Positions 1 through 32,000 of a stretch of DNA of 32,000 nucleotides are shown in pieces. The stretch is from Acaryochloris marina S15 (GTDB lineage: Bacteria > Cyanobacteriota > Cyanobacteriia > Thermosynechococcales > Thermosynechococcaceae). The notes under the pieces are model-generated. The model did no database searches. It was given only the letters and a program-made list of their open reading frames with translations, and was not told the origin of the DNA. How positions within the stretch are numbered: the first letter of the stretch is position 1; each line of letters starts with the position of its first letter. The stretch covers positions 5,849,946 through 5,881,945 of the forward strand of contig NZ_CP064923.1 in assembly GCF_018336915.1 (NCBI RefSeq). The letters run 5' to 3'. Made by a program: the position numbers and the translations under genes.

Positions 1-735
1 TTCATGTTTGCCAAATGTCAGCCGGATCAACAGGTAAACCATCAGCCGTTGATACCAGAGGGGGCTGGGGCTTGTGCTGTTCTTGCTGAGGTCAGCAACC
101 GGAATGCCTGCAAAGGTTTTGGGAATAAACCAAGGCGTATCCCGCATACTCAAAACACATTTAGCTCCCACACGAGCGGCTTCGGCAGCTAAATCACAGG
201 CTGAATTGCCAGAACCGATGACTAAAACGCGTTTGCCAATGAGCTGTTGAGGACGTTTGTAGTCTTTGGAGTGAATGATTTCTCCGTTAAAGCTTCCCTC
301 AAATTGAGGCATCCGCTTGCACCAGTGATGGCCATTGCAGAGTAGTACCCCTTGATACAGTCGCTGTTCTTGATTGGCGAAGCTGACTTCCCAGAGATTA
401 TCTTCGACGGGGCGGACAAATGTGATTTCGCGGTTCAGCTCAATGGCGTCTCGTAAGTCGAAATGATCGGTAAACGCGTTAATGTAATCCCGCATGTTTT
501 GGGCGCTGGGAAAATCAGGATACGTTTCCGGCATGGGGAAGTTTGTAAACTGAGTAATTCTGCGGGAAGAAATAATATGTGCGGTTTCGTAAACGCCATG
601 ATACCAATTTCCGCCAATATTATCGCTGGCATCCACCTGGTCGTAGGGAATCCCTGCCTCTTTGAGGGCTTGAGCCATTCCCAAGCCTGCGTAGCCAGCA
701 CCAATAATCAGATATTTCTCAGAGGTTTTTTGCAC
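1..735 (-). CDS. Class-B flavin-containing monooxygenase (FMO-like), partial; C-terminus lies beyond the left edge; absent from the ORF track
   Basis: Hand translation of the minus strand from GTG (735..733) stays open for 245 codons to position 1: VQKTSEKYLIIGAGYAGLGMAQALKEAGIPYDQVDASDNIGGNWYHG... It contains an FAD-binding GxGxxG (IIGAGYAG), the FMO-identifying motif FxGxxxHxxxY (FNGEIIHSKDY) and an NADPH-binding GxGxxA (VIGSGNSACD). The track ORFs in 4..753 are in other frames. Confidence 0.78.
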   Translation of the reverse strand, partial: MQKTSEKYLIIGAGYAGLGMAQALKEAGIPYDQVDASDNIGGNWYHGVYETAHIISSRRITQFTNFPMPETYPDFPSAQNMRDYINAFTDHFDLRDAIELNREITFVRPVEDNLWEVSFANQEQRLYQGVLLCNGHHWCKRMPQFEGSFNGEIIHSKDYKRPQQLIGKRVLVIGSGNSACDLAAEAARVGAKCVLSMRDTPWFIPKTFAGIPVADLSKNSTSPSPLWYQRLMVYLLIRLTFGKHE

Positions 736-759
736 GACTTGCCTAGTGAATGAACTGCG

Positions 760-1578
760 TTAAGACGGTTTTTGGTATTGCTGTTTGATTTGAGTCGTGG
801 TCCATTGGAGTAGGCCAGGAAAATACCGTTTGATTCGGGTCAGGACTCGGGAGGGCAGATCAGGAAAGACCTCTGGTTTGTTCTGCTGAATGCCCTGAAG
901 GGTGGCTTGCATGATTTTATGGGGATCCGTGGTCATCCAGTGAGGCAGATCCGCTTTCCCTTCAGCGAGGGATCCAAAGCTATCTGAGTTGAGAATCGGT
1001 GTCCGACTAAAAAAGGGATAGACAGTGGTGACCTGGACGTTGAAGTCCTTGACCTCGTTGCGAACGCCATCACTATACCCCCGTAACCCAAATTTACTGG
1101 CCGCGTAGCCGGTTAACCCGGTTGGGGCGATCCAGCCAGCAACCGATGAAATATTAACGATATGGCCCTGGCGACGGGTAATCATATCTGCCACAAACCG
1201 GTTACTCAAGCGCATGGGGGCAAGGAGATTGAGCTGCATCATTAACTCCCACCGTTCAGTGGGAGTTTCATCCATGCGCCCATAGAGGGCAATGCCAGCA
1301 TTGTTGATTAAAATGTCGACGGGATGATTGAGGGCTTGAACGTTCTGATAGAGAGACTCACACCCGTCCACGGTGCCCAAGTTGGTGACAAAGCTAGGCA
1401 GCAGTTCTCCTGGGTGGCTGTCTGGGTTGAGCTGCTCGGCCTGTTGTTCCAGCAAGGCGGCATTGATGTCCGTGCGGATCACTCGACTGCCTGCCTCCAA
1501 TAAAAGCTGAGTCAGCTCGTGGCCAAATCCTCCGGTTGCTCCGGTTAAGAGCACAACGGCATTATTTAACTCGGTCAT
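760..1578 (-). CDS. Short-chain dehydrogenase/reductase (SDR) family oxidoreductase
   Basis: TGxxxGxG cofactor motif (LLTGATGGFGHE), NNAG, and catalytic YxxxK (YAASK). The track start at 1605 is TTG; the first ATG is at 1578 (MTELNNAVVLLTGATGG), just before the Rossmann motif. The stop is 24 nt upstream of the FMO start, so the two are probably co-transcribed. Confidence 0.85.
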   Translation of the reverse strand: MTELNNAVVLLTGATGGFGHELTQLLLEAGSRVIRTDINAALLEQQAEQLNPDSHPGELLPSFVTNLGTVDGCESLYQNVQALNHPVDILINNAGIALYGRMDETPTERWELMMQLNLLAPMRLSNRFVADMITRRQGHIVNISSVAGWIAPTGLTGYAASKFGLRGYSDGVRNEVKDFNVQVTTVYPFFSRTPILNSDSFGSLAEGKADLPHWMTTDPHKIMQATLQGIQQNKPEVFPDLPSRVLTRIKRYFPGLLQWTTTQIKQQYQKPS

Positions 1579-1694
1579 GGATAGACCTTCAGTTACTGTG
1601 ATCAAATTGTAAAAGATGTGGGGATGTCAGGGATCTATTGCATATTCACTTTTATGATCGGGAAGCCTACCCCTAATCATCTCTGAGGCAATGA

Positions 1695-2531
1695 ATGGAC
1701 TTCCAAATCCGACCGGCTCAAAAAACAGATCTCTCTAATATTTGGGCTTGGGCTGCACAAGAGTCCTGGAATCCTGGCCGGTATGACTTGGAGGTGTATT
1801 GGCAACAAAATAGTTTGCTGGTGGGGTGGTTGGCGGATCAACCCGTTGGCTGTATTTCTGCGGCCTCGTATGATGCAGATTTTGGATTTTTAGGTTGTTA
1901 TTTGGTGGATCATCGTCATCGAGGCCATGGTTATGGTCGATTCCTGTGGGAAAAGGCGATTTCTTCACTTCCAGCCCGCTGTATTGGCTTAGAAGGGGCG
2001 GTGGCGCTGCAGGATACCTATCTCCGCCATGGGTTTATCAAATCCTGTTTGCATGTTCGCCATCAACTTCAGTCTGGCACGGGTGATCCGGTGTCAGCGT
2101 CGCTGCAGGCGATTCATTCCGTCCCGTTTGAGCAGGTGCTGGACTACGATACGCGTCATTTTGTGGGGATGCGATCGCATTTCCTGCATCATTGGCTAGC
2201 AAGCCCTGAAATGCAGGGCTGGGCAGTTGTTCAGGAAGATCAACTCCTGGGATATGGTCTGATTCGACCTGCCGATCTGGGGTATCGCATCGGACCGCTG
2301 TTTGCCGATACGGCTGATATCGCTCAGCAGCTCTTGGCCGCTCTATTGCGGGTACCGCCTGCCGACCAGCCCGTTTATATGGATGTGCCCCATAGTAATG
2401 AACAGGCGAATCAGTTGATGAAGCAATTTCAGGCTATTCCCCTGTTTAGTAATTGCCGCATGTATAAAGGGGTATTTCCTGAGCTGCCGTTAAATGAAAT
2501 TTATGGGGTGACCACCCTGGAAATGGGATAG
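1695..2531 (+). CDS. GNAT family N-acetyltransferase (two-domain, ~278 aa)
   Basis: ATG start. Acetyl-CoA-binding R/QxxGxG/A-type motif (HRHRGHGYGRFLWEKA). The length and C-terminal extension fit GNATs that carry a YitH-like second domain (from memory, unverified). Confidence 0.75.
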   Translation: MDFQIRPAQKTDLSNIWAWAAQESWNPGRYDLEVYWQQNSLLVGWLADQPVGCISAASYDADFGFLGCYLVDHRHRGHGYGRFLWEKAISSLPARCIGLEGAVALQDTYLRHGFIKSCLHVRHQLQSGTGDPVSASLQAIHSVPFEQVLDYDTRHFVGMRSHFLHHWLASPEMQGWAVVQEDQLLGYGLIRPADLGYRIGPLFADTADIAQQLLAALLRVPPADQPVYMDVPHSNEQANQLMKQFQAIPLFSNCRMYKGVFPELPLNEIYGVTTLEMG

Positions 2532-2533
2532 CT

Positions 2534-3811
2534 CTATAACTGCGTTCGCAGGATGGTGCCTGAGAGGGGATGGGCTGTGGGGGTATAGGACTTAAGGCCA
2601 TACTCAGCGCCGTAATCGGTGCCTAAGCCGAAATACCACTGTTCTTGGTATTGGGTGAGGGATCGCGCAAACGTATCGGATTCAAACCGGAGAATTTCAC
2701 ACCAGTGCCGTGGGTTCGTCGCTTGTCTAACGCGATTAATAAACCGGAGTTTGCCAGCGATCCACTGGCGCTCACTGGTCAGGATAAACAGACCTTTGGG
2801 GGTAGTCAACACATCCCAAGGAACTTCCTGGGGCTTGAGCTGGATGCGCTGCACCTGGGTGTTGTTGGGGGCTAAGGAGTTGGCGACAAATAATCCAGGG
2901 GGTTGGATATGGGGATCTTCACTGTTGAGAACTTTGGCTCCTTGAGCGGTGTGAGAGATATAGCGTGATCCTTGACTCACATAGGCCAGCTGGGATTGGA
3001 AAACCGCCGTTTTTTTCATCTGGGTGGCTTGAGGGTGATTGGGGAATAGGGTGGTTCGATCTAAATCTTGCCGCTGAATCGGTTGGAGGGTTTTCCCAAG
3101 CTGCCAAGGACGCCCGCCTGCAAAGATATAGAGGGAGTCTTCAAACCGTGTCAGATGGGCAGGACTCGTGTTTAGGGTTTGGATATCCTGCCAGGTTTGT
3201 CCTTTATCCCCAGAGGCCATTAAATAGCCCTGGTTATCGGGTCTGCGAATCACCGACCATAATTGACCTGCGAATCCTTCAATGGACCAGACATGCACTC
3301 CTCCTGGCAAAGTGCGAATTTTTTGCCAATCCTGCTGTAGACGGTAGATATTGCCCAAATCCCAGCTTTCTCGGGCATCAATCCCAGGTGTATACAAAGC
3401 CGAGTCAATGGTGTGAAAGCTGCGAATCTCTTCTTCTGGGGCGACGAAGTTGAACTGAAACTGTTTGGAGCTGGAGTCGAAAAACCATAAGGGAATCGGT
3501 CCTTGATTGGCATTGCTATCACCATGGCCAAGATAGATCTGGTTCTCAAACGGCACCATCACCCACACATTGCGGGCATAGGGTTGAGCCTTGGCATACT
3601 GGCCTGTGGTAAAAGGCGAGCCCAAATTTTCTAGGCGCTGGGTGACATCAGTGGCCGGGATCTGAGCACAGACTTGGGCGGCCGAAGAAGACCCTAAAGG
3701 CCACTGCAAAAATTGGGAGGCGATCACGCCTGTACCGGCTATGACGCTGACGAGGATAAGTGCTAAGCGCCCATAGTGAGGTTGTTTAGGGAAGGAGGAT
3801 CGGGTGTTCAC
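2534..3811 (-). CDS. Hypothetical membrane-anchored or secreted protein, possibly beta-propeller-like
   Basis: Uninterrupted 425-codon ORF with a GTG start. N-terminal hydrophobic anchor (RLALILVSVIAGTGVIA). One BNR/Asp-box-like motif (SGDKGQTW). I recognise no family. Confidence 0.55.
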   Translation of the reverse strand: MNTRSSFPKQPHYGRLALILVSVIAGTGVIASQFLQWPLGSSSAAQVCAQIPATDVTQRLENLGSPFTTGQYAKAQPYARNVWVMVPFENQIYLGHGDSNANQGPIPLWFFDSSSKQFQFNFVAPEEEIRSFHTIDSALYTPGIDARESWDLGNIYRLQQDWQKIRTLPGGVHVWSIEGFAGQLWSVIRRPDNQGYLMASGDKGQTWQDIQTLNTSPAHLTRFEDSLYIFAGGRPWQLGKTLQPIQRQDLDRTTLFPNHPQATQMKKTAVFQSQLAYVSQGSRYISHTAQGAKVLNSEDPHIQPPGLFVANSLAPNNTQVQRIQLKPQEVPWDVLTTPKGLFILTSERQWIAGKLRFINRVRQATNPRHWCEILRFESDTFARSLTQYQEQWYFGLGTDYGAEYGLKSYTPTAHPLSGTILRTQL

Positions 3812-3946
3812 AAGCGGGAAGTAAGACGTTTTCGAGCAAGAAAGTTGGGGCAGGTCTTAGTCCCCAGAATATAGCGGATGCATGAGCTGGCTCAACCGGA
3901 CAATGGCCCGTGACCTTCACGGGCGATCAGAGTATCGCAATGTTTC

Positions 3947-3985
3947 TTTACAAACCCATTTACTTGTGTTACATTTATTTACATA
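3947..3985 (+). promoter_or_regulatory. HLR1-type (RpaB-binding) direct-repeat array overlapping the hli-1 core promoter
   Basis: Four half-sites: TTTACAAA(3947-3954)-4-TTTACTTG(3959-3966)-1-GTTACATT(3968-3975)-2-TTTACATA(3978-3985). The last two form a canonical HLR1, (G/T)TTACA(T/A)(T/A)N2(G/T)TTACA(T/A)(T/A). TTTACA-N17-TACATT reads as -35/-10. The ATG lies 23 nt downstream. Confidence 0.7.
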
Positions 3986-4007
3986 GTCAATTACGGAACT
4001 AACACAC

Positions 4008-4220
4008 ATGACATCTAGCGGATATACCTCTGACGATCGCGGTCGCATCAACCGTTTTGCAGTAGAGCCTAAAACTACAGCTAAAGCAGAGCCAGTATTT
4101 GGTTTCAATAAAGATGCTGAAAGATATAGTGGCCGTCTAGCCATGATCGGCTTCTTCGGAATTTTGTTGATTGAACTCGCCACTAATCTCACCTTTGTAC
4201 AGATTGTGACCGGCGCATAG
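4008..4220 (+). CDS. hli: High-light-inducible protein (HLIP/Scp, one-helix CAB-like), 70 aa
   Basis: Chlorophyll-binding helix motif ExxxGRLAMxGF (FGFNKDAERYSGRLAMIGFFGILLIELATN). The size and N-terminal extension resemble the HliA/B class. HLR1 lies upstream. GGAA at -13 as a weak SD. Confidence 0.9.
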   Translation: MTSSGYTSDDRGRINRFAVEPKTTAKAEPVFGFNKDAERYSGRLAMIGFFGILLIELATNLTFVQIVTGA

Positions 4221-4240
4221 TTGCCAACAACAGTATTAAT

Positions 4241-4269
4241 AAAAAGCTGAGGCAGTACCTCAGCTTTTT
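4241..4269. terminator. Bidirectional rho-independent terminator between the convergent hli-1 and response regulator genes
   Basis: AAAAAGCTGAGG-cagta-CCTCAGCTTTTT. The stem is perfect, with an A-tract on one side and a T-tract on the other. It lies between the stops at 4220 (+) and 4299 (-). Confidence 0.75.
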
Positions 4270-4298
4270 GCTTTTAAAACGTCGGTCTATATCTTGCC

Positions 4299-5012
4299 TT
4301 ATTCACCCCGTTGGATGGCATAGCCTACGCCCCGTACTGAAAGAATCAAGTCGGGTTCTTCAGTATCCTCTTTGAGCTTGTTTCGTAGGCGAGACATATG
4401 AACATCGACGACACGGGTATCAATTTTGCCGTCGGGACTATAGCCCCAAACCTTTTGTAAAAATTCAACTCTAGAGATGGGTTCTCCAGGGCGGCTAACC
4501 AGCAGCTCTAGTAAATTAAATTCGAGATGAGTGAGCTGAATTCGTTCTTGATCCTTGTAGACTTGCCGTTTATTGGTATCAATCTCGAGATGGCCCACTT
4601 GAATGACACCGGCTGATGTTTGGTGGGAAGCGTGGGATTTGGTGATTCGCCGCAGAATACAGCGAATGCGCGACTCTAGCTCTTTGGGTGAAAAAGGCTT
4701 GACCATATAGTCATCCGCCCCCATTTCCAGGCCCGTAATCCGATCGGCCACGTCTGAGAGGGCAGTCAACATAATAATGGGGACATCTGATTCTTGCCGA
4801 AGAGATTGACAGACCTGATACCCATTTAGTTTGGGCATCATCACGTCCAAAATAATCAAATCGGGTTCTTGATGCTGAAAAACTTGCAGGGCCTCCTCGC
4901 CATCAGCGGCAGTGATGACGACAAACCCCATCATGGAGAGACGGGTTTCTAGGATCCGACGAATGCTAGCTTCATCATCAGCGACTAGGATTGTTTGCTG
5001 CTGATCTTTCAA
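4299..5012 (-). CDS. OmpR-family response regulator, RpaB/Ycf27-type (receiver plus winged-helix DNA-binding domain)
   Basis: ILVADDEASIRRILETRLSMMGFVVITAADGEEAL...DLIILDVMMPKLNGY...PIIMLTAL.DVADRITGLEMGADDYMVKPFSPKELE is nearly colinear with remembered RpaB sequences (Synechocystis and S. elongatus). The C-terminus, LLELLVSRPGEPISR...VWGY...DTRVVDVHMSRLRNKL, is OmpR/PhoB-type. The start is TTG (5012..5010), because an in-frame TAA lies two codons upstream and there is no ATG before the receiver domain. Confidence 0.9.
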   Translation of the reverse strand: MKDQQQTILVADDEASIRRILETRLSMMGFVVITAADGEEALQVFQHQEPDLIILDVMMPKLNGYQVCQSLRQESDVPIIMLTALSDVADRITGLEMGADDYMVKPFSPKELESRIRCILRRITKSHASHQTSAGVIQVGHLEIDTNKRQVYKDQERIQLTHLEFNLLELLVSRPGEPISRVEFLQKVWGYSPDGKIDTRVVDVHMSRLRNKLKEDTEEPDLILSVRGVGYAIQRGE

Positions 5013-5370
5013 ACTGCTTTAGTATTCCAGAGACAGACAACGTTTAAGAGATGAGTACTCTTTGAACCTTAAATAACAAGCCCAAAAAAAAGTATGAATA
5101 TGAAGTTTTTTTACATATTCTCAGAGGCTTCTAGAACTTGAGTTTAGCAGTTGGTAGTCGGTTCATTCGCATTGTTGTGCCAAAGTTTGAGCTTTCGGGG
5201 CAAGAGACCCCACTTGAGGCAGACGATGATCCCCTTTCCTTTGGCATGGGATGGGTGCTGTCCACTCAATGATTACAGTGGGTTGGACAAATATCGGTCT
5301 GGATATCGACACGGTTAAGTCCTACAAAACCTTAGGTACTCCATGGTTTGAACAACAAATTATTAATTGC

Positions 5371-5409
5371 TTGACATGTTGTTACATTTGCGTTACATTT
5401 ATTTACATA
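5371..5409 (+). promoter_or_regulatory. Tandem HLR1 units overlapping the hli-2 core promoter
   Basis: TTGACATG(5371-5378)-2-GTTACATT(5381-5388)-3-GTTACATT(5392-5399)-2-TTTACATA(5402-5409). TTGACA(5371-5376)-N17-TACATT(5394-5399) reads as -35/-10, so both promoter hexamers sit inside HLR1 half-sites. Confidence 0.75.
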
Positions 5410-5447
5410 AAGCAACAACACACATGAATTAATCGGAGTCTAATCCC

Positions 5448-5591
5448 ATGAACACCTCTAACAACTTTTTTGGATTCAACCCCTTTGCTGAGGCTTGGAG
5501 CGGTCGTCTGGCTATGGTGGGTTTCTATGCTGCCATCGTCATTGAATTAGTGACTGGCAAAGGGGTATTGCATTTCTGGGGCTTGATGTAA
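5448..5591 (+). CDS. hli: High-light-inducible protein (HLIP), 47 aa; absent from the ORF track (below its size cut-off)
   Basis: Hand translation: [47 protein letters not shown]. It carries the full FGFN...AExxxGRLAMxGF HLIP signature. GGAG lies 10 nt upstream of the ATG (cggagtctaatcccATG), the same leader as hli-3. An HLR1 promoter lies 38 nt upstream. Confidence 0.88.
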
Positions 5592-5651
5592 GCGCTCCTA
5601 ATGGTTGATGGGATGGGCTAATCATCCCAAGCTCACCCTGAAAGAGATGAA

Positions 5652-5756
5652 ATGGCTAAAAATATTCAACCCTCATTCCCAGGCTTCAATTCATTGATAG
5701 AGATCTAGAATAGCCATCTAGCAATGCTCGTGAAGACTGAAGCTTGGGACATCTGA
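5652..5756 (+). pseudogene. Decayed hli copy (HLIP relic with an in-frame TAG and a truncated helix)
   Basis: The frame reads MAKNIQPSFPGFNSLIEI*NSHLAMLVKTEAWDI*. It aligns position-for-position with hli-2 ([19 protein letters not shown] against PGFNSLIEI*NSHLAMLVK) and keeps GFN, the Glu, the Asn and LAM. The TAG (5706-5708) sits where hli-2 has TGG (Trp). The rest of the transmembrane helix is lost. Confidence 0.4.
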
Positions 5757-5892
5757 CGGGTTCAGCATCGAAAAGCTTAATACTCCTCTGGGGGTGGCCA
5801 GTTAAACGAACTGCAAAAAAGTCTTTAGTCCTCGCCAGATACGGGCTTGCCGTTTACCCAGTCAAAAATCCTACTAAATCATTATCAAATTG

Positions 5893-5922
5893 ACCTCAGC
5901 TGCATGGCTGAGGTTTTCTTTT
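5893..5922 (+). terminator. Rho-independent terminator ending the hli-2 transcription unit
   Basis: ACCTCAGC-tgcatg-GCTGAGGT followed by TTTTCTTTT. The hairpin directly after hli-2 (TGGGATG-N7-CATCCCA, 5609-5629) has no T-tract, so read-through to this site is plausible. Confidence 0.6.
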
Positions 5923-5926
5923 GGCG

Positions 5927-5949
5927 GTTATGTAACAAATAGTTAGCTG
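5927..5949 (+). promoter_or_regulatory. Degenerate HLR1-like element (GGTTATGTAACAAATAGTTAGCTG) just after a terminator
   Basis: GTAACAAA-ta-GTTAGCTG keeps the 8-2-8 layout but has several mismatches. Its first 14 nt, GGTTATGTAACA(A/G)A, are shared with the element at 7384-7407, which also follows a terminator. Confidence 0.25.
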
Positions 5950-6019
5950 AATATGAGAAGTCGAAACCCTTATAAAACAGGCTTTTGAGACATATATAAG
6001 GTGCTATCCTTTCATATTC

Positions 6020-6059
6020 TTGACAAAACGTTACACAGCAAGTTACATTTATTTACATA
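6020..6059 (+). promoter_or_regulatory. Tandem HLR1 units overlapping the hli-3 core promoter
   Basis: TTGACAAA(6020-6027)-2-GTTACACA(6030-6037)-4-GTTACATT(6042-6049)-2-TTTACATA(6052-6059). TTGACA-N18-TACATT reads as -35/-10. The TTG 'start' of track ORF 6020..6244 is the first base of this -35 hexamer. Confidence 0.75.
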
Positions 6060-6091
6060 AGATTCATTCCTCGTTTACGGAGTCCAACGCT

Positions 6092-6244
6092 ATGAGTACA
6101 CAAAATCCAATCTGGGGTTTCACCGATTTTGCAGAAACCTTTGGTGGTCGCTTGGCAATGATGGGATTCTTTCTCGCCCTTGTGACTGAAGTTTTGACTG
6201 GTCAAGGCATTGTCGGTCAGATTGCTACATTACTAAACTTCTAA
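6092..6244 (+). CDS. hli: High-light-inducible protein (HLIP), 50 aa
   Basis: MSTQNPIWGFTDFAETFGGRLAMMGFFLALVTEVLTGQGIVGQIATLLNF. ATG at 6092, preceded by GGAG (cggagtccaacgctATG). The HLIP helix motif is present. The upstream 24 codons of the track ORF overlap the promoter and are not coding. Confidence 0.9.
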   Translation: MSTQNPIWGFTDFAETFGGRLAMMGFFLALVTEVLTGQGIVGQIATLLNF

Positions 6245-6293
6245 ACTGGCGTTTCGGGTTTAGAACGACTCTATTTCATCTTTAATATTTTTT

Positions 6294-6320
6294 CCCCGGC
6301 CTAGGCCGGGGAGCTTTATT
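6294..6320 (+). terminator. GC-rich hairpin (hli-3 terminator or attenuator) in the hli-3/sigma junction
   Basis: Perfect 18-nt palindrome CCCCGGCCTAGGCCGGGG (6294-6311). It is preceded by ATATTTTTT and followed by AGCTTTATT, a short and imperfect U-tract. Confidence 0.55.
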
Positions 6321-6355
6321 CCTCAGTTATCTGTGTTTACCCAAACATCGCCATT

Positions 6356-7312
6356 ATGAAAAATTCATTTGTTAGTAAAGATTCAATCACTACCTATCTG
6401 CGTGAGATTAGCCGCTTTCCTCTGTTGAATCACGAACAAGAAGTCATCTTTGGCAAGCAGGTACAGCGGTTAACAACTTTGCAGGAGTTGAAGCAAGAAT
6501 TACAGGACCACCTCGATCGAGAGCCGACCCAGAAAGAATGGGCCAAGAAGGCTCAGGTGTCTGTCGCACAACTGCAGAAGGAACTGAAAGTCGGAAACAA
6601 AGCCAATCGCAAAATGGTGGAATCCAATTTGCGTCTGGTCGTCTCCATTGCCAAGAAGTACAACAAAGCCAAAGTTGAATTTTTAGATTTGATTCAAGAA
6701 GGCACGATTGGCCTGCAGCGGGGTGTCGAGAAATTTGACCCTATGAAAGGCTATCGCTTCTCTACCTATGCGTACTGGTGGATTCGCCAAGCCATGACCC
6801 GTGCGATCGCAGAACAAGAACGAACGATTCGCCTCCCCATCCATATCAATGAAAAGCTTAGTAAGATGCGCAAAGTGAAGCGCCAACTGTCTCAGACCCT
6901 GCACCGCGACCCTACCGTGGCGGAGCTGGCAGCAGAGATGGAGCTTACCCCTAAAAAAATTGAAGATTATCTCAACTATGCTCGTCGCTCCATTTCTTTG
7001 GATATGCAGATTGGTGACCAGAAAAATACGGAACTGTGGGAGTTACTAGAAGACCCCAACGAATCCCCTGATACCTATGCCACGGCATCTTCTTTACGGT
7101 CCGATTTGGCAAAACTACTCCAGGATCTCAGCCCTCAGCAGCGAGAAGTGATTACGTTGCGATACGGCCTGATTGACCAGAACCCCTTGACCTTAGCGAA
7201 GGTGGGAGAGCGTCTAAACGTCAGCCGGGAATGGGTCCGCCGAGTGGAGCGAGAAGCCTTTAAGGTTTTGCGATCGCAAAAAGTGATGCTGCAAGAATAT
7301 ATGGCTTGCTAA
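6356..7312 (+). CDS. RNA polymerase sigma factor, group 2 (RpoD/SigA family, SigB/SigD-like, 318 aa)
   Basis: Regions 1.2-4.2 are recognisable: [66 protein letters not shown], and a C-terminal 4.2 helix-turn-helix ([24 protein letters not shown]). It has no long region 1.1, consistent with group 2. Confidence 0.92.
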
Positions 7313-7342
7313 ACCCCTTGTTCCAGTCTCAATCTGTGCATC

Positions 7343-7377
7343 AGCTACTCTTCGGTCTAAAAGAGTAGCTTTTTTTT
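7343..7377 (+). terminator. Rho-independent terminator of the sigma factor gene
   Basis: AGCTACTCTT-cggtctaa-AAGAGTAGCT (perfect 10-bp stem) followed by T7 (7371-7377). Confidence 0.85.
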
Positions 7378-7407
7378 GTGACAGGTTATGTAACAGAAAT
7401 TTACATA
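7378..7407 (+). promoter_or_regulatory. Orphan HLR1-like promoter element with no ORF directly downstream
   Basis: GTGACAGG(7378-7385)-4-GTAACAGA(7390-7397)-2-TTTACATA(7400-7407). GTGACA-N18-TACATA could serve as -35/-10. The next 240 bp are AT-rich and hold no ORF longer than 29 codons before the pgr5 promoter. Confidence 0.35.
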
Positions 7408-7649
7408 CCGGCAGTCTATGGTGTTAGTCGGGAACCTTAGGTTTTTGGTTTTACCAGGGAGATTGAGTGTTAAACAGAGCCGACTATATTATGCTGATTC
7501 ATCCTTTTATTGATTTTTTCCGTATAAATATGTCTTTATCTCGAAATAGATTAGATTTACAGCTTTATAAGCCTATTTAATTTCTTTTTTGAGATCTATT
7601 AAGCCTGGATGAATTCAATACCACCAGTTTTAAATACTCGCAACTTTTG

Positions 7650-7698
7650 TTGACATTCTGTTACAAAACAATTAACATGGTTAACATAACGTTACACA
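7650..7698 (+). promoter_or_regulatory. HLR1-like repeat array overlapping the pgr5 core promoter
   Basis: TTGACATT(7650-7657)-2-GTTACAAA(7660-7667)-4-TTAACATG(7672-7679)-1-TTAACATA(7681-7688)-2-GTTACACA(7691-7698). TTGACA-N17-TAACAT reads as -35/-10. The repeats are more degenerate than the hli sites, but the spacing pattern is the same. Confidence 0.55.
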
Positions 7699-7710
7699 AA
7701 AGAATTCACC

Positions 7711-7908
7711 ATGTTTGCTCCCCTCGTCGTGCTAGCCCGCAACATTGTCGGTCAACCCAGATTTATCAAACTCCGGGGGAAAGCCATTGCCCTGCATTCA
7801 AAAGCGATTACCAATGTCTGTAATCAGATTGGTATTGATCGGAGTCGTCGTCAGGGTTGGATTCGACTAGCACGCGATAACGGCAAACGTCTTGGCTTGC
7901 TGGCCTAA
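7711..7908 (+). CDS. pgr5: PGR5-like protein (proton gradient regulation 5; cyclic electron flow around PSI), 65 aa
   Basis: MFAPLVVLARNIVGQPRFIKLRGKAIALHSKAITNVCNQIGIDRSRRQGWIRLARDNGKRLGLLA is colinear with the remembered mature Arabidopsis PGR5 (GLFAPLVVVTRNLVGKKRFNQLRGKAIALHSQVITEFCKSIGADAKQRQGLIRLAKKNGERLGFLA) and with Synechocystis Ssr2016. Confidence 0.88.
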   Translation: MFAPLVVLARNIVGQPRFIKLRGKAIALHSKAITNVCNQIGIDRSRRQGWIRLARDNGKRLGLLA

Positions 7909-8117
7909 AGGATGAGTCAGCGTGATGCCCATCTCCCTCCTAGAGCAGAGGCGCAATCACCAAACTGGCTTCATTCTTACAAAGAGCCGCATCCCTTTCT
8001 GTAACTCAGCGCTACAACCGTTCAAACTTCTACTTTTGGGTGGCTCATCTTCCGGGTAATTCAAGATTTTTCACTTGCTTGAACCATCCTGATCATTCTT
8101 TAACTAAGGACATTCTC

Positions 8118-10031
8118 ATGCCTGTAAACGATAAACCTCGACGCCCACGGCCAAGCCTTCTCAGCTCGATTTTGCTGGTGCTGCCTTTGGTGTTAATAGT
8201 GGTCAATTTAGTCTTGACCTTTGGTAATGGTCCGCGCGTCTCTAAAGTGCCCTACAGCTTTTTCATCGAGCAAGTTCAGGATGAGCAGGTGGCTCGGGTC
8301 TCCGTTGGCCAAGACATCATTCGTTATCAGATGAAAGATATGGATGGAAACTCCGGGCAAGTTCAAGAAACCACCCCTATCTTCGACCTAGAACTCCCCA
8401 AACTTCTCGAATCCAAAGGCGTTGAATTCGCCGCTACCCCTCCTGCTGGAAATCGCTGGTTCACCACCTTACTGAGCTGGGTGATTCCTCCCGTGATCTT
8501 CGTTGCCATTTTTCAATTCTTTAGCCGTGGTGGCATGGGTGGCGGTGGTCCCCAAGGTGCCCTCTCCGTGACCAAGAACAAAGCCAAAGTCTACGTCGAA
8601 GGCGATGACAATAAAGTCACCTTTGATGATGTTGCTGGTGTCGAAGAATCCAAAGCCGAACTCGAAGAAATTGTTGAGTTCCTCCAGTCTCCCAAGCGCT
8701 TCACTGATATCGGAGCCAAAATTCCCAAAGGTGTCTTACTCGTAGGCCCTCCTGGAACCGGTAAAACTTTGATGGCCAAAGCTGTCGCCGGTGAAGCAGG
8801 GGTTGCCTTCTTCAGTATCTCGGGTTCAGAATTTGTAGAACTATTTGTCGGTACCGGTGCAGCCCGAGTCCGGGACTTGTTTGAACAAGCGAAGAAGAAA
8901 GCCCCCTGCATTATCTTTATTGACGAATTGGATGCCATTGGTAAATCTCGGTCTGGTGGAAATGGCTTCGTTGGTGGTAATGATGAGCGGGAACAAACTC
9001 TCAACCAACTCTTAACAGAAATGGATGGTTTTGGGGCAGGCGATGCCACGGTTATCGTCTTAGCTGCAACGAACCGTCCTGAAACTTTAGACCCTGCCCT
9101 ATTACGTCCCGGTCGATTTGACCGTCAAGTACTGGTAGACCGTCCTGATCTCACAGGTCGTCTAGCTATCTTGGAAATCTATGCCAAGAAGGTGAAGCTC
9201 GGTGAGAATGTTGACCTCAAGGCTATGGCCACTCGTACTCCTGGGTTTGCAGGCGCTGACTTAGCCAACTTGGTTAATGAAGCGGCACTACTCGCTGCCC
9301 GACGAGGGAACAAGGTAGTGGAGACCCAAGACTTTGCGGAAGCAATTGAGCGAGTAGTAGCGGGTCTAGAGAAGAAGAGCCGCGTGCTCAACGAGAAAGA
9401 GAAGAAGATTGTGGCTTACCACGAAGTCGGCCATGCCTTAGTCGGAGCCAAGATGTCAGGTTCGGATCAAGTGGAGAAGATTTCCATTGTTCCTCGCGGT
9501 ATGGCTGCACTAGGTTACACGTTGCAAGTGCCTACGGAAGATCGGTTCTTGTTGAATGAGGCTGAACTTCGAGGTCAGATTGCGACTCTACTGGGTGGAC
9601 GAGCAGCTGAGGAAGTCATCTTCGGTAGTATCACGACGGGTGCTTCTAATGATTTACAAAGAGCGACGGATCTAGCGGAGCAGATGGTGACGTCCTACGG
9701 CATGAGCGAGGTGTTAGGACCCCTTGCTTATGACAAGGGTCAGCAGAATAATTTCCTCGGTGGGGGAATGAATGCTCGTCGTGCAGTCAGTGATGAGACG
9801 GCTAAGGAGATAGATAAGGAGGTTAAGGGTATTGTGGAGACGGCTCATCAAGAAGCGCTCACTATCCTCAAGGGAAATAAGGAGCTGTTGGAGATGATTT
9901 CTGAGCAGTTGCTGGAGAAGGAAGTGATTGAGGGAGATGGTCTCAGAGAAATGCTGGCTAAGGTGCATCCTGAAACCCATGTGCAGTCTGAGCAGCATGT
10001 TCAAGAGACTGAAGAGCCTCTAGCTGTCTAA
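8118..10031 (+). CDS. ftsH: ATP-dependent zinc metalloprotease FtsH
   Basis: N-terminal transmembrane segments, Walker A (GPPGTGKT), Walker B (IIFIDELDA), second region of homology ([20 protein letters not shown]) and the zinc motif HEVGHAL. I prefer the ATG at 8118 (MPVNDKPRR), which is preceded by AAGGA, over the track's GTG at 8040. Confidence 0.95.
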
Positions 10032-10059
10032 AACGTTCCACTGATAAATTCCTTTGATT

Positions 10060-10089
10060 GCCCTCTGCACAGCAGAGGGCATTTTTTTT
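10060..10089 (+). terminator. Rho-independent terminator of ftsH
   Basis: GCCCTCTGC-aca-GCAGAGGGC followed by A-T8 (10082-10089). Confidence 0.8.
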
Positions 10090-10102
10090 GCGCTTGAGCT
10101 GC

Positions 10103-10825
10103 TCAAGTTCTAGCTAAAATGGCATCGACTGCAGCTGCATTGAAGGGGAGCTGAAGAATTTGACCATTGAGAGCAAAGAAAGGTGTCCCGGTGATACCAA
10201 GTTGTTGGGCAAGGGCTAAGTCAGCATCGATTGCTTTTGTGGCGGCAACACTGTTGCGATCGCGATCAAACTGCGCCAGATCCAACTGCAGTTGCTGTGC
10301 AATATCGGTGTAGAGCTTGTCCCCTAATTCCTCTTGGCGGGCAAAGAGGGCATCATGATAAGACCAAAACTGCCCCTGTTGCTGAGCCGCCCAAGCGGCC
10401 TGAGCGGCGGGCAGGGCCTGATCGTGAATCGCCTGAAGAGGGAGATGTTTGTAAGTGAAAGTAAACTGGTCAGGATTTTGCTTTAAATAGGCTTGGACAT
10501 CGTTTGCCGCTTGGGCACAAAACGGACATTGAAAATCGGAGAATTCTACCAATAGGTTGGGGTTATTCTGAGCGCCAGTAGTGGGTGAGTTGCCGACTAG
10601 AACATTAGCGTTAAGCTGCTGGATGGCAGCTTGCTGGGCTTGTTGCTGGGCCTGTTTTTGATTCTGTTGGTAAGTTTGCACCGATTCAATAATGACTTCG
10701 GGGTGATTACGAAGGATCTGGAGAACCTGCTCTTCTAGGTTGTCTACGGCTAAGCCTGGAGTGCTCCAACCAAGCCATAGGCAAAGACTCAGCAGTCCCA
10801 TTGCTATGAATCGAAGTGATTGCAT
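10103..10825 (-). CDS. DsbA-family thiol:disulfide oxidoreductase (periplasmic or lumenal, thioredoxin fold)
   Basis: Signal peptide (MQSLRFIAMGLLSLCLWLGWSTPGLA), CxxC active site (FQCPFCAQ), and a C-terminal GTPFF motif typical of DsbA-like proteins. A Gln-rich linker follows the signal peptide. ATG with a GAAGGGGG SD. Confidence 0.85.
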   Translation of the reverse strand: MQSLRFIAMGLLSLCLWLGWSTPGLAVDNLEEQVLQILRNHPEVIIESVQTYQQNQKQAQQQAQQAAIQQLNANVLVGNSPTTGAQNNPNLLVEFSDFQCPFCAQAANDVQAYLKQNPDQFTFTYKHLPLQAIHDQALPAAQAAWAAQQQGQFWSYHDALFARQEELGDKLYTDIAQQLQLDLAQFDRDRNSVAATKAIDADLALAQQLGITGTPFFALNGQILQLPFNAAAVDAILART

Positions 10826-10996
10826 TGTGCCCCCTTCTATTGGTTTTAGAGAATAATAGCGTGATTTTTACCATTATCAGCAGTTGCACCTTGAGGCCCT
10901 TTGAGGCTGTGTGGGATGGAGTGTGCACTCAATGATCCAGAGAAACACCATCAATGAAGCGTAAAGGCTGTGAGTAGGTGTGTACACCTAAAATCT

Positions 10997-12301
10997 CTAT
11001 AAATGAACGGTGTTTATGGGACTGAGAAAACTACGCAATTGCCTGCCTATCGCCTCAATGGAGAACAATGATTGTGCTCGTTGATAAGCTTGATAGGCGA
11101 ATTGCAACCGCAAGGCATCATCCTCTAAAAGTTGGCCCATCGCGGCAGCCAGGGAATGAGGATCTTCGACGGGTACCACTACTCCACCTGGATCAGCACC
11201 GCTGATAACAGCTTCTGAAACACCTGGAACATCTGTAGCCACTACTGGTAATTGGCAAGCCATTGCCTCAATGAGAGCAACTGCAAATCCTTCATGGCGT
11301 GAGGGCAACACATACAGATCGGCAGCGACCAGATAGTTGCGAATCGTGGGCTTATCAAGGATGTATTCGTTGACCCAATGTATGTTGGCCATTTGTGTAT
11401 CATCCAGTAACTGTTGCAGTGTGTCTGCATCGCTACCCGTACCCACCAGCAATAATTGCAAATCTCGGGTTGGATGATCTTGACACAGACATTGCCAGGC
11501 TTGTAGTAAGACATCTAATCCCTTGCGGTGTAGATCGACTCGTCCATGCCAAGCCACGACTTGAGCATCAGTCGCAATACCAAGATGTTGACGGATCGGA
11601 GAGTCTTCTCTGGTCGCCCATTGCTCTAAATTAAGGGGATTATAAATTTTGGCAATTTTTGCTTGGGGCACGTTGTAACAGGTCATGACTCGGTTGATTT
11701 CTTGCTGAGATCCAATAATGAGTCCTGAACACGCGCGTAACGTAGTCGGGCGGACATATCTTTCTAATTGGGTAATCTGAAAATCTCCTCCCTGAAAGCT
11801 AGCAAAAACAGGAATATTCAGCCTTTTACCGAGCCATATGCTGATATCAAAACGGGCATATTCATATTCTTGGCAAAGAAGGGCATTGCAATGTTCTTGC
11901 TGGATTACCTTTGCTAGTGATCGCCAGGGCGTTGCCAAATAGGGGACAAGATTTCGCAGGGCAATCCACCAAGGGGATTGATGCCCAAAAGTTGCTTGAG
12001 CCGTTAATCCATAGGGATTCACCATCTGGTGACGAATCGCTAGATAAACAGAAGGAGACGGCAATGTCCAAATGACAGCACCGGTAGGTTGATGGATAGA
12101 GCGCATGGGAGAGCGGACTTGCGCAGATATACAGATTAAAACACTATGAATGTTAACCTTCTGGAGGGCTTCAATGTAGCCAAATAGCCATCCCCCTGTC
12201 ATGTCTCGTTGAAATGCTTTGAGAGAGATATCTAGCGGATCTAGAAAATCTTCAATCACATTCCCCCACGGTAAGAGGGCAATCGTTGACACGGATGTCA
12301 T
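10997..12301 (-). CDS. Glycosyltransferase family 4 (GT-B, 'group 1')
   Basis: C-terminal GT4 signature LPSRHEGFAVALIEAMACQLPVVATDVPG (EX7E region). The track start at 12313 is TTG. The ATG at 12301 overlaps the upstream stop as ATGA. Confidence 0.85.
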   Translation of the reverse strand: MTSVSTIALLPWGNVIEDFLDPLDISLKAFQRDMTGGWLFGYIEALQKVNIHSVLICISAQVRSPMRSIHQPTGAVIWTLPSPSVYLAIRHQMVNPYGLTAQATFGHQSPWWIALRNLVPYLATPWRSLAKVIQQEHCNALLCQEYEYARFDISIWLGKRLNIPVFASFQGGDFQITQLERYVRPTTLRACSGLIIGSQQEINRVMTCYNVPQAKIAKIYNPLNLEQWATREDSPIRQHLGIATDAQVVAWHGRVDLHRKGLDVLLQAWQCLCQDHPTRDLQLLLVGTGSDADTLQQLLDDTQMANIHWVNEYILDKPTIRNYLVAADLYVLPSRHEGFAVALIEAMACQLPVVATDVPGVSEAVISGADPGGVVVPVEDPHSLAAAMGQLLEDDALRLQFAYQAYQRAQSLFSIEAIGRQLRSFLSPINTVHL

Positions 12302-13035
12302 ATTTTCTGCCAAGAAATGGCAGTTTCAGTACCCATGGCATGGGGTTGATGCGACCAGTAGCCTATCCAGGTGAGTGGACTTAAGATCCAACAAACCAAT
12401 TGCCGTTGATAACCAGCCAGTTTGGAAAAAGAAATATCGTGACAGAAGACGGTCAGTGGGTTGATAAATGTCATCCAGTGACAACGAGACAGGGGAATAA
12501 GAGATTCCAACTCCGTCATAGAATATCCCTGTCGGACATGGCCCCATTCTGCCATCAGGTCTGTATCTTGAGGACAAATCATTTGCATCAATGGGTAATA
12601 GGGAAATCGCCAGTTTTCATTGGGCGTACTGATGAGTAGATAGCCGCTTGGCTTCAGCACTCTGATGGCTTCAGCGATTGCCTGTTGATGGTTGGGAATA
12701 TGTTCTAACAGATCAAACATGGTCACAGCATCAAAGGAGCCATCCTTGAACGGAAGTTCTGTAGCATCTCCACAGATATAGGTCACACGTGCTTGTTGGT
12801 TACAAGCAGAATTGGCATAGTCAGGGTTGAAGTCAATGTTAGTAATCTGGGCAGTGGGGAAGAGCATAGCGCTTAGGCCACTTTCCCCTCCTCCCACTTC
12901 TAGAATCTTGGAATAATCGGCGTCTGGAGTGATCTGATAGATTGCTCTCATTTTCTCCCGATAGAAGAAGCCTAGCGTTAAGGGTTTCGGGAATGGATTA
13001 TGCGCCAAGAAGTCGTGGAAATTCGCTTTAGACAT
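12298..13035 (-). CDS. Class I SAM-dependent methyltransferase
   Basis: Motif I ILEVGGGESG, acidic post-I residue (NIDFN), motif II/III region (FDAVTMFDLLEHI...LKPSGYLLIS). ATG start. Confidence 0.85.
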   Translation of the reverse strand: MSKANFHDFLAHNPFPKPLTLGFFYREKMRAIYQITPDADYSKILEVGGGESGLSAMLFPTAQITNIDFNPDYANSACNQQARVTYICGDATELPFKDGSFDAVTMFDLLEHIPNHQQAIAEAIRVLKPSGYLLISTPNENWRFPYYPLMQMICPQDTDLMAEWGHVRQGYSMTELESLIPLSRCHWMTFINPLTVFCHDISFSKLAGYQRQLVCWILSPLTWIGYWSHQPHAMGTETAISWQKI

Positions 13036-13042
13036 AATGTAA

Positions 13043-14305
13043 TCAATAACGGTTAGTCACTGAATCGATCGCTTCCTGGGGATGACGACGATCCAGATGT
13101 TGTGTCATCCATAGATAAGTAAAGGGTCCTAAACAACACCCTAGAAGTTCAGACCAGTAAGTGCTGTACTGCCTTTGAAACCCATTCCGAATCGCTCTGA
13201 TCAGTAAGCGTAAATAGTTGAGGGGCAGTAGGCCAACTAGTCGCCAAAGATTGCCCCAATGTCGATGTTTTTCGAACTGGATCAGCAAGGCGACAACGTG
13301 GCCTTGCATATAAGCCTGCATTTGCTGTTGGAGACCTGCAAAGGCTCGTCGATGAGAATGGTAAACGACGGCAGTCGGCAGATAGCGACAGTGCCCACCA
13401 TGAGCGAGGATCCGATACCACATTTCCGAATCCTCGCTGCACCCAGCCGCACCTGCCCCCAATCGAAGATCAAAGCCTCCAAGCTGGTTGAAAATGTCTC
13501 GCCGGAACGCCATATTCGCACCAGCACCGATATCCCAAACCGGCACAGCAGTGGCCTGATGTTGCCTAAAGAACTGCGTTTCAAAGGTGATCGGTTGATA
13601 GCCATTGTTGAGATAGCCGTAGGATAGTTCAAAAAGGCCCTGAGCATCTGTTTCTAACTCTTTGGGCAACACAATTCCAGTGACAGCCATGATCTCTGGT
13701 GAAGAGAAACCCGCACAAAGCTGCTGAAGCCAGAGGGGATGAACACAAACATCATCATCTGTAAATACAACAATGTCTCCCTGACTATGTTGAATACCCG
13801 TATTGCGAGCATGGCTCAGGCCCGGTTGTGGTTCAAGTAGATAGTGAACCCCTTCAAATTGTTGGATCAATGTCTGAGTACTGTCATCTTGAGGTGCATT
13901 ATCTACGACAATAATTTCATTTGCTGCTGAAGTGAGTTGTTGCAATGACTGCAAGCATCGTTTGAGGTACTCAGGTCGATCCCGCGTACAAATAATCAAG
14001 GAGACAGATAGATCTGAGTGAGCGGGGCTAGGGATAATATCATCTAGCGGTGCTACAAGGTCACTGACATGAGTCAGCGTCAGTTCGCAGGAACTTGTCT
14101 TTAAGTATGAGCGAACTGTTGACTGGATCGTTTGAGCGGCTAACGTCGCTAGGGCAGCATCTGATAAAGGCAATTCTTCCGGTGTAACAGTTGCATATCC
14201 CAAGGGAAGATGATGCCACCAGAAAATCAGATAAAGTGACCGTGATATTGCCCTTAACTGAGGTAAAGGGTGACTTAAATCAATATGAATAATGTCGTAT
14301 GCCAT
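13043..14305 (-). CDS. Glycosyltransferase family 2 with a ~100-aa N-terminal extension
   Basis: GT-A core: VSLIICTRDRPEYLKRCLQSL, VVDNAPQDDST, ARNTGI, DXD (FTDDDV). The ATG at 14305 shares one nucleotide with the upstream TGA (GTGATGG); GTG at 14308 is the alternative start. Paralogous to 15358..16581. Confidence 0.85.
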   Translation of the reverse strand: MAYDIIHIDLSHPLPQLRAISRSLYLIFWWHHLPLGYATVTPEELPLSDAALATLAAQTIQSTVRSYLKTSSCELTLTHVSDLVAPLDDIIPSPAHSDLSVSLIICTRDRPEYLKRCLQSLQQLTSAANEIIVVDNAPQDDSTQTLIQQFEGVHYLLEPQPGLSHARNTGIQHSQGDIVVFTDDDVCVHPLWLQQLCAGFSSPEIMAVTGIVLPKELETDAQGLFELSYGYLNNGYQPITFETQFFRQHQATAVPVWDIGAGANMAFRRDIFNQLGGFDLRLGAGAAGCSEDSEMWYRILAHGGHCRYLPTAVVYHSHRRAFAGLQQQMQAYMQGHVVALLIQFEKHRHWGNLWRLVGLLPLNYLRLLIRAIRNGFQRQYSTYWSELLGCCLGPFTYLWMTQHLDRRHPQEAIDSVTNRY

Positions 14306-15279
14306 CACTGTGACTCCTTAGGAATCGCACTGCCTAAAATAGCCTGGCGCTGAGTCGCATCCATCATCCATAATTTCCAAATGCCTTGCAGCCAGCCCCA
14401 CCAAAAGTACGCTTTGATCACGACTACTGTTTTGGATTGGTTACCCAACAGCGCTTTCATCCCTTCAAATGTCAATATTTGGAACTGTTGAATACCTTCG
14501 CGAAGAGATGCGAACCACCATTGTTGGTAAGAGTTAGCCCACAACATAGAGTCCCCGTAAAGTTTGGATGTCCCTAAAGCATGGTTAATCTGCATGAGAT
14601 AACCCGAAGATAATCGATGGCTGGGAATAATATGGTGCAATTGGCAAGTCGGAGCATACCATAAGGGACGTTTGGCACCCAGCCTTAACGCTAATTCCAC
14701 ATCTCCCCCTGATACGAGACGTTTGCCAATTCGATCTTCTAGCAATGGCTGGTCAATCCACCCTGTTTCGATCAAGGCATGGCGATTAATTACTATTCCA
14801 GCCCCGACTAAGCACTGAATGATTTTGGCTTCTGCTCCTCCTTCTTGTTCAGCGAAGGAGTAGTGAAACTGTTCGACAAAAGGAGGGGGAGCGGTTTCCC
14901 AGGACAGAATCACTCGCCCCCCAAATGCCCCACAATGAGGATGAGATTGGGCAAACTTAGCCGCTTCTGCGACCCAATTGGGTGCGATTAAGCAATCATC
15001 ATCAATGAATGCAATCCAGTCTGTTTGAGTCTGCTTGACGCCACATACTCTGGCTGGGGTCAGTCCCTGAACGGATTCGTTGACTATCGCCAGATGGTCT
15101 ATACAGCTTTGGTACTGGGATACAACAGCCTCTGTATCATCAGTACAATTGTTATTGACAACTAGAACTTGCCAATCCAGAGCTACATCAAGGGTTTGGT
15201 TTGCAATGGCATTCAGGCAGCGCGCCAATAAAGGTGCATTGTTATAGGTGCAAATCACTAAACTTAATGACAAGGACAT
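14305..15279 (-). CDS. Glycosyltransferase family 2
   Basis: LSLVICTYNNAPLLARCLNAIANQT, VVNNNCTDDT, and DXD (FIDDDC). The track start at 15330 is TTG. The ATG at 15279 (MSLSLSLVICTYN) sits right before the GT-A core. Confidence 0.8.
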   Translation of the reverse strand: MSLSLSLVICTYNNAPLLARCLNAIANQTLDVALDWQVLVVNNNCTDDTEAVVSQYQSCIDHLAIVNESVQGLTPARVCGVKQTQTDWIAFIDDDCLIAPNWVAEAAKFAQSHPHCGAFGGRVILSWETAPPPFVEQFHYSFAEQEGGAEAKIIQCLVGAGIVINRHALIETGWIDQPLLEDRIGKRLVSGGDVELALRLGAKRPLWYAPTCQLHHIIPSHRLSSGYLMQINHALGTSKLYGDSMLWANSYQQWWFASLREGIQQFQILTFEGMKALLGNQSKTVVVIKAYFWWGWLQGIWKLWMMDATQRQAILGSAIPKESQ

Positions 15280-15357
15280 AGTCTTTGAAGAAGAAGATTC
15301 CTGGATGAGTTGCCTGAGCAAGTAGCCCAATGTATTAAGAGCAAAAAAATGAATGAC

Positions 15358-16581
15358 TTAGATAGGGTGGGTATCAAAGTGACTCTGAATGGATTGAGTA
15401 CGGCGCTGTGATCGCCCATATCCACCCAGAAGTCCCATGATGCCACCCCAAATTTCCGCTAACACCATGTCAATAGGTAAGGTATGCGTTTTCAGTACGC
15501 TCCGACTTAACAGCGTGAGTTGGTATTGAAACCACCAACCGACTAATTGAATGAATTGCGATCGCATCTCGCGATCATGTAAATAAGATTTGCCCACAAA
15601 AGCCATAAAACCTAACCCCCAGCTCCAATATTGTCGACGTAATTTCGCTAGATCTGGTCGATGTTGATGAAAAACCAAATAGCTGGGCTCATAAATTAAG
15701 GGATGCCCTGCTCTCACCACACGATAAAAAATATCTAAATCTCCCCCCCCTGGCATCGGTCCACCTGTATCTAGGGCATTATCAAATCCCCCCAGCTCTA
15801 ACAACAGAGATCGACGAAAAGCCATGTTGCAACCCGCTCCAAAAATCCCTGCACCGCATGGATAAAGTGTATTTCCTGCTAGCTGTTGACCATATCGAAT
15901 TTTCTCAAACCCCCGTTGAAACCCCCCGCGTTCCTCAAATAAAATTTGGGCGGTGGAGTTTAGCTCATAGGGCAAGACCAATCCCGTAAAACCTCCTGCA
16001 TCAGGATTTTCACAAAACGCAGCAGTTAAACCCTCCAACCACAACCGATCTACCGTGACATCATCATCTAAAAAGGCTAAGAGTTCAGTCGTTGAACTCT
16101 GTAGGGCATGATTGCGGGCAAAATCAAGGCCAGGTTTGGGCTCACAGACATAACGAACTGTGGGTAAGTCGCTCACTAACTCATACGTCTGTTGATCCGA
16201 TGGGGCATTATCTACCACTAAGATGTCTAACTTAGACGAGCTTTGTTGTTGCAAAAGCAGAAGAGACCCCAAGCAGCGTTGGAGATTTTCAGTCCGATCC
16301 TTCGTACAAATTGCTACTGTCAATGATGGCAAGCTGATGGTAGAGACCGGATTGATCTGAGCATAGATCTTGTCTTGCAAAATCTTCTGTATAGTGTCTT
16401 GCCCCAACCAATTGGATACCTCTTCTGCTGACAGAGTTGTTTGGGGCGGAAACGCCTTCATTAAGAACCCCACAGGCTGATCTTGATATCGGAGGATGAG
16501 TGCCAACCCCGTATCATTCGGCCCAGTCGTTAATGTGGGCAAAGGTTCAGACACTTCTAGCTCAAGGATTGGATAGGGCAT
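15358..16581 (-). CDS. Glycosyltransferase family 2 with an N-terminal extension (paralog of 13043..14305)
   Basis: LTVAICTKDRTENLQRCLGSL, VVDNAPSDQQT, ARNHAL, DXD (FLDDDV). It shares GAG(A/C)NMAFRR..GGFD with the paralog. The ATG at 16581 overlaps the ABC gene stop by 20 nt; the track start at 16611 is TTG. Confidence 0.8.
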   Translation of the reverse strand: MPYPILELEVSEPLPTLTTGPNDTGLALILRYQDQPVGFLMKAFPPQTTLSAEEVSNWLGQDTIQKILQDKIYAQINPVSTISLPSLTVAICTKDRTENLQRCLGSLLLLQQQSSSKLDILVVDNAPSDQQTYELVSDLPTVRYVCEPKPGLDFARNHALQSSTTELLAFLDDDVTVDRLWLEGLTAAFCENPDAGGFTGLVLPYELNSTAQILFEERGGFQRGFEKIRYGQQLAGNTLYPCGAGIFGAGCNMAFRRSLLLELGGFDNALDTGGPMPGGGDLDIFYRVVRAGHPLIYEPSYLVFHQHRPDLAKLRRQYWSWGLGFMAFVGKSYLHDREMRSQFIQLVGWWFQYQLTLLSRSVLKTHTLPIDMVLAEIWGGIMGLLGGYGRSQRRTQSIQSHFDTHPI

Positions 16582-18358
16582 GATGATACTGGCGTCGATA
16601 AAGTTCTGCAAAGAGGCCTTGCTGATTTAGTAATTGAGATAGTGTTCCGCATTCCCTAATTTGGCCAGCATCCATCACCACAATTTGTTCAGCGTTTTCA
16701 ATAGTGGACAGGCGATGAGCAATCGCAATAACCGTCCGATCACGACAAAATATGTCCAGAGCCTCTTGAATTAAGGATTCAGAAAGGGTATCTAAAGCAT
16801 TTGTGGCCTCGTCTAAAATTAGAATGTCTGGATTTCTCACAATTGCTCGCGCTAGAGCAATTCGCTGGCGTTGCCCTCCAGATAGACGGATGCCTTTATC
16901 TCCGACTAATGTTTGGTAGCCATCAGGCAACTCTGCAATAAATTGATGAGCATGGGCTTGTTGAGCAGCAGCCAGAATTTCGTCTTTCGTGGCATCCAAA
17001 CGACCATAGGCAATATTGTGATAAACCGTATCACTGAACAGAAAAATATCTTGGCTCACTAAAGCGATATGGCTACGCCAATCTGCGAGATTGAGCTGAG
17101 TCAGCGGTTGGCCGTCAACCCGAATCTCTCCTGTTGTCGGGTCATAGAAGCGAAACAGCAAGTGAATCAAAGTAGACTTGCCTGCTCCAGAAGGTCCGAC
17201 TATCGCCGTAGTTTTTCCTTGGGGAATAGCAAGAGATAGGTGACTTAGGACGTTATTCTGGTCTGGGCTATAGCAAAAGCTAACCTGGTCTACTTGTATT
17301 TCATGGTTCAGACTGAAAAACGATTGATAACCAGATGGTACATAGGTTTTATTGGATTGATCGATAAAGTTTAGAACTGAATCGACTGAACTAATGAGTC
17401 CGAGTAAAGCGACATAATCATTACCAATTGCCTTAATACGTGGTTGGAGCTGGTACAAAATCAGGACAAAAATGAGCAATGTTGGTAGGCTGACCCAATT
17501 GAAAAAGAGTCCAATCACCAAAACCAATAGAACCAACATCGCACCTAATACTTCGAAGGTAGGGCTAGTGGTCATGGACAACCTATTAAGCTTCAAAAAT
17601 ACCTGACTGACTGTTTGGGAAGAATCATCAAAACGTTTCGTTTCAAAATTTTCTTGGCCAAAGCCCCGAATGGTTTGCATTCCTGCCAATCCTTCGCACA
17701 TCCTTACTGCTAGGTTGCTGTTGGCATGCAGGGCTTCCTGCCCTAGTTTTTTGACCTGTTGAGTTAACAAACGGACCAGCGTTGAAATACAGAAAAGTGC
17801 TAGGCCCACAAAGAGCGTCAATGACCAAGACAGCATCAGTAGTAGGCCGATAAAGACGATAACAGTGCAGCTACTAATTAAGATCTTGACTAATCGTTCG
17901 AGCGCATCACTAACCCGCCACGTTTCTGAGGCTAAAAGATTGAGCAAGGATCCAGATTTTTGATCCTGTAAATAACTATTGCTAACGGCCATCAATTGCC
18001 GAAAGATACTGGTTCTGAGCTGATGACTAATTTTGCTATTCAGCCAGGCAAACAAGACTAAATTGATATAGAGCAGGATATTTTTGAAGGCGATTGCCGC
18101 AAAAATACATGAGGGAATGACAACAATGCGCCACTGGGCGGATAACGGTCCAAATAATCTATTGAGCTGAGCTGGGAGGCCACTTTCTAGGGATGCTGCA
18201 CCTGAAGCGTTCATCCCTTCTAAAAAAGGGATGAATAAGCTTAATCCGAATCCTTCGGCTAAGGAAGAAGCAATGCCTAAGATAACAATGGCAGCAATAC
18301 TCAAGGGGAAAGGGCTGGCTAATTGAAATAACTGCTTAATGGCTTTCTGCTCATTCAT
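16562..18358 (-). CDS. ABC exporter, fused permease plus ATPase (MsbA/NdvA-like type I exporter half-transporter)
   Basis: N-terminal six-helix transmembrane domain. Walker A GPSGAGKST, ABC signature LSGGQRQRIALARA, Walker B ILILDEATNALD, H-loop AHRLST. There is no C39 peptidase domain. Confidence 0.92.
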   Translation of the reverse strand: MNEQKAIKQLFQLASPFPLSIAAIVILGIASSLAEGFGLSLFIPFLEGMNASGAASLESGLPAQLNRLFGPLSAQWRIVVIPSCIFAAIAFKNILLYINLVLFAWLNSKISHQLRTSIFRQLMAVSNSYLQDQKSGSLLNLLASETWRVSDALERLVKILISSCTVIVFIGLLLMLSWSLTLFVGLALFCISTLVRLLTQQVKKLGQEALHANSNLAVRMCEGLAGMQTIRGFGQENFETKRFDDSSQTVSQVFLKLNRLSMTTSPTFEVLGAMLVLLVLVIGLFFNWVSLPTLLIFVLILYQLQPRIKAIGNDYVALLGLISSVDSVLNFIDQSNKTYVPSGYQSFFSLNHEIQVDQVSFCYSPDQNNVLSHLSLAIPQGKTTAIVGPSGAGKSTLIHLLFRFYDPTTGEIRVDGQPLTQLNLADWRSHIALVSQDIFLFSDTVYHNIAYGRLDATKDEILAAAQQAHAHQFIAELPDGYQTLVGDKGIRLSGGQRQRIALARAIVRNPDILILDEATNALDTLSESLIQEALDIFCRDRTVIAIAHRLSTIENAEQIVVMDAGQIRECGTLSQLLNQQGLFAELYRRQYHHALSNP

Positions 18359-18371
18359 TGCTCAGACCCGT

Positions 18372-19628
18372 TTAGACTTGCATGGCTTCATGATCACTCG
18401 CATCATGGGCTGAAGAGATGCAGCCGTTATAAAACTCTCGGTAACTATTATGAATAGCTGATAGCCTTGCCTCCAAGAGTGTCTTGAGAGAAACAGATTG
18501 CGGAAAATGACGATCAGGACATATTTGTGAGTGAATCCATTTAATTCTCAAAGACCTCAGTAAATTTTCTGGGAATAGTTGCAGCAAAAAAACAGTGATA
18601 TAGCGTTTAATTAAAAATCGATTGTTTAGGGTGAATTGGGCAGAACTAGGAGCATTGACCTCCATAGAATGCTCGTTTGCAGACTGCTGCTGTGTGAATA
18701 GATGATAGGTAGACTGCCACAGCAGTTGGCTTACCAGGCTATAACTCCCAAATGCACATAAGGTCATTGCCCAATCTGTTTTATAAGCTTGGGAGACTGC
18801 ACTCCAAGCTTGTTGATTGCAGCCTTCATTGCAATATTTTTTACCTAGTTGCAAGGAGTCAATTGCATGACACCATTGCATCACTGTGGAATAAACCTGT
18901 GGATACTGCTCATTGATTCGCTTCAGTGCCAAAGTTTTAGAGCGATTCATGTCATCTATATTTCTAGACATACTGCCCTGTAGTTGACGGTAGCCCACTA
19001 ATAATTCAGGAACTAGCACTACTTGATACTTTTCAGAAATTCTGAGGTAAAGATCCCAATCCTCGCATCCTTGAGCCTGTTGATTTACAAAATCAGTGTT
19101 GTAGGTGCCAATATCTTCCAAGCAACTCCGACGAATGGTAGAGGCACTTGCATTCCCAACAACATTGGAGACAAGCATGATGGGAAAGATATTCCCATAG
19201 TAGGGTGAGGCTCGAATATTACTCGTCCACAGATTCTTTTGATCAATATCTGCGGACCAAGAAAAAACCATTCCTACACTTTCAGGTTCAACAACAAGGC
19301 GTTTGACTTGTTTCTCAATATTTTCTCTATGCCAAAGGTCGTCAGCATCTAGAAAAGCAATAAATTCCCCTTGAGAAACCTTGATGCCGTGATTTCGAGC
19401 GGCTGCGACACCTGCATTAGGCTGTTGGATCAGCCTAAATCGCTCATCTTGATCTATAAAGTTCTGAGCAATGGTCGCTGTCTCATCTGTGGAGCCATCA
19501 TCAATAATTAGAACTTCAAAATGACGATATGTTTGGTTAAGGAGAGATTTTAGTGTTTGTCCAATAAAAACTGCAGCATTATATGCAGGAACAATCACTG
19601 ATACGAGTGGCTGAGATATATCTCCCAT
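18372..19628 (-). CDS. Glycosyltransferase family 2 (first gene of the minus-strand operon)
   Basis: VSVIVPAYNAAVFIGQTLKSLLNQTY..FEVLIIDDGSTDET...ARNHGIKVSQGEFIAFLDADD. The track start at 19754 is TTG inside AT-rich DNA. The ATG at 19628 (MGDISQPLVSVIVPAYN) is the conventional position. Confidence 0.85.
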   Translation of the reverse strand: MGDISQPLVSVIVPAYNAAVFIGQTLKSLLNQTYRHFEVLIIDDGSTDETATIAQNFIDQDERFRLIQQPNAGVAAARNHGIKVSQGEFIAFLDADDLWHRENIEKQVKRLVVEPESVGMVFSWSADIDQKNLWTSNIRASPYYGNIFPIMLVSNVVGNASASTIRRSCLEDIGTYNTDFVNQQAQGCEDWDLYLRISEKYQVVLVPELLVGYRQLQGSMSRNIDDMNRSKTLALKRINEQYPQVYSTVMQWCHAIDSLQLGKKYCNEGCNQQAWSAVSQAYKTDWAMTLCAFGSYSLVSQLLWQSTYHLFTQQQSANEHSMEVNAPSSAQFTLNNRFLIKRYITVFLLQLFPENLLRSLRIKWIHSQICPDRHFPQSVSLKTLLEARLSAIHNSYREFYNGCISSAHDASDHEAMQV

Positions 19629-19823
19629 AATATTGTGGATATTAGATAATACTAATATTTTATCTACAGGTGCTAGAAGCAGTACGTCCTGGGAAATTGG
19701 CCCAATGTAGCTAAGGCGAAGTGCTGAGTATCTTTTGATACAAAAAGATGGCAAATCTTTATTGAGAGGTTACTTAGATCAAGCATAGAGATGAACCCAT
19801 TTGCATGTATTATTTTATAGAAT

Positions 19824-19847
19824 AATATACCATTTCTATGGTATATT
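19824..19847. repeat. Perfect 10-bp inverted repeat in the AT-rich divergent spacer
   Basis: AATATACCAT-ttct-ATGGTATATT, about 200 bp upstream of the 19628 start. It is a candidate operator between the divergent GT2 genes. Confidence 0.4.
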
Positions 19848-20406
19848 TCAAAGAAAATATCAGCAATTTAATTGAGCCTGAACTAATATAACTTGCCTTT
19901 GAATTAATCGCTAATGCGTTAATTTCCATGTAATCTTTGGATAAGTTTTGAATTTGATCAATGCTAACAAATCCTTGCTTTTTTGATGAAGCATTAATGT
20001 AGAATTGTACCTATCAGCTTTTAGTTCTTGATTGCAAAATATTGAGAAAACCAAAAACTTCTTGCTGTTTAATAGAAATTTAATATTAGTTATGAAGTTT
20101 GAAAAGTCTGGTATTATTGTCAGAAAGATTCCAATTTACATCGTATATTTGGAATAGCCAGGTAAAGAAAATTGAATTGATTCACTCGTTTGGAGAATAG
20201 TAATATCAGTCCTCTTATGGGATGGTTTGTTTTTTAGTGCTGTTTGGATTTCAGGAAAATTCTGTATGGCATTTTTTTGAAATAGTTCTAGGAAGGTTGA
20301 GTTTGATTTGTTCTGTAGCACCTGAATTTGTCTTTCAGTCCGTTAGAGCTGGATATATTTTGAAGCTAGGGCACTACCTAAAATAAGCAGCTGTCTTGAT
20401 TGTTTT

Positions 20407-21585
20407 ATGAATAATTCGCTTATTTCTGTCATTATTCCTGCGTATAATGCATCTGAATATATTGGTAGAACCTTGACCTCAGTCATTAATCAGTCCTACC
20501 AGAATTTTGAGATATTGGTGGTCGATGATGGGTCTACAGATGAGACAGCCTCCATCGCTAGCCATTTTGCTGAATTGGATTCGAGAATAATGCTGATTCA
20601 GCAAGCAAATCAAGGTGTTGCTTCTGCCCGAAATCACGGCATCAAGGTTGCTCAAGGCGAGTATATTGCACCCTTAGATGCAGATGATATTTGGCATAAG
20701 GATAATCTTAAAAAGAAATTCCAGATGTTCCTTATGCAAGAGGCATCTGTAGGTATGGTCTATTCTTGGTCTGCTGATATTGATGAACTTGGATACTTCA
20801 CGGGGCATACCCATGTTGCCAGATACTTCGGGAATGTTTTGCCTGGCTTATGTTTGTCAAATTTTATCGGTAATGCCAGTTCCACAATGATTCGCAGTAA
20901 ATGTTTCAACAACATTGGGGGATATTCAACTGAGCTTAAAGACAATAATGCCCAAGGGGCTGAAGACTGGGATCTGTATATTCGACTTGCTATTTGCTAC
21001 CAAGTACAGGTCATACCAGAAGTTTTAGTGGGCTATCGACAACTCACGAACGGCATGTCCAAGAATACTGTCGTAATGATGAAATCTCAATATCTGACGT
21101 TGAAACGTTTAAAGGACAAGCTCGCCTTTCAATGCCCTATGTTGGAGCGCAGAATTTCTAGTAGTCATTTATCTGTAATGACACGCCAATTTTATGAAGA
21201 AGAGGCTTTTGATCAAGCTTTAGCTCATTTTATTAAAGCTATATGGGGTGAGGGGTTGATAACTTTGCTCCCATTTCGAAACTGGAGGTTATTGCTGAAG
21301 ATACTTAGTAAGTTGTTCTTAGGTGGATGGCTTACTGCTAGTTCATTTGAAGAGAATGACGCTCAATCACCAAGTTTTTTGATATGTCGTCCTATAACTA
21401 AGTATCTAGATTGGATTTTTAATCTTTTTGCCGATAACAACTACACCCCAATTCAGAAATTGTCTGAACAAATTTATCCAGCAGGTCAAGAAGTGGGAGT
21501 ACTCCCTTGGCGAAACACGATACTTCTGAAGTATCAGTTCTTAAAACAGATCAATACTTTGACAGGACAAGGACTACTTTGGTAG
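20407..21585 (+). CDS. Glycosyltransferase family 2 (divergent paralog of 18372..19628)
   Basis: ISVIIPAYNASEYIGRTLTSVINQSY..FEILVVDDGSTDET...ARNHGIKVAQGEYIAPLDADD. It is colinear with the paralog over about 230 aa, including the shared motifs SVGMV(F/Y)SWSADID, GNAS, AQG.EDWDLY and VGYRQL. Confidence 0.88.
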   Translation: MNNSLISVIIPAYNASEYIGRTLTSVINQSYQNFEILVVDDGSTDETASIASHFAELDSRIMLIQQANQGVASARNHGIKVAQGEYIAPLDADDIWHKDNLKKKFQMFLMQEASVGMVYSWSADIDELGYFTGHTHVARYFGNVLPGLCLSNFIGNASSTMIRSKCFNNIGGYSTELKDNNAQGAEDWDLYIRLAICYQVQVIPEVLVGYRQLTNGMSKNTVVMMKSQYLTLKRLKDKLAFQCPMLERRISSSHLSVMTRQFYEEEAFDQALAHFIKAIWGEGLITLLPFRNWRLLLKILSKLFLGGWLTASSFEENDAQSPSFLICRPITKYLDWIFNLFADNNYTPIQKLSEQIYPAGQEVGVLPWRNTILLKYQFLKQINTLTGQGLLW

Positions 21586-21623
21586 CCAAGATTTTTGGAC
21601 TTCATCGCATCTTCAGTCGTTAG

Positions 21624-21686
21624 TTCTAGAGGTGAGAGTGTTTCTGTATGGGCATTCTAGGAATAAGGATTAAATCACCTCTAGAA
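21624..21686. repeat. 12-bp perfect inverted repeat (long stem-loop) downstream of the GT2 gene
   Basis: TTCTAGAGGTGA(21624-21635)-N39-TCACCTCTAGAA(21675-21686), followed by TATTGTTATCTT. It may be a terminator for 20407..21585 or a small palindromic element. Confidence 0.4.
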
Positions 21687-21965
21687 TATTGTTATCTTCG
21701 TGGTTCAGAAAAATCTGATGAAGTTGCAAGCATGAGATATCAGTTACCATTGTGAATTCGATGCGAATACTGATCACTTTTTAAGAGATTTGACATGAGC
21801 GACGAGACGAGGAACGCAGACTGGGACAAAGGACTTAGCAGCAAGTTGTTCTTAGATGGTTTATGGTTGCGTTTCGTTATGTTTGTTGAATCAACGCTGC
21901 GATCGCAATCGCAAACCCAACGTCGGGAGTAGGCTGGAATTAGCCTTTCACAGCAGGATGTTCTC

Positions 21966-23264
21966 GTGGGTACGGACAATCAACTCTTTAGCGATGCCAC
22001 TCACCGTTTAACCACTGCCTTAGAGCATGTGGACTTGCCCGAAGATGTTTTAGAAACTTTGAAATATCCCAAGGCTCAACTCGGGGTTTCTATTCCGGTG
22101 CGCATGGATAATGGCGAACTGAAAATCTTTCAAGGCTATCGCGTCCGCTATGACGATACTCGCGGTCCAGCTAAGGGTGGAGTTAGGTATCATCCAGGTG
22201 TTTCCATTGATGAAGTCCAGTCCCTAGCTTTTTGGATGACCTTTAAATGTGCTGCCCTAAACTTACCCTTTGGAGGTGGTAAGGGGGGCATTACGGTAGA
22301 TCCCAAAGCTCTCTCGCGGATGGAACTAGAGCGTTTAAGCCGGGGCTATATTGATGCCATTGCCGATTTTATTGGGCCTGATGTTGATATTCTGGCGCCT
22401 GATGTCTATACCAACCCGATGATTATGGGCTGGATGATGGATCAGTACAGCATTATCAAACGCCAAATTTGCCGAGGGGTGGTGACGGGGAAACCCCTGG
22501 CGATTGGTGGCAGCGTCGGCAGAAATACGGCCACGGGAATGGGAGCCTTTTTCGTGATTGAGGCGATGGGGCCCAAGCTGGAATTGATTCCTGAGCAAAC
22601 CACAGTCGCAGTCCAAGGGTTTGGAAATGCTGGCGCTGTTGTGGCTGAACTGCTAAATCAAGTGGGTTATAAAGTCGTTGCTGTTAGCGATTCACAAGGG
22701 GGGATTTATGCGCCTCAAGGTTTGGATATTGCCAGTATCCGCAAGCATAAAGAAGCCAGCCGCTCCATGAAGGCGGTCTATTGTGATGGCAGTGTCTGCA
22801 GCATTATTGAGCATGACACGATCACCAATGAAGAGCTGCTGGCGCTGGATGTAGATGTGCTGATTCCCGCAGCGTTGGAGAATCAAATTACTGCTGATAA
22901 TGCTGAGCAGATCAAAGCAAAGTATATTTTTGAGGTTGCCAATGGTCCGGTGACTTCAGCGGCGGACGCAATTTTGGTGGAGGCGGGCACGACAGTCTTC
23001 CCGGATATTTTGGTGAATGCGGGGGGAGTCACGGTCAGCTATTTTGAATGGGTACAAAATCGGAGTGGTCTCTACTGGACGGAACCAGAAGTGCAGAAGC
23101 AGCTTCAGCAAAAGATGGTGGAGGAGACGGAGACGATTTGGCAAATTGCTCAAACTAAGGAGATTTCAGTAAGGACTGCGGCCTATGTGCATGCTTTAAA
23201 TCGGATTGGGGAAGCAGTTACAGCTAAGGGAACACGGGACTATTACGCGAAGTATCAGCCATGA
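21966..23264 (+). CDS. gdhA: Glutamate dehydrogenase (Glu/Leu/Phe/Val dehydrogenase family)
   Basis: Catalytic-region signature GPAKGGVRYHP...LAFWMTFKCAALNLPFGGGKGGI and the dinucleotide fold VAVQGFGNAGA. GTG start (MGTDNQLFSDA), placed as in other small GDHs. Confidence 0.93.
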   Translation: MGTDNQLFSDATHRLTTALEHVDLPEDVLETLKYPKAQLGVSIPVRMDNGELKIFQGYRVRYDDTRGPAKGGVRYHPGVSIDEVQSLAFWMTFKCAALNLPFGGGKGGITVDPKALSRMELERLSRGYIDAIADFIGPDVDILAPDVYTNPMIMGWMMDQYSIIKRQICRGVVTGKPLAIGGSVGRNTATGMGAFFVIEAMGPKLELIPEQTTVAVQGFGNAGAVVAELLNQVGYKVVAVSDSQGGIYAPQGLDIASIRKHKEASRSMKAVYCDGSVCSIIEHDTITNEELLALDVDVLIPAALENQITADNAEQIKAKYIFEVANGPVTSAADAILVEAGTTVFPDILVNAGGVTVSYFEWVQNRSGLYWTEPEVQKQLQQKMVEETETIWQIAQTKEISVRTAAYVHALNRIGEAVTAKGTRDYYAKYQP

Positions 23265-23419
23265 TCGTTTTTGCCCCCAAAGGCAGTCTCTTATGATCCA
23301 GCTTCCAACCGCGTTTTCTAGTTGAGCGAGTGCCAGTAATATTTCCCAACAACTTTGTTGCCAACAATTTTGTTAGCAGTGCTCCCTCTTGGTTAGGCTT
23401 TACGTTATGAGCGCAACAG

Positions 23420-24274
23420 CTATTGCTCGGCATTAGCATTCTCTTCCATACCGTAAATACTGCAGTGGGGAAATGTCAGCGCAAAGCCATACCAGCGGAG
23501 AAAGTATTGTAAGGGGCGAGTGCTGTCAGCCCAAGTTGCACTGGGGGCACCATCTAGCGGGTTGAGGGATACCTGTAGCGTTTGCCCATTCCATTCATCG
23601 GTGACCTGCTGTTCAATCCCGACGTGGGGATAGAAACGAGCTATCCCATCTACTACAACCCCCAAACCCATCGTCATTCTGGGTAATCGTGGATCTTCGG
23701 CAGCCATAGTTTGGGTAAACAGCTTCGGTAAATAGCCTGTTTGCCCGAAGGTCCACTGGCCGAAGCGCATCACTCGTCGAAAAATGGGACGCTGATGCGA
23801 TCGCAAAATCCGTAACTCGGGTTCTTGCCGACGGGCCGCCGCCACAGTGGTCATTTCCAGGCTCCAAGCTTCAAGCTGAGTCCCTGCCAATGGTCCATAG
23901 ACCGCTTGCCCTGTGATGTGGTCCCAGTAGGTGCCCGTCTCATCATCCGTGAGAATGGCAACCCCGTTGTACAGTCCCCCCACCTGGAAATGATAGCGTT
24001 GCCCCTCCACTACAGGCGTTAGCCCAACACCGCTATGACAAACCCCACAAAATGAAACGATGTAAGGCTGATCCGCCAACGTTCCTTGAGCCAGATGGTG
24101 ATACGCCATTTCTTGCAATAACAGAGCGCGTCGTTGACCTTGCCGTTCAAATACAATTAGCTCAGCAGTGTCCGGTAGTCGGGTGGATGCAATGGATATC
24201 CCTGCATCAATGACCTCAAAACGCTGAAATAGGTCGGGCTGCTTTTGCAAGCGACTAGGATCGAAGTGAGACAT
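23420..24274 (-). CDS. DUF3179 domain-containing protein
   Basis: The pattern SFCGVCHSGVG...QVGGLYNGVAILTDDETGTYWDHITGQAVYGPLAGTQL matches my memory of the DUF3179 core (YCPLCG..G...GL.YN.N..MYD.ET.S.W.Q..G.A..G...G..L). ATG with an AAGGAG SD. Confidence 0.75.
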   Translation of the reverse strand: MSHFDPSRLQKQPDLFQRFEVIDAGISIASTRLPDTAELIVFERQGQRRALLLQEMAYHHLAQGTLADQPYIVSFCGVCHSGVGLTPVVEGQRYHFQVGGLYNGVAILTDDETGTYWDHITGQAVYGPLAGTQLEAWSLEMTTVAAARRQEPELRILRSHQRPIFRRVMRFGQWTFGQTGYLPKLFTQTMAAEDPRLPRMTMGLGVVVDGIARFYPHVGIEQQVTDEWNGQTLQVSLNPLDGAPSATWADSTRPLQYFLRWYGFALTFPHCSIYGMEENANAEQ

Positions 24275-24306
24275 GCTCTAACTCCTTAGCAAGAAGATGA
24301 TGACTT

Positions 24307-24326
24307 AATTAAACACTTGTTTAGTT
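24307..24326. promoter_or_regulatory. Candidate TetR operator palindrome in the divergent DUF3179/tetR intergenic region
   Basis: AATTAAACA-CT-TGTTTAGTT. The core TAAACA/TGTTTA is perfect, and the 9-bp arms have one mismatch. It lies 71 nt upstream of the tetR ATG and 33 nt upstream of the DUF3179 ATG. Confidence 0.4.
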
Positions 24327-24396
24327 AGGCTATCGCTGCTGAATGGAGCTGTCAAGTTTTACGCTAGTGCTCATGACTGTGACGAAGGATATGTGA

Positions 24397-25056
24397 ATGG
24401 CGCGTCTTGATCCAAAGTCGAACTCTACTCAAAAGGGGAAGCAGAAACGGGATGCTGCAGCCACAAAAGCTCGGATCTTAGAAGCAGCAACGGAAGAGTT
24501 TGCTAAGTATGGATTAGCGGGGGCGCGCACGGCTGCGATCGCAACCCAAAGCCAAGTCACAAAAGCCATGCTGTGCTACTACTTCACCAATAAGGAAACC
24601 CTCTATCGGTCAGTATTGCAGCGGCTAGTCAGTGACATTAATGCAGCCTTTCAACCCACAGATTGGGATATGCAAACCCCAGCACAAGCATTGGCGTCAA
24701 TGATCCGGGCCTACATTGCCTTTGAGTCTCAAAACCGATGGCACGGCATGTTGTGGTTTCAGGAAGCGATTCAGAATCAGGGCCGATATGGAGAGGAGAC
24801 TGGGTGGCAGGCAGGCTTTCAATCGATGGTGAGTGTCTTAGACAAAGGGATGGCAATAGGCCAGTTCCGACAGCTCGATCCGTTTTTGACGGCGATCAAT
24901 ATTTTGGGGGTCTGTTCGTTTTATTTTGACGCCCACGAGAACTTGAAATATCTGGACTCCCAACAACAGCTGTTAAGTCCCGAAATGGTGGAGCGGCAGA
25001 CGGAAGAAGTGGTGCGTTTGGTTCTAGCTGGAGTTTCCGCAGGCCCCGAGGTATAA
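24397..25056 (+). CDS. TetR/AcrR family transcriptional regulator
   Basis: N-terminal helix-turn-helix: ILEAATEEFAKYGLAGARTAAIATQSQVTKAMLCYYFTNKETLY. About 220 aa. GAAGGA SD. Confidence 0.9.
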   Translation: MARLDPKSNSTQKGKQKRDAAATKARILEAATEEFAKYGLAGARTAAIATQSQVTKAMLCYYFTNKETLYRSVLQRLVSDINAAFQPTDWDMQTPAQALASMIRAYIAFESQNRWHGMLWFQEAIQNQGRYGEETGWQAGFQSMVSVLDKGMAIGQFRQLDPFLTAINILGVCSFYFDAHENLKYLDSQQQLLSPEMVERQTEEVVRLVLAGVSAGPEV

Positions 25057-25092
25057 AGCCTTAGGGGCATGTAGGTGACGATGATGCAGGGA

Positions 25093-25683
25093 TTACGGGG
25101 ATAGTTTTGCAGTTACGGTGGCAAGCTTAGTTGCGATCGCACCTACGGCATCAACCTGTTTCTCATCGACTAAATTGCCCTGATCATCAAAGGCTTGATA
25201 AGCACGCGGAATCGCCTTTTGTTCAGGAATCACTAGCACTCCAATCCCTTCTAAAATGGCACGCACATGGACTAGCCCCCGCATACCTCCTAAGGCTCCC
25301 GGTGAGGTTGCCAGAAGCGCGGCGACTTTACCCTTAAAGCAATTGAGGCCCATGGGTGTTTCCTCCGGCTCAGGGCGGGTGGCCCAATCGATGGCATTTT
25401 TGAGCAGGGGCGTGATGGAACCGTTGTATTCAGGACAGGAGATTAGAAAACCCTGGTGACTTTTGAGGAGTGCCTTAAACTGCAGCACTGACTCTGGAAG
25501 ACCGTCTTTGGCTTCCAAATCCTCATTAAATAAGGGCATGGGATAATCCAGCAGATCGATCAGGGTGACCTCAGCGCCAGCACCCGTCGCCCCCGCAGCA
25601 GCAATCTTGACCAGTTTTTTATTGAAAGATTCAAGACGGGCACTACCGGCAAAAGCCAGAATTTTAATGGGGGATGACATCAT
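25093..25683 (-). CDS. NAD(P)H-dependent FMN reductase (flavodoxin-like fold)
   Basis: IKILAFAGSARLESFNKKL (FMN phosphate-binding loop) and the CPEYNGSITPLLKNAIDW motif typical of the FMN_red family. Confidence 0.85.
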   Translation of the reverse strand: MMSSPIKILAFAGSARLESFNKKLVKIAAAGATGAGAEVTLIDLLDYPMPLFNEDLEAKDGLPESVLQFKALLKSHQGFLISCPEYNGSITPLLKNAIDWATRPEPEETPMGLNCFKGKVAALLATSPGALGGMRGLVHVRAILEGIGVLVIPEQKAIPRAYQAFDDQGNLVDEKQVDAVGAIATKLATVTAKLSP

Positions 25684-25791
25684 TTCTCTTCCACAAACTA
25701 GAAAGTTTCAAGAGTGCCACTCCTTAATGTGAATTTGATTCAGAAGTAGCGAGGCGCTCGTAATGTAACAGACCTCAAATCTACCTGTCTT

Positions 25792-26514
25792 CTAATTCCT
25801 TGGCAAAATTGTTGAAATCTTGCGATTGAGAACCCACAACTGGTCGACTTCAATAAAGCCTAGCTTGCGAGCTAAGTTCTGCGATGCGGTATTACTTTGG
25901 ACCGCCCCCCAAACTGCTGTCTGGGAACGTTGAGCCATGATTTGCATCATGCTTAAGACTGCTGCTGATGCAAACCCCCGGCGACGATGAGTTACGACTG
26001 TATCAATGGATATATCCCAGAGTGTCTCAGTTTCTGAGGCAACATAGGCAAAAGAAACTGGGAGGTCACCGTCGAGAGCTGCCAAAATTTCCTGACCCTC
26101 TGCTTCTACATCAGCTAGCTCATCTCTTAATTCAGACTGTAGGTGCGATAAGGCAACCACTTCTCCTCTGGTTAATACACGACAAGGGTGACCAGGCTCG
26201 GGTATAGATCCAGTTGGTGCTTTGAAAAGCGTTACTAATTCTGCGTCAAAATGTTGTAGATGTTTTCTCGCATAATGAATATGCTCTGGAAATGCTAGCA
26301 GTTCCTCACACGCTTTGGCAGCTGCATGTATCGCTGTGGGGGCAGGTTCACCGACGATAGCACCCAAGTCATCTTCTCCACTCCAGACGACGAAGTTCCT
26401 GCAATCGTCGCCAATACATGAAGAATCGGACCAGGCCAAAAGGTCCCGAGTTTCGACCCATCGTGGTTTATCCGGTAGTGCGTTTCGGTATCTGAGCTTC
26501 AGCTCGTTGTGCAT
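25792..26514 (-). CDS. GNAT-like acetyltransferase (C-terminal GNAT fold, uncharacterised N-terminal half)
   Basis: The C-terminus, THRRRGFASAAVLSMM...NTASQNLARKLGFIEV, resembles GNAT motifs A and B. The track start at 26580 is TTG; the first ATG is at 26514 (MHNELKLRY). Confidence 0.55.
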   Translation of the reverse strand: MHNELKLRYRNALPDKPRWVETRDLLAWSDSSCIGDDCRNFVVWSGEDDLGAIVGEPAPTAIHAAAKACEELLAFPEHIHYARKHLQHFDAELVTLFKAPTGSIPEPGHPCRVLTRGEVVALSHLQSELRDELADVEAEGQEILAALDGDLPVSFAYVASETETLWDISIDTVVTHRRRGFASAAVLSMMQIMAQRSQTAVWGAVQSNTASQNLARKLGFIEVDQLWVLNRKISTILPRN

Positions 26515-26718
26515 GATCAAGGTGTTGGATGGAGAGGTGTTAGGTTGCGATGGCCACAGGCCGGTTGGAAACCATCGCAACTATGCTCCAGTTTAATCTT
26601 GACGAGCTATGGATCATCCTCCAGCTCCAGCGTCTAAGCAAGAGCAGGTTCCATTTGGATTCCACAACATTCAGTCCCTTCCCGTGCAGGGCGGGTGGCG
26701 TACAGCATATCGGATGAT

Positions 26719-27531
26719 TTATTCGACCCTAATCCTCAAGACTCGACGGGCCTTATCTCTTATCTCTTGGTGGCGATCTTTATGTACCGCAAAATAGTTG
26801 GTTGTGCGGCGTGGGTAGAGATGACTCTCAAGGAAGCCTGCTTCAGTCAGTCCATTGTCGTTGTGGGCTAGACGGTTGGGCACAAGGATAGCGTAGTGGC
26901 GCTGATCGAAATAGTCAAAAAGGTCTTTCTTGGCATCACTGGCATCCGATGGGGCACTTTCAAACATGACCGTCGGCCTGCTTCTCGATAGAATGTCCAC
27001 GGCTCCACGAAGCGCCCCCAGCTCGGCCCCTTCGATGTCGATCTTGATCACGTCAACTTCAGTATCCCTGGAGATTAGATTATCTACTCGCTGGATCGGC
27101 ACCTGGATTTCTCGGATCTGGGACAGGTTGTTAGGGCGGTTGATAGAGCTATAGCCTGTTTGCTTCAGGTCGATGAAAAATGCAATTTCGCCTTCTTCTT
27201 CTCCCACTGCACAGACATGTATCGTGATGTGTGGGAACTTGCGTCGAAGCTTTTCTGCTTTCTCTGGGATGGCTTCTACGGCAATGATATTTACCGTTGA
27301 ATCGTATCTGTGGACGGCTGAGGTGACGCTGCCAATATGGGCACCAATATCGAGAAATGTTTTGTTGGGGTCGCAGATTGAGCAAATCAAGCGTCCGGCC
27401 AGCTGATCATTGGCAATGGTGCCTACCGCTTCTGACTGGGAAATCGCTGCTTGTAATAAATCGATTTTCTCCCTGGAGAACATTGCCAGGTCGCCGAACC
27501 AGTTGCCAAGAAGTACCTGCTTAATATTCAT
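26719..27531 (-). CDS. FkbM family methyltransferase
   Basis: FLDIGAHIGS (SAM-binding loop) and VDVIKIDIEGAELGALRGA, the characteristic FkbM-family block. Confidence 0.85.
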   Translation of the reverse strand: MNIKQVLLGNWFGDLAMFSREKIDLLQAAISQSEAVGTIANDQLAGRLICSICDPNKTFLDIGAHIGSVTSAVHRYDSTVNIIAVEAIPEKAEKLRRKFPHITIHVCAVGEEEGEIAFFIDLKQTGYSSINRPNNLSQIREIQVPIQRVDNLISRDTEVDVIKIDIEGAELGALRGAVDILSRSRPTVMFESAPSDASDAKKDLFDYFDQRHYAILVPNRLAHNDNGLTEAGFLESHLYPRRTTNYFAVHKDRHQEIRDKARRVLRIRVE

Positions 27532-27705
27532 AGGGGCTGTCCCGTTATGCTCGGTTGCTACCTGGGGATAATTATACGGATGGTGGCTGATACTTCGGGC
27601 GAGAAAGCTTAGTTTGCCATATATGACGAGGTTGATTGGAGGGATTCTGAACGTCGGTCCCGTGCCCTTGCGCTATGGTGCCTAGAATGCCTTTTGCATG
27701 ATGCA

Positions 27706-28227
27706 TCATTGGAGTTTGGTGCTGATGAGATGTTTTAGGATGAGATCGCAACTCTGTTCCAGTTCCAGCATGGCAACATAGGGATCGCCCTCCAACCCAA
27801 GCACTTGGGCAAAAGCAGGTTCCGTTTTGATGCCCTTTTGTTTGAGCTGCTGTACTGCAATTCTAAGTCTTGGCTCCAGTTCAAGCAGGCGTTGCTCTAT
27901 TCTGAAATGGCGGACGCCCCACTGCTGTTCAGTCGGGATGGTTTGACAGAATAATTCGAGTTCCCATCCCATGGAATGGAATTGGACAATCACTGCAGGT
28001 AAATTTTGAGCGATAGAGTCGTAGCATCGATAGTCCTTCAGTTTGCCAAAATTCTGGTGAGAACAGCAGCGGAAGTGAGATAGATCCTTGGCCGAGCAAG
28101 CGATATCAATATCACTAGTAGAAATGTCGATACCTAAAGGCGGTGTTCCAATAATGCAAGGATTAAAGTCATGCAGAATGTTCAGTAAACCGAGACTCTC
28201 TATGACAAATTCAAAATCTGGATTCAT
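27706..28227 (-). CDS. Minimal nucleotidyltransferase-fold protein (DUF4269-like)
   Basis: Pol-beta NTase signature G[ST]-x10-DxD (IGTPPLGIDISTSDIDIAC). At 173 aa, the overall pattern recalls DUF4269 (from memory, unverified). Confidence 0.6.
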   Translation of the reverse strand: MNPDFEFVIESLGLLNILHDFNPCIIGTPPLGIDISTSDIDIACSAKDLSHFRCCSHQNFGKLKDYRCYDSIAQNLPAVIVQFHSMGWELELFCQTIPTEQQWGVRHFRIEQRLLELEPRLRIAVQQLKQKGIKTEPAFAQVLGLEGDPYVAMLELEQSCDLILKHLISTKLQ

Positions 28228-28343
28228 TATTGAGTCGCCTCATTGCGCGAATCATCGGAGTACTCTCAGTGCCCTAAATAGGGTTGTGGTTCATTACTGA
28301 CTAAGAGAAGCAACAGATGTCTTGAGTATGGATTTTTGTTCGA

Positions 28344-28796
28344 TTAGACCTTCCAATATTCACCTAGTGCCCTACGAATCACTGGGTATTCAAATTCATA
28401 TTCTTCTTGCTCAAGACACCATTCCAGATACATAACAATGGCTCGCCTTTGCACAGTATTGAGTGCCGTTAACTTAGATTTTGCGTACTCATCTAGCTGC
28501 GTTAAATGAAACAGTGGATCATCTACATTATTTTCAAGACTGGCCACGATATAGGCTGGCAAATGAAATTTCATCCCCTCCGCATCAAAGAATGAAAGGC
28601 TGCTGTGACATCTCTGCAAATCCTCGCAGTTCAGTCGATTCCACGCTTCCTTTTCGTCCTTATCGCGATTTCTCTTCTGCTCTTCCTCTGTCGCGTAATC
28701 ATCGATGGCTTGGGCTTCCCAGAGGCCAATACCAGCACCAAGCATCACTTCAGCAAATGCAAGCTTTATATTGTTCACGACGATTTCTTTATCCAT
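28344..28796 (-). CDS. Hypothetical protein (150 aa; possibly DUF6714-type)
   Basis: Clean ATG ORF with an acidic Glu/Lys-rich central segment and no catalytic motif I recognise. The DUF assignment is from memory only. Confidence 0.55.
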   Translation of the reverse strand: MDKEIVVNNIKLAFAEVMLGAGIGLWEAQAIDDYATEEEQKRNRDKDEKEAWNRLNCEDLQRCHSSLSFFDAEGMKFHLPAYIVASLENNVDDPLFHLTQLDEYAKSKLTALNTVQRRAIVMYLEWCLEQEEYEFEYPVIRRALGEYWKV

Positions 28797-28828
28797 GAAA
28801 CTTTGGGGGCCATGAAATTGCGTGAAAG

Positions 28829-29128
28829 CTATACTTTGTACCAGCGTAAGGGCTTCGTCTGTTCGCGAACGACACTGCCTTTCGCTTCCAGATCCAACTG
28901 CACCGTTTTAGCCCACCATCCTGACGTTTGACCCTGGGGAAACAGATCATCAGGGAGATGCGGTTTCACCTGCTGCTGAATTTCTTTTTGGGTCAGCCCC
29001 GGTGACTGATTGGGGAGGATTTTTAGAAATGCCCCTTTCATCGCCCCATACTTGGCGGCATTGACCCGAGTCACTTGTCCTGGAACATTGATATTTTCGA
29101 CTTCTATTTTCTCGTCTTGGTTAGCCAT
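28829..29128 (-). CDS. Hypothetical protein (99 aa; possibly DUF6958-type)
   Basis: The track start at 29164 is TTG; the ATG at 29128 gives MANQDEKIEVENINVPGQ... The C-terminal WWAKTVQLDLEAKG block recalls a conserved small-protein family (unverified). It lies 32 nt upstream of the next gene. Confidence 0.55.
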   Translation of the reverse strand: MANQDEKIEVENINVPGQVTRVNAAKYGAMKGAFLKILPNQSPGLTQKEIQQQVKPHLPDDLFPQGQTSGWWAKTVQLDLEAKGSVVREQTKPLRWYKV

Positions 29129-29428
29129 GTAGTTAACCCTAAGCAAACCCTCTTTGCCCAACAATTTGCCACCACTATAGGTGAAGTCTACGACTGTTAT
29201 GACTCATAGCTGAGTTACCACAAATCTATCAAACTTTAGCAAGTCAAATCGCAAGGGAAAAATAAAGGTCAGGAATCACCTAACACTTAACGATTGTGGC
29301 TGACAGAATAAGAACGATAGAAATAGTTGAGGCTTTTCCTATGACAATAGTTTGTCAGATTGATGAATGGCCACTGTCATTGGAGTAAGCTGGTTTATAG
29401 GATTGGTTAACGTCAGAAATGCTCAGTA

Positions 29429-30598
29429 ATGAGAACCTTTTCGCATTTAGATATTGAAGAACAGACGACGGGGACGTTGAGCTATGACCGGGATAATGGT
29501 TGGTCGAAACCTTTCCCAAGCTTAGATTCTGAAAATACGCTGGTTGTTGTGTTCGCTGCCCATGAATACTGTGATGCACCAGAACCATTATTAGAAATCT
29601 GCAATTATTTTCCAGAATCGAAGATTATCGGCTGTAGTTCGCCAGTTGTGATCTGTGATGGCTTGTTGCTCGAAGGTGCGATCGCAGTCGGTATCATCCG
29701 TTTTGAGAACACCCAAATCCGACTTTTTTCTGCATCAGTCAATGCTTTTGAGGAGTCTCATGCAGCGGGCCAACAGCTTGGCGAACAATTGACGAATCCT
29801 GACCTGAAAGGCGTTCTGATGTTTGCCGATGGCGTTACTACAGAAGCAACAGAGTTAGTGCGAGGTTTGCAGGAACGATTGCCGCCAGATGTGACTATTG
29901 CTGGCGGTTTGGCCAGCGGTCATACCCTTGACGATACCTGGATGCTTTGTGACGGAGAACTCAAACGCTTTCATGCCTGTGCCGTAGGCTTTATTGGCAA
30001 CAGGGTGGAACTGACGCGAGCAACCGGAGGGGGGTGGCGCTTGATCGGCACAGAATGTCAGGCGACGCGGACCGCAGGTCGGACCTTATTCGAACTAGAT
30101 GGTGAGCCCGCCCATGATGTTTACCAGCGACAGGTGGGCAGGGAAATGGGGTTCGGGTTGCACGAGTCGTCTACTCGCTACCCTTTAACCCTTCGCCTAC
30201 CGAACCTGGAAATGCAGATTGTTCGCGACGTCAACACCGTGGATGAAGTCTCTGGTGCGATTGAATTGGCAGGTGATATTCCAGAGGGTGTGACCGTGCA
30301 GGTGATGACCACGACGGCAGACGAAATTCTGGATGGTGTCGACGAAGCGATCGAGCGCATGCGGAGCAAAACAATCCTGCCCCAAAACAACGCCCTCGCC
30401 ATTTGTGTGAGCTGTGCGGGCCGACGCACGGTACTGCTGGATAAAACAAGGGAAGAAGCGGCCCTTGCCTACGATGGCTTGGGGCATGGGATTCATCAAA
30501 TCGGCATGTATGCCTTCGGAGAAATCTCAACGACATCATCGGGGCCGCCCCAGGTTCACAATGAGACCCTGACCATGGGGCTAATACGAGAGTACTAG
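29429..30598 (+). CDS. FIST (FIST_N + FIST_C) sensory domain protein
   Basis: 389 aa. IIGCSSPVVI (FIST_N) and a C-terminal ...MYAFGEIS....HNETLTMGLI (FIST_C-like ending). The stop lies 9 nt before the GGDEF-EAL gene. Confidence 0.8.
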   Translation: MRTFSHLDIEEQTTGTLSYDRDNGWSKPFPSLDSENTLVVVFAAHEYCDAPEPLLEICNYFPESKIIGCSSPVVICDGLLLEGAIAVGIIRFENTQIRLFSASVNAFEESHAAGQQLGEQLTNPDLKGVLMFADGVTTEATELVRGLQERLPPDVTIAGGLASGHTLDDTWMLCDGELKRFHACAVGFIGNRVELTRATGGGWRLIGTECQATRTAGRTLFELDGEPAHDVYQRQVGREMGFGLHESSTRYPLTLRLPNLEMQIVRDVNTVDEVSGAIELAGDIPEGVTVQVMTTTADEILDGVDEAIERMRSKTILPQNNALAICVSCAGRRTVLLDKTREEAALAYDGLGHGIHQIGMYAFGEISTTSSGPPQVHNETLTMGLIREY

Positions 30599-30607
30599 GG
30601 ACTGACC

Positions 30608-32000
30608 ATGCCAACCCAACCCTTATCTGATAAAAGCTCTAACCTACTCAACCGTATGCTTCAGCGACTAATGCGTCGTCAAGGTGTAGCGGTTGATAAA
30701 ATTCCTGATTTTGCCGGCTGGACCAATTTTGTCTTAGCGGTCGATCAAACCATCAAAGAGTTCAGTGCCAATCGCGAACTTTTAGAACAGTCGGTGCAGT
30801 CAACGTCACTCAAGCTCAAGCAAGCCTACGAAGATCTAAAAACCGAATCCAGTTTACGGCTGGCCCAAGCAGACTTACACCAGCGAGAACTAGAACATTT
30901 GGTGCAGGAAAGAACTGCTGAGCTACAAACGGCCCAGCTCCATCTAGAACAAATCAATCAGCGACTGGAGTATGATGCCACCCACGACGACTTAACGGGG
31001 TTGGCCAATCGCAACCAACTCATGCGGGAATTGAATCGGTATATGGCTAAGCTTGCTACGGATGCAGACCTGGGGCTGTGCTTTTTCTTTATCGACTTCG
31101 ACCGTTTCAAGCAAATTAATGACCGGTTCGGCCACCTGATGGGTGACAAGGTGTTGATTCAGGTGGCCAATCGTTTATCAACATTGGTGGGCGATACAGC
31201 CTGCTTTGCTCGTTTGGGGGGTGACGAATTTGTGTTGCTGATGGGGCAACTTCAGGAAACTGAAGCGATTAAACTCGCCCAGAAAATGACCGCTGCGTTT
31301 GCTCAACCCATTCGAATTCGCGATACCGAGATTCCTCTGTCTGCGAGTGTGGGTATCGTCTTAGCGGATGCATCTTACCAGTCTGCGGACGACGTCGTTC
31401 GTGATGCTGATATTGCCATGTATCGCGCGAAGGCAACCGGTAATTGCTATCAACTCTTTGACGAAGAGATGCGAATAGAGTACTTGGAACGACTTGAGCT
31501 AGAACGAGAATTAGAAATCGCTGTGCGTGAGCAACAGTTCTGCGTCAATTTTGAGCCGATCGTGGACACCACCAAGTCCGGCATTTTCTCGATGGAGTCT
31601 TTGGTGCGATGGATTCATCCTGAAAAAGGCATGATTGCGCCCGGTCGCTTTATTCCCCTTGCAGAAGAGTTGGGGCTGGTCATAGACATTGACCGAATTG
31701 TGTTTGAGCAAACCTGTCAGCAGTTTCACCAGTGGCGAGAGAATGGCATTGCCAGCCCCCAGCAGAAGTTTAATGTGAATCTTGCCTGTGGTCAGCTAGA
31801 ACGATCCGATCTCCTCCCCTTTCTCCTGAGCACCCTTGATATATTCGATCTCAGTCCCCATGACATTGTGTTGGAAATTACTGAGAGTTACTTGCTCGCA
31901 GACTCGGGGCTGGTGATGAAGAATCTGAATGATATGAACAAGCTGGGATTCCGCATTTTTGTTGATGATTTTGGGACAGGCTATTCGTCCCTGAGCTATC
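30608..32000 (+). CDS. Coiled-coil GGDEF-EAL protein (diguanylate cyclase/phosphodiesterase), partial; runs off the right edge; absent from the ORF track
   Basis: Hand translation from the ATG at 30608 stays open to the window end: MPTQPLSDKS... A coiled-coil segment (ELEHLVQERTAELQTAQLHLEQINQRLEYDATHDDLTGLANR) is followed by GGDEF (FARLGGDEFVLL) and then EAL-domain blocks (MESLVRWIHP, VLEITES, DDFGTGYSSLSY). Confidence 0.9.
   Translation, partial: MPTQPLSDKSSNLLNRMLQRLMRRQGVAVDKIPDFAGWTNFVLAVDQTIKEFSANRELLEQSVQSTSLKLKQAYEDLKTESSLRLAQADLHQRELEHLVQERTAELQTAQLHLEQINQRLEYDATHDDLTGLANRNQLMRELNRYMAKLATDADLGLCFFFIDFDRFKQINDRFGHLMGDKVLIQVANRLSTLVGDTACFARLGGDEFVLLMGQLQETEAIKLAQKMTAAFAQPIRIRDTEIPLSASVGIVLADASYQSADDVVRDADIAMYRAKATGNCYQLFDEEMRIEYLERLELERELEIAVREQQFCVNFEPIVDTTKSGIFSMESLVRWIHPEKGMIAPGRFIPLAEELGLVIDIDRIVFEQTCQQFHQWRENGIASPQQKFNVNLACGQLERSDLLPFLLSTLDIFDLSPHDIVLEITESYLLADSGLVMKNLNDMNKLGFRIFVDDFGTGYSSLSY

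Follow-up and report, generated by a model that had tools for sequence, protein, structure and literature searches.

Does a compact group of high-light genes in a member of the chlorophyll-d-containing cyanobacterial Acaryochloris marina group constitute a self-contained, possibly transferable photoprotection module, as a first-pass annotation had proposed? Within the 32-kb stretch of DNA analysed here (the window), positions 3947-10031 hold hli1, a response regulator, hli2, a decayed hli, hli3, a group-2 sigma factor, pgr5 and ftsH (Table 1). The cluster is a clustered, duplicated part of the known RpaB/HLR1 regulon and not a self-contained module.

Gene content of the locus

Matches to domain and family profiles confirmed the regulator, the three hli genes, the sigma factor, pgr5 and ftsH where they had been annotated. 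The sigma factor, whose nearest subfamily is SigD, scored 417 bits against TIGR02997 (cut-off 384.5), pgr5 124 bits against NF049860 (cut-off 50) and ftsH 807 bits against TIGR01241. For hli1 the Pfam match (PF00504) is partial (E 4e-4), and its protein carries the NCBI label 'high light inducible / chlorophyll a/b-binding protein'; the hli2 protein is identical in sequence to AM1_3232 of strain MBIC11017. The hairpin that separates hli1 from the convergent regulator gene probably terminates transcription in both directions, although a terminator scan of the region did not flag it. The scan saw no terminator-like site between pgr5 and ftsH, and these two genes may be co-transcribed. No histidine kinase was found within the 32 kb of the whole window, and neither an integrase nor a tRNA was found in it, nor any integrase, transposase or tRNA at the borders; the GC content of the cluster is indistinct from that of its flanks.

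Table 1. Features of the photoprotection cluster (positions in the window).
Feature	Position	Strand	Description
hli1 promoter	3947-3985	+	-35 TTTACA, spacer 17 nt, -10 TACATT
hli1 HLR1	3968-3985	+	perfect (GTTACATTTATTTACATA); overlaps -10 and likely start site
hli1	4008-4220	+	70-aa one-helix Hlip, N-terminal extension, motif AERYSGRLAMIGF
Hairpin	4241-4269		A run and T run at its sides; lies where hli1 and the regulator gene converge; read from sequence
Orphan OmpR-type response regulator	4299-5012	-	237 aa; Response_reg and Trans_reg_C; TTG start
Invariant 16-nt core	5139-5154	-	TGAGTTTAGCAGTTGG on + strand; about 125 nt 5' of regulator start codon
hli2 promoter, twin HLR1	5371-5409	+	-35 TTGACA, -10 TACATT
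hli2 first HLR1	5371-5388		2 mismatches; -35 TTGACA is its first half-site
hli2 second HLR1	5392-5409		perfect; overlaps -10 TACATT
hli2	5448-5591	+	47-aa Hlip with 13-residue motif
hli pseudogene	5652-5757	+	decayed ortholog of 50-aa Hlip with canonical Asn motif (AETWNGRLAM)
Terminator	5892-5915		downstream of hli pseudogene
hli3 promoter, twin HLR1	6020-6059	+	core TTGACA, 18 nt, TACATT
hli3 HLR1 pair	6020-6037; 6042-6059		2 mismatches; perfect
hli3	6092-6244	+	50-aa Hlip, motif AETFGGRLAMMGF
Terminator-like hairpin	6292-6313		3' of hli3
Group-2 sigma-70 factor	6356-7312	+	318 aa; regions 1.2, 2, 3, 4
Terminator	7343-7370		downstream of sigma gene
Degenerate HLR1 and Hlip-like remnant	7390-7467	+	HLR1 7390-7407, 2 mismatches; VFGFTREIE at 7441-7467
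pgr5 promoter, twin HLR1	7650-7698	+	core TTGACA, 17 nt, TAACAT
pgr5 HLR1 pair	7650-7667; 7681-7698		1 mismatch; 2 mismatches
pgr5	7711-7908	+	65 aa, cyclic electron flow protein
ftsH	8118-10031	+	637 aa, FtsH4 type
Terminator	10059-10081		3' of ftsH

HLR1 elements and a decayed hli gene

A consensus scan set against shuffled sequence bore out the claim that four promoters carry HLR1, namely those of hli1, hli2, hli3 and pgr5, which are also the region's four best sigma-70-like promoters. The elements are far above chance expectation: the 18-nt consensus has three perfect matches and ten with at most two mismatches (shuffle mean 0.98), and TTACATTTATTTACA occurs three times where 0.03 occurrences are expected. 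Eight of the ten matches fall in 3947-7700, directly 5' of hli1, hli2, hli3, pgr5 and a weak hli relic. Upstream of hli and pgr5, HLR1 is kept in every ortholog or paralog examined (SU_2_1, RU_4_1, the IP29b MAGs, plasmid pMB06 and the second Moss Beach chromosomal copy). The hli2 site persists in all orthologs, SU_2_1 included, and that of pgr5 in all copies; a single HLR1 also stands 5' of pgr5 in Leptolyngbya SIO1E4.

The decayed fourth hli is real, as shown by alignment of its sequence to the intact 50-aa hli of two other Acaryochloris genomes: the ATG is gone, a TGG-to-TAG change has created an in-frame TAG, and 7 nt and 44 nt have been deleted. Its intact ortholog is present in the IP29b MAGs, RU_4_1 and SU_2_1. 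The remnant at 7441-7467 may represent a second hli relic, as a much weaker candidate than the first; two paralogous copies of the block carry a perfect HLR1 at the position matching its degenerate element, without an ORF after it.

The locus resembles the Hik33(NblS)-RpaB regulon of Synechocystis 6803 and Synechococcus elongatus 7942 in its consensus, (G/T)TTACA(T/A)(T/A)NN(G/T)TTACA(T/A)(T/A), in the target classes (hli, pgr5 under a twin HLR1, ftsH) and in the placing of HLR1 over the -10 and start site, which is the mark of genes repressed in low light. The grouping makes functional sense, as had been suggested: the published RpaB/HLR1 targets of Synechocystis include hli, sigD, ftsH1-3 and pgr5, the last with a twin HLR1 and repressed by RpaB, and FtsH4 of that organism first promotes the induction of Hlips and afterwards degrades them. 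However, the Acaryochloris targets are clustered and multiplied where those of the regulon are scattered, the neighbouring regulator is divergent and lineage-specific and not a canonical RpaB, and the consensus scan found no HLR1 belonging to the group-2 sigma gene, whereas sigD/rpoD3 is a target. There is likewise a parallel to the Synechocystis FtsH4-Hlip pair, in that every block copy has an ftsH no more than about 4 kb from three hli genes, and PGAP gives the name FtsH4 to the exact protein encoded here. The Synechocystis genes are unlinked, however, and the Acaryochloris call comes from annotation and from 72% identity to an ftsH4-labelled gene rather than from a phylogeny.

A divergent member of the RpaB family

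The regulator had been called RpaB-type, and it does pass the NCBIfam RpaB model NF045944 (392 bits, cut-off 330) and is named RpaB by PGAP. Judged by its sequence, however, it is a divergent, paralog-like member of the RpaB family and not canonical RpaB, belonging to a fast-evolving clade of Acaryochloridaceae only. Its identity to canonical RpaBs is 67-70%, equally distant from all those compared (Gloeobacter to Cyanobium), whereas these are 80-88% identical to each other, and a neighbour-joining tree places it outside their clade. In the DNA-binding domain, identity to canonical RpaBs is 65-67%, against 86% between two of the latter. Alignment identified 180 positions that do not vary among canonical RpaBs; the regulator departs from them at 39, several of which belong to the wing or to the loop preceding the recognition helix, so that its DNA specificity could differ. 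D12/D13, D56, T84, K105 and the helix DTRVVDVHMSRLR are retained, and given these phospho-acceptor residues and this recognition-helix core the regulator is probably among the proteins that bind the HLR1 sites beside it.

Within the family the regulator diverges fastest of three proteins compared (72% identity, versus 82% for PGR5 and 88% for FtsH4). Purifying selection on it is strong: in those comparisons that allowed an estimate of synonymous distance, dN/dS is 0.02-0.13 for the regulator as well as for sigma, pgr5 and ftsH. All 12 loci of the regulator clade share the 16-nt core upstream of the regulator's start codon, and the others among the 114 loci compared lack it; the core probably serves as promoter or leader of the regulator itself, with TAAACT as a -10 when read in the gene's direction. 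A sister strain has at least four RpaB-family genes including the regulator ortholog. In MBIC11017 that ortholog, AM1_3230, has no KO assigned, the eggNOG annotation giving the RpaB KO (K11329) to AM1_C0101 and to another chromosomal gene, AM1_5663, and three further RpaB-family genes lie on plasmids.

Conservation and copies of the cluster

Synteny comparison showed that the cluster is conserved across Acaryochloris and not confined to one strain; among the genomes compared, it was encountered in Acaryochloridaceae only. Family-wide conservation is limited to the pairing of the regulator with the divergent hli operon, which is kept out to a family-level relative with a 72%-identical regulator. 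In more distant relatives the regulator, accompanied by two hli genes, is found on one contig of an assembly and the hli-(sigma)-pgr5-ftsH4 block on another. The hli-sigma-pgr5-ftsH4 block forms a unit of its own, and a repeated one: the MBIC11017 chromosome holds three copies, while Moss Beach carries a second on its chromosome and another on plasmid pMB06. None of the extra copies examined has the regulator beside the block outside the home locus, yet all keep HLR1. The notion of self-containment thus fails on these regulator-less copies, on the separate contigs and on the missing kinase.

Transferability fared better, in part. The pMB06 copy (hli-hli-sigma-pgr5-ftsH) adjoins a tyrosine recombinase on a plasmid that is predicted to be conjugative from its MOBF relaxase and MPF_T mating-pair formation genes, and its pgr5 is near-identical to that of the second chromosomal copy (dS 0.065), but the regulator is absent from it. 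Plasmid pB of Chroococcidiopsis sp. CCNUC1 is alike in carrying photoprotection genes, a 10-kb stretch of it holding nblA, hli, ftsH4 and a gene for an orange carotenoid protein; it differs in gene content and order, having neither pgr5 nor a sigma factor in the block, and no HLR1 with at most two mismatches was found in this stretch.

Response to high light in MBIC11017

The genes, sites, conservation, copy structure and purifying selection were computed here, while the high-light induction of hli and pgr5 comes from the literature. In published RNA-seq of MBIC11017, in a table that compares acclimated cultures grown under different light colours and with reads that may map to more than one paralog, hli genes rise by +0.64 to +3.15 log2 and pgr5 genes by +0.89 to +2.76 log2 in high versus low light. 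At the home locus the changes are +1.10 for the hli1 ortholog AM1_3229, +0.64 for AM1_3232 (hli2), +0.75 for AM1_3233 (hli3), +0.46 for the sigma counterpart AM1_3234 (sigma overall about +0.4) and +0.89 for AM1_3236 (pgr5). The expected light response is therefore seen in hli and pgr5 but does not extend to the regulator ortholog AM1_3230 (-0.55 log2). The ftsH genes expected beside pgr5 are absent from the published table of differentially expressed genes, which leaves high-light induction of ftsH4, like its co-transcription with pgr5, conjectural. The strongest induction is that of the regulator-less copy AM1_4583-4588, indicating that linkage to the regulator is not needed for the response.

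In the accessible portions of the Miller laboratory's 2024 work on MBIC11017, putative HLR1 elements are reported close to the start sites of HLIP genes on the chromosome (shown for AM1_3193), HLIP genes and PGR5, including AM1_4584 and AM1_4588, are high-light-induced, and rpaB (ycf27) family paralogs on plasmid pREB3 are linked to cpcL and phycocyanin genes and, unlike the present regulator, not to hli. Those portions contain no description of the regulator-hli linkage, the repeated hli-sigma-pgr5-ftsH4 unit or its conjugative-plasmid copy.

Proposed origin and function of the cluster

We regard it as fairly probable that two adjoining evolutionary units form a chromosomal photoprotection cluster. 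It is unlikely, though far from negligible, that the HLR1 promoters are served solely by a more canonical RpaB encoded elsewhere (AM1_5663-like) while the regulator at this locus has come to act on other targets or with other partners, its adjacency to hli reflecting inherited synteny and the segmental duplication typical of Acaryochloris with no functional coupling. The regulator-less copies, which keep HLR1 and are induced equally or more strongly, would fit such a scheme, as would the divergent DNA-binding domain, the placing of K11329 on genes other than AM1_3230 and the three plasmid-borne RpaB-family genes of MBIC11017; the pairing of regulator and divergent hli, however, has been kept since the family ancestor despite changed surroundings, the recognition-helix core is kept, and purifying selection is strong.

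Were the regulator instead the sole, essential and unusually diverged RpaB of Acaryochloridaceae, ruling the whole photosynthetic regulon with hli adjacency incidental, its score on the RpaB equivalog model (canonical RpaBs reach about 399 bits), its PGAP name and the recovery of no canonical RpaB sequence from any Acaryochloris genome would be accounted for. We find this quite improbable given its uniform distance from canonical RpaBs, its position in the tree, its divergence relative to PGR5 and FtsH4, and the RpaB KO of AM1_5663. That the entire 6 kb, regulator included, moves horizontally as a self-contained island, as the first-pass annotation had it, would agree with the paralogous block beside a recombinase on pMB06 and with its near-identical pgr5, but the regulator is missing from every copy outside the home locus, mobility genes, a border tRNA, a distinct GC content and a kinase are all wanting, and the cluster was seen in Acaryochloridaceae alone; the idea is very improbable and, as regards the regulator, largely refuted.

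Under the two-unit explanation that we favour, one unit would be the orphan, fast-evolving RpaB-family regulator, divergently oriented to a small hli operon that here comprises hli2 and the dead second hli, with hli1 on the regulator's opposite side; the other would be the repeated block of one or more hli genes, group-2 sigma, pgr5 and ftsH4. Each hli gene, and pgr5 likewise, has a strong sigma-70 promoter with two tandem HLR1, that is, four (G/T)TTACA half-sites at a spacing of about 10-11 nt, covering -35 to +1. If the mechanism follows that of Synechocystis and S. elongatus, HLR1 would be occupied in low light by a phosphorylated RpaB-type dimer that blocks RNA polymerase, and release of the regulator in high light would turn the genes on. 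The adjacent regulator is perhaps a lineage-specific modulator acting beside a more canonical RpaB. Hlips would then protect chlorophyll and photosystem II assembly, PGR5 would support cyclic electron flow, FtsH4 would tune Hlip levels and the sigma factor would redirect transcription.

Gene content of the high-light cluster

When the predicted proteins were scored against domain and family profiles, every gene that the first-pass annotation had listed was found within the cluster (3947-10031; accessions QUY42715-QUY42722), and the 6.3 kb around it proved 97% identical to the Moss Beach chromosome. The pgr5 product reaches 124.1 bits on the PGR5 profile NF049860 (cut-off 50) over residues 1-65 of 65, and the ftsH product 806.7 bits on the FtsH profile TIGR01241 (cut-off 600), with the FtsH_ext, AAA and M41 peptidase domains all present. 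Its putative assignment to the FtsH4 / AtFtsH7-9 subgroup follows the PGAP name of an identical protein and one match, 72% identical, whose gene carries the label ftsH4. The sigma factor scores 417 bits on TIGR02997, the model for cyanobacterial RpoD-type factors (cut-off 384.5), and 478.5 bits on the SigD model NF005642, under its cut-off of 524; judged by these scores it is a group-2-type factor nearest SigD, without qualifying as SigD.

Positions of the cluster genes and associated features in the window
Feature	Position	Strand	Remark
hli1	4008-4220
Regulator	4299-5012	minus	OmpR-type response regulator
Invariant upstream element	5128-5155	minus (sense)	core 5139-5154
hli2	5448-5591
hli relic	5652-5757		between hli2 and hli3
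hli3	6092-6244
Sigma-70 factor	6356-7312		regions 1.2 to 4
Orphan HLR1	7390-7407		directly past sigma terminator
Doubtful second hli relic	7441-7467		after sigma gene
pgr5	7711-7908
ftsH	8118-10031
Glycosyltransferase cluster	10997-21585		11 kb

A typical Hlip is a short protein with one transmembrane helix and the chlorophyll-binding motif ExxNGRxAMxGF. The predicted Hlips of the cluster score 17-21 bits on PF00504, under the gathering score of 22.3; they keep the E, GR and AMxGF residues of the motif, NCBI names them high light inducible, and their orthologs rise in high light. In all three intact Hlips the Asn of ExxNGR is swapped, for Ser in hli1 and hli2 and for Gly in hli3, a comparison that took in the orthologs in loci L008, L011, L013 and L014, in the Moss Beach plasmid copy (L103) and second chromosomal copy (L109), and in the SU_2_1 pgr5 locus (L107). 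The sole Asn-type Hlip at the locus, AETWNGRLAM in relatives, is a pseudogene in both the window strain and Moss Beach. The missing chlorophyll-ligand Asn may matter for pigment binding in a chlorophyll-d organism.

A decayed fourth hli gene had also been proposed, and alignment with intact relatives bears it out. The relic translates as MAKNIQPSFPGFNSLIEI*NSHLAML, and at its place two other Acaryochloris genomes carry an intact 50-amino-acid gene, MN(T/S)QPS(F)TGFN.FAETWNGRLAM... Its ATG is gone, a TGG has become TAG and there are two deletions; Moss Beach has identical lesions. The candidate second relic is doubtful, being a 9-residue match only and unconserved in paralogs.

The regulator is probably a diverged RpaB paralog

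In cyanobacteria the central switch for light and redox state is RpaB with the HLR1 repeat to which it binds; RpaB is normally single, essential and almost invariant, and its targets are scattered. The regulator of the cluster scores 392.1 bits on the RpaB equivalog model NF045944 of NCBIfam (cut-off 330), and canonical RpaBs score about 399; since the Acaryochloris plasmid paralogs also pass, at 344-365 bits, the model cannot split RpaB orthologs from paralogs. The regulator retains the DD acidic pocket (12-13), D56, T84, K105 and the recognition helix DTRVVDVHMSRLR, which conforms to the RpaB pattern DTRVVDVHxSRLR within an OmpR-type winged helix, and its dN/dS of 0.02-0.09 indicates strong purifying selection.

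The first-pass annotation had called this gene RpaB/Ycf27-type. It is not a canonical RpaB: the regulator clade falls outside the canonical clade in a neighbour-joining tree, and of the 180 positions that do not vary among ten canonical RpaBs 39 are altered in the regulator, most of them clade-wide. Several changes fall just ahead of the recognition helix or within the wing, where LSVRGVGY replaces the canonical LTARGTGY. Against the canonical RpaBs among the matches listed, which range from Gloeobacter to Thermosynechococcus, the regulator is flat at 68-71% identity, and it is at 67-70% in the set compared for the tree; canonical RpaBs are 80-88% identical among themselves over the same span; for the DNA-binding domain the figures are 65-67% and, between two canonical RpaBs, 86%. 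The Moss Beach counterpart is 100% identical. Among the matches listed, the nearest relatives, at 87-100%, come without exception from Acaryochloris, and the first named one after them belongs to an Acaryochloridaceae MAG at 72%. No histidine kinase gene was found in the 32-kb window; the kinase that phosphorylates canonical RpaB is Hik33/NblS. On this comparative basis the regulator is best read as a lineage-specific orphan paralog and not as canonical RpaB. A PDB search returned no RpaB structure, the closest matches being MtrA and RpaA.

Other members of the family occur in these genomes. Three more genes annotated as RpaB are carried by the Moss Beach plasmids pMB01-03, and there are several in MBIC11017; none of the plasmid paralogs of either strain adjoins hli genes. 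The Miller laboratory has reported rpaB paralogs on pREB3, and the supplementary table of its 2024 mBio paper gives the RpaB KO K11329 to chromosomal AM1_5663 and plasmid AM1_C0101, and no KO to AM1_3230, the ortholog of the regulator. A canonical Acaryochloris RpaB is likely encoded too; it was absent from the best 120 of more than 2,500 protein matches and from the matches listed in a scan of genome contigs with the regulator, which were mostly unrelated OmpR-family loci along with two Acaryochloris MAG loci. In Thermosynechococcus relatives neither hli nor ftsH lies beside canonical rpaB.

Proteins P0013-P0018 form a clade 73-79% identical to canonical RpaBs. A separate RpaB-like clade from Capilliphycus, Lyngbya, Limnoraphis and Planktothrix (loci L016-L022) is 61-64% identical to the regulator and 66-69% to canonical RpaB, shares the DVMMPKLN variant and is without hli neighbours. 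RpaB duplication evidently reaches beyond Acaryochloris and the plasmids of Nostoc. In an uncultured cyanobacterial bin (L015, 3401-6405) an rpaB-like gene, 78% identical to canonical RpaB, is convergent with a DUF2949-ftsH4 pair that has HLR1-like repeats ahead of it.

About 125 nt upstream of the regulator start codon lies an invariant element, TGAGTTTAGCAGTTGG, which occurs in 12 of 12 loci of the regulator clade, including that of the 72%-identical relative, and in 0 of 102 other loci compared. From its sequence it may be the regulator promoter, with TAAACT reading as the -10 hexamer, or a leader element. Prediction pairs it only weakly with the region of the start codon, and the consensus fold of the leader, at only -4.8 kcal/mol and almost without covariation, does not support a claim of RNA structure; an Rfam search of the region gave no significant match. 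A metagenome scan with the 16-nt element had at least 120 matching stretches; the 120 listed were all chance matches, and none of them encoded the regulator clade or hli.

HLR1 sites overlap four predicted promoters

The published 18-nt HLR1 consensus consists of two (G/T)TTACA(T/A)(T/A) octamers 2 nt apart. The window contains three perfect copies and 10 with at most two mismatches, where shuffled sequences average 0.98, and the 15-mer TTACATTTATTTACA occurs three times against 0.03 expected. Eight of the 10 lie within 3947-7700, all of them intergenic and just upstream of hli1, hli2, hli3, pgr5 or the doubtful relic. The four best predicted sigma-70-like promoters of the region are those of hli1, hli2, hli3 and pgr5, with TTGACA (TTTACA in hli1), a spacer of 17-18 nt, then TACATT or TAACAT, and HLR1 overlaps each. 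The HLR1 elements attributed to four promoters by the first-pass annotation are indeed there, far above shuffled expectation. At hli2, hli3 and pgr5 the -35 hexamer doubles as the first half-site of the upstream of two HLR1 elements, and the -10 and probable start site lie under the other; thus four half-sites, spaced about 10-11 nt, blanket the predicted core promoter. In Synechocystis, HLR1 placed over the -35 to +1 region marks genes that RpaB represses in low light, and pgr5 there also has twin HLR1.

The scan found no HLR1 proper to the sigma gene, ftsH or the regulator. Hairpins lie 3′ of the hli2 relic, hli3, the sigma gene and ftsH, and no terminator-like site was found between pgr5 and ftsH. 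The orphan HLR1 past the sigma terminator recurs in the copy on the Moss Beach plasmid pMB06 (L103, 7803-7820) and in the second Moss Beach chromosomal copy (L109, 8702-8719); it is perfect in these two and degenerate in the window, and none of the three has a conserved ORF 3′ of it. A possible role is that of a promoter, either for an hli gene since lost or for a small RNA.

Two separable units and a repeated effector block

The 6-kb block is contiguous and conserved in the A. marina group (window, Moss Beach and MAG IP29b_bin.137), as far as the proposal of a compact island went; in Acaryochloris sp. RU_4_1 and Acaryochloridaceae SU_2_1 it is not one block, being two separate units. There the regulator (87% and 72% identical, respectively) is divergent from a 47- and then a 50-amino-acid hli gene with the same twin HLR1, flanked by genes unrelated to those of the window, and pgr5 is on a contig other than that of the regulator. 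The effector block reads hli-sigma-pgr5-ftsH in RU_4_1, with a 56-amino-acid ORF lacking the Hlip motif ahead of it, and hli-hli-pgr5-DUF2949-ftsH in SU_2_1, which has no sigma gene at this place. Given that DUF2949 lies beside ftsH4 in the uncultured bin and between pgr5 and ftsH in SU_2_1 (L107), pgr5-DUF2949-ftsH4 may be an older order. In a Leptolyngbya genome pgr5 stands alone, with HLR1 still ahead of it.

Further copies of the block were traced through proteins that share a 90% cluster with those of the window. On the MBIC11017 chromosome there are three sets, of which AM1_3229-3236 is the window ortholog and includes the regulator; for AM1_1593-1597 and AM1_4583-4588 no regulator is evident in the tables covering them. 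The second chromosomal copy of Moss Beach comprises hli, a 61-amino-acid sigma remnant, pgr5 and a 635-amino-acid ftsH4, and its 140-kb plasmid pMB06 carries hli-hli-sigma-pgr5, a frameshifted ftsH and then a tyrosine recombinase. By typing, this plasmid is conjugative: it encodes a MOBF relaxase and the MPF_T genes for mating-pair formation. HLR1 sites are kept in all block copies examined. The pgr5 genes of the plasmid and second chromosomal copies differ by a dS of 0.065, so the exchange was a recent one, and both have a dS above 1 to the pgr5 of the window.

The paralogous blocks are decaying differently. On the plasmid the frameshift splits ftsH4 (L103, 8347-10303) into ORFs of 148 and 538 amino acids, the protein still being 98% identical to that of the window, and in the second chromosomal copy only region 4 of the sigma gene is left (L109, 8369-8554).

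The window itself shows no tRNA, nor any integrase or transposase among ORFs of at least 110 amino acids, and GC, at 42-51%, does not stand out from the flanks; the marks of a mobile island are thus lacking. Next to the cluster lie 11 kb of glycosyltransferase (GT2/GT4), methyltransferase and ABC-exporter genes, where GC drops to 37-42% at about 19-22 kb. They are missing from Moss Beach, in which a transposase alone stands between the DsbA-like gene and the glutamate dehydrogenase gene; the stretch has the look of a polysaccharide island that varies between strains and adjoins the high-light cluster.

Expression and regulatory interpretation

The 2024 mBio paper of the Miller laboratory compared MBIC11017 acclimated to high white light with cells in low far-red light.

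Log2 change in MBIC11017, high white light versus low far-red light (acclimated, not shifted; the two conditions also differed in light colour; some reads may match several paralogs)
Gene	Tag	Set	Log2 change
hli1	AM1_3229	regulator-linked	+1.10
regulator	AM1_3230	regulator-linked	-0.55
hli2	AM1_3232	regulator-linked	+0.64
hli3	AM1_3233	regulator-linked	+0.75
sigma	AM1_3234	regulator-linked	+0.46
pgr5	AM1_3236	regulator-linked	+0.89
hli	AM1_4583	regulator-less	+1.02
hli	AM1_4584	regulator-less	+3.15
hli	AM1_4585	regulator-less	+1.60
sigma	AM1_4586	regulator-less	+0.38
pgr5	AM1_4588	regulator-less	+2.76

The ftsH tags expected beside pgr5 are not in the published differential-expression table. 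The authors note putative HLR1 at chromosomal HLIP genes and suggest that 'RpaB or a homologous regulator' might bind there; in the text consulted they do not describe the cluster.

The cluster exists, is conserved and makes functional sense, and the cis-elements in it are the known HLR1. The coherence claimed for the adjacency agrees with the FtsH4-Hlip relationship shown in Synechocystis, for which the repeated ftsH4-hli linkage provides independent genomic support. The proposal of a self-contained, transferable regulator-plus-regulon fails, because the regulator is absent from the mobile and duplicated copies, no kinase is linked to it and the response is independent of linkage. The best reading is that part of the RpaB/HLR1 regulon has become clustered and multiplied and lies here beside a lineage-specific orphan RpaB paralog. 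A further step, which we consider improbable, would make the paralog a dedicated local regulator that has kept HLR1 binding and altered its signal input or partner choice, so that the linked hli operon and, through the shared HLR1, the multiplied cassettes would respond to light differently from the global RpaB regulon; the cassette would be a photoprotection unit of adjustable dosage, passed between the chromosome and conjugative plasmids. If so, the cassette would help shade-adapted chlorophyll-d cyanobacteria to tune light tolerance between strains. Another plasmid-borne photoprotection set is found on plasmid pB of Chroococcidiopsis sp. CCNUC1 (L105), where nblA, hli, ftsH4, a response regulator and an orange carotenoid protein gene lie within about 10 kb.

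The single gene-to-HLR1 relationships are already known and the advance is incremental. New relative to the literature found are the family-wide conservation of the paralog-hli pair, the hli-sigma-pgr5-ftsH4 cassette with a copy on a conjugative-type plasmid, and the finding that ftsH4 is repeatedly linked to hli genes. Acaryochloris thus offers a natural experiment, in which the RpaB family has expanded, one fast-evolving copy has stayed attached to an hli operon ever since the ancestor of the family, and some of the regulon now forms a repeated cassette, also found on a conjugative-type plasmid. It makes two questions testable: how a regulon is divided among duplicated global regulators, and whether photoprotective capacity can be adjusted through gene dosage and plasmid exchange.

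Follow-up and report, generated by a model that had tools for sequence, protein, structure and literature searches.

Twin HLR1 repeats over the predicted promoters of hli and pgr5 genes in an Acaryochloris high-light gene cluster

Our analysis of a 32,000-nucleotide stretch of Acaryochloris DNA (the whole of which we call the window) shows that two genes for HLIP-like one-helix proteins, hli-2 and hli-3, and the gene pgr5 are each preceded by two same-strand HLR1 units that lie over the predicted -35, -10 and +1 positions, a layout that both the sequence and its conservation in relatives display; a third gene, hli-1, has a single unit and a -35-like half-site instead. This observation is real and well supported. 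It is probably explained by occlusion of HLR1-embedded sigma-70 promoters by a regulator of the RpaB family, an explanation in which we infer the binder, its stoichiometry, the start sites and the light response. With these sites a switch known from model cyanobacteria gains a further clear instance; they do not amount to a new mechanism.

The region from 3.9 to 7.9 kb is a high-light gene cluster conserved in the Acaryochloris marina group, with the order hli-1, an RpaB-family regulator (on the opposite strand), hli-2, hli-3, sigD, pgr5 and then ftsH. The plus-strand hli genes encode one-helix proteins of 70 amino acids (hli-1, 4008-4220; HliA/B-like, with a weak match to Psb34 in its N-terminal motif), 47 amino acids (hli-2, 5448-5591; HliC-like) and 50 amino acids (hli-3, 6092-6244; its start codon is at 6092 and no nearer to the repeats). 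HLIPs were taken to be proteins of about 45-70 amino acids with a single transmembrane helix and the chlorophyll-binding motif ExxNGRxAMxGF; the motif reads AExxSGRLAM(I/V)GF and AETFGGRLAMMGF in these products, so that S or G replaces the N, which is kept by a fourth hli paralogue found in relatives, and the PF00504 scores of hli-1, hli-2 and hli-3 (21.4, 17.4 and 19.9 bits, respectively) all fall just below the gathering score of 22.3. Downstream of hli-3 lies a SigD-like group-2 sigma factor gene (6356-7312, plus strand; TIGR02997 417 bits, cut-off 384.5), and the intergenic region between the two (6245-6355) holds a conserved hairpin and no half-site array that could be an HLR1 of sigD's own. 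The product of pgr5 (7711-7908, plus strand), the cyclic electron transport protein PGR5, scores 124 bits against the NCBIfam cyano_PGR5 equivalog (cut-off 50). Searched against Rfam, the window gave no match at or above a family's gathering score, and a structured RNA was rejected on that ground. The DNA of the Moss Beach strain is 97.1% identical to the first 10.7 kb of the window, with an identical SigD protein, and is rearranged beyond that point; this identity and the rearrangement rule out Moss Beach as the source of the window, which comes from a close relative.

An earlier sequence-only reading had reported an 18-mer repeated three times without mismatch and had called it HLR1, and both statements hold. 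GTTACATTTATTTACATA occurs exactly at 3968-3985, 5392-5409 and 6042-6059, all on the plus strand and 22-38 nucleotides 5' of the three one-helix hli genes. The chance expectation is 0.02, none of 100 shuffles reached three copies, and the 32 kb contain no further copy even when three mismatches are allowed. The published HLR1 consensus, (G/T)TTACA(T/A)(T/A)-N2-(G/T)TTACA(T/A)(T/A), consists of two 8-nucleotide direct repeats with a 2-nucleotide spacer, and the proximal units of hli-1, hli-2 and hli-3 fit it at 16 of the 16 specified positions. The distal units fit at 14 (hli-2), 14 (hli-3) and 15 (pgr5) positions, and the proximal unit of pgr5 at 14. HLR1 matches with at most two mismatches number ten in the 32 kb, and eight of them are found within 3968-7698, where 0.68 would be expected. 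An HLR1-like site at 7390-7407, past the sigD terminator, is not kept in relatives and is probably non-functional. Of the HLR1-like matches at 10448 and 14468 (minus strand), the first is within a coding region in coordinates converted from L001; neither lies 5' of a gene start, and both were taken as chance. An origin of the 18-mer in a mobile or repetitive element was rejected, as it is found at promoter positions only and is kept in orthologues despite diverged flanks. A cyanophage link fared no better; the 18-mer is present in six viral contigs, a count near the chance expectation, and in none of these does it adjoin an hli-like gene.

A second 8-2-8 unit upstream of each 18-mer, giving four half-sites per promoter, had also been proposed, and this proves correct for hli-2 and hli-3 and fails at hli-1. 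The hli-2 distal unit (TTGACATG-TT-GTTACATT, 5371-5388, plus strand) and the hli-3 distal unit (TTGACAAA-AC-GTTACACA, 6020-6037, plus strand) both open with TTGACA, the predicted -35, as does that of pgr5 (TTGACATT-CT-GTTACAAA, 7650-7667, plus strand), just as the same reading had stated. The pattern TTGACA-N4-KTTACA occurs exactly three times in the 32 kb (expectation 0.01), at 5371, 6020 and 7650, that is, 5' of hli-2, hli-3 and pgr5, respectively. A sigma-70-type promoter was taken to consist of TTGACA-like and TATAAT-like hexamers 16-18 nucleotides apart, the second and sixth bases of the -10 being A and T; the best three sigma-70-like matches between 3800 and 8000 are the predicted promoters of hli-2, hli-3 and pgr5, each with 10 of 12 bases. 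These read TTGACA-17-TACATT (5371-5399), TTGACA-18-TACATT (6020-6049) and TTGACA-17-TAACAT (7650-7678). The predicted -10 hexamers of hli-2 (TACATT, 5394-5399) and hli-3 (TACATT, 6044-6049) lie within the proximal 18-mers, with predicted starts at about 5405-5407 and 6055-6057, whereas that of pgr5 (TAACAT, 7673-7678, plus strand, 17 nucleotides 3' of TTGACA) lies between its two units, and the pgr5 proximal unit (TTAACATA-AC-GTTACACA, 7681-7698, plus strand) lies over the predicted start and the beginning of the leader. Upstream of hli-1 there are two repeats, TTTACAAA (3947) and TTTACTTG (3959), but their 8-4-8 spacing is not that of HLR1 and only TTTACAAA is conserved in relatives; this sole conserved distal half-site supplies a -35-like hexamer TTTACA (3947-3952, plus strand) 17 nucleotides 5' of TACATT (the predicted -10, 3971-3976, within the proximal 18-mer on the plus strand), and the sigma-70 fit is 9 of 12 plus a TG immediately before the -10 (an extended -10). 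Half-site starts are separated by 10-11-10 (hli-2), 10-12-10 (hli-3) and 12-9-10 (hli-1) nucleotides, so the half-sites are not strictly phased as had been supposed, and the unit-to-unit spacing varies with the promoter (21-22 bp in hli-2 and hli-3, 31 bp in pgr5).

Promoter alignments with up to seven relatives in the Acaryochloris group (six taxa for hli-1, seven for hli-2, six for hli-3 and five for pgr5) bear out both the assignment of the repeats to HLR1 and the placing of the -35 and -10 hexamers within half-sites or directly beside them. Sequence conservation sets in sharply at TTGACA and takes in the two distal half-sites as well as the proximal unit, excluding the gap between the units; among five to seven relatives column identity is 0.90-1.0 in the half-sites against 0.51-0.61 in the flanks and the inter-unit gap. 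In hli-2 the values are 0.96 for the first distal half-site, 0.90 for the core of the second and 0.94 for the proximal unit (seven taxa). In hli-3, TTCTTGACAAAACGTTACA and the 18-mer are invariant and the identity of the second distal half-site is 1.0 (six taxa), and in pgr5 the distal unit is invariant except for one spacer base and the proximal unit is conserved as well (five taxa). The second distal half-site, which lies within the promoter spacer, is thus conserved in all three. At hli-1, TTTACA or TTTGCA is retained 21-22 nucleotides 5' of the 18-mer in all six taxa with unconserved sequence in between, and the 18-mer has at most one mismatch, the T before the G being present in every one. 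The Moss Beach promoters differ from those in the window mostly at degenerate positions (the NN spacer of the hli-2 distal unit, a base of the hli-2 leader, the hli-3 inter-unit gap and the fourth base of the pgr5 -10); the exception is one change within the last pgr5 half-site. Selective conservation falls exactly on half-site and hexamer positions.

According to our preferred explanation the hli promoters would be strong sigma-70-type promoters (-35 TTGACA, or TTTACA in hli-1, a spacer of 17-18 nucleotides and -10 TACATT) whose recognition hexamers themselves form part of HLR1 half-sites, the consensus proximal HLR1 spanning about -14 to +4 and the distal unit of hli-2 and hli-3 about -36 to -18. 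Under low light these direct repeats would be occupied by a regulator of the RpaB family that blocks RNA polymerase, presumably with one head-to-tail dimer on each 8-2-8 unit and hence a pair of dimers separated by about two turns of the helix, which may occlude the promoter fully; in high light the regulator would leave the DNA and the near-consensus promoter would fire. In the enterobacteria, the tandem pho boxes of PhoB and the F1-F2-F3 sites of OmpR are direct repeats with a period of about 10-11 bp, bound by winged-helix regulators as head-to-tail dimers, several of which align on one face of the DNA. The pho boxes stand in for a missing -35 and activate transcription, whereas repression is expected of the repeats here, which overlap good -35 and -10 hexamers. 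That HLR1 on the core promoter leads to RpaB-mediated repression in low light, as the sequence-only reading had stated, is established (PMC6525291, PMC13421787), the repressive zone extending from -38 to +23 (PMC13421787), and such published work is the basis on which low-light repression by occlusion is proposed here. By the best sigma-70 match the units would extend from about -36 to +4, and a shifted register would also keep them inside this zone. Several observations count against the explanation: hli-1 lacks a full distal unit, the spacing between units differs (21, 22 and 31 bp), the second distal half-site is degenerate in the L003 orthologue of hli-2 (TTTATGTA), several RpaB-named Acaryochloris paralogues are possible binders, and the distance from HLR1 to the start in Synechocystis hli/scp genes would fit a register about 10 nucleotides further 3' (PMC6331805).

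The half-sites repeat with a period of about 10 bp, so the promoters could be read in such a shifted register, with the -35 in the second distal half-site (GTTACA/TTACAT), the -10 (TACATA) in the last half-site, starts at about 3992, 5416 and 6066, and TTGACA merely an upstream operator half-site. Speaking for it are the scp/hli promoters of Synechocystis with their single HLR1, whose end is 3-13 bp 5' of the start site (PMC6331805); nevertheless it is unlikely. TACATA does not end in the T that is critical in a -10, the two bases at its end differ among orthologues (CA, TC, AC) and it begins with C in two orthologues of hli-1, whereas TACATT is the same in each of the 19 orthologous promoters; moreover, no second distal half-site that could act as -35 is conserved at hli-1. 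The first distal half-site of hli-2, hli-3 and pgr5 has, in every orthologue, the G at position 3 that belongs to the -35 consensus and not to HLR1 (always TTGACA, never TTTACA). The pgr5 hexamer 17 nucleotides 3' of TTGACA is TAACAT, TAATAT, TAAGAT or TAAAAT among relatives, and this TAAnAT variation resembles that of a -10 element and so identifies TTGACA as the -35, in favour of the register TTGACA-17/18-TACATT that had been read from the window. A similarly improbable alternative makes the proximal 18-mer the sole regulator site, bound by one dimer, with the distal unit a consensus -35 followed by a spacer that resembles a half-site by chance. The hli-1 promoter, which has just one HLR1 and a -35, the one or two mismatches of the distal units and the degraded half-site in one hli-2 orthologue would be accounted for in this way, but promoter spacers are normally unconserved, and here TTACA is retained in 6 of 7 hli-2, 6 of 6 hli-3 and 5 of 5 pgr5 orthologues, next to a gap that varies freely. 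The four-half-site layout (which our search pattern required) also occurs 5' of unrelated psb34 and psb35-related genes in distant cyanobacteria, and mutation of the distal box altered expression of Synechocystis pgr5 (PMC6525291).

The gene between hli-1 and hli-2 (4299-5012, minus strand, TTG start), and so between its presumed target promoters, encodes a response regulator with an OmpR-type receiver and a winged-helix domain that matches the NCBIfam RpaB equivalog NF045944 (392 bits, cut-off 330). It is possible, though on balance not what we favor, that this divergent protein, or several paralogues, and not canonical RpaB mainly reads the sites, making a dedicated local circuit comparable to SrrA of Synechococcus elongatus. 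With canonical RpaBs the protein shares only 68-71% identity, against 88% among those RpaBs themselves from Gloeobacter to Thermosynechococcus; its recognition helix DTRVVDVH(M/I)SRLR is retained, its place between hli-1 and hli-2 is kept in 8 Acaryochloris loci, and Acaryochloris has several RpaB-named paralogues (PMC11633204), the plasmid-borne ones sharing its PGAP name. On the other hand it passes the equivalog cut-off, there is no full HLR1 upstream of its own gene, and if the Acaryochloris genome has no canonical RpaB it would simply be the RpaB orthologue; no Acaryochloris-named protein was among the best 120 matches to a Thermosynechococcus RpaB query. Its orthology to RpaB is uncertain because of these identities and the same-named plasmid paralogues. 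A regulator-hli module duplicated as a unit was rejected, since the plasmid RpaB paralogues of Moss Beach do not adjoin hli genes.

The leaders of hli-2 and hli-3 do share CGGAGTC(T/C)AA (CGGAGTCTAA, 5434-5443, and CGGAGTCCAA, 6078-6087, each ending 4 nucleotides before the start codon), and this had been offered as proof that promoter, leader and gene were duplicated as a cassette, in which case the identical 18-mers could be relics of recent duplication or gene conversion. Further shared elements are ACACACATG (found in the start context of hli-1 and at 5418-5426 in the hli-2 leader of 5410-5447, plus strand; conserved there, and followed by an overlapping mini-ORF ATG AAT TAA at 5424-5432) and (A)TTACGGAG, common to hli-1 and hli-3. 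But the coding cores are 53-61% identical and their third codon positions 28-44%, the three paralogues have separate sets of orthologues across Acaryochloris species, hli-2 has one even in a more distant Acaryochloridaceae genome, and the 18-mer is equally exact in orthologues with diverged flanks. Such low identities indicate that the paralogues are ancient and that selection has maintained the 18-mers, so a recent cassette is largely refuted and very improbable; any common origin of the hli 5' regions would be an ancient one.

The closest parallel is Synechocystis pgr5 (ssr2016), whose twin boxes HLR1a and HLR1b lie over the -35, -10 and +1 and from which RpaB occupancy is lost within 5 min of high light, the gene being repressed in low light and rapidly induced (Riediger et al. 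2019, PMC6525291). The pgr5 layout in the window is identical, and the predicted promoters of hli-2 and hli-3 are a more compact version (units 3-4 nucleotides apart compared to 13 in Acaryochloris pgr5) of this design applied to hli genes. The hli/scp genes of Synechocystis 6803 and hliA and rpoD3 of Synechococcus elongatus PCC 7942 (Kappell and van Waasbergen 2007; Seki 2007; PMC6331805) resemble the genes here in consensus, in target class (HLIPs and a SigD-type sigma factor) and in the repressive placement on the core promoter, but are described as having a single HLR1 that ends 3-13 bp 5' of the start or lies just 3' of it, unlike the two units and predicted start inside the proximal one found here. 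In A. marina MBIC11017, of the same genus and with the same motif, HLIP gene AM1_4584 and PGR5 gene AM1_4588 rank within the top 35 genes by high-light induction, and HLR1 motifs have been reported near HLIP start sites and also at nblA and cpcB (mBio 2024, PMC11633204); their adjacent locus numbers suggest that these two genes are orthologues of the hli and pgr5 genes here. As far as its text shows, that study reports presence of the motif (FIMO/MCAST) and not the twin arrangement, the embedded hexamers or cross-species conservation. Thus neither twin HLR1 over -35, -10 and +1 (Synechocystis pgr5, 2019) nor HLR1 near A. marina HLIP genes (2024) is new.

A metagenome scan with the four-half-site pattern, in which inter-unit gaps of 5-8 nucleotides were allowed, returned 17 matches, all with a gap of 5 or 6 (a promoter spacer of 17-18 nucleotides); most lie 5' of psb34, psb35-related or hli genes, on contigs of 44-60% G+C from other cyanobacteria. 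TTGACA-N4-KTTACA-N5/6-HLR1 may define tightly repressed promoters of early photoprotection genes (hliC-type and other hli, psb34, psb35-related, pgr5) across cyanobacteria, and in Acaryochloris these may be read by the divergent in-cluster RpaB paralogue rather than by canonical RpaB, as a local circuit; that they form a distinct and widely conserved class of high-light promoters, with this paralogue as reader, is a rather speculative proposal.

The twin-HLR1 design is extended here from pgr5 to hli genes and, through the metagenome matches, to psb34 and psb35-related genes of other cyanobacteria. The locus is a clean, comparatively supported case in which a repressor operator and a near-consensus promoter share the same bases, an arrangement that would keep HLIP genes almost silent in low light and give them one of the fastest and strongest responses to high light. 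For Acaryochloris, with its several RpaB-named paralogues (cf. PMC11633204), the cluster supplies an obvious candidate regulator together with defined sites on which to test it.

The three one-helix hli genes hli-1 (4008-4220, 70 aa), hli-2 (5448-5591, 47 aa) and hli-3 (6092-6244, 50 aa) are each preceded by the same 18-mer, GTTACATTTATTTACATA, which an exact search of the 32-kb window finds on the + strand at 3968-3985, 5392-5409 and 6042-6059; no fourth copy is present in the window even with up to three mismatches tolerated. The mean number of copies expected by chance is 0.02, and none of 100 dinucleotide-preserving shuffles contained three or more, which confirms the threefold identity noted in the sequence-only reading. 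The 18-mer agrees at all specified positions with the published consensus of HLR1, the RpaB-binding direct repeat ((G/T)TTACA(T/A)(T/A)-N2-(G/T)TTACA(T/A)(T/A); PMC6525291, PMC13421787). HLR1 matches with two or fewer mismatches number 10 in 32 kb, eight of them within 3968-7698; 0.68 were expected.

The products of all three genes contain the one-helix motif GRLAMxGF, and their Pfam Chloroa_b-bind scores are slightly below the gathering score, as is usual for proteins so short. The canonical N of the chlorophyll-binding motif ExxNGRxAMxGF is replaced by S or G in these HLIP-like proteins (AERYSGR, AEAWSGR and AETFGGR) and in their orthologues, a substitution that may be relevant to a chlorophyll d-using organism. 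A remnant of a fourth hli gene, whose translation is MAKNIQPSFPGFNSLIEI followed by a stop, lies at 5652-5708 (+); an intact 50-aa version, which starts with MNTQPSFTGFNAFAETWNGRLAM and retains the canonical ExxNGR motif, follows hli-2 in five relatives' loci (L002, L003, L085, L088 and L089) in an apparent operon without an HLR1 of its own.

A gene for an RpaB-family response regulator lies on the opposite strand between hli-1 and hli-2 (4299-5012, -), and hli-3 is followed by genes for a SigD-type group-2 sigma factor (6356-7312), pgr5 (7711-7908, cyano_PGR5 equivalog) and ftsH (8118-10031). The order hli-1, regulator, (hli-2), hli-3, sigD, pgr5, ftsH is wholly or partly preserved at eight further Acaryochloris loci, including strain CCMEE 5410 and several MAGs; ftsH follows pgr5 in the window and two relatives (L003, L086). 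The first 10.7 kb are 97.1% identical to the chromosome of A. marina Moss Beach (CP071717.1; L001), and SigD is the sole protein identical between the two. Collinearity with Moss Beach ends past about 10684, with a Transposase_mut gene at the matching Moss Beach point, and segments of 21867-25326 match that chromosome in another arrangement. No HLR1 or clear promoter was found 5' of sigD (6245-6355, +); transcripts that start at the hli-3 promoter may read through into this gene. A hairpin in that spacer (6292-6313) shows a compensatory stem change among relatives (CCCCGGC/GCCGGGG versus CCCCAGC/GCTGGGG); its T-tail is poor, and 30 conserved nt separate it from the sigD start. Directly past the sigD terminator is an HLR1-like site, GTAACAGA-AA-TTTACATA (7390-7407, +; 14/16), with GTGACA in front of it; it is absent as a conserved feature from the four relatives compared, and the rest of the 398-nt sigD-pgr5 spacer is also unconserved. 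Synechocystis ftsH2 has a single HLR1 across its -10 and start site, whereas the region 5' of the ftsH gene here (7909-8117, +) contains no HLR1 with two or fewer mismatches.

Counted on TTACA-type pentamers, the half-sites start at 5372 (TGACA), 5382, 5393 and 5403 for hli-2 (spacing 10, 11 and 10 nt), at 6021 (TGACA), 6031, 6043 and 6053 for hli-3 (10, 12 and 10 nt), at 7651 (TGACA), 7661, 7673 (TAACA), 7682 (TAACA) and 7692 for pgr5 (10, 12, 9 and 10 nt), and at 3948, 3960 (TTACT), 3969 and 3979 for hli-1 (12, 9 and 10 nt). The second upstream 8-2-8-like unit that the earlier reading had assigned to each promoter is thus there for hli-2, hli-3 and pgr5 but not for hli-1, whose upstream pair is 8-4-8. 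The window contains exactly three instances of TTGACA-N4-KTTACA, which lie 5' of hli-2, hli-3 and pgr5 (0.01 expected). The top three consensus-promoter matches in 3800-8000, each 10/12, are TTGACA-17-TACATT (hli-2), TTGACA-18-TACATT (hli-3) and TTGACA-17-TAACAT (pgr5), and the next-ranked is that of hli-1, TTTACA-17-TACATT (9/12, with a TG extended -10).

We aligned the orthologous upstream regions of hli-2 (seven taxa), hli-3 (six), hli-1 (six) and pgr5 (five), and the comparison supports well a reading in which the predicted core promoter hexamers lie within the HLR1 units. For hli-2, hli-3 and pgr5 there is little conservation upstream and then an abrupt onset at (T/C)TTGACA. Mean column identity (hli-2 and hli-3, respectively) is 0.54 and 0.61 far upstream, 0.96 and 1.0 in the first distal half-site, 0.90 and 1.0 in the core of the second, 0.51 and 0.61 in the gap between units, and 0.94 and 1.0 in the proximal 18-mer. 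That a TTACA is kept in the middle of the would-be promoter spacer, when the adjoining gap varies freely, points to contact with a protein and not to drift. The hli-1 region has no conserved second distal half-site among its six taxa; besides the 18-mer only a -35-like TTTACA/TTTGCA 21-22 nt before it and the T that makes a TGn extended -10 are conserved. Compared with Moss Beach, hli-2 differs in the distal NN spacer and at a leader base, hli-3 in its inter-unit gap, and pgr5 at position 4 of the -10 and inside the last half-site; all but the change in that last pgr5 half-site are at degenerate positions.

Since half-sites recur every 10 bp or so, two promoter registers can be read. Four sequence observations favour the one proposed earlier, which assigns the predicted -35 (TTGACA) to the first half-site and the -10 (TACATT) to the third. 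A register shifted about 10 nt downstream would fit the Synechocystis scp/hli promoters, in which HLR1 reportedly ends 3-13 bp 5' of the start site (PMC6331805), but it appears unlikely: its -10, TACATA, lacks the final T, varies as CA, TC and AC and reads TTCACATA in two hli-1 orthologues, whereas TACATT is unchanged in all 19 orthologous hli promoters, and hli-1 conserves no second distal half-site that could act as its -35. Moreover, the first half-site is TTGACA in all hli-2, hli-3 and pgr5 orthologues and never the HLR1-consensus TTTACA, which argues for selection for the -35 consensus, and the pgr5 hexamer 17 nt past TTGACA (TAACAT, TAATAT, TAAGAT, TAACAT and TAAAAT in the five taxa, and TAATAT in Moss Beach) keeps TA...T while its middle varies, and so behaves as a -10, unlike a TTACA half-site. 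With the TTGACA/TACATT register, transcription starts are predicted near 3981-3983, 5405-5407 and 6055-6057, and for pgr5 near 7684-7686.

The shared leaders had been taken to show duplication of promoter, leader and gene as a cassette, which, as a recent copy, is contradicted by the genes themselves. The three coding cores are 53-61% identical in nucleotide sequence and only 28-44% at third codon positions, which is near saturation, and orthologues specific to each paralogue are found across Acaryochloris (hli-2 also has one in a MAG from a more distant member of the Acaryochloridaceae, with a regulator of 72% identity). Judged from these comparisons, the identity of the three 18-mers is the result of purifying selection on an optimal site and not of recent copying. 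An ancient shared origin of promoter and leader is plausible: ACACACATG is common to the hli-1 start context and a conserved motif of the hli-2 leader, (A)TTACGGAG to the hli-1 and hli-3 5' regions, and CGGAGTC to those of hli-2 and hli-3. At hli-1, ACACACATG (4002-4010, +) is the start-codon context; in the hli-2 leader (5418-5432 region, +; conserved in six of seven taxa) it opens a two-codon mini-ORF, ATG AAT TAA, in the window, an in-frame N-terminal extension in L003 and L089, and an overlapping out-of-frame ORF in L085.

A metagenome scan with TTGACA-N4-KTTACA-N5..8-KTTACAWW-N2-KTTACA gave 17 matches, with an inter-unit gap of 5 nt (10) or 6 nt (7) although 7 and 8 were permitted, so that TTGACA stays 17-18 nt from TACATT; the pattern itself demanded TTGACA, so hexamer invariance cannot be read from these matches. 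Two have the appearance of chance or tandem repeats. The others precede Psb35-related genes (seven; NF047380), Psb34 genes (four; NF033486) and Acaryochloris-type hli-2/hli-3 (four), on contigs of 44-60% G+C, and show that the four-half-site design is widespread and goes with small genes of PSII assembly and photoprotection. TTGACA-17/18-TACATT lies inside twin HLR1 5' of psb34 and psb35-related genes on the cyanobacterial contigs L098, L099, L100, L102-L104, L107-L109, L111 and L112, and the psb35-related genes have leaders of about 90-120 nt.

The cluster regulator scores 392 bits against the NCBIfam RpaB equivalog (cut-off 330) and retains the recognition helix DTRVVDVH(M/I)SRLR. Canonical RpaBs from Thermosynechococcus to Gloeobacter share 88% identity with one another and 68-71% with this protein, which sits on a long branch and whose gene has a TTG start codon kept in five taxa. 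Further PGAP-named "RpaB" proteins on Acaryochloris plasmids, including three of Moss Beach, are 64-68% identical to the cluster regulator and have no adjacent hli genes. In A. marina MBIC11017 seven rpaB homologues were counted, and the HLR1 binder among them was left unassigned (PMC11633204).

RpaB binds HLR1, sites from about -38 to +23 give low-light repression, and in high light it leaves the DNA within minutes (PMC13421787, PMC6525291). At Synechocystis pgr5, RpaB recovery was 32% before the shift and only about 5% five minutes later, and effects differed between mutated HLR1 boxes (PMC6525291). In MBIC11017, AM1_4584 (HLIP) and AM1_4588 (PGR5) rank among the 35 genes that high light induces most, and the same study reported HLR1 motifs close to HLIP start sites (PMC11633204); from their adjacent locus tags, these two are probably the counterparts of the cluster described here. 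By extension from this published work, an RpaB-family regulator would occupy the HLR1 sites and repress in low light, and be released in high light. The units are 21-22 bp apart in hli-2 and hli-3 (two helical turns) and 31 bp in pgr5 (three), distances that, with OmpR/PhoB family behaviour, suggest that two head-to-tail dimers would bind each of these promoters, one per HLR1 unit.

The underlying biology is already known, with descriptions of HLR1 at hli promoters dating from 2000-2007, of twin HLR1 across a core promoter from 2019 (PMC6525291), and of HLR1 near A. marina HLIP genes from 2024 (PMC11633204). Modestly new are the compact twin HLR1 design conserved at hli genes, the reappearance of that design at psb34 and psb35-related genes, and the location of a divergent RpaB-family gene amid its likely targets.
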